Below are positions 1-64,000 of a stretch of DNA of 64,000 bases, piece by piece. How positions within the stretch are numbered: position 1 is the first letter of the stretch; each line of letters begins with the position of its first letter. The notes under the pieces are model-generated. The model was given only the letters and a program-made list of their open reading frames with translations. It was not told where the DNA came from and did not search any database. The DNA comes from Octopus sinensis (taxonomy: Eukaryota), in assembly GCF_006345805.1 (NCBI RefSeq), contig NC_042998.1, positions 64,542,001-64,606,000 on the forward strand. The letters run 5' to 3'. The position numbers were made by a program, and so were the translations under genes.

Positions 1-770
1 ACATCTCATGCTAACCTGCCATATCTATTGACATTTCTTTTTTCCTTGTCACATAATTTGTTGTCAGCTAGGCATGCTATATCTATGATCCAGCATCGTT
101 AGCTGTCTTTCTCAATTAACACTATGTCTGGCTTCCGATTCTTTATCTCATGTTCGCACTGAATCATAACATCCCATAGGATCTTCGTATTATCATTTTC
201 AATGATACATTCGGGTTTATGTTCGTTTATTTTTTGCACTGTAAAGTCTATAATTGTTGCAATATGTCAAATGGACAATCCTTGCCATATTGTCATGACG
301 CCTCTTATATTGTTTCTGGGCTAGTGGCGTACATTGACTGGAAATACGCCATGTGCTTTTACCGTTTTGTCCACCAATTCTGCACTTAACACTTTCTGAT
401 GTGTATTTTCTATTCTGTATTTGATGTAATCCATAGTTATTGCTTATTAGTTATCCATAGCCATTTTCCTCTCTCTGTCTTATCTTCAGCATCTCTATTA
501 AATTCTCAATCAATTCTTTTCTTTATCCACCTCTTTTCAGTTTCAGTCATTCTGAATTGCTTCTACAGTGCTTTATCTTTTTAATCTTCAATCTTACACA
601 AGCCTGACCTTCTTATTTCAAAAATTAGTGGTACTGTGGCATTTTAAATACCATTCTATGTTGTTTTCCTCTGCTCTAACGCTGTGTTCACATCCAATCA
701 GTATGTGTAATCATCCATTGGGATTTCTATATATTTTCCTCCATTCGTTATTGAATGCAAAAATACTTTA
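1..770 (-). mobile_element. Decayed R4/Dong-like non-LTR retrotransposon 3' fragment (RLE endonuclease region)
   Basis: Minus-strand translation gives LAQKQYKRRHDNMARIVH and RKPDIV, matching the RHD and PD motifs of RLE elements; frame is broken. Confidence 0.75.
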
Positions 771-2330
771 ATATCAATCGTCTCCAATTATTCTTCTTTC
801 TTGTTGAATTTAAAACACCGGCGTTTCTGTAATGTAAGTTAGAGAAACAGTGAAACATTGCAAAATATTAAATCCCGCAACATAATGCTTAGTCTTCACT
901 AATACATAAAATTATATTGCAGATTTATATGGCCGATTTTATAACTTATTTGAAATTTTCCGTTAATACCTTGATTTGTATATTGAATGAATTAGGTATT
1001 CAGTGTTTGGTTATAACGTGCATTCTGATACAAATCTATATTTCATTAGGGTATTGTTTCAGACATAAAAGATCAAAAATAAACTTTACACCTTATTAAC
1101 ATACCGCCTTAGCATATACATACCAGACAACAAGATTTTACTAATCATAGTCCCATATATAAGATAATCTATGTATATGAGTTTTTGTCATAACTTCCCA
1201 CGTTCAGTGTAATACGTTTTGCTGTAATTCATACATGTCTGTAACAATTTACTTACGCATCACATCCTTTCTATGCAATAACTTGTATATCTAAAAACAT
1301 ATCTCAAGTTGAAAGGTTGCTACACGTACACCAGTGTTATTCAAAAAATCAAGTTACAAACGATAGATTCCATGTTCAATCAGCTGCACAGCGATTTACG
1401 CAAAAGCATTCTACCATTAGCATTGGGTCAGTGAAACCTTTTTGAAATGTGGTGAAGATCGTGTATAGTATATTGCCTTTTTGAAGAGCGCTACCTACTA
1501 ATGGTTGCGGTGTTCGCTCATGAAACCTTCTTTGATTATACCTATTTGCCTTTCTACCTTTAGACACAGAAACGCATAGTACAAATGTGCCCTTCCTTTT
1601 CATTTTTGGGAATAAGTAATTTATAATCACGGGTCTTGGCAATCCGAAATAATGAATTCAATATTTTAGTTCACTAATATAACGAAGTATATCAGAAACT
1701 CTATATTATAGGCGTAGTATGGTTGACTGGCACACAAACATAAGTTACTCTGTTTCTTTCCAGGTTCATGGCGTCTTGGGAAAATCGACATTGGAGGAAA
1801 ATGTCCCTAGGACTCCGACTGACTAATATTTAATGAGTGAAATTGGAGAGATGGAAAATATGCAATGAATGAGGTGGAAAATTTAAGAGTCTCTCAGTCT
1901 TTTCTTCTCACACTCTGTTTCGCTGATTCTACGTGAGAATCATGTTAACTCTACAAGAGTTCGGAAAATCCTCAGGCATTTTCACGTTCCTTAAATAAAC
2001 TGGTAATTCATTTACTCGAACTATTGTATTTTTAAAGTCGAAACGGCCGGAGAAGGATCTTCCACGCAATCAAAAGACCCATGTGCTCCCCAGGTTCTCA
2101 GTTTTCACTGAATGATAGTCATACAGCATTCCGAATCTCATTTTATTCTAAAATATCGTAATTTCAAATAGAATTGTATTTTTAAGGCTTTCGAATCATT
2201 ATTCATTTTATATATTATACATTTTCTATGTTATATAATACGTGTATTTTATTTGCTGCTATTGAGTAATATTCCATTTTCAAAATGAACGCTTCCAAAT
2301 AATGTTTAATATTTTGACAGAAAATATCAA

Positions 2331-2569
2331 AATTATTTACATTATTTACATTTGACGGATATTTGTCTCCATCTTGTTTGTTGTGAACACAACGTTTCTG
2401 TTGATATACCTTCCAGCCTTCATCAAGACACCCCCACCACACCCGATGAAGGCTGGGATGTATATCAGCCGAAACGTTGTGTTAAGAACACAAACTAGAT
2501 CAGGACAAATATCCGTCGAATGTAAATAATGTAAATAATGTACAGCATTCCTCATCTCTTTAATATAGA
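2331..2569. mobile_element. Palindromic insertion of two inverted HHR-bearing tails, flanked by a 14-bp direct repeat (TSD)
   Basis: 2333-2425 is the reverse complement of about 2444-2540; acagaaaatatcaa at 2317-2330 and 2570-2583. Confidence 0.8.
2439..2482 (+). ncRNA. Minimal type I hammerhead ribozyme motif (U4C variant)
   Basis: acac-CCGATGA-a-ggctg..cagcc-GAAAC-GTT-gtgt; palindromic AACGTT stem III. Confidence 0.65.
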
Positions 2570-3227
2570 ACAGAAAATATCAACTATTTATTATATAAAT
2601 TACAAAATTTATTTGCTCCCTATATATTCGAAATCCATGAATATGCGGAAAAAATTTTGTGCGGACGAAATGTTTATGTACAACTGAAATATTTGTTTTT
2701 AATTTACTGTATGCAGGCTGCTTTCAACATTTCTTGAAAGTTATTGATAAATCGTTAATTATTCCTGATTAACTCCAAATCACATTCTCCAGTGTTTTTT
2801 CCACGTAGAGAAAGTACTTTTACTGTCTAGATATCACTTATATTACGTTAGGTACTAAATCTGTCAATGATTGCGATATCATTGAGAGACGGATAAATTA
2901 TTTACAATTACCAGCTGTACGAAATTGCTTTGTAGCCATCAAAGAAAGTTTAACTAACTTGTGTGTCTCATTAAATCTGGCATATGTTGTCCGTCACGCA
3001 ATTTTCCTTCTCTCATTTGATTGTATAAATGTGTTTGGAATGACAGCTGAGACGGGTGATCCCACTGAACTGTGAAATATCTCAATTTTGCTGTGGACAA
3101 CTGGAGTCATTGTGAGTAGATGTAAATTTCATTAAAATCCTGGTTTATTTTAAGTTGGCCATTGAGATAAATCCATAAGAAGTATACATGTATACAGTAG
3201 CTGATAAAAATGAGTAGAAACTTATTT

Positions 3228-3390
3228 TTAAGGGCCAGACTCATCACATTCTGTGTTATGCTGAATCTCACTGAGATCTACGTTAATGCTATGAATGTCT
3301 GTGGGGTGTTCAGCCAGTTGCACGTTAAGTTTAAGAGTAGGCTGTTCCGTTGAACCCTCGTCCTCGTAACCGACGGACTGGCAGTTAATT
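3228..3390 (-). CDS. Candidate terminal coding exon of an unknown gene
   Basis: Acceptor ttattttttatag, then an open frame INCQSVGYEDEGSTEQP...CDESGP*; no homology recognised. Confidence 0.3.
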
Positions 3391-3904
3391 CTATAAAAAA
3401 TAACGCAGTTTCGTATCAAATCCTACATAGTTTGAAACGAGATTGCTTTTACTCATTTTCCATTAATTTAAGATTTCCTAATCAAAATGAGAGTATTCTC
3501 ATTTCTTCTCATTCGCATCTTTTATCATTTTATCTCTTTAATTACAGATAAATTAAATGCCATAATTCAATTACTATCAATGAATATTTTCTTAACAATT
3601 TCTCTACCAATCAAATGATTATTTATTTGGCAATAAATTGTTCACTATTACATAATTTATAGTCACCAGTTTACAATAACATGCTTCAGTATATGTCATT
3701 GCAGTTGTAGTGATTGCCATATTTTCGAAAGATATTAAATATTACAAAATTTTTTTATGTTGGTAAAATACCACCCAAAATTTGAGGGAAGTGCAATCAG
3801 CTAACAGATCTATTAGAGCATCTGCAAAATTGGCTTGGCAGGATTCTTTCCTGGTGTTTTACGTCCTGGATTGAAAGCCCGTAGAAGTTTGTTTTGCGTT
3901 TTAC

Positions 3905-4200
3905 AATTTTCTTCTTCTTAATCCTTTTTGCCCCTTGTGGAGCATAGGGCCTCAACAGTTGTTTTCCACTTTTTGTGGTCATTGGTGTGTTTCTTGGCTG
4001 CTTCCCATGTCAGGCCGGTGGTCCAGAGCTCATCCAAAATGCTCCGATTCCATGTCTGCTTCGGGCGTCCTCGCTTCCTTTTCCCCTGTGGGTTCTAGTC
4101 AAGTGCTTGTCGTGTCACATTTGAGGTTTCATTCAGCAGTTTCATTCCATCTTCATTTCTTTCGTCTAATTTGAAAATGTATGGGCTCCTGGTTGGCCCT
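3905..4200 (-). mobile_element. RTE-clade LINE 3' end
   Basis: Minus strand reads GKRKRGRPKQTW...WKTTVEALCSTRGKKD*, followed by an (AAG)n tail. Confidence 0.75.
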
Positions 4201-4780
4201 TGACAAGCTTTACTATTTTAGATTGATGAAATGATGTAGCAGAAAATTCCTAGTTCTATGAGTTTGACTGATGACCATGACTTTAAAAAACGATGGATTT
4301 GTTGCAAATTATAACCAGTTCTTTTTGCCTTTGTCGCTTATGCTTCTTCGTGCACATATAGTCTTTCTGGTTGAGCCATTTTTTTCTTTCTGGTTAAATA
4401 TCAAACCGCTGCTTGTCACTTCAGAAAATCAGCGTATATCGAAAACGTCTAGCTATACAATTAACCTACAATTTGTTTAGCATCATAGACTTTACTTTTA
4501 ATATTCAAAGATAGTATGTTGTTGATATTTTCAATAATGTAAACAGTCATCTTAATATAACACTAAATATTATTATCTTTGTGAAGTTCCGAACATACTT
4601 ATATAATTAATTTATAAGATAACGTCTGCCGTAATTGTATATCTGTAATTTGGAATATTTTCATTCAACAAATTCAAACAGTTACTCTGTGGTACGGCCA
4701 TCTCTAAGAACAATATTAAGGTCGTCAGCTTAATTTTTTGTTACAATTTGCTATCTCTCAAATAAACACACACACACACA

Positions 4781-4850
<70 letters not shown>

Positions 4851-5161
4851 TATATATAATATATATATATATCCGTAATAATGAAGGGTGAAATTAATTA
4901 ATTTGGAAAAATTATCAATTACACCAAGTAGTCTTCGGCATGTAAAAGCCTCATTCGAGGAAAATTTAAGTAATACTAAGCAATAAGGGTTTAGCAACGA
5001 GTTGCCTTACCACATACCGAATTTAGAAATAGCAGTCAAAGGGTTATAGCTATTTCTTCTACTAAAAAGGGAGATCTCAGTAAAAACAGCATTTGGAAGG
5101 CAGACACAAACAGGTAAGAGAGAATGAATTGACTGCAATCTATCATACATTTTTTTAGTTA

Positions 5162-5268
5162 TCCACGGACGTACGTTTCGAAATCAAGTTTTAAGGAAAG
5201 CATAAGAATTAAATATTAAATATTAAATAATTCTATCTTACCGAAACTTCTTTTCTCTTCAGCGTAGA
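5162..5268 (-). ncRNA. Type I hammerhead ribozyme with extended stem II
   Basis: Reverse complement of 5913-6019. Confidence 0.8.
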
Positions 5269-5912
5269 ATACTATAATCATAAATGATTATATATTGAAT
5301 TTTGAGATACCAGAAGGCACCAACTCAACTCAGTATCAGAGCGAGCTAGAATCCGCAACTGGTATCACCGAATTCAATTTGTGAATGAAACGATTGTGTC
5401 AACAGCCCCTTCCCACCCGCGTGTAGCCAAAACAAGATGCTGTGGTCATCTACTGAGATAAAATATGGTTATCCGTAATAATGAAGGGTGAAATTAATTA
5501 ATTTGGAAAAATTATCAATTACACCAAGTAGTCTTCGGCATGTAAAAGCCTCATTCGAGGAAAATTTAAGTAATACTAAGCAATAAGGGTTTAGCAACGA
5601 GTTGCCTTACCACATACCGAATTTAGAAATAGCAGTCAAAGGGTTATAGCTATTTCTTCTACTAAAAAGGGAGATCTCAGTAAAAACAGCATTTGGAAGG
5701 CAGACACAAACAGGTAAGAGAGAATGAATTGACTGCAATCTATCATACATTTTTTTAGTTATCCACGGACGTACGTTTCGAAATCAAGTTTTAAGGAAAG
5801 CATAAGAATTAAATATTAAATATTAAATAATTCTATCTTACCGAAACTTCTTTTCTCTTGGTGCCTTCTGGTATCTCAAAATTCAATATATAATCATTTA
5901 TGATTATAGTAT

Positions 5913-6019
5913 TCTACGCTGAAGAGAAAAGAAGTTTCGGTAAGATAGAATTATTTAATATTTAATATTTAATTCTTATGCTTTCCTTAAAACTTGATTT
6001 CGAAACGTACGTCCGTGGA
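5913..6019 (+). ncRNA. Type I hammerhead ribozyme with extended stem II
   Basis: tctacg-CTGAAGA-gaaa..aagttt..agaatta..taattct..aaactt..tttc-GAAAC-gtac-GTC-cgtgga; 6-bp stem I; palindromic ACGTACGT stem III. Confidence 0.82.
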
Positions 6020-6512
6020 TAACTAAAAAAATGTATGATAGATTGCAGTCAATTCATTCTCTCTTACCTGTTTGTGTCTGCCTTCCAAATGCTGTTTTTA
6101 CTGAGATCTCCCTTTTTAGTAGAAGAAATAGCTATAACCCTTTGACTGCTATTTCTAAATTCGGTATGTGGTAAGGCAACTCGTTGCTAAACCCTTATTG
6201 CTTAGTATTACTTAAATTTTCCTCGAATGAGGCTTTTACATGCCGAAGACTACTTGGTGTAATTGATAATTTTTCCAAATTAATTAATTTCACCCTTCAT
6301 TATTACGGATAACCATATTTTATCTCAGTAGATGACCACAGCATCTTGTTTTGGCTACACGCGGGTGGGAAGGGGCTGTTGACACAATCGTTTCATTCAC
6401 AAATTGAATTCGGTGATACCAGTTGCGGATTCTAGCTCGCTCTGATACTGAGTTGAGTTGGTGCCTTCTGGTATCTCAAAATTCAATATATAATCATTTA
6501 TGATTATAGTAT

Positions 6513-6619
6513 TCTACGCTGAAGAGAAAAGAAGTTTCGGTAAGATAGAATTATTTAATATTTAATATTTAATTCTTATGCTTTCCTTAAAACTTGATTT
6601 CGAAACGTACGTCCGTGGA
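6513..6619 (+). ncRNA. Type I hammerhead ribozyme (second tandem copy)
   Basis: Same sequence as 5913-6019, 600 nt downstream. Confidence 0.82.
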
Positions 6620-8892
6620 TAACTAAAAAAATGTATGATAGATTGCAGTCATTCATTCTCTCTTACCTGTTTGTGTCTGCCTTCCAAATGCTGTTTTTAC
6701 TGAGATCTCCCTTTTTAGTAGAAGAAATAGCTATAACCCTTTGACTGCTATTTCTAAATTCGGTATGTGGTAAGGCAACTCGTTGCTAAACCCTTATTGC
6801 TTAGTATATATATATATATATATATTCATTATTAACGATACATCATTGCAAGTTCATTTCGTAGCAAATTAATTTGACCACTATAATTTTCTTCAGCCAC
6901 GGCTGTTTAGTCCATGTTAAGGTGTCATGGTACGATGCTATCTGCTCTGCGTGGTTTACTACATTGTTCCATATCCTTTAATTAGAGGAAAGAGCGAATA
7001 CTATTCTAGGATTTGCCCTTTCCTCTAGTTTTTTCCTCCCTATAAATATTTTAAAATTTTATGTTTCTCCGCTCGCTTAAAGTTTGAAAAATCCATCTGT
7101 CATAACGTTAAAAACATGCGTCTCAGCATCTCCTACAAGCTGCGAATATATTCCCTACTTTACTCCTTATATGTTTTTCAAAATGGTGTTGTCACACCTT
7201 TCTCTCCTTCCAGAGAGTCATGCATCACAAACTGTATTTGCTTTTTTTTCTGGTCTCAGTTTCAGACGGCCATCATAACTATCATTACTCAAACAGGAAA
7301 TTCATTCAAATTACGAGTTTCACTTGTCCGGAAGACTCTCATTAGTGACCCCAAATATTTGGTCAAACCATGTAAACGTACGCGGTAGAACATATTTTTG
7401 ATATTTATGTAGAAAAACCGGTATATTCTGTGCAAGGGCAGACCAGAAACAGTCACATCAACACTCCGTAACTGCTCGCAACACCCCCAACGTGTTACAA
7501 ACATTAACCACTTCCAAATGCAGGGCCAATAACATGAATAAAAATAAGCCTCTACTAATAACGCACAAAAATCACCATAGAAAAGGTCTACTTACCAACA
7601 GCAAAGTCAGGAACAAATATAAGAAATCTCAGGCATAATGCCAACATTTTTAGAACGATTGAATGCGATAGAAACCAAGTGGGGGTGGATCATAAATCTT
7701 CTCACATATGAGATACAATTGAGGGAACATGAAAGAGGTGAACTGTTTCACGTAAAATAAATGTGATTGATAACTAAACCTAGATTTTAAGCACAGTGAA
7801 CATGAAGATGAATAAAGTTAAAGTGTGCTAAAAGTCAGATGAATACTACCGACTGGACATACAATTATGAATGTAAATCTACTTAGCGTTATGGGTTCCC
7901 GATAAAATAATGTACCAGTGAAGTAGTTGGATGGATGGTATCAATTAACATTCCCTCCAAATCTGTGGTCTTACACTTAACTAGAATCAGTTATTCTTCA
8001 AACGCCCTCAGTCGTTCATCGCCCTCTGCCTGTTGAGTGACGAAACTCTCCGGCTAAAACACACGAAATGAATGTTCTGACTTTGCCTACTTGTGAAGTT
8101 GTGTCAACCACCTATTGTCGCATGTAGAATGAAGGTGGTATTGGTTGAGTCCATTCTTAGGATTACATCCAGCATTTGCCTTCAACGTGCGGGGAAGCCC
8201 TTATTCGCTGTCTAGTAATTGTGGTGAAGACTAAGTGGTTGGAAGAGGCTGAAGAGATCGAGTACAAAGACGGACGGCTTTTGACACCTAAAAAAAAAAG
8301 AAGAACAAAAGAGAAAAGTTTGGATGCATTGATCTTCTCTAAATATACCTATGTATATTGCAGAATATGAGTGGAATAGTCTGTGTGTCCCTAGTTCTTT
8401 GAGTGACATAGGATCACTGGAATTCCTTGACTGGTCTTATTTCGGTGATCGTTAGTATCGGAAAGACCGTATCATACTTGTTCACATATACTATCTATAT
8501 TTTAATATCAACTCCCCTTCATAGCACCCTGTCCTTACTATGAGATCTCACTGTTCACGTTTCGAAGCTCCGTTTTAAGATTTTCTTCCTTGATTTTTTT
8601 CAAGGAAAGCACGATTATTTTCACATTTTAGTTGGTTGTAATTTACTGAATCCATCATTGTATTTTCGAATGTTCTCTTAATTACCCCGCATAAGGACAT
8701 GTGATTTATTATTACGCCTTCCCTTGTATAGCCATATGTTTTCAACCTAATCTACATAATTTATTACTGTTCTATCATAGACTTCCCTACACAATGGGAG
8801 GAGATGGAAACAAATCTGCAAACAGCAAATGAGCCGACTAGATGTTTGTATTCTGGATTACACCCAACAATAATTTTCATTTTTTTTTAAAG

Positions 8893-9090
8893 TTTCAGCT
8901 CAGAGCTGCGGCCATGCTGATGCACCGCCCTTTTGTGCTACACTGTTATTACTAGGAGCCTCCTCTAATATGTGCCACTTGATGAAGAATGGAGTTTGAT
9001 ATAGCTGCCCTCATTTGCACCTCTTGCCGTGAGGTAGGCTCATCTGGGTCTCTCGACAGGAAGAAGTCCAGCTTTGCAAGTAAAAGGTAA
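8893..9090 (-). mobile_element. 3' end fragment of the same CR1-group LINE family as 10651-12572
   Basis: Reverse complement resembles about 12380-12572 (ggcggtgcatcagcatggccgcagctc..gctgaaact). Confidence 0.8.
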
Positions 9091-9281
9091 CAGCTGCATT
9101 TTTGTAAACACCTTTAACCAACTTATGTCGAATGAGAAGCAACTGCAAATGGCGTTGAAACGAAGACAAACACTTCGCTATCACAAATTAGATTTGAACA
9201 AGATTTTTAAAGTAACGAGGACAAATCAACATATATACATATAAAAAGATCAAAAACACATATACAGTTTTTTAAAAAAAT

Positions 9282-9479
9282 TATTTACATTATTTACATT
9301 TGACGGATATTTATCCTCATCTTGTTTGTTGTTAAGACAGCGTTTCGGCTAATATACTCTCCAGCCTTCATCAGGTATCTTGGGGAAATTTCTAATTCCT
9401 AATTGGTTAAGAGAGCGGGCTACTAACCCCAAGATTCCGAGTTCGATTCCAGAGAGTGAACTAAATAATAATAATAATA

Positions 9480-9517
<38 letters not shown>

Positions 9518-9606
9518 TAATAATAATAATAATAACAATAATAATAATAATAGTAATAATAATAATAATAATAATATATAATAATAATAATAATAATAAA
9601 ATAATA

Positions 9607-9651
<45 letters not shown>

Positions 9652-9685
9652 TAATAATAATAATAGTAATAATAATAATAAAATA

Positions 9686-9750
<65 letters not shown>

Positions 9751-9781
9751 TAATAATAATAATAATAAATAATAATAATAA

Positions 9782-9815
<34 letters not shown>

Positions 9816-9817
9816 GT
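9282..9817. mobile_element. tRNA-head/(AAT)n element with its HHR tail inverted upstream
   Basis: HHR tail on the minus strand at 9282-9400 (core 9334-9381); tRNA-like head on the plus strand at 9402-9462 with B box gagttcgattcc; (AAT)n at 9463-9817. Confidence 0.7.
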
Positions 9818-10650
9818 AAATGCCCTGATGCAGTACAAGGCAGTGGCTCTCATGGCTTCTGATCTCATGGCTTTTGTCCCTCGACAAAAATCCCGAAACT
9901 AGTTCGATCGTATCACTCAGGCTTGCGAGGAAGGAATGGCCTCCCTTTGCAAATACTCCAAGGGCACTGATATTGTGTCTAAAGCCAGCTAGAGACGACG
10001 ATCTCTTGGGGCTATAAAGCTACAGTAACAAGCCCTCCCCAATGTGGTTAGCCATGATATGATGGCTTCTAAACTTTACATTATCGAGTGATTACTGTTT
10101 CAATCTCATTCTGTGATTTAAATAACACTTCTATTTGCCAAATGTATTGAATAAGTCTTCTAATTAATTGAAGAAAACTGTCATGAACAGAAAAAACTTT
10201 TCTTCTCCTTCCTCTTCTTCTTCGTTTTCTTCATCTTCTTTCTACTGTGTATTCGTGTATTTTTGTTTATGTGAATGTAATTTGCATTATTTTTATTATT
10301 ATCAATATTATGTGTTGGAAGAGATGGAAGTGATGTGTCAGTGTTTATGACGCTGATGTGTGCAATGACAAGCGATAATGATTTGTCTCCCTTGCTATTC
10401 ATTTATTGACATTCCAAGCAGCAGAATTGAGGAACATTCAATTTTCCACTTCATTACTTTGGTTTGATAACCCGGCATATATTAGATATATATTTTTCTG
10501 CATATTCTTTGTGTTAACTTCCTAATGAATGGAATTGGCCAGGTCTTGATCAGGTGTAAAATGTACTGCTCGCAAAGTTGGAATTAACAAATGTGATTCA
10601 GTATCATTATAAAACAACGAAAGCAATATATAAATATATATATATATATA

Positions 10651-12571
10651 ACCCAGACAAAGAAGCCTGGGTTATAAAAAACATGAAAATTAAACCCAAT
10701 AGCCTTCTTTCATTACGCGAAAGAAACAGTCTCAGTGCACTACAAGATAGGACTCCTCCTCCAAAAGGATGGCTCCCTCACAGACAGTCCAACTATGATC
10801 AGTGAGATGCTGAATAACCAGTTCAGAAGTGTCTTTACCACCCCCTTGGAACACAGACAAGTGAACGAACCAGTGGACTTCTTTGCCGCCTCAGCTATAA
10901 CCAGCGAGGCGGTTACAATAGAATGTATTGACATTAGCGAAAAAGATGTCCTACTAGCCTTAGATGAAGTGGACACAAACTCAGCTGCTGGTCCAGACGG
11001 TTTCCCAGCCATCCTCCTCAAAGCGTGTAAGCATGCCCTGGCAAAACCCCTCAAGATTCTCTTCCAGAGCTTTCTTGTGAATGGCAAACTGCCAAGCAAG
11101 CTGAAGTAGAGCAGATGCCAAAAACCATAGGCCTATCTCTCTGACTTCACACATCAGCAAAGTCATGGAAAGGATAGTCAGAAAGAAACAAATCGCATTC
11201 CTTGAGGAAAATAACTTGCTGAGGAATACCCAGCATGGTTTTCGACCAGGTAGGAGCTGCCTGACCCAGCTCTTACAGCATTATGACTGGGTCTTGAGGC
11301 AGTTACTCAACAAATGAAATGTGGACGTAATCTACCTTGATTTTGCAAAAGCTTTTGACAAGGTGGATCATGGCATGGTATGCCACAAACTACGTGACCT
11401 CGGCATAGCTGGAAAACATGGAGTGTGGTCGCATGACTTCCTGAAAGATAGGAGTCAGGCAGTAGTGGTTAAGGGAGCCACCTCTATGAGCACATAAATA
11501 GTGAGCGGTGTTCCACAAGGCACTGTCTTGGGACCACTGCTTTTTATAGTGGCCCTCTCAGATATGCCCTCAAATGCCCGGATAGCCACTCTGGCCAGCT
11601 ATGCACACGATACGAAGGTCTCGCAGAAAATACCGAACCCCAGCAATGTTGCACACCTGCAGCAGGAGTTGGACTCAATCTACAGATGGGCTGAAGAAAA
11701 TAATATGCAGTTTAATGCTGAAAAATTCCAGGCCCTGCGCTACCAGCATCCAATACTGAATATCAAACTTACAGGATACACCGGTCCACAGGGAATTTCA
11801 ATCCCAGAGCCTAAGTCTGTGAGGGACCTGGGTATCGACATGAGTGATGATACCTCTTTCCAAGTGCACATTATCAGGATGACGACAAAGTGCAGACGAC
11901 TGGCTGGGTGGATCCTAAGAACATTCAGAAAAAAAGATAAGGAAACAGTGATGGTCCTCTGGCGGACATTCCTTCTCAATCGCCTGGATTACTGCTCACA
12001 GCTATGGTCACCCACCAGTGTAAAATTAACAGCGGACCTTGAAGCAATCCAGAGAAGATTCACAAAGAAGATCGTCTCTTTGCAACAGCTTAGCTACTGG
12101 GAAAGGTTGAAACAGCTAAGACTCTACTCCCTGGAGAGAAGACGGGAGAGGTATGCAGTAATATATGTCTGGAAGATCCTGGAAGGAATTGTGCCAAATT
12201 TTGGCATTGTAAGCTACACCATTGCTAGAACGGGACGACACTGCATAGTGCCAAAGATCCCAGCAATGCCATCACGCTTCAGGACCAGCTTCTGCAACAG
12301 CCTGGGTTTCAAGGGCCCACATCTTTTTAATATTCTCCCAAAGAGTCTGAGGAACTTGCACAAAGTAGATGTAGCGGTTTCTAAATCAAAGCTGGACATC
12401 TTCCTGTCAAGAGTCCCAGATGAACCTACCTCACGACAAGAGTTGCAAATGAGAGTAGCTGTACCAAACTCCATTCTTCACCAAGTGCCACATATTAGAT
12501 GAGGGTCGTCGTAATAACAGTGTAGCACAAAACGGCGGTGCATCAGCATGGCCGCAGCTCTGTGCTGAAAC

Positions 12572-12572
<1 letters not shown>
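10651..12572 (+). mobile_element. 5'-truncated CR1-group (CR1/Daphne-like) LINE with a disrupted reverse transcriptase
   Basis: AAGPDG, YLDFAKAFDKVDH, SGVPQGTVLGPLLF, YAHD (mutated YADD), LDYCSQLWSP, LYSLERRRER; stops at about 11107 and 11315; flanked by (TA)n. Confidence 0.92.
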
Positions 12573-12602
<30 letters not shown>

Positions 12603-13095
12603 TATATATATAATATATATATATATATTATATATATATATACTTATATATACATATATATAAATACAGAACAAAATGAAATACTGCATGAAATGACATA
12701 TGAATAAATTGAAACGATTATAAACAGATACATTCTCAGTTCAAAAATCTGAAGCAGCAATGGTGTAATTATTCAAATTTGATTATCTGCTTTTAGTTGT
12801 GGTTATGATAGAAACCTTGGCATTGTTTGATGCAGTCTGCTTTATGTAATTGTTTATTTGCATTGTGTGTGAAAGGCTCTCTGTTCCTATCTGCGATTCA
12901 TATTCTCGATTATTTTCCGCATTAATTCTGCTATGATTTATTCCTCTCATGCAGTTTCTTTTTTCTGTTATATGTGAGTGTTTAGTGTTAAGCGAGTGCA
13001 TAGTCTTTGATCTTTTCTTTTTTTTTCATAATTTCTAGGTTTTGCGGTGAGTTGTGTAAATAAATGGTATATTGATGTGTTTGTCGTTTGATCAT

Positions 13096-13470
13096 GGAGG
13101 TGCATTGGCCCGATTGTTAGGACAGCGAACTACCGGTCGTAGGATCGCACTTCCGATTCCCAGACCGGGCATTGTGAGTGTTTATTGAGCGAAAACACCT
13201 AAACGACCTCGAGACTCCGGCAGTGGGGCGTGGCGAAATCTGCTGTACACTTTCACCACAACTTTCTCTCATTATTTCTTCCTGTTTCTGTTGTACCTGT
13301 ATTTCAAGGGGAAAGCCTTATCACACTCTGTGTCACATTGAATATCCCCGAGAAATTCGTTAAGGGTACACGTGTCTTTAGAGTGCTCAGCCACATGTGC
13401 GTTAATTTCACGAGCAGGCTGTTCCTTCGATCGGAACATCTGGAACCCTCGTCATAATAACAGACGGAGC
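13096..13470 (+). mobile_element. tRNA-derived SINE
   Basis: Degenerate tRNA head; the body tgagtgtttattgagcgaaaacacctaaa is shared with 56838-57140. Confidence 0.7.
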
Positions 13471-13518
13471 CTCACGATATTTATTCTGAATATATCTCAT
13501 AAGTTCAGAATATGATCA

Positions 13519-13618
13519 NNNNNNNNNNNNNNNNNNNNNNNNNNNNNNNNNNNNNNNNNNNNNNNNNNNNNNNNNNNNNNNNNNNNNNNNNNNNNNNNNN
13601 NNNNNNNNNNNNNNNNNN
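13519..13618. other. Assembly gap (100 N)
   Basis: Run of N. Confidence 1.
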
Positions 13619-13699
13619 TCATGGGGTCTATTTCCGCTCTGATGTTTTTTGGTATGATATTAAAGCACCGGTTGACCAAAGCCTTGTGAGTGTTGAACT

Positions 13700-14470
13700 A
13701 TTGTTAAGTTCATGAGTTCGATTTTCGTAGTGGGAGAATAGCATGGGAACCGTGGGGACCACGTTTTCTGATACCTGGCCAGAAGTGAAGTAGACTGATT
13801 ACATCACAGGCAAAATATGATATTGGTTGAGGCAGATCCAGGTGGTTTCATTCAACATTTTCTAACCCAAGATCGGTGTTGGTTTCGGAAACAAAGAAAC
13901 AATCCATGCAGTAAAAACACCCCTCCTCACCCTCCGCAAAGAAGGCCAATGTCGTTTCATCTTCAGGGACAGTGATGACCTCAGTTATTTTGGGATGCAA
14001 AGCGCATTGTGCTTATTAATAATGTTTAAAATACTCACACCATCAATGGAGAGAACTAACCCAACATGCTGCGGCAGTTACGAAAGACTATCAACATCAA
14101 ACACTCAGGAAAACTGAAGAAAGATGTCGTTTTCCATGAAGACAATGTTGCTGCATACAAACACTTGGTTTCAATAGCTGCTATGCGTGATTGTGGTTAA
14201 TTTCCCCCCTATTCCTCTTATACGGCCACATCTGATTATCATCTCGCCCCAACGAAAAATAACTACATACTAGGAAATGGTGCCACCCTGATTATTATAT
14301 CATATGAGCTGCTGAGGAAACTTTTAATGAAGGGTATGAAAGTTTCTTCACTAACGGGATCTAAGCACTGTAACATAGATAGAGGAAGTGTGTGGACCGC
14401 AAGAGGGACTCAATTGGTCATATTTCTTGAAAGTATCTTGGTCAGCCTATGAACTTATCGGCGGAATCTC
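13700..14470 (+). mobile_element. Decayed mariner transposase fragment
   Basis: FHEDNVAAY (HQDNAPAH-like) and PYSSYTATSDYHL (YSPDLAPSDYHL-like). Confidence 0.65.
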
Positions 14471-14582
14471 GAGCCACTGTATGTATGGTTGTCTTACATT
14501 TAGAGTAGTTAATACGTATTGAATGAAACATGTTCTCTCAATATATCTTTCTCTCACTCTCTTTCTCTTTCTCCCTCCCACT

Positions 14583-14618
<36 letters not shown>

Positions 14619-15203
14619 TCATAAATTTGTTTTGCAAGATTCCTGGTGGGTCGTCGTGTATTGAAACAGATATTGTTGTATTTCTGGATGGCCATTTTGT
14701 TTCCTTTGACAAATAAACACATTTGTTCTTCCCTCGTTTATTACCGTTCTTTGTTCAGAAATCTCTCATTACACATCTGTAACCTCCTCATGCTTATTTC
14801 ATTGGTATAAGCAGAACAAGAGCAGGCACGAAAACAAAGTGTATCGCTAAGGGTGTCACAGATGTGTGACGATAGCTGAGTGACGAGTGAAGAACGAATA
14901 TGTTGTGCGTGTTTATATTTGGCAAAAAAAATTACCATGCTGAAATACAACAATATACATATATATATATAATTGAGTAGTTGAATGAATTATCTTATTA
15001 TGGATAATTCGGTTAACCGATACCTGGGTAGCAAATTCACGTCAGAAAAACACGGTTGAAGCTACATGCCTAGGGCAGAAATCACGTGCTATCGTGTGAA
15101 AATTTGTGTGTCTTTTTGAATACAAATAAATGAAAGAATGGGCTCCGTGTGGGCAGGCATCTAAAAGTTTTTGTGCATCTTGATGCTGACATAAGTTCCT
15201 TAC

Positions 15204-15286
15204 TTTTCCTGATGAGAAGGCGGCATAATGCACCCCTTATTTCTTCGAAATTAGGAATATGCGGCCTTCGAAACATATGTCGAAAA
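15204..15286 (+). ncRNA. Type I hammerhead ribozyme with long stem II
   Basis: ttttc-CTGATGA-gaaggc..gcata..tatgc..gccttc-GAAAC-atat-GTC-gaaaa; canonical core; palindromic ACATATGT. Confidence 0.88.
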
Positions 15287-15339
15287 TAAAATAAAGGAAT
15301 TTTGTTAATTCGTCGTTCAACTCCATTCTTTCATTTATT

Positions 15340-15374
<35 letters not shown>

Positions 15375-16548
15375 GTACATGTGTGTATGTGTAAAGATAG
15401 TTACACTGAGACGCACATAAACATTCACAGACACGAGATGTTTATGCAAGTGGAATATTTTTCATGCAAAAATCAATAATCTTGCGTTCTTTCTTAGTAT
15501 AGCTTAGATTTTAAGAAATGGTGCTCCAATGTTTTATGGAATTAGTGAAATTACATCACGTTATGAAATCTAACATATTTTTACAATGCTTTGCATGGCG
15601 ACATAACGTCTGATGAGCATTTATCGCTGTTAATCAACACGATATGATAAATGAGGTCTTATTAGACATATTACGAACTATTATTCGATACGACTTGGTT
15701 ATTACTCAACACACACGATAGTTTATCAGACACGTGTTCATCATAACATTTTGTTTTTATCCGTTATTGAAACACGATCATTTCTTTATATGTGTGAATA
15801 TGACATCCGATAAGTACAAGGAAACAGTATATAATAGACTCACACATACAGACACACAGCTGCACTCATACCTATATGTACACAAGCATTTATGCATATA
15901 TATGTGTGTGCGTGTGTGTGTGTGTATGTATGTATGTATAAATAAAATTACGATTCTGTTGAATTAGGCACTTAAAATGAGGTATCTTGTTAGGTCAGAG
16001 TAACATGCATACTCAACAATATTAAGTGAATCTGAGACTTAGTATATAAGTGTCGGTCAGACGATATTCTTGCAGTGTATGCAGATAATAAGACCTAGCC
16101 GAGTGAAGAAATCCATTCTTAGCTATTGAAACAGTTTTTTTTTTATATTAAAAATACTGTCTATGATATTTACGAAACGTCGATTCCACGATAGGTGAAT
16201 AAAATATAATCAACAAACAGGTGCAGTTATCAATCCATTACGGCAGTGACAAAAATGTACAGGTGTCAGTTTATTACGACTCCTTAAATTGATTAATGAG
16301 AACAATGCAGCATTGTAATGATAACCTTTTCGTCAAATGACTTCATGAACTTTAAAATTAAAGCACAGTACGACTAATTGAACAAAGTTAATAAATTCAC
16401 GGAGTAACAATATTTAGATCGATCCTGCTACAACTCATTTAGCAGAATGGACTTACCAGAACAGTGTATGTTTGGCCAGAACAAAGAAGATTTTACGGGT
16501 TATTAGAGATTATATTAGGGGAGTACATAATTGATACAGGCGAACCAA

Positions 16549-16599
16549 GTACAAGTATGCATAATTGGTACCATAGGTACCAATTATGCATTCTTGTAC
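16549..16599. repeat. Near-perfect 24-bp-arm hairpin
   Basis: gtacaagtatgcataattggtacc-ata-ggtaccaattatgcattcttgtac, one mismatch. Confidence 0.9.
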
Positions 16600-17166
16600 C
16601 ATAAAAGAAACATTTAATTCTTCAACTTATTCCTGACTTTGTAGTTTTCCACGTACATTTTTCTTTACCATAATTTGCTTCCACCTTTCTCTTTTCTCTG
16701 GACTTGTTTCTGCTATCCACGAGGAGTCGGCATCGAAAATCATATTTTTACATCCAGCGGAATGTAAATGTACAGACTACGTGGATTTGAATGACAGTCA
16801 TAGATGAATTTAGGGTACTAAGTTTTGTCTCTACAGAGCGCTTAAAATGTATTCGCCTGGGTTTCTAATAACTTTTATTTTTCTATACTTCGGATATATG
16901 TTACTAAGAATGCGAGTGTATATTTTATGATAGAATTAAGTTGTAAAGTTTCGTAAACTATGAAATATAGGCTAATATTATCAATTTTATTCATAGAGAA
17001 ATATGCTGTCACATTAAGTTTCAATGCTGTTTAATTCAATGAGAAAGCTGGCAACCTATATATATGTCCGTTTATAATTATATTCTATTGGAGAATATAT
17101 CAATATGACAGCTACAAAAACAAAATTACGAATGCAGCTACAAACACCATTTATGCGTGTGTCAGT

Positions 17167-17312
17167 CATATGTTCGGGGAACAGGGTATGCAGGGGTTGC
17201 AAGGGGAGCGAACCGACCTCCTAAAATTTAGTGTGGCAATGAAAGCCCTTTGAATATCCTCCCGAAAAATTGCGTTTGCATCACCAAAGCAAAATTAGTT
17301 CCCGCACTTATG
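17167..17312. mobile_element. Possible old MITE
   Basis: Imperfect TIRs catatgttcggggaac / gttcccgcacttatg around a GC-richer core. Confidence 0.3.
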
Positions 17313-20300
17313 ATATTAATATGCGTGCGCGCTCGTGTGTGTGTGACTACCCTTATGGCAAAATTTGAAACCGTTATCATATTCTGTATTTAATTATACA
17401 CATTCGTATGCAGACATCTGGCCCTTCGTAGAATTATTTGCTTTATTTTTTCAATATTACCATTATTACAAGAAAAGGTACTAAACGAAGCTCAGAAAAG
17501 CCCCCTATTTAATTGCTCACTCATAGGGAATTTCTTCCTGTCAATGAAATTCCCTGACCTATAAGAGGTTTATGAAAATATGAAGGCCCTCACTTCCAAC
17601 GAATCAACATTTATTTCTTTAAAATATTCCTATTACTAATACTAGTAGCTTTATGAAATTCGCGACTAACTGATATCGTCAATGTGGCAGCTGAGGTTTG
17701 CATAAATCGGATAACAAAATGGCGCTCTAATTAGTGTTGATGATCTGTAATATCTGTTTCGGAGATAAATGTTGTCCTTAACGATACTAAATAATTTGGA
17801 TTTTTATTGGCATGGATTGTAATACATTATACATCAGGTAACTTTGCAGCTGCACTTTTTTTCATATTGCTGGATATAGATAACACACGGCTAGTGAAGG
17901 AATTAGACATACTACCATGTATAAAACACGAAAGAATTTTAAGGTATTTCACATAATCATTAATCGATTTGACGCTTCATAAATTCAATGTATTGATTCT
18001 TATATTAATTACTGCAGCAGGTGAATCTCTTACTTTCTATACGGACTCTTACACACGAAATATTAAAAATAATGTCAGATGTTCCTGATATATCTACTTC
18101 AATAATTTTGTGCTCACGAATACCTTATCATCTGTTTAACGATCTCAATGTGCCATTCATATACTGTTTATCTTTTAAAGTTAGCTTTGCAGGTTTAGGG
18201 CCGTTTTCTATCTATATTTCTATCTGATGGATCCATCTTAATAGTTCCGGATGTTACGCTATCCACGTTATATGAAATTACGATTTTTTTCTTGTTATTC
18301 ACAGAGTCGTAGTTACAATTTAATTTGTAAGTTTATCTTTATTAATGGTGGAAGGAATATAAAATCCTTACGTGAATGTTTTAATTTAGTGTTGCACATA
18401 ACTATTGTTTTTACCTAACTTCCGCTTCAACGGAAACCATCATTACTCCATTACACATTATCACTATAAATCTTTTCATCAGTGAAATGTTTCCTGATTC
18501 CAATCGATATGTTCCCTATTGGAAAATTTATGACGAACTTAGAGTGATTAGAAATTATATGTATGTGTTGCAAACCCTTCGTGGAAAGGGTAATATAAAC
18601 CAGAATTTATGTGAAATTTTATAACTTTGAAGTTACTAACTGCGATATTCTTGTTGAAATCAATAGAAAGCTCAGATTTCTGAAGATTTTATGGACGCAA
18701 TTCCTAAGCTGACATAAAATAGTTCATTGTTGGGATGTAGAATCATCCCTGAATATATAACCAACTATTCCAGATATATTTTATTAAGTTTCTCAAGGAG
18801 AACATAATCCATAGTATAAGAAATATGAATTGAAATAAATACCTCAAGGTTGTAACATAACCGCCTCTGGATTTACAATCATGGTATTGACCTTCGCAAA
18901 GAATTAATATATCTTTCGCTGGTAAAACTATATCAGTTTCATTGTATATTTATACAGTAATTTTCCTACTCACTTATATAAATTATCAGAAATATTTACA
19001 ATTTGGTAGCTACAACTGACACATTCTTGGTTTGATAGAATATAATTATAAATTCCTAACCTTCCCAAAATTTGGGGCATAGATATCTGCACTGTTAAGG
19101 GCGTTTTACTTTTTGATCACTTATCGGTCATTTAATTATAGTCGCTATTATATTAATCACACACGTATTCATCATATCGATAATTAATGCAGTATCAAAT
19201 CTTAGGCTACCATACCGAAAATATTGGCGAAAAGCCCAGGCAAAGCAATGTATTTACAAAAATATTAAATATTTACAGAACTAATCAAAATTAGATAAAA
19301 CAATTCTTTTAAATGTTGCTAGGGCCAGCAGCTCTAGAGGGTGATAATCGAAACGGGCAATTTTCATAAACACTCCAAAGTTAATCTTCATGGAATATCT
19401 TAATGAAAGTTTGCTTCATGTCACATATAATTACGGAACACTGGCGACAACATGAATGACTATGCCCTGGTGCAGACTTTGTACTGAAATGAGTGAGACG
19501 AGAGGGTGGACTACAGGAAATATGAATATACAATTATATAGATCTAATCTGATCTTAATTGAATTCTCAATGGCCACGGAAAACACATGAATATAAAAAC
19601 ATGTAATACATATTCTGATACATATTTCACATGTTTACAGAACAGTGATATTCACGTAGGTAACATCTCTTTACACAAAATAATTATGAGCTGCAATGAA
19701 TGTCATGAATTATATCGAAACGATGTTAGTTTGAAATTTGACAGAAGACTGCAAGTGAGCATACTTGGGATAGATCTCACGAATAGATCATGAAAATAAG
19801 TGGAAGAAGATTGTAAGCAACGACAAGCTTTTTTAGTACTCTATCAACATACTAAAGATAAACATGACAGGCGGCTGAATAATACACTTATAAATTACAA
19901 TAATAAACACCAACTATCACTTAATAGAAACACAATGCCGTTAAAGTGTATAGAGCACACACTCAGTACCATATTAATGTGTTAAACACACGCCTGAATG
20001 TATTGCGCGAGTGAGAAGGTAGACGCTTTCCGTCCGTAGGCGAAGTATAGTTGATGAGCATTCAAATTCCTTTTTCCACGAGTCATCGAAAAAGTCATTA
20101 AATTTCCACTTAAACAGTACCATATACAAAACACGCGACGCCACTGGACTATTTACGCAAACACACGCACTGATGCCTGTTTACTGGCGCACACATACGC
20201 ACACAAGCAGTCAAGCGAAAAGGGAAGAAGCACTAATCATGATATATAAACGTTCTACCATCTACAGTGTAGATTCTAGACATGTCGCAAAAATCCACAC

Positions 20301-20499
20301 CATGCACATACACGAATGTGCTCCCGCACAGACATGCACACTAGCACCAATACACATTTTATCGACCTGGCAAAGAAAGTAAGGAAAGATCGACCACGGG
20401 GGAAACTGAAATAAGAAGGTGAAGATTGAAAGACTGCGGCTGAACATTTTGTCCGTCGCCATATCACGGTTTCAACCATAATAATAATAATAATAATAA

Positions 20500-21489
20500 A
20501 TACCCAAAGAGAGCGAGTAATGCAGATATCGAAAAAGCCCTGACCCATCAATGGCTAATGGCCTCTGGCTTAAAATCTGAAACAGAGGGGTTTATCATAG
20601 CAGCTCAAGATCAATGCCTACCAACAAGAAACTACCAGGCCAACATATTAAAGAACGGCAGTAGCCCAACATGTCGTGTATGCCGACAACAAAATGAAAC
20701 CATTGACCATGTTGTCTCCAAATGCAGTCTTCTAGCGCCTACAGAGTACGTCAGTAGGCATGATAGAGCTGCACAATATATTCACTGGGTAATTTGCAAA
20801 AACCTGGATTGGCCCCATGAAAAAAACTGGTGGGAACACAATCCACCTCCTGTGCTTGAAAATGACCACATCTCACTCCTCTGGAACTTCACCATTCAAA
20901 CTGACAGGAAGATAGATGCAAATAGGCCAGACATTATATTGAAAGACTTCAGACAAAGAACATGCCTCCTCATTGATATGACTGTCCCAATCGATATAAA
21001 CGTATCTGTCAAGACCTACCAAAAACTGAGCAAATATAAAGATCTTGAAATAGAAATCAGCAAAATGTGGAAGCTGAAGACTAAAACAATACCTGTTGTC
21101 ATAGGTGCCCTGGGAATGATAGCGAAAGGGACTGATTGCTACCTAACTCAGATACCAGGAAACCCCAATATGGCAGAAATTCAAAAGATAGTGCTCATGG
21201 GAACTGCTCATATCCTACGCAAAATACTCTCTATGTAATCCCAAGGTTTAAAACAAACTTTTTTTTTTATTTAATCCCAAGGTTTAAAACAAACTTTTTA
21301 TTTATTTATTTATTTTTTATTTTATTTATTTATTTTTTTTATGTATTAGACATTCACTAGTACAACACAAAAACAAAGAAAGAAAAAAACCCAAATATAT
21401 GGCACAGAACGTCTAACCTGTTGTCTCTTGAGGTCTCTGGGTGAGACTTGGAGCCAACTTGTACAGATATAAAGCAAAAGTCAAACATA

Positions 21490-21490
<1 letters not shown>
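20500..21490 (+). mobile_element. R4/Dong-like non-LTR retrotransposon 3' portion (ORF 20558-21238: CCHC finger and RLE endonuclease) inserted in (AAT)n
   Basis: ETEGFIIAAQDQ, CRVC..ETIDHVVSKC, RHD, NRPDI, IDMTVP, KxxKYxDL; AAT repeats on both sides. Confidence 0.9.
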
Positions 21491-21552
<62 letters not shown>

Positions 21553-21561
21553 GGAGGAGAA

Positions 21562-21625
<64 letters not shown>

Positions 21626-21633
21626 AAGAAGAA

Positions 21634-21664
<31 letters not shown>

Positions 21665-21673
21665 AAGAAGAAG
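21491..21673. repeat. (AAT)n followed by (AAG)n microsatellite
   Basis: Direct reading. Confidence 0.95.
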
Positions 21674-21679
21674 CGGAAC

Positions 21680-22070
21680 TAGTGGTGATGGACAAGGTGC
21701 GCCACATGTGCTATATAGCTGATATTGCATGTCTGTTTGACCCACGAATAGTCAAGAAGGAAGGCGAAAATATAGATATATACAACTCTCTTAGGATCGA
21801 AATAGCCCGGCTATGGAAAATGAAGAATGTGAACATAGTACCAATTATTGTTGGGTCCATAGGTACAGTATCGGAAACTATCAAGAGGTATATAAATGAA
21901 ACAAGGTATAGAAATGTAACACAAGTTTTGCTTCCTTGGCACGACCAATGTAAACAGGAAAGCATTAGATAGCTGAAAAGAACGGATAGCCTGGTACCGT
22001 AGGCGGCAGGTACCAAGCCCATTACACATTGAAAACTGCAGGACCTGAAACAAAACCTGCGATAAAGAGA
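21680..22070 (+). mobile_element. R4/Dong-like 3' fragment (second family)
   Basis: CYIADIACLFD..EIARLWKMKNVNIVPIIVGSIGTV; ends at (AAT)n. Confidence 0.75.
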
Positions 22071-22089
22071 AATAATAATAATAATCATG

Positions 22090-22152
<63 letters not shown>

Positions 22153-22156
<4 letters not shown>

Positions 22157-22343
22157 TATTCAGAAAAATACATAACAAAAACACCAGGACTTACAAACAC
22201 ATATAACATACAGAAAACTGCACTACTAGGCACTGCCCACATCCTACGCAGAACATTTTCCATACAATAACCATCAGAGCATTACAACAAATCACTACGC
22301 TCGGTAGTGAAGTGAAAGCACGCTATAAAAATAAAACTACTGG
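22153..22343 (+). mobile_element. R4/Dong-like extreme 3' end between (AAT)n arrays
   Basis: NIQKTALLGTAHILRRT, matching the C-terminus of the 20558-21238 ORF. Confidence 0.75.
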
Positions 22344-22346
22344 ATG

Positions 22347-22407
<61 letters not shown>

Positions 22408-22519
22408 GTATTATTATTATTATTATTTTTATTATTATTATTATTATCATTATTATTATAATAACAACAACAATAATAATAATAATGATGATGAAAATAA
22501 TAATATTAATAATGAACAG

Positions 22520-23460
22520 TAATTGAACCGTAGGCTGCAAGGAGCAAGCCCGTTACGCATGCAAGAGTCCAGTAGTTGAAATAAGAAAACCAGCGATAAA
22601 GGGTAAAGAACGTGGAATACAATATTTTCTCTACACTTGAGGAAGCGTTAAAATCTGAAACATAAACATGTTTCACTGATACAGTAAACCAAGGAAACAA
22701 CAGGACTGTAATGGTTAAAGAGCTAAAAGAACAACATGAAAAAAATTACAAAACGTGCTCCAGAATGAAAAGACGAGAAAAACCACTCCATGGTGAGTAC
22801 TTTGTTCGGTGGCGAAGTAAGCCAAAGGGAAAGTCAAAAATGGAGAAATCCCTTTGGCCTAAAAGTAGAAACGGCGGGACTGATCCTCAAGACGAATGTT
22901 TTAGTACGAACACCGGTAAGAAAAGAATGTGAAAATGGGTCGTAACGCCAAATACAGAATGACCAATGCAATGAGATTCTGCCTGATATAAATACGTACA
23001 CAGGCATTATAGACTAGGCGCCCGCACCAATTTAGCCACGTACAAAGATGTCCATTACAAATGCAATAAGGGATAGAAGTATGTCAGTGTAGGTAACATG
23101 CGCTAGCTACATAAATCCGGTATTTGGCTGTCGACTTTAACAAAGACATTAAGAGAAATCGCACAGATGTAATAATAAGAGACTTGAAAACGAGCACATG
23201 TACACCGATTCACATCACAATCATTTCTGTTTAGAATGTAGTCCGAAAACAAACAAATAATCTATAAAATTTCAAGTACCTTTAATTTGAAATATTCAAG
23301 ATGTGGGGCTTGACTCTTGAATTAATACTGTTAATATTTTGATCATTAAGTTTGAATAATAATGTGACAGAAACCATATCAGGTCTCATACATTACACAC
23401 TGCTCACAAATTAGCTCTGCTAACACGAGTCCTCATTATGCACATGACACTATCAGTTCA
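22520..23460 (+). mobile_element. Highly decayed R4/Dong-like fragment
   Basis: EKPLHGEY and traces of ET..QD and PD-like motifs. Confidence 0.45.
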
Positions 23461-24857
23461 ATAGATTAAATGACAATTCACTGGAATAGCCAAAATAGAA
23501 CAAAACTTCATACACGACGCACACCTTATAAAATAAGCACCTAATATTCTTGTACAGCACAACACGCGCAACATATAACGTACAGGATTAAGCCCAATAT
23601 TCAGGTATTTCACACCGCCAAAGCTATGCAAGAATATCTGTAACTCTATATCTGCCGTTTTACGTTTAAAACCATCTACAAGTAATGATATTGAGCAATT
23701 CAACTAGACACTCCGTGGCAAGATCTGATACTCGCCAACAATAACTTGTCTTACCAAATGTTGCAAGATCCCAACATATATCCATCCAAGCTGGTATCAT
23801 CTTTTGTTATATTCATGTTTCTTTACATTCAGCTGACTTTTATATATTAATTATATATAAATTTACTTATATGTAACTTTAAAGCGCTTACTTTCTAAAC
23901 TTGCCATTGGAATTGATAAATCAACTCATAATTTAATGGAGTTTCTCGTTGCATTAAATATCCAAATGTATGATGGGTTTTTAAATGTTTCTGGTAGACA
24001 TAAGATAATTGATTATATGAATTATACAATATGCTAGTAAGAAAATGTGTGTTATATTTTCTATATAATAGGTTTCTTCGCAACAAGAAAAAGATGGTAC
24101 ATACATCTTATAAATGACATTTTACTCCGCCATCAAATAAATCGTTAATGTCTGAAAACACTGAAATAGTTGACATATAATGGGTGATAGATGTAATTCA
24201 CAATACATTCAAAATCTAAAGCCTGTATTCCTATCATTTATCACCACTACAAACAGGTCTACTAACGCGGCTACATTAATAAGATTTCCATTGTAGGAAG
24301 AGGTTTGAAAACGCACAACACCCATCTTTCCCATGGAAAACAATATTAAACTTCATCCATCACGTTCACAGCTATCAGGAGCAAATAGTTACTATACTTC
24401 TAAAACTGCTCTCAATATACATTTATAATTAACTTTAATTATTCGTAAGTCCACGTATCTTATATGGTCACACACACACGCACACACACACACACATACA
24501 CACATATATGAGGTCCATCTATTTGACTGAAGTCTTTCAAGACGGTGACCCAGCATGGCAGTCAAATGACTGAAACAAGTAAAAGGTAAGAAAAATGGTG
24601 TATATGTGTGTGTGTGTGTATTTTCGTTTCTCATTGTGTGTGTATGTGTATTTTCGTTTCTCATTGTGTTTAACGTTTTTTTTTCTATATCCGTACCCAT
24701 ATATGCATGTATATATACATATATACACGGGTTTCTACTGTACGGAGAATTTGTAATTGTATACGCAACTGGGAATAGAAACATTCTGCCTGACATTGTA
24801 ACATAAAAGAAAGAAATTTTGACGACGTACCAGATTACACATTCTCTATCGTTGTGA

Positions 24858-24895
<38 letters not shown>

Positions 24896-25007
24896 CATGG
24901 CGAATTTATGACATGACAACTAAACTCGTAAAATAACCGTTGAACCAGAGAATTTCTGTAACTTAATTATATAACTATCCGTGATGTAATCTAATACATC
25001 ATCAAAC

Positions 25008-25322
25008 CCGGGAGGTATTCTGATCTGAGACGCCCTTCGGTCATCACTGACCGTGCGATTGCACCAAGGAAGTTACCCTCCCAGGCACAACCGGGGCAAG
25101 GTTGTTTATGGAAGACCAGCATTCGTCTATGCATACCGGCCTCCCCTGTCCACGCCACCAGTGTGATCTAAGGAAAAGGCCGATATACCTTGGCACCTGT
25201 GACGTCGCACCTCATTTCAACAGCTGATTGAACTGGAGAAACGTGAAATAAAGTGTCTTGCTCAAGAACACAACACGCATCTCGGTTGGGGATTTGATCT
25301 CACAACCTCGCGATTGTAAGTC
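25008..25322 (-). mobile_element. tRNA-derived SINE
   Basis: Reverse complement of the family at 47346-47672. Confidence 0.8.
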
Positions 25323-25429
25323 TGTTTGTATATAATTATATATAAGGAGATGGAAGCGAATAACAAAAAATCAACATGATGTCATTATAGACACTTCAGA
25401 ACAGTTCTTTAAAACAGAGCTCCACCACG

Positions 25430-25610
25430 TCAGCATGCCGGACAAAATGCGCCACTGTTTTTCTTCTGGCTTTAAGTTCTGAACTCAAATTCGGTCGAGG
25501 TAAACTTTTGCTTTCCATAGACTACATAGCAGTTGTGGAATCTAGTCGATATAATCGGCTGACACGGTCTCTCCCCAAAATGTGACGCCGTGTGCCTATA
25601 GAGACAAGCA
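25430..25610 (+). mobile_element. Decayed SINE of the 29797-29995 family
   Basis: gttctgaactcaaattcggtcgaggtaaacttttgctttccat resembles the reverse complement of 29890-29930. Confidence 0.5.
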
Positions 25611-26629
25611 TATGCAACAGAAGAGCGATTTTCCTGAGATATAGGGAATAATTATTCAAGGGGAAATCTCAGCAGCTATGACGCAACTGAATAATAGGCA
25701 AATATCTATTGAGAAAATGAAATATGGTAACATTGGGGTTTCATCTGTTAATTGTGTTATCGAGTATCTCACATCAGGCATCAAGAGTAATTTGCAGCAT
25801 GTAGCTTTCGTCGTCCAAACACAGTAACATTTGCTAATAATAAATTGCGTAACAAGTCAGACATAGCGAAAATTATCCCACCCATTACAAAAGAATAAAT
25901 AAATAAATAAAAGTTCAGTTTGCACTCCTATGACAATCTGAATAATGTGCTATTAACGCAACTACTACTTACTACAACAATAATATCTTCACAGGCGCCC
26001 ATGCCAACGCATATGTGTATATGATATAGGCGTTTTTGTGTCTAATAAACATACATACGCAAGCACACATTCACGTGAGTGTCTTAGTCTGTGGCTATAC
26101 ATAATTACATACATCCCTATATAAATATATACATAGATAGATAGATAAATATATATATATATATATGTATGTATGTATGTATTTATATGTATAGGTAGAG
26201 TTATACGTCTGAATGCATGTATGTATGCTCTTCTATATGTGTGTTGTTTGTCGTGTGTGTGCGTGTGTCTGTAGTTGAGTAAATGCATATATATTATAAG
26301 TTAAAAATATGAAACATTAAAGTAACAAATATATTCGAAACATATCCAGAGTGTATTAACACAAAATTAAAAGAAAGCAAAACAAAAAATGTAAATATCA
26401 GGAAGAAAAATGTAATAAATAATTATTTTATAATGCAATTTGAAGCCACAGAGTGCTATAGACCGTGACATGTGGTTGAAATTGGTTCTGGAAATTATAA
26501 TTTATTTATTTGTTCATCCATTTAATGATTTAATATAGAGAACAACATTATTTCATATGACAGCATAGATTTAAATTCAAATTACACGATAACACTTTTG
26601 AAAATAATGATAAGAATCGTTACAAAGCT

Positions 26630-26981
26630 ATAAAAAAAGCATATACATACTCATATACATACACATATGCACATAAACCCACATATATATGTATATATAC
26701 ATACATACATTTATATATATATAAACATATATAGGCAGACAGATGAGCGTGTGTATATATTTATATGTATGCATATACAAACACATGTGCACATAAACCC
26801 ATACATATATATATATACATACATACATACACGCATTTATATATATAGTTATATATATATAGAGAGAGAGACATATATAGGCAGACAGTTATGCATGTGT
26901 GTATATTTATATGTATGCATATATATATACATATACATATATTTACATACATGTATATATATGCATATATATATATATATA

Positions 26982-27051
<70 letters not shown>

Positions 27052-27110
27052 TATGTATGCATATATGTGTGTGTGTAAATGTGTGTCTTGATAAAGCTCA
27101 CACACACATA
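26630..27110. repeat. Complex (TA)/(CA)-rich array with an internal approximately 120-bp duplication
   Basis: gcacataaaccc and acatatataggcagacag each occur twice. Confidence 0.85.
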
Positions 27111-27554
27111 TACCTACCAATGCAGCATTTCATAAGAGCACATGAATTTGAAATGTAAAATAATTTACTGTCGCTATCATGCTTATCATCGTGTCATCAC
27201 TATCCTCGTCATCACCACGAATGTCTACGGCCCCATAAGCATCACCACCATTACCGTGATTATAAGCTTCTTAATCATCCTCATGAGCATCGTAATTGTC
27301 ATCAGCAAGCCAATGTTATAGCCATATAAATTAACATCTCATGTATCATTAAACTTGTTGTTGACATCATCATCATAATCGTCGTAGTCGTCATCCTTGT
27401 TAACATCGTCATCGTCAACATCAGCATCATCATCGCTGTCGTCGTCTTTCGTTGTCACTGTCAGAGCAGAAGCAGCAGCCGCTACACCATTTCAACACCA
27501 CATCTGTATATTTAGAAACTAATAACAATTTCTATTAAGTATAATATTTATATC

Positions 27555-27567
27555 ACTACTGCTGTTT

Positions 27568-27611
<44 letters not shown>

Positions 27612-28040
27612 GCTACTACTACTACCAATAATAATAACAATAATAATAATAATGATAATAATAATAATTATAATAATGATAATAATAGTAGTAGTAGTAG
27701 TAGTAGTGGTAGTAGTAATGCTTTTATTACTAAGAAGTAGAGGTGGAGGAAGAAGTAGAAGAGGAAGAAGGAGGAGAGGAAGGAGAAGAAAAGAAGAAAA
27801 AGAGGAGGAGGAGGAGAAAGGGGAAGGAGAAGAAGTTGAAGAAAAAGAACAAGAAGAAGAAAGAGGAGAATGTGAGAGGGGAGGGGAAGAAGAAAAACAA
27901 CAACAAGAACAAGAAGAGGAGGAGGGGTAGGGGAGGAAGGAGTAGGAGAAAAGAAAGAAGGTGAACAGGAAGAAGAAGGAGTAGGAAAAGGGGAGAAGAA
28001 GAACAAGAACAACAAGTACAGGAAGAAGAAGGAAAGGATG
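27555..28040. repeat. (CTA)n/(AAT)n/(TAG)n followed by a purine-rich (GAA/GAG) tract
   Basis: Direct reading. Confidence 0.9.
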
Positions 28041-29426
28041 AAAAGCATTGTTGTCCTGAAAGGGATTAGAACTGAGACCGTCAAATGTCTGAAGCAGTAT
28101 TGCTAGGTATGTTTTCCCACTCTCTAAATGCATACAATCTAAAGTCAATCACTTATATATAATATTTGAGGCATACGTGACACAATCAGACGTGTGAAGT
28201 GATGTGAACGTGTTTTTGAAACACTTTCGTTTTACAGAAGCAAAACTATTGATGAGTTGCTGGTAACTAAGACGAACTACTTTTGGTGTATGTTCGAGCA
28301 GACATAAGCCGAGACAAGAGTAATATAGAAAAATAGTTTTGAAGATGAGAACTTTTGCTGAGAAATGAAAGCGTTTCCTGAAATGCAATTTCAAATCTAT
28401 CAACGATCTAATATTGAATATTTGTTACAATTGCACGATTATTATATATTATCAATGCAAGTGACCAACACAAAGACTTGAAAGAATTTGGAAAATAATC
28501 AACTATGCTGAACTTAAGATGGAACTGTAATCAATAAAACCTAACATTAACAAGATAATCTTGGCTGTCATATGATTTACGGAGTCAAATCTCAAATGAG
28601 TTGCTGTCCTGAGCAGACAGAAGAAGAATCGTTCTTTTTTTCAAAAGACATCTTTGTTTGACACAGCAGACATACACAGAAAAATGATAAATTTTGAAAG
28701 TAATAACTGAGTCCAAGCATAAAGAAGAGATTCATTAGTGATGTATATTTTAAAAAATCTACAAATTAATTAATAGTATTTGAAGTCAGCATTAGAGAGG
28801 TACGTTATTCCACTGATCCCGAAGAATGGCAAGTTTAATCTCCTTATAATTTGATATCATAATGTAAGGAGCAGGAATAAATAGCACATCTAAAAATAAA
28901 AACTATTTCGATGCTCAACTGATTCTCTAGCTCATTCCTTCACGCTGGGACATCAATTGCTTGTTGAACTAACAATGAAATGCTGCAGTTCTTTCACAAA
29001 CTCGCTTGGTTGATGGCCGTGGGTTGTAGGTCACCGTTCACTTCTCATTTGTCGTTTTAATATGATGATGATGGTGGCGGTGGTGGAAATATGCAGGTGT
29101 TATACAATCACAAGTGAGGAATTGCATGTACACCAGCAAAACATGGTTACTAACATACACGTTTGCATTAACTGAAGGATAAACTTCTACAAGCCTAACA
29201 TCATTGTCAACGATAAGGCGTACAAACGTTGTCCATTTATCAGCCATGCATTATCTTGTGAAAGAAATTACTTCACAAAACTCTCGGGGAATCTAACGAA
29301 GTAAACATACTTTGTGATTGAAATTAACAGAATGTAGAATATGAACACGGGTCATTCATCTAGGACTCATGAAGGAATAAATGGAAAAAGTTCACCAAAC
29401 GTACAAAACGCAACATGAATACTCAT

Positions 29427-29634
29427 ATAGTGCAGATCACACTATTAGGAACATACTAAGGAGTGGCTTGCAAAGGAAGTGATATGTTCCTTTGTTTGGA
29501 GCTGATACAAAGGATAGAATATATGAACTAATAGTGCAGATCACACTATTAGGAACATACTAAGGAGTGGCTTGCAAAGGAAGTGATATGTTCCTTTGTT
29601 TGGAGCTGATACAAAGGATATAATATATGAACTA
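29427..29634. repeat. 104-bp tandem duplication
   Basis: atagtgcagatcacactattagg... at 29427 and 29531, one mismatch. Confidence 0.95.
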
Positions 29635-29796
29635 CAGTGACAGCAACAATAAAAACAATCGTAATAGTAATACTGATAACAACGTTTCTGTTTTACGTTA
29701 AGTGTAACATTTTTCTGGAAGGTGACTAGTCGCTTATCTCACTATAAAGAACCCTTTTGTGAAACATAATGTCGAACAATTCACTCTGCTTGTATA

Positions 29797-29995
29797 ATGG
29801 TTTCAAATTTCAAGGGAAGAGATAATTTGATTACATCGACCCCGAGAGAATAAAAGGATAACTTATGCTATCGATACCGAAAAGATAGACGGCAAAGTCG
29901 ACCTCAGTTACAGTTGAAATCAGAATGTAAAAACGGATGAAATACCCGTAATCTTTTTGTTCGGCGTGCTAACAATTCCGCCAGTTCGCCGCCTT
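29797..29995 (-). mobile_element. SINE-like repeat (similar copies at about 41600-41790 and 63340-63530)
   Basis: Shared acatcgac.cc..ccgaaa..gcaaag motif string. Confidence 0.6.
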
Positions 29996-30008
29996 CCAGG
30001 TTTCTTTT

Positions 30009-30570
30009 ATTGGGTTGTGCAGATATTTCGTGCCGATTTATAGTAGCTTACATTTCGACTTATTTTAGAACATGGTGGAGTCCATAAAATAGGATTTGAT
30101 AACGCTTCCATTTCGAGCACAGTTTACGCTATCTATTTGGAGAAGAAGGTTTATGTTCCTATAACCTGTGTTAATTCTGTAACTCTTTAAAATAGAAGAT
30201 AAGAAAGTTTATTTTCGCCAATTGATGTTTGGGAACCAGACAAAAATTGCTGCAGCTCGGATGGGATGTGTTACCCCACCCTCCATATTCACCAGATATT
30301 GCTCCTTCGGATTTCCACTTATTAAAGTATCTGCAGAATAGTCTTAAAGCCAAAACTTTCAATTCCTTGGATAACGTAAAAAGGTACCTTGATGAGTTCT
30401 TTGCCATGAAACCACCTCAACTCTTGGAAGGGAGTATTTTCAAGTTAAATGGAGACGCATTGTGCAAAAAAATTGTTCATATTTGATTCATTAAGAATAA
30501 AATGGCAAGTATTTACTGACCTTTTTTCTTACCTTTAAAAATTGGCACCAACTTTCCGGATAACCCAGTA
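30009..30570 (+). mobile_element. Internally deleted mariner element
   Basis: TIRs tattgggttgtgcag.. / ..ccggataacccagta with TA ends; WDVLPHPPYSPDIAPSDFHL motif. Confidence 0.88.
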
Positions 30571-31543
30571 TATTAGTTGTGTGATACAGACATTTATTAA
30601 ACGTATTTGTACTGGGAATTATTGCAACTTTTTCTAAGAAGTCTTTCGTAAGTATTCCTGAAGATATTTCCGTAATATATGTCCTCATTAGAATAGTGAA
30701 ATTACATTGGAGACTGTCCCTATGTAACCTCAAATGAAATGAAAGAAAAAATAATCGGAGAAAATAAAAATGGAAAACACTTAGGTATGAATAGACTGCA
30801 ATAAAAAGGATTTACGAAAAGTTGCGCGGAGAATTGGAAGGTAGATTGAATAATAAATCACAAGGACGGAATAATACATTCTCACAAATTTATATAGGGA
30901 CGTCAACTTTCAAAGGGTTTGAGAAATCACCATCACTGATGATTGTGTCGTTCATAGCTAAGTACCGTTCCGAAAAGATATAAAGTAGATACAAGGTCAA
31001 AGGAATCATGATCAGATATTTCTTTGTAAGAATATGATGAATGTAGAGTTCATAATCTAGTCTAATATTATTCTCTCTGTAAACGTGTACACATGTGATA
31101 TTGCGAAATATGTTTATGACAAATGCGCGAAGGCTACTTTTGAAATTGGCACCTTGAAAATAAGAACAGTATAAATAACGGTGAAATCAGTAATTCATGA
31201 AGGAATTGAAGAGACATGTCTTTTAGAGGCATTGGAAACTCGGTATGCCCAATGAAAAAATATGTTTAAAATGTATGTAAACACAGGTAGTATTATTTAA
31301 GTTGTACACAATTTGAAACAAATATGCAATTAAGCACATAAACAGTCCGAGGAGAAAACAGTCACTTTATTGAAATAAACTAGATTGAAAAGCGAAAACT
31401 TGACACGTGAATATGTGACTGCAAATTAGAAGTATATAAAAAGATATCTCATAAATATCAAAAGGGAGAAATGTGGGAGGAAGTATCAAATATTCTGATC
31501 ATATTCTGAACTTATGAGATATATTCAGAATAAATATCGTGAG

Positions 31544-31918
31544 GCTCCGTCTGTTATTATGACGAGGGTTCCAGATGTTCCGATCGAAGGAACAGCCTGC
31601 TCGTGAAATTAACGCACATGTGGCTGAGCACTCTAAAGACACGTGTACCCTTAACGAATTTCTCGGGGATATTCAATGTGACACAGAGTGTGATAAGGCT
31701 TTCCCCTTGAAATACAGGTACAACAGAAACAGGAAGAAATAATGAGAGAAAGTTGTGGTGAAAGTGTACAGCAGATTTCGCCACGCCCCACTGCCGGAGT
31801 CTCGAGGTCGTTTAGGTGTTTTCGCTCAATAAACACTCACAATGCCCGGTCTGGGAATCGGAAGTGCGATCCTACGACCGGTAGTTCGCTGTCCTAACAA
31901 TCGGGCCAATGCACCTCC
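31544..31918 (-). mobile_element. tRNA-derived SINE (mirror of 13096-13470)
   Basis: Lies within the duplication. Confidence 0.7.
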
Positions 31919-32411
31919 ATGATCAAACGACAAACACATCAATATACCATTTATTTACACAACTCACCGCAAAACCTAGAAATTATGAAAAAAAAAGAAA
32001 AGATCAAAGACTATGCACTCGCTTAACACTAAACACTCACATATAACAGAAAAAAGAAACTGCATGAGAGGAATAAATCATAGCAGAATTAATGCGGAAA
32101 ATAATCGAGAATATGAATCGCAGATAGGAACAGAGAGCCTTTCACACACAATGCAAATAAACAATTACATAAAGCAGACTGCATCAAACAATGCCAAGGT
32201 TTCTATCATAACCACAACTAAAAGCAGATAATCAAATTTGAATAATTACACCATTGCTGCATCAGATTTTTGAACTGAGAATGTATCTGTTTATAATCGT
32301 TTCAATTTATTCATATGTCATTTCATGCAGTATTTCATTTTGTTCTGTATTTATATATATGTATATATAAGTATATATATATATAATATATATATATATA
32401 TTATATATATA

Positions 32412-32441
<30 letters not shown>

Positions 32442-32442
<1 letters not shown>

Positions 32443-34363
32443 GTTTCAGCACAGAGCTGCGGCCATGCTGATGCACCGCCGTTTTGTGCTACACTGTTAT
32501 TACGACGACCCTCATCTAATATGTGGCACTTGGTGAAGAATGGAGTTTGGTACAGCTACTCTCATTTGCAACTCTTGTCGTGAGGTAGGTTCATCTGGGA
32601 CTCTTGACAGGAAGATGTCCAGCTTTGATTTAGAAACCGCTACATCTACTTTGTGCAAGTTCCTCAGACTCTTTGGGAGAATATTAAAAAGATGTGGGCC
32701 CTTGAAACCCAGGCTGTTGCAGAAGCTGGTCCTGAAGCGTGATGGCATTGCTGGGATCTTTGGCACTATGCAGTGTCGTCCCGTTCTAGCAATGGTGTAG
32801 CTTACAATGCCAAAATTTGGCACAATTCCTTCCAGGATCTTCCAGACATATATTACTGCATACCTCTCCCGTCTTCTCTCCAGGGAGTAGAGTCTTAGCT
32901 GTTTCAACCTTTCCCAGTAGCTAAGCTGTTGCAAAGAGACGATCTTCTTTGTGAATCTTCTCTGGATTGCTTCAAGGTCCGCTGTTAATTTTACACTGGT
33001 GGGTGACCATAGCTGTGAGCAGTAATCCAGGCGATTGAGAAGGAATGTCCGCCAGAGGACCATCACTGTTTCCTTATCTTTTTTTCTGAATGTTCTTAGG
33101 ATCCACCCAGCCAGTCGTCTGCACTTTGTCGTCATCCTGATAATGTGCACTTGGAAAGAGGTATCATCACTCATGTCGATACCCAGGTCCCTCACAGACT
33201 TAGGCTCTGGGATTGAAATTCCCTGTGGACCGGTGTATCCTGTAAGTTTGATATTCAGTATTGGATGCTGGTAGCGCAGGGCCTGGAATTTTTCAGCATT
33301 AAACTGCATATTATTTTCTTCAGCCCATCTGTAGATTGAGTCCAACTCCTGCTGCAGGTGTGCAACATTGCTGGGGTTCGGTATTTTCTGCGAGACCTTC
33401 GTATCGTGTGCATAGCTGGCCAGAGTGGCTATCCGGGCATTTGAGGGCATATCTGAGAGGGCCACTATAAAAAGCAGTGGTCCCAAGACAGTGCCTTGTG
33501 GAACACCGCTCACTATTTATGTGCTCATAGAGGTGGCTCCCTTAACCACTACTGCCTGACTCCTATCTTTCAGGAAGTCATGCGACCACACTCCATGTTT
33601 TCCAGCTATGCCGAGGTCACGTAGTTTGTGGCATACCATGCCATGATCCACCTTGTCAAAAGCTTTTGCAAAATCAAGTTAGATTACGTCCACATTTCAT
33701 TTGTTGAGTAACTGCCTCAAGACCCAGGCATAATGCTGTAAGAGCTGGGTCAGGCAGCTCCTACCTGGTCGAAAACCATGCTGGGTATTCCTCAGCAAGT
33801 TATTTTCCTCAAGGAATGCGATTTGTTTCTTTCTGACTATCCTTTCCATGACTTTGCTGATGTGTGAAGTCAGAGAGATAGGCCTATGGTTTTTGGCATC
33901 TGCTCTACTTCAGCTTGCTTGGCAGTTTGCCATTCACAAGAAAGCTCTGGAAGAGAATCTTGAGGGGTTTTGCCAGGGCATGCTTACACGCTTTGAGGAG
34001 GATGGCTGGGAAACCGTCTGGACCAGCAGCTGAGTTTGTGTCCACTTCATCTAAGGCTAGTAGGACATCTTTTTCGCTAATGTCAATACATTCTATTGTA
34101 ACCGCCTCGCTGGTTATAGCTGAGGCGGCAAAGAAGTCCACTGGTTCGTTCACTTGTCTGTGTTCCAAGGGGGTGGTAAAGACACTTCTGAACTGGTTAT
34201 TCAGCATCTCACTGATCATAGTTGGACTGTCTGTGAGGGAGCCATCCTTTTGGAGGAGGAGTCCTATCTTGTAGTGCACTGAGACTGTTTCTTTCGCGTA
34301 ATGAAAGAAGGCTATTGGGTTTAATTTTCATGTTTTTTATAACCCAGGCTTCTTTGTCTGGGT
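32442..34363 (-). mobile_element. CR1-group LINE (mirror of 10651-12572)
   Basis: Identical 333-aa ORF at 32512-33513. Confidence 0.92.
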
Positions 34364-35198
34364 TATATATATATATATATTTATATATTGCTTTCGTTGT
34401 TTTATAATGATACTGAATCACATTTGTTAATTCCAACTTTGCGAGCAGTACATTTTACACCTGATCAAGACCTGGCCAATTCCATTCATTAGGAAGTTAA
34501 CACAAAGAATATGCAGAAAAATATATATCTAATATATGCCGGGTTATCAAACCAAAGTAATGAAGTGGAAAATTGAATGTTCCTCAATTCTGCTGCTTGG
34601 AATGTCAATAAATGAATAGCAAGGGAGACAAATCATTATCGCTTGTCATTGCACACATCAGCGTCATAAACACTGACACATCACTTCCATCTCTTCCAAC
34701 ACATAATATTGATAATAATAAAAATAATGCAAATTACATTCACATAAACAAAAATACACGAATACACAGTAGAAAGAAGATGAAGAAAACGAAGAAGAAG
34801 AGGAAGGAGAAGAAAAGTTTTTTCTGTTCATGACAGTTTTCTTCAATTAATTAGAAGACTTATTCAATACATTTGGCAAATAGAAGTGTTATTTAAATCA
34901 CAGAATGAGATTGAAACAGTAATCACTCGATAATGTAAAGTTTAGAAGCCATCATATCATGGCTAACCACATTGGGGAGGGCTTGTTACTGTAGCTTTAT
35001 AGCCCCAAGAGATCGTCGTCTCTAGCTGGCTTTAGACACAATATCAGTGCCCTTGGAGTATTTGCAAAGGGAGGCCATTCCTTCCTCGCAAGCCTGAGTG
35101 ATACGATCGAACTAGTTTCGGGATTTTTGTCGAGGGACAAAAGCCATGAGATCAGAAGCCATGAGAGCCACTGCCTTGTACTGCATCAGGGCATTTAC

Positions 35199-35232
<34 letters not shown>

Positions 35233-35263
35233 TTATTATTATTATTTATTATTATTATTATTA

Positions 35264-35328
<65 letters not shown>

Positions 35329-35362
35329 TATTTTATTATTATTATTACTATTATTATTATTA

Positions 35363-35407
<45 letters not shown>

Positions 35408-35496
35408 TATTATTTTATTATTATTATTATTATTATATATTATTATTATTATTATTATTACTATTATTATTATTATTGTTATTATTATTATTATTA

Positions 35497-35534
<38 letters not shown>

Positions 35535-35632
35535 TATTATTATTATTATTTAGTTCACTCTCTGGAATCGAACTCGGAATCTTGGGGTTAGTAGCCCGCT
35601 CTCTTAACCAATTAGGAATTAGAAATTTCCCC

Positions 35633-35680
35633 AAGATACCTGATGAAGGCTGGAGAGTATATTAGCCGAAACGCTGTCTT
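35633..35680 (+). ncRNA. Minimal hammerhead motif (mirror of 9334-9381)
   Basis: aagatac-CTGATGA-a-ggctg..tagcc-GAAAC-gct-gtctt. Confidence 0.6.
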
Positions 35681-38394
35681 AACAACAAACAAGATGAGGA
35701 TAAATATCCGTCAAATGTAAATAATGTAAATAATTTTTTTAAAAAACTGTATATGTGTTTTTGATCTTTTTATATGTATATATGTTGATTTGTCCTCGTT
35801 ACTTTAAAAATCTTGTTCAAATCTAATTTGTGATAGCGAAGTGTTTGTCTTCGTTTCAACGCCATTTGCAGTTGCTTCTCATTCGACATAAGTTGGTTAA
35901 AGGTGTTTACAAAAATGCAGCTGTTACCTTTTACTTGCAAAGCTGGACTTCTTCCTGTCGAGAGACCCAGATGAGCCTACCTCACGGCAAGAGGTGCAAA
36001 TGAGGGCAGCTATATCAAACTCCATTCTTCATCAAGTGGCACATATTAGAGGAGGCTCCTAGTAATAACAGTGTAGCACAAAAGGGCGGTGCATCAGCAT
36101 GGCCGCAGCTCTGAGCTGAAACTTTAAAAAAAAATGAAAATTATTGTTGGGTGTAATCCAGAATACAAACATCTAGTCGGCTCATTTGCTGTTTGCAGAT
36201 TTGTTTCCATCTCCTCCCATTGTGTAGGGAAGTCTATGATAGAACAGTAATAAATTATGTAGATTAGGTTGAAAACATATGGCTATACAAGGGAAGGCGT
36301 AATAATAAATCACATGTCCTTATGCGGGGTAATTAAGAGAACATTCGAAAATACAATGATGGATTCAGTAAATTACAACCAACTAAAATGTGAAAATAAT
36401 CGTGCTTTCCTTGAAAAAAAATCAAGGAAGAAAATCTTAAAACGGAGCTTCGAAACGTGAACAGTGAGATCTCATAGTAAGGACAGGGTGCTATGAAGGG
36501 GAGTTGATATTAAAATATAGATAGTATATGTGAACAAGTATGATACGGTCTTTCCGATACTAACGATCACCGAAATAAGACCAGTCAAGGAATTCCAGTG
36601 ATCCTATGTCACTCAAAGAACTAGGGACACACAGACTATTCCACTCATATTCTGCAATATACATAGGTATATTTAGAGAAGATCAATGCATCCAAACTTT
36701 TCTCTTTTATTCTTCTTTTTTTTTTAGGTGTCAAAAGCCGTCCGTCTTTGTACTCGATCTCTTCAGCCTCTTCCAACCACTTAGTCTTCACCACAATTAC
36801 TAGACAGCGAATAAGGCTTCCCCGCACGTTGAAGGCAAATGCTGGATGTAATCCTAAGAATGGACTCAACCAATACCACCTTCATTCTACATGCGACAAT
36901 AGGTGGTTGACACAACTTCACAAGTAGGCAAAGTCAGAACATTCATTTCGTGTGTTTTAGCCGGAGAGTTCGTCACTCAACAGGCAGAGGGCGATGAACG
37001 ACTGAGGGCGTTTGAAGAATAACTGATTCTAGTTAAGTGTAAGACCACAGATTTGGAGGGAATGTTAATTGATACCATCCATCCAACTACTTCACTGGTA
37101 CATTATTTTATCGGGAACCCATAACGCTAAGTAGATTTACATTCATAATTGTATGTCCAGTCGGTAGTATTCATCTGACTTTTAGCACACTTTAACTTTA
37201 TTCATCTTCATTTTCACTGTGCTTAAAATCTAGGTTTAGTTATCAATCACATTTATTTTACGTGAAACAGTTCACCTCTTTCATGTTCCCTCAATTGTAT
37301 CTCATATGTGAGAAGATTTATGATCCACCCCCACTTGGTTTCTATCGCATTCAATCGTTCTAAAAATGTGTGGCATTATGCCTGAGATTTCTTATATTTG
37401 TTCCTGACTTTGCTGTTGGTAAGTAGACCTTTTCTATGGTGATTTTTGTGCGTTATTAGTAGAGGCTTATTTTTATTCATGTTATTGGCCCTGCATTTGG
37501 AAGTGGTTAATGTTTGTAACACTTTGGGGGTGTTGCGAGCAGTTACGGAGTGTTGATGTGACTGTTTCTGGTCTGCCCTTGCACAGAATATACCGGTTTT
37601 TCTACATAAATATCAAAAATATGTTCTACCGCGTACGTTTACATGGTTTGACCAAATATTTGGGGTCACTAATGAGAGTCTTCCGGACAAGTGAAACTCG
37701 TAATTTGAATGAATTTCCTGTTTGAGTAATGATAGTTATGATGGCCGTCTGAAACTGAGACCAGAAAAAAAAGCAAATACAGTTTGTGATGCATGACTCT
37801 CTGGAAGGAGAGAAAGGTGTGACAACACCATTTTGAAAAACATATAAGGAGTAAAGTAGGGAATATATTCGCAGCTTGTAGGAGATGCTGAGACGCATGT
37901 TTTTAACGTTATGACAGATGGATTTTTCAAACTTTAAGCGAGCGGAGAAACATAAAATTTTAAAATATTTATAGGGAGGAAAAAACTAGAGGAAAGGGCA
38001 AATCCTAGAATAGTATTCGCTCTTTCCTCTAATTAAAGGATATGGAACAATGTAGTAAACCACGCAGAGCAGATAGCATCGTACCATGACACCTTAACAT
38101 GGACTAAACAGCCGTGGCTGAAGAAAATTATAGTGGTCAAATTAATTTGCTACGAAATGAAACTTGCAATGATGTATCGTTAATAATGAATATATATATA
38201 TATATATATACTAAGCAATAAGGGTTTAGCAACGAGTTGCCTTACCACATACCGAATTTAGAAATAGCAGTCAAAGGGTTATAGCTATTTCTTCTACTAA
38301 AAAGGGAGATCTCAGTAAAAACAGCATTGGAAGGCAGACACAAACAGGTAAGAGAGAATGAATGACTGCAATCTATCATACATTTTTTTAGTTA

Positions 38395-38501
38395 TCCACG
38401 GACGTACGTTTCGAAATCAAGTTTTAAGGAAAGCATAAGAATTAAATATTAAATATTAAATAATTCTATCTTACCGAAACTTCTTTTCTCTTCAGCGTAG
38501 A
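38395..38501 (-). ncRNA. Type I hammerhead of the 600-bp unit
   Basis: Reverse complement of 6513-6619. Confidence 0.8.
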
Positions 38502-39049
38502 ATACTATAATCATAAATGATTATATATTGAATTTTGAGATACCAGAAGGCACCAACTCAACTCAGTATCAGAGCGAGCTAGAATCCGCAACTGGTATCA
38601 CCGAATTCAATTTGTGAATGAAACGATTGTGTCAACAGCCCCTTCCCACCCGCGTGTAGCCAAAACAAGATGCTGTGGTCATCTACTGAGATAAAATATG
38701 GTTATCCGTAATAATGAAGGGTGAAATTAATTAATTTGGAAAAATTATCAATTACACCAAGTAGTCTTCGGCATGTAAAAGCCTCATTCGAGGAAAATTT
38801 AAGTAATACTATTCTCTCGTCTAAGTAATACTATTCTCTCGTCTACCCTTCCCCTACCCACTTCCTCATCTCTCTCTTTCTTATCCTGCTCCTACTCATC
38901 CTCCTTCCTCTTCTTCTGTTTCTTCTTCCTTCTTATTTTCTCGTTCTTCACCAGACTCTACCTCTTCGCTTATACACTTCAGCCTTCTGAGAACGACTAC
39001 CAAACATCGCAGTAGGTAGCACCTACATACCGTACAATGAATTATGCAA

Positions 39050-40180
39050 AAAAATCACAGGTCTGTCAATGGGATCTAATCTCTAACGCCTGCTGGCCAT
39101 CTCGTACGTGGATCAAGTAGAACGCACGGTGCTTAACACCTGCCACTAATGTGTCATTTTCTCAAGATACATCGACGACAACCGAACACGAATCTCCGTT
39201 GACGAGGGGGAGATTGCCGATCATAAGCGTTTCAGGGGCCCTCTCTCTGCTGGATTCCCAGATAAAGATAACAGGAAGTTTCGATCAATACAAAGTGTTA
39301 TAGAAAAGCGGCTAATAAGAGCCTGTTCATGCATTATTAGTCAGTATGCTAACCAGGGCCGAGGCCGTATACGTGCAAAATGAAATCGCACGTATATGAG
39401 GCAATTTCAGCGAAACAACTGACAAAGCTACCACCATCAAGCGCTTACTGAATAACATCAAACACGACTGCTATCCGCCATCAGTAAACGACTGCATCTA
39501 CAAAGCACAAGGGTGGGTTAACTGCATATTCCCAAATCGGAAAAGCGCATCCTTGAACTGCCCTGCTTCAATAACAGAACAATACGGCCACATAACATGC
39601 GATCCGCAGGGAGTAACTCAACATAAAGATGGTATACACAAGTCACCTATGCTCACTCGGGCGAAAGCTGCATACGTGCAAAATGAAGCCAATACTAATA
39701 TGGTGTACACTGTTGCATCCCTGGCAGAATTTCTGTCGAGGAATAATACCGCAGATATCACCGTGATGTGTAGTCTAACTAATTGCCTAATTCAAAGGAC
39801 TATGTGGTATACGAAATAGTCTGTAGTAAATGTGAGGCACTCCGTTTAGGAAGAACCATCAGGAAATTGCACATTCGTATAAAAGAACATATGCTCACGG
39901 ACACTTCAAAAAGTAAACAATTTTAAAGTATACAGCAAAGCCAACCAATGCAAAAAGAGTAATCTCAGAATTATGGAGGCCCACTTTATAAGCAAGTTAA
40001 GAACAGTCATTAATAACAAGAAGGCACTATAAGAAGCAAACTGGTTGCTTAGCAACACCAGTCTTCACATATCGTTTTCTTTTTTCTTCCCCAACACATC
40101 TAAGGGACGACTCTTGCAACTAATGCTTTTTTCCAAATATCCTCAAGGAGGGGTCATAACCCTGAAATAGAGAGATACAA
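39050..40180 (+). mobile_element. Decayed Penelope-like element (RT plus GIY-YIG endonuclease)
   Basis: MGS.L at about 39069; FSRYIDD at about 39159; DYVVYEIVCSKCEALRLGRTIRKLHIRIKEH at about 39798-39890; LRIMEAHFISKLRTVINNK. Confidence 0.85.
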
Positions 40181-42227
40181 GGTAAAATTGCAATTTTTCC
40201 TTGGTTTCGCTTCTTTTTCCTCTTCTAGTTTACCGTGTACTTTCTCGCATTTTCCCGGCCTTACAGAAGCAAAGTCTTTAAAGTGATACCACACAATGCT
40301 TCACCAAAACTATTTCATATATTTATGTATGTGTATGTGTGTGTGCATGTACGTGAGTTTGTGTGTGTCTGTCTCAACGTGCGTGTGTGCATCTGTTTAT
40401 ATGAGTATCCTTATGTACGTCATTCATTTCTGTTTGTTCCCTTTGCATGATTATCTATTCATTATTTTATCCGAATTAATATTCATAATGTCAATGTGAG
40501 AACAACTAAAATAACCCACCTTGTACTGCTTCAATATGTTGTATTAACTATAATTAAAAATAAAGAAAATAGTTTCCATATGATGTCGTAAGTTTGTCAA
40601 CAATTGGTCTCGTATACAAATACTAAGATTTTGATTGCTGAAATAAATGAATGTTATATATATGCTGAAACACCTCAAAACGTGTAGTCTTATTTCAAAT
40701 GAATATTGCAAGATATTATTATTTTTTTTTTATAATTCGATAACTTTCTAATGGTTTTATATTTCGCAAGTAAAGTAAAGAAACATTTTTAAAGATAGTT
40801 GCTCAGAGGGATTTTTCATCATTTCTAATCCGATGAGATACTTTAAGGGTGTTTTAAAAGCCTGCGTTGACTTGTGGAAGACAAAGATAAATAGGGAGAA
40901 AGAGGGAGTGGGAGAGAAAGTGTGGTGAACTGTGTGAGCATGCGTAAGAAGAGGAGGGTATTATCAAAATGTATGTTATTTTAATGCAAGGATTCTGTAT
41001 GAAAATTTTAAAACGACAGCTATGATTACGACGTTTATTATTCAAATGTCAGTAATGCTATGGAAACGAATGCACTTCAAGGAATATTTCCACTGTGGTT
41101 ATCCAACTTAATTAGAATGGAACTTTTAGTTACCTTATAGAATAGAAAAAAATTAATTGCTACTATAGTTAAGAGCAATTTTGTGAGATTCTAGAATAAT
41201 GATTTCGGTTTCACTAAACTCTTTCGAGCTTCGCGTTGTACTCTCGTAGCTAAACAGATTACCTCATTTAGATTACATGGATGGCCTTGAAGCAACGAAT
41301 CACCTGTAATTTGATGACAATTTTATGTGAAAAGCATTTCTCTTAATCATCCGTTACAATCGAATTTTCCCTGTTGCAAAACATGTCGATTGCGTTACAG
41401 TAACCAATCTTGTATTATAATAATCAGAACAGTTGAAGATCACTTTGTTATTGACGTGCATGCGTTAGTTAGTGTGTTGTTTATTGGTATTTGAAACGAT
41501 TCGTGTTGTTGCTTTCCGCAACAGACGATCGTTTATAACATAGAACCATTGTAATAAGTGGTGATTACTATAAAGGTATCTAATTTAGAATCATGGTCAG
41601 GCATTTAAGGTGTAGGGATTAGTCGATACTATCGTCGCCAGTAATTGATAGTACTTCACTTTTCACTAGCTCCGGTGGAGAATAGAGACAAAGGTGACTG
41701 CAATGGAACTTGACCACAAAACATACAGAACCGGAAGATATACTACCAATTACCCTTTCGGCACTGTCAATTTTGCGGGGTTTGCTGCCATACGGAATTT
41801 ATAATAATGATGCAGGAATATAAGACCATATATGAATTATCAGAATCTAATCACTTTAACACCAAACGATGTTTTATTAAGCACATTAATTCAGTTTCTA
41901 TCTCATATAAAAACGCATCATTTATTTGAGACATCAATTTGATAATCTTCCATATACGTGTTTTTCTTTATTATATAAATTGTCTTTCACATGCATATAT
42001 TTTAGATGCTTTTCATCCGGTTTCAAACGAATGTGTTTTATGAAAGACTCCAGAAGAAATGATTTTGTAATTGGATTTCTCCATAAAAATGTTTACGCAT
42101 ATAATCTACGATGGTATGATTATTTCTAAAAGTTGGTTCCTTGATATGTGCGGCCTAAACTCCTAAATGCAATAGTTATATTTTACGAGATAAATCTTTC
42201 AAAGAACGTAGATGATCATATTCAACA

Positions 42228-42990
42228 TACAGGGTGATTCAAACATGTACAACGGATATTTGTATACTAACATGAGGTCAGTGAATGTGCAGTTCGGGCC
42301 CGAATAGCTAAATGATGGTTTTTATGAAATTAGTACAATGATATGTGATGCATGCAAAGGAGCAAATAAATTCCTTCGACGGAATTCAGGAGCCTGATAA
42401 TGATACGACTCAGTGTGGTTCAGTATTCAATAAATGAGATTATGTGGAACGACAGTATTCTTTTGTTCTTTTCTTTTATCCGTTTCAGTTATTTAGCGGC
42501 AGCCATGCTTGAGCACCGCTTGTAGTCGAACAAATCGATCCCAGGATTTATTCTTTGTGAGCCGTGTACTTATTTTGTCTATTTTGTCGAAAAAGTCTAA
42601 GAATAAGTCTGGAAACCTAGATTCCTCCAACGACAGTTTAGAGGTTCTGAGGAAACGCTTGTATAATGAAAGCTACAAGCTGCAGCTCCTTCAGGTCATG
42701 ACAGCAGATGACAAGCGAAGGCGCAAACAATTCTGCGTTGATACACAAGAGAACATTGAATAGGCCGAGTTCAAGGAATGTTTTGTTGTCAGTAATAAGG
42801 CGACACTTCATACAAATGGCAGTCAATAATGTTGGCATTGAAGGCGAAGAAAATCCCCAGACACATTTGAGCATGCTGGTGGTGCGCATATTGAACATTT
42901 TTGAAATCCTTCATGGAATCCGCATACCTTTGAATTTCTCATTCAAATTTTAAGAATAAATCATATGTTGCTCAACATTAACCCTGTTTA
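42228..42990 (+). mobile_element. Decayed Tc1/mariner element interrupted by a SINE tail
   Basis: tacagggtg.. / ..accctgt ends; RKRL..YKLQLLQ..TADDKRRRKQFC and ATFH.NG.VN motifs. Confidence 0.6.
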
Positions 42991-43063
42991 GTCTCATTTG
43001 TGGCGACTATGTAGTCCCTGTGATATTTATATCTGAAATGACATCAAACTCACACACACACAC

Positions 43064-43164
<101 letters not shown>

Positions 43165-43289
43165 CCGTTTGGAAATATTTTTATAAATTCATGTTCGAAG
43201 AAATTTCCTATAATTTCCATTTTTCAACTTTAGTAAATTTTCTTAGCTCCAATTTCTGGCAAATTTAAATATTCGCCGCATCCAATTCA

Positions 43290-44060
43290 TCACATATTTG
43301 AACACTCATTGCATTGGAGTTATTGGCGTAATTGTTGATAAGAAACGAAGCTGGAGTTCCACGTAATCAATAAGGTTGTCTTGGCCCGCAAGATGTGCTC
43401 CCGGTTTCTGAGGAATTTTCGGTCTAGAGATGCCTATGCCATAATCCTTCTCTACTATACTTTTGCCCGGCCCCACCTTGAATACTGTTGCCCACTGAGG
43501 CACCTCACCCAATACGAAGCAAATCATTCACTCCAGAGGTCAATAACAAAAACGATAGACGACATGACAAGCATTGATTATTGGGGGTTGACTAAAAAAA
43601 AATCAATCTCTACTCTCTCCAACGGCGCCGGGAGCGCTATATCATTTGTATTATGTGGAAAATATTCCATCAATATAACACCAATGATGTTGGCATCAAT
43701 TTTTAAATCCACCCAAAACTTGGCCCCCGTGCTATCCGTCCACTACAAAAATCGAACACGGTATACATAGCAACATTACGTCACAATTACTTTACCTCAA
43801 CCGATCCGGCTCTCTTTAATACCATACCAAAATACGTCAAGGCGGTAACGGATCTTATAAGATTCAAATGTTCACTGGACAAATTTCTTCAAAAAATCCC
43901 GGACCGACCTCCTACACTCGGATATGTCTCCAACAAAAAAAAAAAACTCTTTGCTAGAGTGGGCCATGGTGCTACATATATGACTAAATGACATCACTAG
44001 GTGCTGATATTAAGTTAGACGTGGTCTGGGCCTATACTAACCGAAAGTTATCAAAGTTAT
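43290..44060 (+). mobile_element. CR1-group LINE 3' remnant
   Basis: LRNFRSRD..LYYTFARPHLEYCCPL..LQRSITK. Confidence 0.8.
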
Positions 44061-44261
44061 ATTTACAGATACACAGGTGTGTATGGGTATGTATAGAAGA
44101 TTATATTAGTCAAACAAATTCCAGCTTTCACTGATTTCCATGTTTTACTTACCATCTTATAATTATATAACACAACATGATACAATATAATGAAATGGCA
44201 GAAATGTCCATTCTGATTCAAGTAGTACTTTCGTGCATTAAACTATACAATCTTCAGATAC

Positions 44262-44310
<49 letters not shown>

Positions 44311-45585
44311 TGTTGTTGTAGTAGTAGTAGTGACAGTATATATGTCATGAAATTTTACGTGAAATATTTTGTTGTTCTTGAAATCTGCTGTTGTATACCC
44401 TTCTAATATTTACTAATGAATATATCATTGATTGTATGAGTGTCACTTTATATAAGCAGTCAGCATAGATAGACACATTTTCATAGATACTCCAGGTAGA
44501 ATTTTGTGACGATATTCTCAAATTATTGATTAAAAAATTATATTTATTATAAGTGATTTATAGGATACAGTAATGGTATTTCCTCGTGAATAGAAATTAA
44601 ATGAAATGCATCCGAAAGCAATTCACTAGAATGTATAATGCTTTCCTCCCTGTGTGTTATTAACTAGCATAATCATTTACGCGATCATTAATTCTTACAT
44701 TCAATTTATAGCATTTATGATATTCGCTAAATTATTAAATTTTTGATTCATAGTAAAATGGTATGTAGCTATTTTGCAATAATGAATGTTCACGATATTA
44801 AGTATTATTTTTGCATATAAATACGCGTTTTCTAATTCATAAGCAATACAATATATATTTCCTCTTCATTTTTAATTGCATAAATTTTAAATTGGATTTA
44901 AATTTGATCTCTGCTAATTAGCATCGACCAGGTAATATATTTCATCACTATCAAAGATGGAATATATATATATATATATATATTGAACATCTTTCATAGG
45001 TAAAAATATAAAATGTTAAGTAGCTCCTCATTTATATCCACCCCACAGATAGCTTGACACACGCTCAAACACGCAGAAGCACATGTATTTTTCTCTCTCT
45101 TCTTTCTTTCTCTCTCCTTTGTTTACTTCTCTCTCTTTTGTTCCTTTCTCTCACTTCTCTCTTTTTCTCCTTTCATATGGTCTTTAGGGTATTATTGCAG
45201 AACGCATGGAACTTTTTCAGCGGAAACGCAGGAAGAAACCGGACACCAGTCAGTTAAAAGGAGTTTTGTTTTTCAACAAAATTTCCCTTCGCCACAGCAT
45301 GCACTCAAAGTTGCTCACAGTTACTCAGAGGAACACGTAATCATTTCTCACTCTCTGGCTTATTTTTCTTTTTGTTTTATATGTAACACCCCACATGTGA
45401 TAAAATATATTTTTTCATTCAAACTTTTATACGAAAACACTTATGTAAAATTATCCTTTTATTTTGTATTTTTACATCCATATATTAAAATACAGGGACT
45501 ATTTACCCCTTTATTTTGTTTTATTTTTATTCGGTTTAATTTTTTGGCAGACTGTCTTTTGAACTACTTTTGAACTGTTTTCGAC

Positions 45586-47036
45586 ATGGCAGAGAAGGAA
45601 CTTAAAAAGAAAAACTCAGTCTTAGAGTGGGAAATTAACCCGCCTAAGCAATGGTTAAAAGATATGTAGGAGAAAACGGTCGTACTTAGAACGTATTCTA
45701 AAGTTCTTAATTCCATCACCGTCTTCCCAAAACAAGTCATAAAAAATGAACTTAAATAACATTTGTCCTCTGTAAAATATATATCCCGTGGTGTCAAACA
45801 CGCAACCGTATGGTTGCTGTTTGTTAGCGGGGAAAAGGCTCGCCAGTTTGCGAGTCAGCCTTTAGAAGGCAAGGAAATTTTGTTTCTCCCGTCATATTGT
45901 GGAAGAAAATTATTACGAGACTGGATATGTGGGCTCCCCCGGGCACCGAAGCGGATTGGATTAAAGATACCCTCCGACGGGGACTGGGGGATGGCGGGCC
46001 CAGGCTCTTAAATGTAAGGGTATTGCCGGCGGTCAATTGGGAAGGGTCAAAAGCGATTTTGACCCTGTGGACCCCATCGGCCGCAACAAAGATTGTTTTT
46101 CTAGATTTCTTGAAAATGACTGGCTGCAGGTATCCGGTGGTACTTGTGGAACGTCCCCCAAAGTGTCACTCGTGCCTGCAGCCAGGCTACATTAAAAGGA
46201 ACTGCCCCCAGGACCATGGTAAGGTCCTGGAACAGTCACCAGATGCCACCTCCCCTAACCGGTCAAAGGGAGAGTTGGATGTGGTCGAGGAGGCTTCAGC
46301 CTCCTCAACTCTAAAAGGATTAAAAATGAAGAAGGCGGGCAAAAATAGTTGTCCGCCGAGGGAATCTAAGGCTTCGGGAGGCGGGGAAGAGTCTCCAGAC
46401 AAAGTGGAAGAGCTCCACTCTCCTGAAGCCAGGAAGAAAAGAAAAAAAGAAAGAAGAAAGGGTCATCTCAGCAGGCAGATGATGTACCGACTGCATGTCC
46501 CGAAGTTGTGCCACCCACGGTGGAAGAAACCACCCACACCCTTAAAGATGATCAATTAATTATCTTTTTCTACAAGGGCGGGGAGGTGGGAAAATAGTAG
46601 AACATAACGAAACAGTAGATATGCCCTCCACACGGGATCCCGAATGGCCTCCGCAGATAGCTGTGGAGGTCATAAGGTTTCCCTTGTGGGAAAGGCTTAA
46701 ATGATTTGGGGAGGAGTGTCGCATATGGCCGGGTGGCCCTTACACGACGTACCTGTCCTACATGAGTGAGGCATGGGAAATGGCAGGATACAGGAACTCA
46801 AGCGGCACTGAAGATAATGATGAATATATCGATGGATATATCGAAGAGTAGGAGGTGAAAGACCCTCGTTACAGAGTTTGAAACCTCACCTTATTGGACT
46901 ATTTTGTAGTGGTTTATAACCTCAATTTTGTGTTTTAAGAAAGAAAAAAGAAAATATGTTAAGTAAGAGGTTTTAGTGCCTCCTTGTAAAAGGTTTGAAA
47001 CCTTATATTGATATAAAAAAAGAAAAAAGAAAAAAT
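45586..47036 (+). mobile_element. L1/Tx1-type ORF1 (gag-like zinc knuckle) retro-copy with no ORF2 and an A-rich tail
   Basis: Broken frame from ATG 45586 through LPSYCGRK; RPPKCHSCLQPGYIKRNCP knuckle; basic/acidic tail; A-rich end at about 47012-47036. Confidence 0.65.
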
Positions 47037-47169
47037 ATTTTCGAGAAAAGTCCAATTGGCGGGTGTTGGGTTTCGTCTCTCATCTATTCATTATAATTCA
47101 TTTCATTCATTAATGTGTTTGTCCAGCCCGCAAAGCTCTTTGTACTGTCTATATGACAAATTTATGAAA

Positions 47170-47310
47170 TAAAGTAGCTTGCTTACCAACCACATGGTTC
47201 TGTGTCCCTCCCACTGCGTGGCACCTTGGGCAAGTGTCTTCTACTATAGCCTGGCGCCGACCAAAGCCTTGTGAGTGCATTTGGCAGACGGAAACTGAAA
47301 GAAGGTCCTC
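47170..47310 (+). mobile_element. SINE fragment
   Basis: tRNA-like remnant, then ccttgggcaagtgtcttctactatagcc..accaaagccttgtgagtg (also at about 13675). Confidence 0.65.
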
Positions 47311-47345
47311 TTATATATGTTTATATATATACATATATATATGTA

Positions 47346-47672
47346 TATAGTGGTTAGAGCGTCGAGCTTACGATCGTGAGGTTGTGAGCTCGAATCCCGG
47401 ACCGGGCATCGTGTTGTGTTCTTGAGCAAAACACTTTATTTCACGTTGCTCCAGTTCACTCAGCTGTAGAAATGAGTTGCGACGTCACTGGTGCCAAGCT
47501 GTATCGACCTTTGTCTTTCCCTTGGATAATACTGGTGGCGTGGAGAGGGGAGGCTGGTATGCATGGGCGACTGCTGGTCTTCCATAAATAACCTTGCCCG
47601 GACTTGTGTCTAGGAGGGTAACTTTCTAGGTGCAATCCCATGGTCAATCATGACCGAAGGGGGTCTTTACCC
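47346..47672 (+). mobile_element. tRNA-derived SINE
   Basis: tagtggttagagcg A-box-like, gagctcgaatccc B-box-like, cttgagcaaaacacttta core; ends in (TA)n. Confidence 0.82.
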
Positions 47673-47674
47673 TT

Positions 47675-47799
<125 letters not shown>

Positions 47800-48002
47800 T
47801 TCTGTGTCTGTCCCCCCAACATCGCTTGACAACCGATGCTGGTGCGTTTACGTCCACGTAAATTAGCGGTTCGGCAAAAGAGAACGATAGAATAAGTACT
47901 ATGGTTACAAAAAATAAGTCCTGTGTTCGATTTGCTCGACTAAAAGCGGTGCCCCAGCTTGACCACAGTCGAATGACTGAAACAAGTAAAAGGGTAAAAG
48001 AG
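47800..48002 (+). mobile_element. SINE 3' half with a LINE-like tail
   Basis: gcggtgccccagcttgaccacagtc..gactgaaacaagtaaaag, similar to the LINE end at 12535-12572. Confidence 0.7.
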
Positions 48003-48081
48003 CATATATGCATCTGTAAGCGTATATATATTAATATATATACACCAGCACGCATATCCTACATATGTATATGTATGCATA

Positions 48082-48137
<56 letters not shown>

Positions 48138-48169
48138 TATTGTGTCATGCCTTAAATAATGTCGATTTT

Positions 48170-49104
48170 GTAAACGTTTCGTTTTTTAATTAAGATAAAA
48201 AAATTCTAAACTAAAATGTACTGTCAATGCCTTGCCATCTATCTAGTAGACTTCCGAGGCCCCTCTTCCAATCTTCCCTTTTCCGTGACGAAAAATACTC
48301 CCCCAGTGTCCTTTGGTATCATTTGGTTTGGTTTTAAATGTTCAAAGGAAGCTCGACATGTTATTTCCCACCAAACAGATAAGGACACCTTACATGGATG
48401 AAGGCCTTCTTTATCCTGGGGTGCATGTTTTTCTCCTTTCTCTACCCTCTGTGTTCAGCGCTTGATATTTCTTGTCACTAGTCACTATTCGGTGAAATAG
48501 GATTCATTCGTGAAACGTGACATCAAAGAGCACGTATTCACTCTCCGCGATCAGACTTCGAAACGTTGTGAAGAACCCATTAACCCAATTTGCTGATATT
48601 TCCGGTTTGCAAGTACCTATGAATGTTTGAATGACTACATCCAATTTTCTCTGCTTGTTCCTCAACTGTTACGATGGGATTTTGTTCCACTATGGTTTGC
48701 AGCACGTTCTCATTGAGCCTTACAGATCTATTATGTGGCTCGTCTTCTAAGCTGTAATTTGCGGCTCGGAATTTCTGGAACTACCTTTGATAGTGGCTTA
48801 CATTTATCTTCCGATCTCCACATACTGCATTAACATCCCTCGCACTTTCCGTTGCGTTCTTGCCTTTATTGAACTCATAAAGCAAAAAAAAACGAATATG
48901 TTCATATTGTCTCTTCCACAGTAGCTTTGAAAACATAACTGTTATAATTGAAATGCACTCTTCAAAACCTGCACTAAGAGTAAGTAGAAGGTAAACTTAC
49001 TATCTGCTTTTATAGTAAGTTGATGCAGGTAGTTTATCCCGTCCCTCTCCGACTTCTATTTCATACTGTTGATAAAACTGCATTATTTATGGGATGCCCC
49101 AATA
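48170..49104 (-). mobile_element. Decayed mariner (Mos1-like) element
   Basis: TIR tattggggcatcccataaataatgcag at the right end; EHIR..LLYEFNKGKNATESAR N-terminal HTH region. Confidence 0.8.
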
Positions 49105-49129
49105 TATATATGTATATATACAAAACAAA

Positions 49130-49962
49130 AAGAAGGAACAATCTCCAAAATGTCTATGTTTCTTTATATATAAAATATACTCATAGTCAACCGGTTTCTC
49201 TTTTACTAGTCATGACTAAGAATATATTGAAAATATTTAAAAATCCTGTACTTGTTCGTAGCAGGAGACGAATTCGTAACTAAATAAATCTAAGGGAAGT
49301 TAATTAGTGATTGTTATTATTAGAGACAGCGGAGTAGTTCTCCATCTGAGGGACATCTTTGCTGGCTTACAGAGTTCTGTTCACATGGTAGACTAGTTAT
49401 GACACAAACTAAATCTTCGGATGCACATGTGAATCGGTCTTAATTATAAATTTCTGACCTTGTCTGAAGTGGAATTCCAAACTTTCCACAGTTTAGAAGC
49501 TCGTATCTTTTAACACTTGAGTCAATAGTTGTTGGGTTTAATTTCGAATTTGTGAGTTTTCTTTTTAGTGACTTAAATTGTTTTTTATTTCTTTCTTTAC
49601 TTTTGGTGAATTTGTGTTTGTAGAATGTTCCCCAGTGAACATTGATAAATTTCAAATAATGGTGTTACAGAACTCATTATTTCTAGGGTTGTGTGTCGAA
49701 ATACATTGTAGTATTTGTAGATGATGTACACAATTTCATTGTTTTCTTTAGTGTGTTGTTAACTATTTTCTTCACACATTTAAACACATCATCAATTAAT
49801 GAGGGTGGATAGGGACTCTTGCCTAGTGTAGCTTTAATGTCTTTAAGGTCCCTTGTATTCGGACTCGATTATATTGTGCAAAGCCTTTTCGCTAAATTAA
49901 AGGGAATATCTGTTGCATTAGTTAAAAAGAAGGTATTGCGTTGAGTCTGTGGGTTTATAATA
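49130..49962 (-). mobile_element. Penelope-like element 3' remnant
   Basis: YYKPTDSTQYLLFN and IPFNLAKRLCTI..YPPSLIDD (PLE RT thumb); HHR-like motif at 49182-49220. Confidence 0.8.
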
Positions 49963-50349
49963 CACGCGCGCACACACACATAATGCCCACTCACAAATAC
50001 ACACATACATATATGACAAAGTAGGAGAGAAAGAGAGAGAGTGAGTGATAAAGTCAGTCAGTTTCTTGCTTGTAGACCTGGAGGGTGTTAAAATTTGACC
50101 ATCCTCTTTTCCGCGCAAATAACCAGGAGTTAGAGATTTGCGTGGTTCTGAGTTTATATGTTTCTATATTATCTTATAATAATTCTTCTTGTTTCTACTT
50201 TACTTAGCCCGCCAATAACGTTTTCACGTGATTAGTTCAAAGGAAAAGCAAAGAGCGGAGGAAAAATTACAGTGAAAAATAGGGTAAGGTGAACAGTGAG
50301 AGAGAAATAGGGAAACTACTGTGTATTAAATCTATAAAATTGTGCGTAA

Positions 50350-50450
50350 AGTATATGGTGTAGTGGTTAAGAGCGCGGACTACTAACTCCAACATTCCGA
50401 GTTCGATTCCAGGCAGTGACCTGAATAATAGTAATAATAGTAATAATAAC

Positions 50451-50500
<50 letters not shown>

Positions 50501-50730
50501 CAACAATGATACTGATAATAATAATAATAATATTAATAATAATAATAATAATAATTATGATAGTAATCATAATAAAAATAACAGCGAAAAATACCTTAGG
50601 AATAAGAACCCAGGTTCAAAATGTCCCCAAGTCACCCGATGAAGGCTGGAGGGTATATCAGCCGAAACGTTGTGTTGCAACAAACAAGATGAGGAAAATA
50701 TACATCAAATGTAAATAATGTATATAATGT
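50350..50730 (+). mobile_element. tRNA-headed SINE-like element with internal (AAT)n and a minimal HHR tail
   Basis: A box tggtgtagtgg 50356-50366; B box gagttcgattcc 50399-50410; (AAT)n about 50424-50580; HHR 50631-50676. Confidence 0.75.
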
Positions 50731-53700
50731 GTATACATTAAATTCAATAAATAATCACCATATTCCAATTTTCTCAATGATTAGCAGATGAGTGTCTATC
50801 TGTTGATAGAGACACAACACACGCTATGCTTTCAGGCGTTTTTTATAAAGTTTTCAGAAATAACGCAATAGTTTTACCATTAATTCTTTGAAATATTCAA
50901 GGGTTCCGCTAGTTATTATTAATTTATAAATCAAAGAAAATGAAGTGACTGTGAAAGCCTGACTTGCTCGAACTATCTCCGCCTTATGAAATAGAAAATA
51001 ATCGGTGTGTTTCATTTTGTTGTCATTGATTCATAGAAATTCATTTCTATATTTCATGTATAATTCGTTATAATCGGCTACATATTAAAATAACAAACGT
51101 TTCCTTTCTTGTGTTTTAGTTTTGTGAGCACGGGCCCTGTCATTGGCACGATAATGCTGAAATAGCAGTAGGGCTATTTTTAAACATGTATTCGTGCAGA
51201 GAATTATATTACGTCTGTATTTGTTAGCTTAACACTGTTAAACATGAAGAATAGTTACATTAACACATGAAAGTGACCACACAGGTCAAAGTAAAATTTC
51301 CTTGAAACAAATGCACAAAACAAAATTATTTTCCAGAATTTAAGCACAAAACTAATGAATCTCAGTCGTTTTCACATGTAAATATCTGACAGTTTTGACA
51401 GCCAATTCTACTGATTTTTATTTATTTTTTGTTGTTTTTGCTGAAGGACACATCTCGCAAAATCCTCGAGAGTCACTTTGTTTTCCTCTTTTGGATACTG
51501 AAATTATTCCTTCAGGCTCTTCATCACCAAGGAATTCTTCAGTCAGCATTTTTAGGAAATCTCATCTAGAGTGAGGTTTTTTCTTCTGTTTGAATTTTAG
51601 TTGCTTTTAGATATATATAAAAAAAAGTATAGTACGCTGCTCTATCAATTAGACCCTCGCCTGGATCGTTTCACCGAATAATATCTAAGCAGCTTGTCAA
51701 GTTTATCATAGGATTTTTCGAAAATTATGGAAAATCAGAGAACATGTTTTTCGGTAGGAATATATTCTTATCTACAAAATAAGACCTACTACTGACAGGA
51801 CCACAGCGGTTCAACACATGCTTTAACAGAAATTTATTTATAATTTAAAACTCAAACTCAAAATGTAAAATATATTTTTTACCGAAATATTTGGGATAAG
51901 GTGTTCATAACGTAGTATCAATTTCAGCAGTATTGATTTAAATTCAATATTTTTTAATGTGATATAAAATGGCTTCCACACAAAAATAACAGTGATCAAT
52001 TCTATGCTTTTGATTTTTAAAACTACTTTTATCTATGACGTCAAATGTATTTGATATGTGGACCGGCATAGCGAATAGCAGGATTGACCTGTTCAATGAG
52101 GACAATTATTCCTAAAAACATTATTCATGTTAAGCAACGTAGATGAAACGAATACTTTTATATACATAATAACAACTACATTAATGAAAGAAAATTGAAA
52201 GCATAGTAGATGTTAGCAATGTTTGGTGTAAATGTATACGAAACAAATCTAAACAGCATGATAAGTATACTGTCTTCTTAACTGCGGGCGCTTGTAGTGA
52301 AAAAATTGTCTAAAACTATGCATGCAGTCCTTGAGAACCCCAAAGAAAGATAGCGTTGCTTTTGGCGCCAACTCGATATCTTTCATATTACAAGAAACTT
52401 CCCCCAGAAGAAGACAACGGTACAACTAAAGAAACATTTATAAGCTTCTATTTGGTTGTGTGAATTGATATTTTGATATGACAATAGGCTGTATCATTGA
52501 ATACATTTATTACCTCCATTTATATTGGTTATGTCAGCTAAAAATTCCACAAGGTCTACTGAATTGATTAATCAAATTCGCTGAAATTTCGACTTTTCTT
52601 TATCTCTGAGTGCGAATGCATGCTAGCGATATGTATATATTGAAAAGAACATCTTATTGAAAATCATTAATGACAATTGTCTATAAAATTAAACTAGAGG
52701 CCAAATAATATTTTTTTTACGAATATGGTACTCCTGATCTTAGTTCGTTCTAACATTGAATTAACCTTATAGTTTAGACTTAATGAAAAACATCTGAACT
52801 TTTAGAAATGTTGAAGGATAAAAATAAAGTTACAAACGTTTAAATACGACGAAATTAATAAGCAAATATAAGTCAAAAATAGATAAGTATACGTTTTACT
52901 GATTCGTTCTAAATTTAGAATTATTTTTGTAAATATTTTATAATATTCTATAAATGTTACAACTCTCCCAGGAGACTCTGAATATGGCTAATATTACAAA
53001 ATACTTCCTCAAAAAATAGATAAACGATTTATATGATCGGTATACATTTTACTGTAAAATATCATGGATTTTAATGATTCAGTGAGAATCAATGGGAATC
53101 GGAGTTATCGATGAAGAGCAGTGTGTATTTTCATTTAAGATATTGGTCTCGATTAAAAGCGCTTGAATCACAGTGCCAAACGTATCCAAGGATCAGCTAA
53201 ATGTGTGAAATAAGACGTGGGATGACGGCTGGAGTTAGATTTGAAAATAGATGCATTAAATTTTCTATAGTGACACTTAACTTAATGCCCTAATTTAATG
53301 TCAACATAGGAAAGTAGTTATACGAGATCATTCATGTACTTATACTTTCCTTTTAGTCATAAATGTTTTCTATTTGCTGTCGCTAAATCTGACCGTATTA
53401 TTTAATGCTCAAAGTAAGGTTCAGTATTTTTCCACTCAGTAACGATTTAGAAAAATATTCAAAATGGCGTACCTTTATTAAATGCTTTCTATCTTAATCG
53501 AAAGTACTTTAACTAAACCGCTTTTAACAGCCTTCTACTCTAAACCGTTATATATTATACATGTTTGATATTCTTGCATTGCGAATACATACAAGTGATA
53601 AGCGTATTTAAACAATTATTAACGTTCAAAGTTACTTTCACATTTAAAAACTTTCTCTGAAAAGTATAAGCAATATATAAACATACACTATTATTTAATG

Positions 53701-53787
53701 TATCGGAAACATACATATACATGTTAGATAACATACGTAATATATCCCATATTCACCCCAAATATATATATATATATATATACACAA

Positions 53788-53840
<53 letters not shown>

Positions 53841-55351
53841 ATATATATAATGTATGTATGTATGTATGTATGTATATGCGTGTGTATATGCATATAGATT
53901 AGTGTGTTTCCGGAAAAGCTCATAAACGGCCATTTCCGTTGTGTCAAAATGATTCAGAGGTAAAATGAAGTAATTTAAACTTTGAAGATCGCAGTCATCG
54001 CACGCATTAAACTTTGTATATTCAAGTATATCCTAAATACCTGAATACATTGAAATTTCATATGTAGTAAGCCAATCTCACTAAAATCAACCCATAAATA
54101 ATGCTACGATATCAGGTAATCTTCTCAAAATAGCTTTTACAAGTCGTATTGTTATAGCAATAGTGTAAATTTATTCCTACGACAAGTTTCTGTTTGTTAC
54201 AAAATTTAAACACATTTTAACGAAATATTTGCTCTGTTATATGAAAGAGGCTTGCATTTTAAATAATTCATTTTAATACAAAGATGTAAATATTGCGTCA
54301 TGTAACTGAAAGTATGGTTACTTAATATAAAATATTCATCAATGCACCAAAATTGAAAATACTTCCCATAATAAAATGTCAAATGATACGTTAAAAGATG
54401 AGTTCAAAGACACATGTTCATACTCACTCACACACATATACGCGAGCGCACACATACATATATAAGTATAGATATCGATATAGATACATAAATAAACACA
54501 TACATGGTGATTTCTCCATCTTCACAGATGATTGCCGTCTGCTTGTATTTCCTCATTGTAACTAGCATTTCTGACTTACACTCGATTATGTCTCACACGA
54601 GTATTCAATCCTGTTGCAGATCTGTACGGTTTCAAGCATAGGTGGGAATTGAATTCTGTAAATTACAGTGCGCTTCCACATCATTTGTTCTGCACAGATC
54701 ACCACTCTTTCATCGTCATTGGATTTTCTGTAGATGGAATAACAAATAAGTCACCATAAAGAGACATTTGTACGCCATTTGATTAAAGTAAGAAACGCTT
54801 ATACAACATCAATAACATTCTGAGTCTCTGTGTGTAGCAGATGGTGACAAGTTGATGCAAGATGGCCAGAAATCACGTGAAACTGTAGGTGTTACATCAA
54901 GTGTCCTCTCCCAGAAGGTTGCTGCAAAACCCACTAAGGGTTCCCACTCCTTGTGCTGTTACTGCGCATCTCTGTGCTCTGATCGCTTGCCATCACACAT
55001 ACTAGCTAACGCATAGTTGTGACCTTGATATGAATATATCATACATATATGATACAAAGATGTAAATATTGCGTCATGTAACTGAAAGTATGGTTACTTA
55101 ATAAAAAATATTCATCAAAATATTCATTAAAACAGGAATACTGGTAGAAGGCATCAATATATAAACCAATCCAGTACAAACACAACATAATTGATAGCAC
55201 ACATACGTGCGCGCGCACATACATATATAAATATATAGATTCAGATGAATTATTTACTTAAGTTGAAGCACCAGAATTTAGTACGGTATTATCCATACAG
55301 TTTCAAATAAGGTGATTAAAATCAAAATAAGCAACAGGATATCCAGAGTTA

Positions 55352-55438
55352 ATGCCGTACGATTGTTTCAAGCGACTCCATTTAATTGACAAAGCAATAA
55401 TTATATAAATTTAAATGTAGAGCAATCCTCAGCTGCAT
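55352..55438 (-). ncRNA. Type I hammerhead ribozyme with long stem II (slightly decayed)
   Basis: atgcag-CTGAGGA-ttgctc..catttaa..ttaaatggag..gctt-GAAAC-aatc-GTA-cggcat. Confidence 0.65.
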
Positions 55439-55699
55439 AAATACATAGAATTAAATAAAATTAAAACAGATGGACACATTAGTATAATTTTACCTAAAAC
55501 CTCTCAGAAGGTAAGGAGATAGACAAAGATCATGCTGTCTTCTCTTCAGCTTAGAAGCTACGAAGGTATCAGGAATAAAAACTTGTTAGAGATATATAAA
55601 TATATATATAAAGCACATAGCAAACTCTCTGCCTGGTTCTTGGTTATCAAAAAATATCGTTGTTAAAGCAAAAATGTAAATCCAGTCCCAGCCTACTTC

Positions 55700-55930
55700 T
55701 GAATCTTCAAAATTTGCGAAAATTCACTCGTCCGTGATAAAATATACTCCTCCAGTACTGTTCTGACCTCGTCAACACAATTATTTTTCCTTCCAAAAGA
55801 TATTGAAGACTGCAGACAATAATCAGTTCTCCGGCGAATATGGTGTGTGGGGCATCGTTCGCTAGTGAAACTGCTCCAGGCTTTGGTATCGTTATTAGTA
55901 TATATTCACGCCTATCATTCATTTCATAAG
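55700..55930 (-). mobile_element. Mariner 3' remnant
   Basis: Similar to 57590-57765 (cctcc..cagtact..gacctc, tgaagactgc, ccggcgaat..ggggcatcgtt). Confidence 0.5.
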
Positions 55931-56293
55931 CCGCAAAGTTCGTAAAGATCGTGCTACAGTCTCCCTACATTTCACAATGGTTGAGCGTAACGCGGGTGGT
56001 GCGTTAGAAAACAAATGCTTGACCTGATAACATCAGTGAAAACAACAACACTGTGCATCTAATCGAGGACAAATTAAGGTAACACACACACACACCCGAG
56101 TGCGCAAACAGTGTTTGTCTCTTAATTGATCATCATTCATACCGTGTTCACTGAATGGTACAATTTCAAATCATTTTTCACGAGAGACATGCACTACAAT
56201 AGCAGTTGGTTGTGGCGTTATTCTGATCAAAGAACCGGGTACATTTTATATGGTGCGTACGTTCCGCATGAACTTCACAACCGTGTATATATG

Positions 56294-56349
<56 letters not shown>

Positions 56350-56564
56350 AACCAGCATTACTAGTATATATGTATTTATATATATATATAAAAATTAATT
56401 GTTATCGCCATATTAATATGGCATTCTTATAGATATAAGAATAATCGCTGCCGCTGGTCAGCTCCATGAGGCCACCGCTTTAAGATAGCTATTGATACAC
56501 GATCTGTATCCATTATAACCTTCGAACAAGGGAGGTCAGCCGCTTCACACTGCCAGTCCGACAG

Positions 56565-56604
56565 CTACAGACGCGTTTCGGGGTATTGCCCCTTGTCAAT
56601 AGAG
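56565..56604 (-). ncRNA. Minimal type I hammerhead with a U3-A8 core variant
   Basis: ctcta-TTGACAA-gggg-caata-cccc-GAAAC-gc-GTC-tgtag. Confidence 0.65.
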
Positions 56605-56837
56605 ACTTAGTAATTTTAATATTTCTATAATATATATATATATATTGTAACTAGCATCTCAGAATGTTATTCATGTTGTATAAGCGTTTCTTACTTTAAT
56701 CAAGTGGCGTACAGATGTCTCGTTATGGTGACTCATTTGTTATTCCATCTACAGAAAATCAATGCTGCATTGATGAATATTTTATATTAAGTAACCATAC
56801 TTCCAGTTACATGACGCAATATTTACATCTTTGTAAG

Positions 56838-57140
56838 TGGAGGCGCAATGGCCCAGTGGTTAGGGCGGCGGACGCGCGGTCGGAGGATCGCGGTTTCGAT
56901 TCCCAGACTGGGCGTTGTGTGAGTTTATTGAGCTCAAACACCTAAAAGCTGCACGAGGCTCCGGCAGGGGATGGTGGTGATCCCTGCTGTACTCTTTCGC
57001 CACAACTTTCTCTCATTCTTTCTTCTGTTGGCCTGCTCGCTTAGCCAGCGGGGTGGCGTCATTTGAAGGCTAAAAAAAACAATGCGAAGCGCATTGTGAC
57101 CAGCGATGTGTAGCAACATCTGATAGCCTGGTCGGTTATG
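56838..57140 (+). mobile_element. tRNA-derived SINE
   Basis: tggcccagtggttagg A box; ggtttcgattccc B box; ends at (TA)n. Confidence 0.82.
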
Positions 57141-57188
57141 GTGATATATATATATATGCGTCTGTTTGTGTGTGTATGCGTGTGTGTG

Positions 57189-57229
<41 letters not shown>

Positions 57230-57399
57230 ACATATATGTGTGTGCGTGTGTGTGTATGTACCCGTGTGTATCTCTATATATATTCTACCAGCTGGTAAAA
57301 AGAACAAAGGAAAATTGAACTGTGATCGAAGACTCCTTTGCGTGCTATGATCAGTCATCGCTGACCAAGACTCAATGTTTCAGAATTTTGATAAGGTCC

Positions 57400-58252
57400 A
57401 GGAGGCTGTGGGTGGAAAGCAATGTGGTTTAGGTGATATGATCCCTTCCAGCATTAGATTAATATAATGTACGTCTAACACTACGTAGTATCCATTTTAC
57501 ACGCGGATCAGATTCTAAAATATACTCGCCTTCTTTTCTACAACACTCTATCATATACCTACCAGATTTTCAAGGTCCCTCTTCCAAAAATCACTTGTCC
57601 GTGACTAAAAATAATCCTCCATCCAGTACTATTGTGATCTCATCTATATCATTCATATTTTTGCCGCCCAAGTTATTTTGAAGACTGCGAAGTAAATGAG
57701 AATCATATGGGTAAATGTCCGGCGAATGGTGGGGCATCGTTTCCCGTTCAAACTGTTCCAACCTGAATGTGGCGGAGCATTACCATGAAGGCAGAACACA
57801 TTTCGTCTCGAAACCGAAGATGGTCATTTTTCTTCTATTGCTAACTGGTTGAATGACGAAACAGAAGCTTCTCTGCTAGTTCTTCATTAGTTACGATGTG
57901 ATGCTGTTGTTTCCGCCACGGGATTTCTAGAACCACCGCTAACACACAGGCTCACGCTTATTATCCGATCCCCTTATGCTGTATTAATATTCCTCGCCCT
58001 TTCTGTTGCATTATTGCCTTTATTGAACTCATAAAGCAAAATATAACGAATGTTTTCCTTTGCCACTTCCATTATAGCTTTAAAAAAAAATTACTGTAAA
58101 AATCGAACTGCACTCTTCAAACCTTGCACTATAAGTAAATACTAGGTAAAATTACTACCTGCTTTTATAACAAGCAGGTAGTTTATACCGTCCCTCTTCG
58201 ACTTTTTTTTCACGCAATTGAAAACACTGCATTATTTATGGGTTGACCCAAT
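57400..58252 (-). mobile_element. Decayed mariner element, same family as 48170-49104
   Basis: Shared end ctgcattatttatggg..cccaata and shared HTH-coding region. Confidence 0.8.
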
Positions 58253-59389
58253 ATATTCACATGTTACAAATTGAATTACTTGATCAGGTTACTTGGCTAC
58301 TTAAAGTTACGTTATCTCAAGAATTTTTTTTTTTATCAATTTGTAAAATGTTTCTCACTAACACTTCAGATAAATCTATGCATCCGCCTTTGACTTCCAT
58401 GACTCTCGCAGTGCTGGTCTGCAAGGTTTGACGTGTTTGTACGAGATATCCCTGTTTTATTTTAGACATTTCTTTGACAATGTTGCCTCTATTAAATGTG
58501 TGCTATTGCGAAGATATCTTCATTTCGAGCATTTGTTGTTACATGTTCGTAAATATTTTCAGACATCAATACTTGGCTTTTGTTGGATTTTAAAGGTGTA
58601 TTGTTAAGACACGTATGACCTTCCACTCAGTCACTCACTCTTCCAGGGTATTTCCAACGCCATCATACCTCAGCACGACCAACAGCATTCCTTCTACGAC
58701 GTAGAGAATTTTACCTCACTACGTATAAGAGAATCAAAATTTCTAAAAACTTAGCGTGCATCAGAAGATCTGCAGAATACAAAATACGCCAGCATTTCAA
58801 TGAGAACCAACGTTTAAACGTTAGCTGCCTATGTATATTTTATTAGACGAATAAAAAGAAGAAATTTGTTGAAACATCATATTCTTCTTCAATCAATTTT
58901 AATCATCCGGCAAGAAATGTAATTAGACACAATCATATGTGTAAGACGTGACGCTGTTTGTTGTAGATTAAGGAATGAAATACCAAGATTCCATTATGTT
59001 ATCAGAGAGGAAATGTATTGTAATTAAGTGTATCCAATTAATTTAACGTCATCATTTAGCGTTAATTTTCTCTTCAATATTTTAAAGAAAAAGACACAAT
59101 TTTCTCAATAATTTGAAACAACCTTAATCAATTATTCCGTCATTTGTTAGGGAATCATTTGGTAATTAATATCCATCTGTTTTTGTTTCCCATATGATAT
59201 ATTAAAACTGTTTAATTTGTAAAAATAATAAATAATTAACAATGTATTACTATATTTCGAAACGAATGCTGTTGTTGTCCACGGAAATTGATTAAAACAA
59301 TTTTAGCAGTAATATATTGTTATTTCTTGTTATAATGGGTCGATTCAAGATCATGATGCATATATATATATAATGGGACAAGACATATG

Positions 59390-59439
<50 letters not shown>

Positions 59440-59510
59440 TATATATAATGGGACAAGATATATGTATATATATATATATATATATTATATAATATATATA
59501 TATTATATAT

Positions 59511-59596
<86 letters not shown>

Positions 59597-61215
59597 TCTA
59601 TATATACAATTAAGTTGTAGCTTAATAATTACGATGCACAGTCTTCTATCTCTACTATCTGTTCGGTGCCTATCTCTCTTCCTCTCTTGTTCTTCATCCT
59701 TTCTGGTTTTCTCTCCCACCCTTCTTCTCTTCGCCCTTCTTCACCGTTCCCTCTCTCTCACACTCTTCCTCCTTGACTCTCTCAACGCTGACACGTGACG
59801 AAATGGAATCTATATTTCTGCCCATTTCCTTCCTGAAGACAACGCGCACTTATACATGTCTCCTCTCATAAGCTCGTCCTCCTAGCATTCATAATAATTT
59901 TTCTATCGTCGTGGCTTAACAGCTCTCACCATTTGTTTTTACTGTCTTATTTTCACTGTCCTGTTCTTGCTACCACTTTTACCCTCCGCAAAAAAAATTC
60001 CAAATTTCATTGAATTTGCCTTGCGGGAAGGACTGTTTCAACGAATTCACGTATTGTCCTTGCCTTCGATTGCGCGGAGTAGATGAAACAGGGACAACTG
60101 ATGAAGGTGAATATTATTTATGTTGCATGTCTCGTTCCTCTGTTTTATGTTTCGTTGTTCGAAAAATTAATTGTGTATGTTTTTGTTTTTACTTTATCGT
60201 TTCTCATTGTGTTCAACGTTTTTTATGCCCTGTACCCATATGTTCATGTATATATATATATATATATATATATAGATATGCACATATATATATGTATATA
60301 TGCATATATATATATGTGTGTGTGTGTGTTTGCTTGCTTTCAGCTACTGTAGCAAATTACATGTATTGCTTGCCTTTTAAAAAATGTAGAGGGCAGACAT
60401 TGACAATGCGGAGGATATAGACAATTGCATTAAAATGTGAGTTATAAATTCAGTTGACAGATATTTTAATGTAAGGAAAAATGAGACAGGTTTGCCTTAA
60501 CATGCATGGTAATTGCAAAAAAATATTTATTCATGAGCCTATAATCATTTTTGAGCATGTGGATTTTTTTTTTTGAAAGGACAAGTACATATCTATCTGT
60601 AATTTTCTTTCGATGTGGAAACTAATCCATTAATATTTCCCAGAGATGTTATTTATTCTATAATAGCTATATCTTTATGAATTACTTAAATGAATTACAT
60701 CAATATCTATGCCCAGCAATTCACTATTTGATATTTCCTATTTGAAAATTAGTTGTTACTTATGAAATATAGCAACGACAATTAAATGAGTTTTAGGAGA
60801 ACGGTTCTTATATGAAAACTGCTACTTTGAGAAATGCTAGTTTAACGAAAACAACTAGGCAAAGTTCTAGTCGTTCAACTTTCCATAAAAATTGTTGTCA
60901 TTGTTTGGTCATTCTTTCAGCTATTACTTGCAAAGAAATCATTGATCTGTTTTATTTAAGTTAGCAGATATACATAATTCTAATTTCTATCGACCTTATA
61001 TACACCCACATCTTATGTATCTTCGAGAAAGCAGTGTAATGTGGTATTGCATATTAAAGGAAAACACAAGAGATACTAGTTATTCTACTGCAGGTAAAGA
61101 TAAAACATTTCAGACCGCTATACACTTGTTTTTTTTTTCTAACATCTCTCTATCCTTTCTAATACGCACATAAACCTATTTATACTTTATATAATTTTTC
61201 TTGTTCTATCCATCC

Positions 61216-61343
<128 letters not shown>

Positions 61344-61355
61344 CATACACACACA

Positions 61356-61441
<86 letters not shown>

Positions 61442-61726
61442 ATATATATAAAATAGGATAAGAACGCAAAACATCCAAACAGACGATACAGAAGACACGG
61501 ACGGGTCATTCGAAGCCTTTAATCTTCAGTCAAGAACCGGACCATCCTCGCAATTTCGGCTGATTAATCCTGAAATTGCTCCAATCTGGCCAGCCCCAAG
61601 GAAAAACTAAGCTAAGAGCATTAGATTCCTTGCTTAAAGGATCGAATTATACGAAACAAGGACGGGAAAACGGACGATGGTACACGAATATAAATACAAA
61701 ACTAATGCGAATATAAATACAAAAAG

Positions 61727-61727
61727 C

Positions 61728-61766
<39 letters not shown>

Positions 61767-61816
61767 TACAATAATAATAATAATAATCATAAAAATGAAA
61801 ATAATAATAATAATAA

Positions 61817-61861
<45 letters not shown>

Positions 61862-61894
61862 TACAATAATAATAATAATAATCATAAAAATGAA

Positions 61895-61935
<41 letters not shown>

Positions 61936-62281
61936 TAAAAAGAAGGTACTGAAACATATTTGAAAATGATTCCAGGCTTACCATCCCCACAGGAAGTGCA
62001 AAAGAACTGGAACGGCTCATGTACTGAGAAGAGCATTATTGCTGTGAAAACAACATCCATCCATGAATTTATTTTTTTATTAATTTTAAATACATATTTT
62101 TATCTGTGAATTTGCTTGTGTAATCTGGGAATGCATACAATGAGCTTCTCTGCCGTAGGTGTATGGAAAACACTCAACGAGAAACGGAAGAAAATTTGAA
62201 GAAAGAAGGAAAAAAACTAATAATAATAATAATAATAATAATAATTACAATAATAATAATAATAATAATAATAAAAATGAA

Positions 62282-62358
<77 letters not shown>

Positions 62359-62657
62359 TAAAAAGAAGGTACTGAAACATATTTGAAAATGATTCCAGGC
62401 TTACCATCCCCACAGGAAGTGCAAAAGAACTGGAACGGCTCATGTACTGAGAAGAGCATTATTGCTGTGAAAACAACACCCATCCATGAATTTATTTTTT
62501 TATTAATTTTAAATACATATTTTTATCTGTGAATTTGCTTGTGTAATCTGGGAATGCATACAATGAGCTTCTCTGCCGTAGGTGTATGGAAAACACTCAA
62601 CGAGAAACGGAAGAAAATTTGAAGAAAGAAGGAAAAAAACTAATAATAATAATAATA
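61727..62657 (+). repeat. Approximately 423-bp tandem duplication of an R4/Dong-like 3' end plus (AAT)n
   Basis: agaaggtactgaaacatatttg at 61941 and 62364; encodes KGTETYLKMIPGLPSPQEVQK. Confidence 0.9.
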
Positions 62658-64000
62658 AAAGGACATAACATCGGTCATGCGGAGAGAGGAGGTTCGTACA
62701 CATGGTCGATTGCTGGATTTACTTAATCAACCTTACCCGGACTTATGCAGCGGAGGGGAACATTTTAGATGCAAACATGTGGTCATTCATGACGGAAAGG
62801 TGTCTTTACACACAAGCACTCACAGACACACATACATCACCGACACGTACTCACACACACACAGACACACACACACATATACATATATATGATATATGTA
62901 TATATACCTATGTATATATGTATACACACAGACACACACACATACACGCACACACACACACATATGTATATATATCATCATTGTTCGACCGTGGTCGAGA
63001 CAATGGAATTTAGTATGTTACGCCAGACTTCACGGCCCATCATAGCATTACGGGGGTCCTGTTGCTGGATGCCTGATCCCTGGAGATTACATCAGGGTAG
63101 GAGAGTGCGTAACATATAAATATGTGTATGTGTATATGTATGCATGTATGTATGTATGGATTCCCACACACATATATACTCAAGTTTTCTTCGTTCCTAT
63201 TGTCTTGCAGGAACATTGATTGGAATATTTAAGACGCATATTGTTTTATTTATTTATTTTTGAAGGATATTTGTAATACAACAAATAATGTTTTTTTTTC
63301 TTTTTTTGTTAACTGGAAAAATATTTAAATGCAATTAATTCCAGTTCTGTCACAAAGCCAGCAGTTTTGAGGGCAGAAAGCACGTCCGCTACATCGACGC
63401 CAGTACTTGTCTGGTAAATTACTACATCGAACCCGAAAGGAGGAAACGCAAAGATGGTCTCGTAAAGCATCGGAAAATATACCGGTAATCCTTTTAGCCA
63501 ACGTGCTTACGATACTGCCTGCTCCCCGCCTAAAACATGGCAGACTTTTCATGGTTTATCAGAATATTACGTTAGGTTTACGATATCAACATATAGCGCA
63601 ACCACAACTTTGAGAGAAAAGAGAAATACCTAGCGCTATTTCTTTATTTTCTCATGTATATTCTGATTTCATATACCTGCATGATGTTTTCACTTAGGTC
63701 AGTTAGAACATAATAAATGTGTTTGTACGATAAATAGTTTTAATTAAATATGCATGCTTACCTCCTCCCCATGTAGTGTTAATTAATTTTATGTTTGAAA
63801 TCCAGACGATAAGAACTGGGATAAGATTCTATGAAGAACACCATCATATCATGCAGATATTTCTATAATTTAGTACGTGTTTTGGGAATTTGATGTTTAA
63901 AACTACTTAAAGATCAATTTAAATATTCACGTAAATACTTACTCTATAATTTAATGTAAAATGTATTCATTTCAACTATTATATCTTCTCATTTGGGATA

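Follow-up and report, generated by a model that had tools for sequence, protein, structure and literature searches.

The window analysed here, a 64,000-nt stretch of the Octopus sinensis genome (NC_042998.1, positions 64,542,001 to 64,606,000), carries an insertion at 4870-6807 that consists of two inverted arms, 1.65 and 1.58 units of a 600-nt repeat, within a (TA)n tract (Table 1; unit position 1 corresponds to window position 6014). The initial annotation had taken 5858..6807 for the element; this is only half of it, and the inverted arm reaches 4870 and holds a third intact and a truncated fourth hammerhead. In the right arm, the sequence 5858-6208 recurs at 6458-6807 with one 1-nt gap, and at the inner junction the left and right arms overlap by 2 nt. 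The window also contains a 7.3-kb inverted duplication (6203-13518 versus 38811-31496, 99.8% identity), which stops at an N gap.

Table 1. Features of the two-armed insertion, in window coordinates
Feature	Position	Strand	Description
(TA)n target tract, left	4805..4869	.	preceded by a (CA)n run; read from the sequence
Left (inverted) arm	4870..5859	-	990 nt = 1.65 units, unit 509 to 298; 3′ end at site B abuts (TA)n; 100% identical to the unit
Intact type I hammerhead, left arm	5162..5268	-	C3 at 5262, predicted cut after 5168
5′-truncated hammerhead, inner end of left arm	5762..5859	-	lacks the 5′ strand of stem I and CUG; arm begins at unit position 509
Right arm	5858..6807	+	950 nt = 1.58 units, unit 445 to 195; 3′ end at site A abuts (TA)n
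Type I hammerhead 1	5913..6019	+	stem I 5913-5918/6014-6019, CUGAAGA, stem II insert 5926-6001, GAAA, palindromic stem III, predicted cut after 6013
600-nt monomer	6014..6613	+	predicted cut to predicted cut; non-coding
Conserved structured domain	6118..6311	+	unit ~105-298; helices 111-119/135-143, 147-156/225-234, 243-258/265-281
Site A	6204..6217	+	unit 191-204, mode 195; most frequent arm 3′ end; predicted single-stranded AU-rich loop
Site B	6303..6318	+	unit 290-305, mode 298; second arm 3′ end, ~100 nt downstream of A
G-rich tract	6351..6375	+	long-arm 5′ ends cluster at unit 336-380
Type I hammerhead 2	6513..6619	+	same sequence as hammerhead 1, predicted cut after 6613
(TA)n target tract, right	6808..6825	.	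read from the sequence
Second copy of final 604 nt of right arm	38208..38811	-	within the 7.3-kb inverted duplication; not an independent insertion

Two type I hammerhead cores are present in the right arm, with C3 at 5919 and 6519 and with GUC triplets ending at 6013 and 6613, the predicted cuts, 600 nt apart. The two hammerheads are identical and have a stem I of 6 bp (including one G-U pair), a stem II insert of 76 nt and a palindromic stem III, ACGTACGT; stem lengths and palindrome agree with the initial annotation. Within a monomer, stem III is reduced to an A-U and a C-G pair closing a GUAC loop, with a predicted energy of +2.4 kcal/mol, versus -11.2 kcal/mol predicted for the intermolecular duplex. 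The earlier proposal that the palindromic stem III would favour dimeric cleavage is supported.

The hammerhead region alone folded no better than shuffled sequences (z of -0.85 and -0.96 in two runs), and stem II alone gave a z of -2.39. The 600-nt monomer folded as a circle had an MFE of -157.9 versus -120.2 +/- 7.4 for 40 shuffles (z -5.1); stems I and II are re-formed in this predicted fold, stem I closing across the junction. The unit had been described as devoid of ORFs, and this was borne out: each of the six reading frames of the concatemer contains 8-22 stops per turn, which rules out an endless ORF around the circle, and the longest ATG ORF is 47 aa. GC content over the element is 33-36% in 2-kb bins, i.e., below 45%. 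The hammerhead was missed by Rfam at the gathering score, as the initial annotation had anticipated for standard models, and again at E<=10, where only sub-threshold miRNA/sRNA models were placed on the inverted-repeat hairpin and were dismissed. A promoter/terminator scan with bacterial models, which may not suit the host, gave 1 site versus 3.4 in shuffles.

The repeat family and its classification

Genome-wide, a 30-nt core word gave 1,286 exact matches and its reversed control gave 0. At least 251 family matches were obtained from the 39 of 530 candidates that were scored, and in the fetched loci the hammerhead core is intact in 197 of 208 family hammerheads. The units are arranged in tandem, from dimers to multimers, and arm lengths across the family range from 0.05 to 11.6 units. 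The family is young and dispersed, occupying hundreds of (TA)n sites.

Related families with units of 559-600 nt share a structured domain of ~200 nt that holds sites A and B. Identity within this domain is 62-89% across families, whereas the remainder of two distant families aligns at ~30%; double changes were seen in 6 of 42 predicted domain pairs (7 sequences). Compensatory changes were also found in stems I-III, and four families retain intact cores. The count of the core word, the retained cores and the compensatory stem changes in relatives indicate that the hammerhead motif is not due to chance; copy number and covariation had been suggested earlier as a check, and both speak for the motif. 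Stem II is labile in length, measuring 76 or 83 nt here and 60, ~30 and 26 nt in sister families, and the view that its length is atypical does not hold.

The element is a non-coding non-LTR retrozyme with a predicted hammerhead in each tandem unit, since no examined copy forms the pseudo-LTR (pLTR) of a Penelope-like element (PLE) ORF. At least two consecutive complete type I hammerheads, tandem units, lack of coding capacity, low GC and the presence of PLEs in the genome were all found. A classical satellite would form a few long arrays that spread by recombination and end at arbitrary points, whereas this family is scattered over hundreds of loci and its 3′ ends are fixed. Plant LTR retrozymes, with a type III hammerhead in their LTRs, PBS/PPT and a 4-bp target-site duplication, differ from this family with its type I topology, whole-unit tandems and (TA)n junctions. 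The initial annotation, in which two tandem type I hammerheads delimit a retrozyme-like monomer, is supported in this respect.

The unit length of 600 nt, which had been thought unusual, lies inside the published range for non-LTR retrozyme consensus sequences, 51-972 bp with a mean of 650 in ray-finned fish (Li et al. 2026, bioRxiv 10.64898/2026.07.22.740005), and also fits the 150 to >1000 nt given elsewhere for retrozyme monomers. As a retrozyme, the element is ordinary; its inverted second arm and fixed paired ends are more informative than its size or stem II.

Fixed 3′ ends and coupled 5′ ends

The 3′ ends of arms fall at two fixed internal sites, at unit positions ~195 (A) and ~298 (B), about 95-110 nt apart. 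Exact junctions of these sites with TA were counted genome-wide: 411 for A and 282 for B, with 0 for controls. When three sets of loci were pooled, 56 of the 60 two-armed insertions ended at A on one arm and B on the other, one was A+A, none was B+B and three were unresolved. The rule was seen in each set: in 21/24 two-armed insertions among the 39 best-scoring loci (set 1), in 20/20 among 39 loci chosen by the A junction (set 2) and in 15/16 among 18 loci chosen by the B junction (set 3), where one was interrupted by an N gap. Single-armed loci made up 19/39 of those picked by A, versus 2/26 of those picked by B on C1. The 559-nt sister family follows the same pairing rule, with seven of nine resolved two-armed loci ending at 197 and 292.

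The insertions bear a PLE signature, namely 5′ truncation, an inverted 5′-truncated copy and a microsatellite target, and the two internal 3′ ends downstream of the hammerhead resemble the alternative ends of PLEs. As for target-site duplications, a flank-to-flank comparison gave matches in 7 of 39 loci, none of them a direct duplication at the junctions, and a duplication would be unreadable inside (TA)n.

In short insertions, both arms end at the same template position. The 5′ ends were no more than 10 nt apart in 17 of 35 junction-picked pairs versus a permutation mean of 3.6, and with the 90-120 hot spot left out, in 10 of 26 pairs versus a mean of 1.7; neither count was attained in any of 20,000 permutations. 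Long arrays show no such coupling (1/21 within 25 nt). The 5′ ends of long arms cluster at unit 336-380 (14 stops versus 4.4 expected, 64 arms). Inner junctions overlap by 0-18 nt.

A genomic trace of cleavage was sought at the predicted cut site. Arms read through this site seamlessly, and no enrichment of 5′ ends precisely at it was found: a pattern search gave eight matches, of which seven were single-G deletions and one was real (control 0), and one further two-armed locus ends there, with the chance expectation put at 1-2. Unit positions 1-20 contained 10 ends versus 3.2 expected, partly in an A-run and with coupled arms counted twice.

We dismissed the idea that one arm arose by fold-back copying of its partner, as either arm can contain sequence absent from the other (e.g., locus L078). 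In twin priming of LINE-1 (L1), both DNA ends are primed and head-to-head inverted cDNAs are joined by microhomology; the second priming occurs at a variable upstream site, and the arms span non-overlapping RNA. In the octopus family, in contrast, both sites are fixed, and the two arms, either of which can be longer than the unit, are copies of the same sequence. Since the 5′ ends of A-arms do not sit at B, classical L1 twin priming was also rejected.

Template and origin of the arrays

We think it rather probable that a Penelope-like RT/endonuclease cuts (TA)n DNA, after which the two DNA ends likely serve as primers at different internal sites of a single RNA; for long arrays, this RNA is likely a circle. 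One can envision the following sequence of events. An array with at least two hammerheads would be transcribed, and the hammerheads, paired through the palindromic stem III, would cleave as a dimer and free the 600-nt monomer. A host ligase would circularise the monomer, and the weak stem III would prevent re-cutting of the monomeric circle. The PLE protein, probably a dimer, would bind the domain at unit 105-298 and cut both (TA)n strands; one DNA end would prime at A, the other joining in at B in roughly half of the insertions, and priming would rest on ~3 nt of TA microhomology. Synthesis would either halt early, so that the trailing cDNA stops at the point reached by the leading one, or roll for up to ~12 turns. 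Finally, two cDNA ends would be joined with a 0-18 nt overlap, or a single cDNA would be joined to the other (TA)n end. A more specific version, in which arrays are fossils of a PLE RT dimer that, starting from the two ends of a broken (TA)n tract, copied a single hammerhead circle with one subunit at A and the other at B, is put forward tentatively, as a proposal that may well prove wrong.

The two-site priming could be the same and the template always a linear uncleaved multimer, the hammerhead being a passenger or rare cutter and no circle being used. Such a template would agree with the seamless read-through and the rarity of exact ends at the cut, with the coinciding 5′ ends of short insertions, which fit run-off from linear RNA, and with the properties of the Anolis PLE, which took unprocessed RNA and whose insertion was not affected by hammerhead mutations (PMC11167929). 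We nevertheless regard it as unlikely. Copying of linear RNA could only shrink arrays from donor to daughter, yet very young arms span 10-12 units, and four families keep intact cores with compensatory stems. A new variant would, moreover, stay in one unit at its inherited index; instead, the 25 arrays of at least three units contain 15 different majority haplotypes that are fixed array-wide, with 0-0.62% mismatch inside arrays, though assembly polishing can homogenise tandem units. Rarer alleles are common to both arms in seven of eight informative arrays. At locus L067, the arms differ at one site (3/3 versus 0/3), which points to two template molecules there.

Alternatively, copies of one or two units were retrotransposed and the long arrays grew later by unequal crossover or slippage, as in the satellite model (Li et al. 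2026). Local expansion would likewise give homogeneous arrays with private alleles, and most junction-picked arms are indeed short (13/60 longer than 600 nt, 7/60 longer than 1,200 nt). Both inverted arms are, however, often multi-unit, and their lengths are correlated among junction-picked loci (Spearman 0.82, n=20), with no such correlation in set 1 (-0.12). Partial variants do not form blocks (three adjacent pairs versus 3.5 expected, for six variants only), and an older sister family, with ~95% identity among copies, contains no longer arrays in the 20 loci fetched. We regard later growth as quite improbable.

The unit could also be the pLTR of an autonomous PLE and the arrays its truncated remnants. 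The ends bear the PLE signature of 5′ truncation, inverted copy, tail and microsatellite target (Craig 2021, PMC8557442), and homology to pLTRs has been described for retrozymes of Xenopus (Li et al. 2026). For the copies seen, this reading is contradicted by units that lie head to tail without an intervening ORF. When three PLE proteins were compared by tblastn with 136 fetched family loci, matches were found in only three, where the PLE pieces are neighbours or hosts sharing the TA tract; in none of the 136 loci does the unit run into a PLE ORF (RT plus GIY-YIG). The possibility named in the initial annotation as a refutation, that the unit is nothing but the pLTR of a full-length PLE, is not borne out. 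A domain profile run over 64 PLE loci, a small part of 5,029 GIY-YIG candidates, revealed no pLTR carrying the domain. We consider this origin very improbable.

PLEs do reside in the genome. A Pfam PF01541 search, in which 150 of the 5,029 candidates were scored, yielded two young Neptune-like families, N1 and N2; Neptune-like elements have open frames of 775 and 781 aa and end at (TA)n, and N1 has a tail of ~30 nt. The 3′ regions of N1 and N2 gave no match to the 600-nt unit. Other leads to a partner were discarded: searches with a GIY-YIG fragment of the window (150 candidates scored out of 1,434) and with an RT fragment (150 out of 3,219) led to an old broken family, and Neptune pieces flanking locus L045 belong to other families.

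Least credible is that chimeric long reads or misassembly produced the inverted arms and that assembly inflated the arrays, as the 7.3-kb inverted duplication at an N gap and the many homopolymer indels in arrays might suggest: a fold-back would yield the same end twice, not A and B each with its own (TA)n flank, and both junctions recur in contigs from four public runs, each belonging to a different study. The RNA status of these contigs is a guess and tandem DNA also yields the 6457-to-5858 joint, so neither this joint nor depth bears on transcription.

Relation to known elements and significance

Cervera and de la Pena 2020 (PMC7229834) describe metazoan retrozymes of coral, Mytilus, axolotl (Rtz331/353) and newt (satellite 2) that share with the octopus unit non-coding low-GC tandem units with a type I hammerhead in each, a circle whose predicted self-pairing leaves the hammerhead able to fold, and PLEs in the genome. 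The weak palindromic helix III is of the axolotl/newt type, which cleaves as a dimer. In that paper, units measure 170-400 nt, versus 600 nt with a stem II insert of 76-83 nt in octopus, and circles are demonstrated, whereas for the octopus unit they are predicted; no description of scattered (TA)n insertions whose paired ends are fixed and whose arms are inverted was found in the sections consulted. A 2020 review states that retrozyme repeats have no conserved motif hinting at a partner (PMC7761336); the octopus families differ, with a 200-nt domain conserved across families.

Vertebrate retrozymes of Li et al. 2026 are defined in the same way, by at least two units with complete hammerheads, their size range covers 600 nt, and dependence on PLEs has been proposed for them. 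In Xenopus, eight of nine retrozyme dimers tested failed to cleave; pLTR homology consists of 21 PLE matches among 57 families, and local expansion is invoked for arrays. Unlike in these families, no homologous pLTR was found here, and the ends point to arrays built during insertion.

Both strands are cut and extended by the purified Anolis PLE of the Poseidon type, PAc, which begins synthesis at two internal positions past its hammerhead and is a predicted dimer (Frangieh 2024, PMC11167929); in vitro, no strand-dependent choice of start site was seen and uncleaved RNA was used. The octopus family resembles it in the two probable internal RT starts past the hammerhead, the optional tail between them and the AT-rich target. 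PAc is autonomous with a 30-40-nt tail, whereas the octopus element is non-coding, its two sites lie on opposite arms and their ~100-nt spacing exceeds the 30-40-nt tail of known PLEs. Neptune/Naiad insertions (Craig et al. 2021, PMC8557442) likewise show 5′ truncation, tandem copies, an inverted 5′-truncated copy at the 5′ end, a tail confined to one end, a bias towards (TA)n and no discernible target-site duplication. They differ from the octopus element, which lacks an RT-EN ORF and forms whole-unit multimers rather than partial tandems; Naiads, in addition, are without hammerheads. Our literature search, with subscription journals, Repbase/Dfam and supplements outside its scope, returned no account of paired A/B ends or of two-armed inverted retrozyme insertions.

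Mobilisation of retrozymes by PLEs via circles was proposed earlier from co-occurrence and pLTR homology. With respect to how retrozymes enter the genome, the insertions described here carry a PLE-specific two-site signature and single-haplotype multimers. The origin of tandem and inverted structures and of one-sided tails in PLEs has been described as still undefined (Craig 2021, PMC8557442); the rule that A occurs with B (56/60), together with the shared 5′ end points, narrows the model to two priming events, each at its assigned site and in most cases on a single RNA. As for the conserved domain, it is a candidate for the minimal cis element that allows RNA to be written into (TA)n DNA. If true, the reading in which a dimer copies one circle would explain the one-ended tail of PLEs, the inverted pLTR and retrozyme multimers together, and would identify a structured RNA of 200 nt as the element by which the enzyme is recruited to whatever circle bears it.

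Architecture of the window insertion and its hammerheads

The initial annotation, which described a 600-nt retrozyme-like monomer between two tandem hammerheads, was right about the right half of the insertion but overlooked an inverted second arm in the left half. The two arms meet head to head, and the entire 4870-6807 block lies inside a (TA)n tract. A motif scan located both annotated hammerheads; in each, stem I has 6 bp, the stem II insert measures 76 nt and the palindrome is ACGTACGT. As had been anticipated, Rfam did not detect the motif. The monomer carries no coding frame, linear or circular, in line with its annotation as lacking an ORF.

Stem III was computed to form only two pairs and a tetraloop within one monomer (+2.4 kcal/mol) and an 8-bp duplex between two copies (-11.2 kcal/mol). 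Because it is weak in the monomer and stable as a two-copy duplex, dimeric cleavage is expected, as the annotation had proposed from the palindrome. Dimeric cleavage is described for newt and axolotl hammerhead motifs in the accessible parts of Cervera and de la Pena (2014; 2020, PMC7229834), and the 600-nt retrozyme would be expected to behave likewise.

Features of the window
Feature	Position	Strand	Remark
Second arm	4870-5859	-	Found by self-comparison; carries a third intact hammerhead
Tandem hammerheads	C3 at 5919 and 6519		Cuts predicted after 6013 and 6613
Further retrozyme copy	38208-38811		Part of the inverted duplication; not independent
Inverted duplication, 7.3 kb	6203-13518 and 31496-38811		99.8% identity; either an assembly artefact or a real rearrangement
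100-N gap	13519-13618		Adjoins one end of the duplication
22-nt local duplication	38799-38842		Beside the other end, which lies within the retrozyme
Degraded Penelope-like element (PLE)	39039-40000	+	RT and GIY-YIG remnants; old family, 1,434 candidates
Neptune-like RT fragment	49356-50019	-	28% identity to the young N1 PLE protein
LINE fragment	10687-12502	+	Mirrored at 32512-34327 (-)
LINE fragment	20444-21238	+	LINE fragments: RVT_1 E 7e-09; zf-RVT under its cut-off

Paired 3' ends and coupled 5' stops

With 39 of 530 candidates scored, a search of the 2.72-Gb genome returned at least 251 matches, and in the copy-number check a 30-nt word of the hammerhead was matched exactly at 1,286 places. 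Thirty-eight of these loci were fetched and mapped on a unit concatemer, with numbering starting at window position 6014. Arms are up to 11.6 units long; their 5' ends are variable, and each 3' end falls at one of two fixed sites, A (unit 191-204, usually 195) or B (290-305, usually 298), joined to (TA)n via ~3 nt of microhomology. Exact junction words occur genome-wide 411 times for A and 282 times for B (reversed controls, 0). In one locus (L059), all five covering units have an enlarged A7 run immediately downstream of the predicted cut, up to ~34 A, and the expansion is partial in others (L066, L033).

Since set 1 favours long arrays, two junction-picked sets were built. Of the 37 A junctions listed for sequence C1, the A-picked set took 35 (the two left out, both single-armed, were already in set 1), together with the first four on sequence C2; the B-picked set comprised the 18 of 26 C1 B junctions without an exact A junction, the remaining 8 being inside the A-picked set. 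Two-armed insertions paired A with B in 21/24 cases in set 1, 20/20 in the A-picked set and 15/16 in the B-picked set, where one arm of the sixteenth pair enters an N gap. All sets together gave 56/60 A+B, one A+A, no B+B and three without an assigned pair class. Single A arms made up 19/39 A-picked loci and single B arms 2/26 of the C1 B-junction loci, so that A looks like the first priming site and B like an optional second. In each of two single-armed loci (L039, L049) the two flanks resemble, by eye, imperfect reverse complements of one another over 20-50 nt, which masked BLAST did not detect.

The 5' ends of the two arms were no more than 10 nt apart in 17/35 junction-picked pairs (permutation mean 3.6) and, minus the pairs of the 90-120 hot spot, in 10/26 (mean 1.7); none of 20,000 permutations reached either count. 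The shared stop varies by locus (1, 8, 52, 63, 73, 101, 131, 452). A stop that is common to both arms and yet locus-specific points to one template molecule copied into both. The long arrays in set 1 lack this coupling: 1/21 of their pairs fell within 25 nt.

The 25 arrays with at least three near-full units fall into 15 majority haplotypes. Units of one array mismatch at 0-0.62%, and arrays differ from one another at a mean of 3.4 sites. Some alleles are fixed (110G in 10/10 units of L054, 266C in 11/11 of L056), and the rarer ones are common to both arms in 7/8 informative arrays; the arms of L067 differ at one site, a difference that speaks against a single molecule as a strict rule. Six partial variants formed three adjacent pairs against 3.5 expected, with no blocks, in what is a weak test, and some alleles may have been evened out or switched by polishing of the assembly. 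When the 600-nt monomer was folded as a circle, its z was -5.1 against 40 shuffles and stem I formed across the junction. We infer, with moderate confidence, that long arrays were copied from a circular template, the likeliest reading; its main rival is a template of linear multimers.

As a possible trace of cleavage, arms with their 5' end exactly at the predicted cut (unit position 1) were sought and were seen in L221 (both arms) and L231 of this family and in L154 of a 559-nt family, and stops at unit 1-20 numbered 10 against 3.2 expected. A genome-wide pattern for 5' ends at the cut gave one real match among eight (control, 0), which is about chance expectation. Twenty of 22 listed public runs, with five organism labels and none recorded as RNA, contain the stretch or part of it. 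Contigs of four runs hold A-TA (X1, X10, X15) or B-TA (X2, X15) junctions. One X15 contig jumps 91 nt, from window 5922 to 6014, ending exactly at the predicted cut; it is possibly from a short-stem relative.

Sister families and the conserved domain

Diverged matches in the flanking DNA led to a young sister family with a 559-nt unit (1,277 candidates), an older one ~77% identical to the 600-nt family (2,174 candidates), a 568-nt unit (L103) and variants L047 and L129. The young family (L190-L208, L124, L154) has a 26-nt stem II, a GUU cut triplet and the same two-armed (TA)n architecture. Older, more distant families (L169-L188; L103:1174-1933; L129:2408-2613; L047:194-383; L161:2616-2843) have the 200-nt domain and end sites in common with the 600-nt family, and L031 is a young array that has inserted into an older copy's TA tract.

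The covariation check bore out the hammerhead: four aligned families retain its core with compensatory stems, stem I being UCUACG/CGUGGA, CCUACG/CGUAGG or UGAG/CUCA. Their stem II inserts measure 76-83, 60, ~30 and 26 nt, so the long stem II is a labile AT-rich expansion; with lengths of 26-83 nt among families it is not surprising, and neither is the monomer size, given the range in the accessible part of Li 2026 (bioRxiv 10.64898/2026.07.22.740005). Unit 100-298 retains 62-89% identity across families, and the remainder of two distant families ~30%. RNAalifold on seven sequences predicted 42 pairs, six with double changes, which in related sequences are not independent events. Both putative priming sites lie at homologous positions in sister families; in the 559-nt family, 197 is paired with 292 in 7/9 resolved two-armed loci (17 stretches examined).

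Relation to Penelope-like elements

As the annotation had allowed, the unit might simply have been the pseudo-LTR (pLTR) of a full-length PLE; tblastn with three PLE proteins found none of 136 loci running into a PLE ORF, and the matches in 3/136 were all neighbours or hosts sharing the TA tract. GIY-YIG matches in L148 and L149, which differ in sequence (one is on a small contig), presumably reflect host SLX1-type genes rather than PLEs.

The genome holds Neptune-like PLEs with 781-aa and 775-aa open frames ending at (TA)n, assigned to the clade by the CxxxxCxxC linker (Craig 2021, in the portion available). Two fetched copies of each are 98% and 95% identical, respectively. Young copies are L229, L230 and L146 for family N1 and L227 and L228 for N2. 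N1 has an optional tail of ~30 nt and a hammerhead-like motif with U replacing C3 in 11/11 copies printed; N2 has a hammerhead with palindromic stem III AGUACU. In L229 a further open frame, of 370 aa, overlaps the RT frame at its start. The conserved domain was not found in N1 or N2, among 64 PLE loci checked in all.

The accessible parts of Frangieh 2024 (PMC11167929) report cleavage and extension of both strands of AT-rich DNA by a purified PLE, with synthesis begun at two internal positions of the RNA; the distance between these equals the genomic tail; those of Craig 2021 (PMC8557442) describe inverted copies, one-sided tails and (TA)n bias. PLE RT copying of circles has been proposed (Cervera and de la Pena 2014; 2020; review of 2020, PMC7761336), and Li 2026 gives pLTR homology and a local-expansion model, as far as these sources are available. 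The 600-nt element has every testable feature of a non-LTR retrozyme and, from its genomic copies, appears to behave like a PLE substrate. The two priming sites would serve the two DNA ends, a reading that we consider highly probable. In the literature searched, no description was found of the paired-end rule, of the coupled stops or of the conserved domain; supplements may list related families. These three features make the PLE-retrozyme mechanism directly testable.

Follow-up and report, generated by a model that had tools for sequence, protein, structure and literature searches.

Hammerhead ribozymes associated with Penelope-like elements (PLEs) share a type I order of core and helices, a 4–5-bp helix I, a larger-than-usual helix II of 6–8 bp with a short loop and a short palindromic helix III, and they are found mostly as single dispersed copies and opposite-strand pairs, with a requirement for dimers. 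A short palindromic helix III functions as a dimer (PMC4209133), and the dimer-dependent design is known for metazoan and PLE hammerheads alike (PMC4209133; PMC7229834 and PMC3088659 in excerpt). PLE insertions often include an inverted, 5′-truncated copy, and the Naiad and Hydra families, cephalopod ones included, prefer (TA)n targets, the Hydra clade having a hammerhead near the 3′ end and Naiads being described as lacking canonical ones, as far as the accessible part of PMC8557442 goes. In the portion of PMC11167929 at hand, the purified Poseidon protein cuts and extends both target strands of AT-rich DNA, starts at two internal RNA sites and uses uncleaved RNA, and cleavage by the Poseidon hammerhead depends on the protein. 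Double priming and self-priming are both candidates for the way in which PLE enzymes produce head-to-head insertions.

Two further systems are close. Metazoan non-LTR retrozymes, defined by tandem units and circular RNA, are ORF-less, low-GC elements carrying a type I hammerhead with a 2-bp stem III and a palindromic tetraloop, and PLE dependence has been proposed for them (PMC7229834 and bioRxiv 10.64898/2026.07.22.740005, both in excerpt); the accessible text of the 2026 preprint regards the retrozymes of animals as non-autonomous elements derived from PLEs, and reports cleavage in one of nine retrozymes tested as dimers. In L1 twin priming, two target ends prime the same RNA, one of them internally, and a join over microhomology leaves a 5′ inversion (PMC2912911, in excerpt).

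Here we compare with these systems a 373-nt element in a 64,000-nt stretch of Octopus sinensis DNA (the window). Our preferred reading, held with moderate confidence, is that it represents an aged copy of a high-copy hammerhead repeat in two head-to-head arms, likely a non-autonomous RNA element inserted by a PLE RT/GIY-YIG enzyme. To judge by its sequence, the element would behave as the type I hammerheads of PLEs or retrozymes do, set in an insertion of the PLE type. With EN+ PLEs, including the cephalopod Hydra and Naiad families, it shares an inverted, 5′-truncated head-to-head copy, a (TA)n or AT-rich target and a hammerhead near the 3′ end, and with PLE hammerheads in general the helix sizes given above for helices I and III, a large helix II, single dispersed copies, opposite-strand pairs and a dimer requirement, predicted here. 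Unlike PLE hammerheads, it has no linked PLE ORF: the element contains no ORF at all, and no ORF for RT plus GIY-YIG was recognised among the 6 of 29 window ORFs scanned. With the retrozymes it shares the ORF-less, low-GC make-up, the type I hammerhead, the 2-bp stem III, the palindromic tetraloop and the proposed dependence on PLEs, whereas what stands at this locus is a two-arm fragment with an inversion; no array of ORF-less units that each carry a hammerhead was found within the window, where the focal family has a single copy and neither blastn nor nhmmer found a second. A weak blastn match at 24800–24899 was dropped, as it rests on a TA run. A search for tRNA and tmRNA genes found none and thus gave no sign of a tRNA-derived SINE, and two exact-pattern scans of metagenome contigs returned 0 and 0 matches.

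A high-copy repeat in two arms between TA runs

The following features describe the insertion (strand in brackets where one applies):
14953–14971, left (TA)n target run
14972–15141 (−), minus arm: inverted stretch from the distal 3′ part of the RNA, ending in (TA)n
14987–15010 (−), 8–9-bp hairpin (centroid fold), 15 nt from the distal 3′ end
15120–15141 (−), left copy of the 22-bp overlap
15138–15141, 4-nt microhomology (ATGG) at the head-to-head junction
15138–15344 (+), plus arm: 5′-truncated, carrying the hammerhead and ending in (TA)n with TA microhomology
15323–15344 (+), right copy of the 22-bp overlap, where the insertion has its proximal 3′ end
15345–15375, right (TA)n target run

Abundance was read from contigs of four public runs (X1, X3, X5 and X7), aligned to 14640–15620 at a likeness of at least 80% with 15324–15394 left out; in the three large runs, 5564, 3587 and 4434 contigs fell on this stretch, neighbouring repeats included. 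Summed contig depth was 43–47 on the unique flank right of 15395, and in the three large runs it reached 3 × 10^5 to 8 × 10^5 over 15201–15332 and 1 × 10^4 to 1.2 × 10^6 over 14970–15134. The ratio near 10^4 points to thousands of copies, summed depth itself being no copy number. The high-copy sequence spans 14972–15344 and is flanked by (TA)n left and right, and the majority of aligned contigs were 90–99% alike. The window copy is not fresh, because it has private bases at 15099, 15157, 15202 (where 92% of depth differs) and 15242 (where more than 99% of X1 depth differs).

An earlier note on this DNA had reported a 22-bp inverted repeat bracketing the ribozyme, and the repeat is indeed exact (15120–15141/15323–15344) and unique in the window; its 2 matches compare with an expectation of 0.00, and none of 100 shuffles reached that number. 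Its description as terminal, enclosing the element, was not borne out: high-copy sequence runs about 148 nt further left of 15120, up to the second (TA)n at 14971, and the overlap in other copies is longer or absent. The locus consists instead of a minus arm and a plus arm joined head-to-head (5′ to 5′) over four bases in common, and the natural RNA runs from the hammerhead through the 22-mer into the reverse complement of 15119–14972. Contigs that match from 15138 rightward and have other sequence before it numbered 14 in X1, 20 in X3 and 5 in X7. Among the joints listed (15 of 45 and 12 of 29, with sides of 20–50 nt on short contigs), we found at least nine distinct junctions of left arm to right arm, each at a different point; the other listed joints lay in the neighbouring repeat.
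Arm junctions 1–5: 14987–15288, 15048–15243, 15052–15299, 15069–15138, 15139–15255
Arm junctions 6–9: 15140–15289, 15141–15213, 15141–15217, 15141–15269

In four of the nine (one each from X1, X3, X5 and X7), 15140/15141 was followed by 6–19 nt antisense to 15303–15322; a fifth was ambiguous. Because the junctions differ and the overlap runs 6–19 nt further in these four, the 22 bp are probably a copy-specific overlap of two back-to-back arms and not an element end. The perfect ‘TIR’ around a ribozyme is thus a misleading feature, probably a by-product of insertion, and the hallmarks of a MITE or TIR transposon, fixed inverted repeats at true termini together with a target duplication, were not found here.

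No target duplication flanks 15120–15344. An interrupted 19-mer of 14953–14971 recurs at 15355–15373, which made it a candidate for a 19-nt target duplication; it was set aside as weak, given the 10-nt offset and the five occurrences of the word on the plus strand of the window, in 5 of 36 TA clusters. Just left of the left TA run, within other high-copy repeats, lies an imperfect 33-bp inverted pair (85%; 14670–14702/14924–14956).

The same insertion could also have carried another kind of sequence, namely the 5′-truncated 3′ end (pLTR) of an autonomous PLE, which we regard as possible but doubtful. Its appeal lies in position and context: the cut site is 63 and 211 nt from the two 3′ ends, and Hydra-clade PLE hammerheads lie roughly 100–200 nt from the 3′ end (File S2 of PMC8557442, in excerpt); PLE hammerheads occur mostly as single motifs in truncated copies (PMC4209133); and X7 contigs continue for 117–210 nt past the aligned part. 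Against this, the 373 nt hold no ORF, the octopus Hydra hammerhead listed in the accessible part of PMC8557442 differs from the focal one, and the stem III words had no match in the supplement of that paper as available, where line breaks could hide one.

Proposed route of insertion

In the preferred reading, of a non-autonomous RNA element, a PLE enzyme would cut both strands of the TA run, and each freed 3′ end would start cDNA synthesis on the RNA of the element, a single molecule or two copies of it, at one distal site and at one 148 nt further upstream, right after the 22-mer. The distal cDNA, 170 nt long, would extend 22 nt past the second priming site and so generate the 22-bp inverted repeat, the proximal cDNA of about 205 nt would pass through the ribozyme, and the two would be joined over ATGG. 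Pairing as a dimer, via a tandem transcript or with protein assistance, would lead to the cut after 15281.

The plus arm and six of the nine other junctions cross the cut site, so the template must have been uncut or religated there; a monomer that is nearly silent fits a copy having been read through the cut site. Two of the nine junction starts lay within about 2 nt of the cut site (a 5-nt indel allowed), six read through and one lay downstream; a clustering of starts at the cut site (binomial p 0.03–0.09, post hoc) was not taken as support. The hairpin 15 nt from the distal end may recall, by analogy, the stem-loop start site of Poseidon, and in other copies this hairpin (14987–15010) keeps a pairing base at 14995 and has another loop (loose ends at 15000). 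The two 3′ ends of the window copy are 148 nt apart, compared with a PLE tail of 30–40 nt (PMC8557442, in excerpt).

L1 offers the nearest parallel for the geometry, with two target ends priming the same RNA and twin priming leaving microhomology at the inversion (PMC2912911, in excerpt). The focal element differs in having neither a poly(A) tail nor an L1 target; priming would be from (TA)n, and the internal site may be a preferred one. The same layout recurs in the window in a second hammerhead family with a unit of 600 bp, which occupies 4870–5859 on the minus strand and 5860–6808 on the plus strand, with TA microhomology at both ends.

An origin of the inversion in fold-back self-priming from an antisense template, or in a subsequent local inversion or repair event, instead of in double priming at insertion, seems improbable to us. 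Self-priming has been proposed for head-to-head PLE copies, one of which has an inverted pLTR overlapping the direct one by 15 bp (PMC3846280, in excerpt). That model needs palindromes at the junction, however, and the focal junction has none; the two arms derive from separate parts of the RNA, (TA)n adjoins both outer ends, and nine other junctions have the same geometry. With thousands of short copies and readable junctions, double priming as favoured here and self-priming have good material on which they can be separated.

The hammerhead core and its predicted cut

The ribozyme on the plus arm comprises the following parts:
15189–15201 (+), 5′ strand of distal helix I, pairing with 15294–15305
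15204–15208 (+), 5′ strand of proximal stem I (5 bp), pairing with 15282–15286
15209–15215 (+), hammerhead core CUGAUGA
15216–15269 (+), 54-nt stem II: 6-bp base (GAAGGC/GCCUUC), 1 × 1 loop, 5 bp, internal loop, apical hairpin
15270–15281 (+), GAAA core and 8-nt palindrome (15273–15280), with the predicted cut after 15281
15282–15305 (+), 3′ strands of proximal and distal helix I, with an internal loop containing a 5-nt repeat

All the parts named in the earlier note were located, namely CUGAUGA, the 54-nt stem II with its 6-bp base, GAAAC-AUAU-GUC, the 5-bp stem I and the cut position, predicted after C15281. CUGANGA, GAAA and UH follow one another in type I order, the three helices can be assigned (G10.1–C11.1 and A15.1–U16.1 included), and every core position, G10.1–C11.1 and the palindrome are intact in the window copy. 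Overlooked in the earlier note was the reach of helix I, which continues beyond an internal loop for about 13 bp past the proximal 5 bp, with probabilities of 0.75–0.95 for the seven pairs checked between 15189–15201 and 15294–15305; the 5-nt repeat in the loop is missing from many copies. In the monomer ensemble the proximal stem I had pair probabilities of 0.18–0.25, and stem III, of 2 bp as a monomer, had 0.03–0.04. The label ‘canonical’ given earlier to this hammerhead is thus apt for the core but not for stem III.

The nucleotides 15273–15280 form a perfect palindrome, which yields an 8-bp stem III in a dimer. The double hammerhead had an energy of −57.0 kcal/mol against 2 × −22.6 for two active monomers; the active monomer fold lay 4.4 kcal/mol above the monomer minimum of −27.0 kcal/mol. 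The co-fold minimum (−63.6), in which the palindrome helix is formed and proximal stem I is not, was more stable than the active dimer. This modelling predicts a ribozyme that has next to no activity as a monomer and that would cut after 15281 once the palindromes of two copies have paired.

A motif descriptor returned five hammerheads in the 64-kb window, the focal one and four in the 600-bp family, compared with a mean of 0.013 motifs per shuffle in 150 block-wise dinucleotide shuffles of the window; a motif with a palindromic stem III appeared in 0 of 150. Rfam gave no hammerhead match in the window at the gathering threshold, and of the 23 weak matches with E values up to 10, most of which lay on the TA run, none was a hammerhead, likely because of the long stem II. 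The silence of Rfam even at that cut-off, the four private changes (15099, 15157, 15202 and 15242) and the 4.4 kcal/mol that separate the active fold from the monomer minimum could be read as marks of a sequence that resembles a hammerhead by chance or after decay and has no catalytic significance. We hold this to be very improbable, given that no shuffle produced such a motif, that the core, G10.1–C11.1 and the palindrome have stayed intact and that the 600-bp family, which is independent, is built alike.

A branch-point-like word and a pyrimidine tract lie immediately upstream of the core (15186–15219), with poor AG contexts downstream; in Drosophila Penelope, an intron end maps to helix I (PMC4209133).

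The plus arm alone folded with a z of −0.40 and the 225-nt span with a z of −5.96, the strength of the latter fold being due to the inverted repeat. Two roles for the exact 22-bp repeat, which closes this 225-nt fold, are largely refuted and barely credible, one as a functional stem that closes the RNA and the other as the TIR belonging to a hammerhead-capturing MITE, since the high-copy sequence runs on for 148 nt past the left copy of the 22 bp, the overlap varies in length between copies, other copies differ before 15138 and 15120–15344 has no flanking target duplication.

The long stem II

In a hammerhead, stem II is where insertions are tolerated. The 54-nt insert folded better than 199 of 200 shuffles (z −3.25), a generous figure as the boundaries were set by eye, and the 76-nt stem II of the 600-bp family, delimited in the same generous way, folded better than 196 of 200. 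Variation among copies bears on this arm at several places. At 15242, in the apical hairpin, the common base makes a Watson–Crick pair where the window copy has its private one. Across the four runs, a G>A change at 15220 made up 17, 22, 4 and 32% of the depth, and in one X7 loose end its partner, 15265, was a T; the two would be compensatory if they occur together, but they are unphased. Among the 40 variants listed of 86, none lay between 15249 and 15547. Contigs with loose ends at 15245 (8 from X3 and 6 from X5) and at 15266 (1 from X7) suggest a subfamily with a shorter stem II or apical loop that keeps the same apical hairpin. Most likely, a normal core has tolerated the long stem II as an insertion that preserves structure.

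The published comparison set has little of this kind. PLE hammerheads have a helix II of 6–8 bp with a short loop, whereas the focal one has a multi-helix arm of 54 nt and, at its 5′ end, no base that bulges out. In the 34 rows of File S2 of PMC8557442, as accessible, none of the 26 animal rows has more than about 26 nt between CUGANGA and GAAA by our own count, so that the focal stem II, on sequence grounds, would be about twice the longest among the 26 listed animal PLE hammerheads; the hammerhead of the octopus Hydra-1_oBim differs in sequence, and its stem II measures about 23 nt, unlike the focal 54 nt. The exceptions in that file are PLE-X1_sMoe and PLE-X1_sTam, with spacers of about 54 and 48 nt (own count). 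Like the focal hammerhead, these two combine a type I core with a long CUGAUGA–GAAA spacer, and they are marked there as deviating from canonical; they differ in being plant elements, endonuclease-less, targeted to 28S rDNA and unrelated in sequence (PMC8557442, in excerpt). The core search described in the accessible part of that paper limited the spacer to 17 nt. We found no named long-stem-II class in the literature searched, where ‘long’ helices meant 6–8 bp only (PMC13725137), and the accessible parts of PMC10085705 and PMC2837043 contain nothing on such a class. A long stem II therefore has a spike-moss precedent and, in the texts and tables covered, none that we found for animals; the supplements of PMC4209133 and PMC7229834 may show longer ones.

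The earlier note had also taken the focal hammerhead for a second family with a long stem II, unrelated in sequence to the 600-bp unit and pointing to a recurring structural subclass. The first part held up: similarity to the 600-bp unit was limited to the stem III/core word (nhmmer), and the family is high-copy with a 54-nt insert that folds better than nearly all its shuffles. The subclass did not find the same support, as the 54- and 76-nt inserts have no sequence and no specific fold in common and the covariation is unphased.

A bolder proposal, which we put forward as speculative and rather unlikely, is an overlooked and very abundant animal class of type I hammerheads with a structured stem II of 45–80 nt, invisible to Rfam and to published descriptors, whose arm would be a selected module (for example one on which the PLE enzyme docks, or one that gates cleavage in the dimer); thousands of two-arm insertions would then record double priming at two preferred RNA sites, the overlap length giving the run of the first cDNA past the second primer. 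If long stem II arms are common, counts of animal hammerheads, and calls of ‘no hammerhead’ in some PLE families, are biased by descriptor limits.

Several other repeats lie in the window. The 600-bp hammerhead family at 4870–6808, with its 76-nt stem II and palindromic stem III, is joined head-to-head at 5859/5860 and has (TA)n at both ends. A 7.3-kb inverted duplication (6203–13518 and 31496–38811; 99.8% identical, blastn) has one of its ends where the 600-bp unit has its proximal 3′ end site and may be element-mediated or an assembly artefact; inside it is a fragment of a LINE-type reverse transcriptase (PF00078; 11498–12502 and 32512–33516). An ORF at 20444–21238 has a weak zf-RVT match below the Pfam cut-off and is likely the C terminus of another non-LTR element. 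By eye, 14000–14330 has the look of a decayed mariner-type transposase. A palindromic repeat of about 210 bp lies at 2332–2539, with partial copies at 9277, 35641 and 50625 (blastn).

What the first reader, a model, noticed from the sequence alone, without database searches (positions are those of the whole stretch)
50350..50730. tRNA-promoter SINE ending in a Penelope-type hammerhead: candidate PLE-dependent SINE
Seen: a tRNA-like head with A and B boxes and an anticodon-like arm (ggactactaactcc), about 150 bp of (AAT)n, then cac-CCGATGA-a-ggctg..cagcc-GAAAC-GTT-gtg and a tgtaaataa repeat end. The head recurs at 9402 and the tail at 2333, 2444 and 9282. Known: SINE tails normally come from LINEs; Schistosoma SM-alpha is a precedent for a Pol III SINE with an HHR. 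Inference: a Pol III-transcribed, ribozyme-processed element that uses PLE machinery and spreads AAT microsatellites, possibly undescribed in this lineage.
Basis: partly seen in the sequence, partly recalled or inferred. Interest (0 to 1): 0.82.

Follow-up and report, generated by a model that had tools for sequence, protein, structure and literature searches.

The report
tRNA-headed repeat copied by Penelope enzyme
This is one old copy of a very common repeat, likely from an octopus, that joins a tRNA-like promoter, an AAT run and the hammerhead-bearing front end of a Penelope-type jumping gene; it is likely made as a short RNA and pasted into the genome by that jumping gene's enzyme, a partnership I did not find described for tRNA-headed repeats.

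Summary
Head, (AAT)n and tail travel as one unit: an inverted tail abuts the head at 9402|9404, and 13 of 15 joints shown in public runs are such junctions. The 'tail' is not a LINE tail. It is the first ~55 codons of a Penelope/Poseidon ORF with the usual minimal hammerhead: it matches the N-terminus of an 847-aa RT/GIY-YIG protein, and a sibling family reads through into that ORF. Insertions show the PLE footprint: back-to-back arms, two 3' ends about 33 nt apart, a 5' palindrome and a 14-bp target duplication. The head is collinear with tRNA-Arg. Best reading: a solo-pLTR-shaped, SINE-like RNA, probably Pol III-made, copied in trans by internal priming. Ribozyme cleavage is probably not needed. 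Open: whether the autonomous element carries the same head, and whether Pol III transcribes it. The scan met this element type before on another genome (e1-8669850), where it was read as the pLTR of an autonomous element. I confirmed the pLTR anatomy but found no partner for this family.

The parts
50349..50423 (+). tRNA-derived head, probably from tRNA-Arg(ACG); 5' end of this copy is degraded
   Evidence: collinear with a tRNA-Arg(acg), 46 of 74 letters (counted by eye), score 56.5 against a best shuffled score of 40.5; tRNA-Gln scores 56.0, so Arg is favoured mainly by the 9404 copy
50356..50366 (+). A box
   Evidence: the paired A/B pattern occurs once in the whole window, both strands
50401..50409 (+). 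B box
50424..50581 (+). internal (AAT)n array
   Evidence: TRF; loose ends behind the head read into AAT in runs X4, X12 and X22
50582..50728 (+). tail = 5' part of a Poseidon-type ORF; start-codon position 50602-50604; ends at the short 3' site
   Evidence: translation; profile of window pieces finds P0002; N-terminus of 847-aa PLE protein P0170 matches
50631..50676 (+). minimal type I hammerhead: core from 50636 (C at position 4 in this copy), extra A, 5-bp stem II, palindromic helix III without loop, GUU site with N17 at 50671, stem I with one mismatch
   Evidence: stem II pair probability 0.97-1.0; features as defined in PMC4209133
9280..9402 (-). second copy: inverted tail arm abutting the head with no AAT between
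9404..9819 (+). second copy: 5'-truncated head plus a 356-bp (AAT)n array; an unrelated sequence follows and no forward tail was found
2332..2424 (-). third insertion, left arm, ending at the short 3' site
2432..2571 (+). third insertion, right arm, with the ~33-nt extension to the long 3' site
2317..2330 (+). 14-bp target-site duplication, left copy (right copy 2570-2583; its first two letters may belong to the element)
   Evidence: 2 of 3000 random window positions matched as well
35195..35734 (-). mirror copy of the 9280-9819 insertion inside a 7.3-kb inverted duplication; not independent

Best explanation
The locus is one copy, about 12-15% diverged from the other window copies, of a very abundant short repeat built from a tRNA-derived head with A and B boxes, an AAT array and the hammerhead-containing first ~55 codons of a Penelope/Poseidon gene; it is likely transcribed by RNA polymerase III from its own head and likely copied in trans by a Poseidon-type reverse transcriptase-endonuclease that primes inside the RNA. 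Shown: the three parts move together; the tail is homologous to the start of Poseidon ORFs; insertions have back-to-back arms, two fixed 3' ends and, in one case, a target duplication. Inferred steps: (1) Pol III starts at the tRNA +1 and, finding no T4 run in the element, reads into the flank. (2) The Poseidon protein binds the ORF-start region, as Poseidon_Ac does, nicks AT-rich DNA and begins cDNA at one of two internal sites about 59 and 92 nt past the hammerhead cut site; this gives fixed 3' ends without a poly(A) or repeat tail and without RNA processing. (3) Second-strand events add an inverted arm. (4) The hammerhead is inherited with the pLTR, could cut only as a dimer, and is probably dispensable for copying head-bearing units. 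(5) The internal AAT run expands after insertion. Functionally this is a Penelope-dependent SINE shaped like a solo pLTR. Whether the protein-coding master carries the same head is not settled.
For: Linkage: direct junction at 9402|9404. 13 of the 15 joints shown (104 in all) join an inverted tail, broken at different points 9299-9335, to the head, and 1 joins head to tail in sense. Abundance: 15341, 25183 and 18041 contigs laid in three DNA-type runs of three organism labels (not a copy number). ORF start: P0170 (847 aa, RT and GIY-YIG) matches at residues 14-65 (E 3e-7). 4 of 157 sibling-family peptides run on into the Poseidon N-terminal domain and group with RT-bearing P0199 (100/99). The long 3' end aligns with codons 36-40 of Anolis P0234, where PMC11167929 maps RT initiation (nt 111-118). 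PLE footprint: two 3' ends, 14-bp TSD around the inverted pair, an 18-nt palindrome at the head's 5' end like the 18-bp one of Adineta Pen2 (PMC3846280). Short template: loose ends upstream of the head lose consensus about 8-10 nt before the tRNA +1 in all 4 runs. No T4 run in 50345-50760 (27% of 230-nt tiles lack one, so weak).
Against: There is no transcript evidence of any kind: all runs laid were contigs. No protein joins this family's N-terminus to an RT (0 of 33 peptides, one of them a spurious hit; none among the 120 of 125 hits listed), so the partner enzyme is inferred from relatives about 40% identical; only about 6 of the 33 reach the long end, so the blank says little. The 30-letter loose-end consensus cannot exclude a minority of copies with ORF upstream. 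Joints rest mostly on single contigs with 21-33-nt sides at 80% likeness. Run X1 may be the source sample. The head's acceptor and anticodon arms do not fold as a tRNA. No clear TSD was found for the 50349-50728 copy (7-mers only). P0234 = Poseidon_Ac is my inference from host, length and hammerhead frame.
Confidence: 0.6

Rival explanations
1. All copies are truncated ends (solo or inverted pLTRs) of an ordinary autonomous Poseidon element read as long Pol II or tandem transcripts. The tRNA head is a captured piece of its pLTR with no promoter role for short RNAs, and there is no separate SINE-like lineage.
For: Full pLTR anatomy: 5' palindrome, ORF start, optional tail (PMC3846280). The space from ORF end to hammerhead in 10 Poseidon loci is 94-327 nt, enough for head plus AAT. 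The sibling family is plainly the pLTR of a coding element.
Against: The upstream consensus ends sharply at the tRNA +1 or palindrome in 4 of 4 runs, whereas random 5' truncation should leave a shared upstream sequence. 0 of 33 family peptides read through (weak). None of the 10 Poseidon 3' UTRs has a B box, and all 10 have T4 runs, so a tRNA head is not a general pLTR feature.
Confidence: 0.27
2. The element replicates like a retrozyme or Schistosoma SM-alpha: multimeric transcripts are cut by dimeric hammerheads, perhaps circularised, and the processed RNA is the template.
For: The hammerhead has all min-HHR hallmarks (PMC4209133). The majority of contigs have a GUU site and a better-paired stem I than the 9339 copy. 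Some sibling-family peptides hold 2-3 tandem units. Animal retrozymes are proposed to be PLE-dependent (bioRxiv 10.64898/2026.07.22.740005).
Against: No head-to-tail tandem of this family among the 3 independent window insertions. Copies end 57-59 or 94 nt past the cut site, not at it. Cleavage would split the head from the priming region. Hammerhead mutants did not affect insertion of Poseidon_Ac in vitro (PMC11167929).
Confidence: 0.1
3. Head and tail are independent elements that happen to meet in AAT microsatellites.
For: PLEs prefer AT-rich or microsatellite targets (PMC11167929, PMC8557442). The 9404 head has no forward tail after its AAT array, and the 2332-2571 pair has no head.
Against: Head and inverted tail abut with no AAT at 9402|9404, and in 13 of 15 joints shown with different break points. 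Loose ends upstream of the hammerhead region agree with the linker of the 50582 copy at 0.73-0.86. The 6 other AAT-type arrays inspected have neither part.
Confidence: 0.03

Closest known systems
Penelope/Poseidon pLTR, e.g. Poseidon_Ac of the green anole (PMC11167929, parts 1-2 of 4 read) and Adineta Pen2/Pen2a (PMC3846280, passages)
   Same: ORF starts near the hammerhead; optional 30-40-nt tail; inverted arm; 5' palindrome; TSD; AT-rich targets; the long end aligns with the mapped RT start region.
   Different: The 5' part here is a tRNA-derived A/B-box head plus (AAT)n; Pen2a has a putative TATA/Inr promoter. Most copies lack any ORF beyond about 55 codons.
tRNA-derived SINEs, including octopus OK/OR1/OR2 (Ohshima and Okada 1994, not read; OR1/OR2 called CORE-SINEs in passages of PMC4824008 and PMC4758252)
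   Same: tRNA head with A and B boxes, short, very high copy, non-coding.
   Different: No room for a central CORE domain, since AAT follows the head directly. The 3' part comes from a PLE ORF start, not a LINE 3' end. The simple repeat is internal. Insertions are inverted pairs. The sequence may well already sit in octopus repeat libraries as an unclassified SINE; I could not check Repbase, Dfam or SINEBase.
Schistosoma SM-alpha/Sj-alpha hammerhead SINEs (passage in review PMC6765202)
   Same: Pol III-type promoter followed by a hammerhead.
   Different: Those occur as tandem multimers that are cut to monomers. Here the hammerhead is the minimal PLE type inside a coding remnant, copies are dispersed or inverted, and ends do not lie at the cut site.
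Non-autonomous PLE derivatives: MRC1/Chlamys (PMC8557442), short non-autonomous Penelope of Heliconius (10.1101/596502), animal retrozymes (10.64898/2026.07.22.740005); passages only
   Same: Non-coding units mobilised in trans through pLTR-like ends.
   Different: None of the passages read mentions a tRNA head; the retrozyme preprint has 0 occurrences of 'tRNA' or 'Pol III'.

Membership tests
Penelope/Poseidon pLTR | minimal hammerhead: extra nt after A9, G10.1-C11.1, palindromic 15.2-16.2, short helix I | tested here: met
   GUU site also in 6 and a CCGA core in 2 of 14 Poseidon hammerheads printed
Penelope/Poseidon pLTR | contains the start of the ORF | tested here: met
   homology to N-termini of P0170/P0196 and of read-through proteins
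Penelope/Poseidon pLTR | optional 30-40-nt tail at one end | tested here: met
   ends 57, 59, 59 and 94 nt past N17 in 4 of 4 window arms; both ends seen in loose ends of 4 runs
Penelope/Poseidon pLTR | inverted 5'-truncated arm and palindromic junction | tested here: met
   2 of 3 independent window insertions; joints and 18-nt palindrome
Autonomous Poseidon element | RT + GIY-YIG ORF flanked by this same repeat | tested here: inconclusive
   none in the window (83 of 240 frames scanned with Pfam; tblastn); no joined protein; no genome held
tRNA-derived SINE | tRNA-related head with A and B boxes | tested here: met
   (the tRNA set was found with a T-arm motif from the head, so it is biased); ARAGORN and Rfam negative
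tRNA-derived SINE | transcribed by RNA polymerase III | not testable with these tools
   only contigs were available
tRNA-derived SINE | 3' end shared with a LINE and ending in A-rich or simple repeats | tested here: not met
   the 3' part is a PLE ORF start with two fixed ends
tRNA-derived SINE | defined 5' end at the tRNA +1 in full-length copies | tested here: inconclusive
   loose-end consensus fades 8-10 nt upstream of +1 in 4 runs, but only 30 letters are shown
CORE-SINE (octopus OR1/OR2) | about 60-bp central CORE domain after the head | tested here: not met
   AAT follows the head directly in both window copies and in loose ends; no CORE sequence was aligned
Non-LTR retrozyme / SM-alpha | head-to-tail multimers with one hammerhead per unit | tested here: not met
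   0 of 3 independent window insertions; not tested genome-wide
Non-LTR retrozyme / SM-alpha | self-cleavage and circular RNA | not testable with these tools
   unconstrained dimer folding did not give the active form

The most novel reading that the evidence does not exclude
One of the commonest octopus repeats is a true Pol III SINE whose partner is a Penelope-like element rather than a LINE: a tRNA-Arg promoter fused through an AAT run to the protein-binding and internal-priming signal at the start of a Poseidon ORF. Internal priming would free it from needing a terminator, poly(A) or ribozyme cut, and each insertion would seed an AAT microsatellite.
Probability: 0.5. Interest if true: 0.78.

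Novelty: new variant of a known kind. Interest (0 to 1): 0.62.

Why it matters
SINEs are defined by borrowing LINE enzymes through a shared 3' end. A tRNA-headed element that borrows a Penelope enzyme through the start of its ORF would add a third kind of partner and would reassign part of the large unclassified SINE fraction of octopus genomes (SINEs 11.6% of O. vulgaris; 893 of 900 recently active SINE families unclassified, PMC13282606). Its many copies give a natural read-out of PLE priming sites, inversion and target choice, and they delimit a cis-signal of about 150 nt that can be tested with a purified Poseidon protein. It also offers a source for some AAT microsatellites and for spurious or real first exons in octopus gene models.

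Tried and rejected
No whole genome is held, so there is no copy census. Exact tail patterns found nothing in metagenome, genome or viral contigs. ARAGORN and Rfam gave no tRNA or hammerhead call; the sR22 and CrcZ hits are far below gathering score and rejected. No RNA holder was listed, which is no evidence on expression; X22 is only guessed to be RNA. Depth figures were not used as copy numbers. A read-level view of what follows the long 3' end was not obtained, so read-through of this family into an ORF remains open. A word-index protein search with one 41-aa window frame found nothing. Single-strand folds of head and hammerhead were no better than shuffles (z +0.3 to -1.3), and unconstrained homodimer folds did not give the active hammerhead. 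79 metagenome Poseidon loci: no BLASTN match to head or tail, A/B pattern in 1 of 79 (not followed up), ARAGORN 0 in 60 of 79; this is a weak control because ARAGORN also misses the head. Rejected: independent insertions; a LINE-derived tail; identity with CORE-type OR1/OR2. The 70 short 'proteins' are read as gene-caller products of repeat copies, not as a protein family. Albertin 2015 and Lunse 2017 were not held, and Ohshima and Okada 1994 was not read. Supplements: the O. vulgaris file holds no sequences or names that my terms found; the PAc Fig. S2 is a picture and its GenBank file is unreadable; these bear on the exact tail-site mapping and on prior naming.

Full report
Observation. Head and tail recur with E <= 3e-17. 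After removing the mirror copy in a 7.3-kb, 99.8% inverted duplication, the window holds three independent insertions: 50349-50728 (head-AAT-tail), 9280-9819 (inverted tail, truncated head, AAT) and 2332-2571 (two tails back to back). ARAGORN and Rfam call neither tRNA nor hammerhead. No genome is held. Database peptides from this family are labelled Octopus bimaculoides and O. sinensis, and earlier notes on this genome call it octopus, so the host is likely an octopus.

Head and tail are one unit. At 9402|9404 the inverted tail abuts the head with no AAT between. Laying four public runs on 9270-9466 gave 15341, 25183, 18041 and 2828 contigs. Of 104 joints, 15 are shown: 13 join an inverted tail, broken at different points, to the 5' part of the head, one is a deletion within the tail, and one joins head to tail in sense. 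These rest mostly on single contigs with 21-33-nt sides, and X1 may be the source sample, but X4 carries another organism label and shows 5 of the same junctions. Loose ends show AAT behind the head and the same linker before the hammerhead as in the 50582 copy. Six other AAT-type arrays inspected have neither part (2 of 8 do). Independent insertion is rejected.

The tail is the start of a Poseidon ORF. One frame stays open through the hammerhead in the window copies apart from single lesions. A profile of six window pieces found 70 predicted proteins: 69 short ones and one spurious long repeat protein, none with an RT domain. They fall into this family and sibling families with the same frame. 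[quoted passage not shown] It is only about 40% identical there, so it is a relative and not the partner. Of 190 hits, 157 are closer to the sibling family, and 4 of these run on into the Poseidon N-terminal domain. They group with RT-bearing P0199 at 100/99 in a 27-row tree. None of the 33 hits closer to this family does so, but only about 6 reach the long end. The long end aligns with the conserved [FLY][RK]xx[ILV]xxxYG motif (15 of 42 long ORFs) and with codons 36-40 of Anolis P0234. PMC11167929 (parts 1-2 of 4 read) maps RT initiation of Poseidon_Ac to nt 111-118 of the ORF and ties the genomic tail to the gap between two start sites; that P0234 is this protein is my inference.

Insertion footprint. 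The window arms end 57, 59, 59 and 94 nt past N17, and both ends appear in all four runs. The 2332-2571 pair has one short and one long arm and a 14-bp target duplication (2 of 3000 random positions match as well). Upstream of the head the runs show an 18-nt palindrome, ATATGCCC-AC-GGGCATAT, then no consensus. Adineta Pen2/Pen2a has the same plan: an 18-bp 5' palindrome, the first 12 codons in the pLTR and 22 with the 31-bp tail, an inverted arm and a 9-10-bp TSD; pLTRs there also mobilise unrelated sequence in trans (PMC3846280, passages). The hammerhead meets the min-HHR description of PMC4209133 (parts 1-2 of 4 read), which reports no cleavage as a monomer and low cleavage as a dimer. GUU sites (6 of 14 printed) and CCGA cores (2 of 14) occur in other Poseidon loci; 15 of 79 loci had such a motif on the coding strand, several from one family. 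No clear TSD was found for the 50349 copy.

The head. It aligns end to end with a tRNA-Arg(acg), 46 of 74 letters, above all 100 shuffles; tRNA-Gln scores about the same for this copy, while the 9404 copy prefers Arg (55.5 against 40.5). The 39 distinct tRNAs compared were selected with a motif from the head. There is no T4 run from 50345 to 50760 (weak, since 27% of tiles lack one). In 10 Poseidon loci the stretch from ORF end to hammerhead is 94-327 nt, with no B box and at least one T4 run in each, so a tRNA head is not a general pLTR trait.

Mechanism. Most likely (0.6) Pol III makes a short RNA from the head, and a Poseidon protein binds its ORF-start region and primes internally at one of two sites. 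This explains fixed 3' ends without a terminator or poly(A), the inverted arms, and the fading of consensus just upstream of the tRNA +1. Cleavage after 50671 would separate the head from the priming sites, and hammerhead mutants did not affect insertion of Poseidon_Ac, so 'ribozyme-processed' is probably wrong for head-bearing copies. The main rival (0.27) is that all copies are cut-short ends of an autonomous element whose pLTR captured the head. Note e1-8669850 reads a like element in another genome as the terminal repeat of a coding element; it prompted my ORF test. I confirmed the pLTR anatomy but could not find that coding element for this family. The two readings overlap: an autonomous pLTR with a working internal Pol III promoter would itself shed SINE-like RNAs. 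A retrozyme route (0.1) and independent insertion (0.03) fit less well. Transcription, cleavage and the partner enzyme are all untested.

Prior art. Nine literature searches returned no paper describing a tRNA-headed, Penelope-mobilised element or a hammerhead in an octopus SINE. I saw only listings for most hits. Known neighbours are non-autonomous PLEs (PMC8557442, 10.1101/596502, passages), PLE-linked retrozymes (10.64898/2026.07.22.740005, passages) and Schistosoma hammerhead SINEs (PMC6765202, passages). Octopus OR1/OR2 are described as CORE-SINEs (PMC4824008, PMC4758252, passages), and this element has no room for a CORE domain. PMC13282606 (part 1 of 3 and a supplement search) leaves most recently active O. 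vulgaris SINE families unclassified. PMC8967140 and PMC9115989 (passages) and PMC10886601 (reference lines only) added nothing specific. The name Twhin for an abundant octopus SINE and the Arg origin of OR1/OR2 are recalled and come from no call. Repbase, Dfam and subscription papers were out of reach, so the sequence may already be catalogued, even if this mechanism is not.

Verdict. A real, abundant element and a new variant of known kinds: it works like a SINE, is built like a Poseidon pLTR, and fails the LINE-tail test for ordinary SINEs. Interest 0.62; the scan has met this element type before on another genome.

Noticed in passing
window 6203-13518 and 38811-31496; 4870-6807: A 7.3-kb inverted duplication at 99.8% identity next to a 100-N gap (13519-13618), plus several near-identical short direct and inverted repeats at 4870-6807; likely an assembly or haplotype artefact.
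   Followed up: partly
proteins P0011 and P0112: Two octopus gene models (dystrobrevin beta isoform X1 of O. bimaculoides; LOC115224785 X2 of O. sinensis) begin with this element's ORF-start peptide: exonisation or annotation artefacts.
   Followed up: no
proteins P0007, P0021, P0027, P0072 and others: The sibling hammerhead family often occurs as 2-4 head-to-tail units of about 37 codons in one frame, a very short tandem that would allow dimeric hammerhead folding.
   Followed up: no
protein P0155 against window 2325-2480: Its first ~50 residues match the antisense frame of the tail, so this coding copy of the sibling family also has an inverted arm upstream.
   Followed up: partly
window 20444-21238, 21637-22281, 61728-62658: Fragments of an RLE-type LINE (zf-RVT hit; Dong/R4-like by recall) next to AAT arrays, and a 423-bp two-unit repeat with AAT arrays; a second source or user of AAT microsatellites.
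   Followed up: no
window 9820-9870: An unidentified sequence follows the 356-bp AAT array where the forward tail is expected; possibly a later insertion into the array.
   Followed up: partly
window 10687-12502; 48242-48996 and 57903-58256; 8888-9076, 12387-12575; 13095-13286, 56838-57029: An RT-bearing LINE fragment, Mos1/mariner-like transposase remnants and two further short dispersed repeat families.
   Followed up: no
window 50609-50625: The linker before the hammerhead holds a second B-box-like word (GGTTCAAAAT in this copy) inside the coding frame.
   Followed up: no
L001 3942-3956: An unrelated Poseidon locus also has an ATT/AAT run just after its ORF end, within the 3' repeat.
   Followed up: no
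L098: A 1.2-kb contig of a bacterial bin holds the tRNA-Arg(acg) closest to the head; it looks eukaryotic by recall, possibly host DNA in the bin.
   Followed up: no
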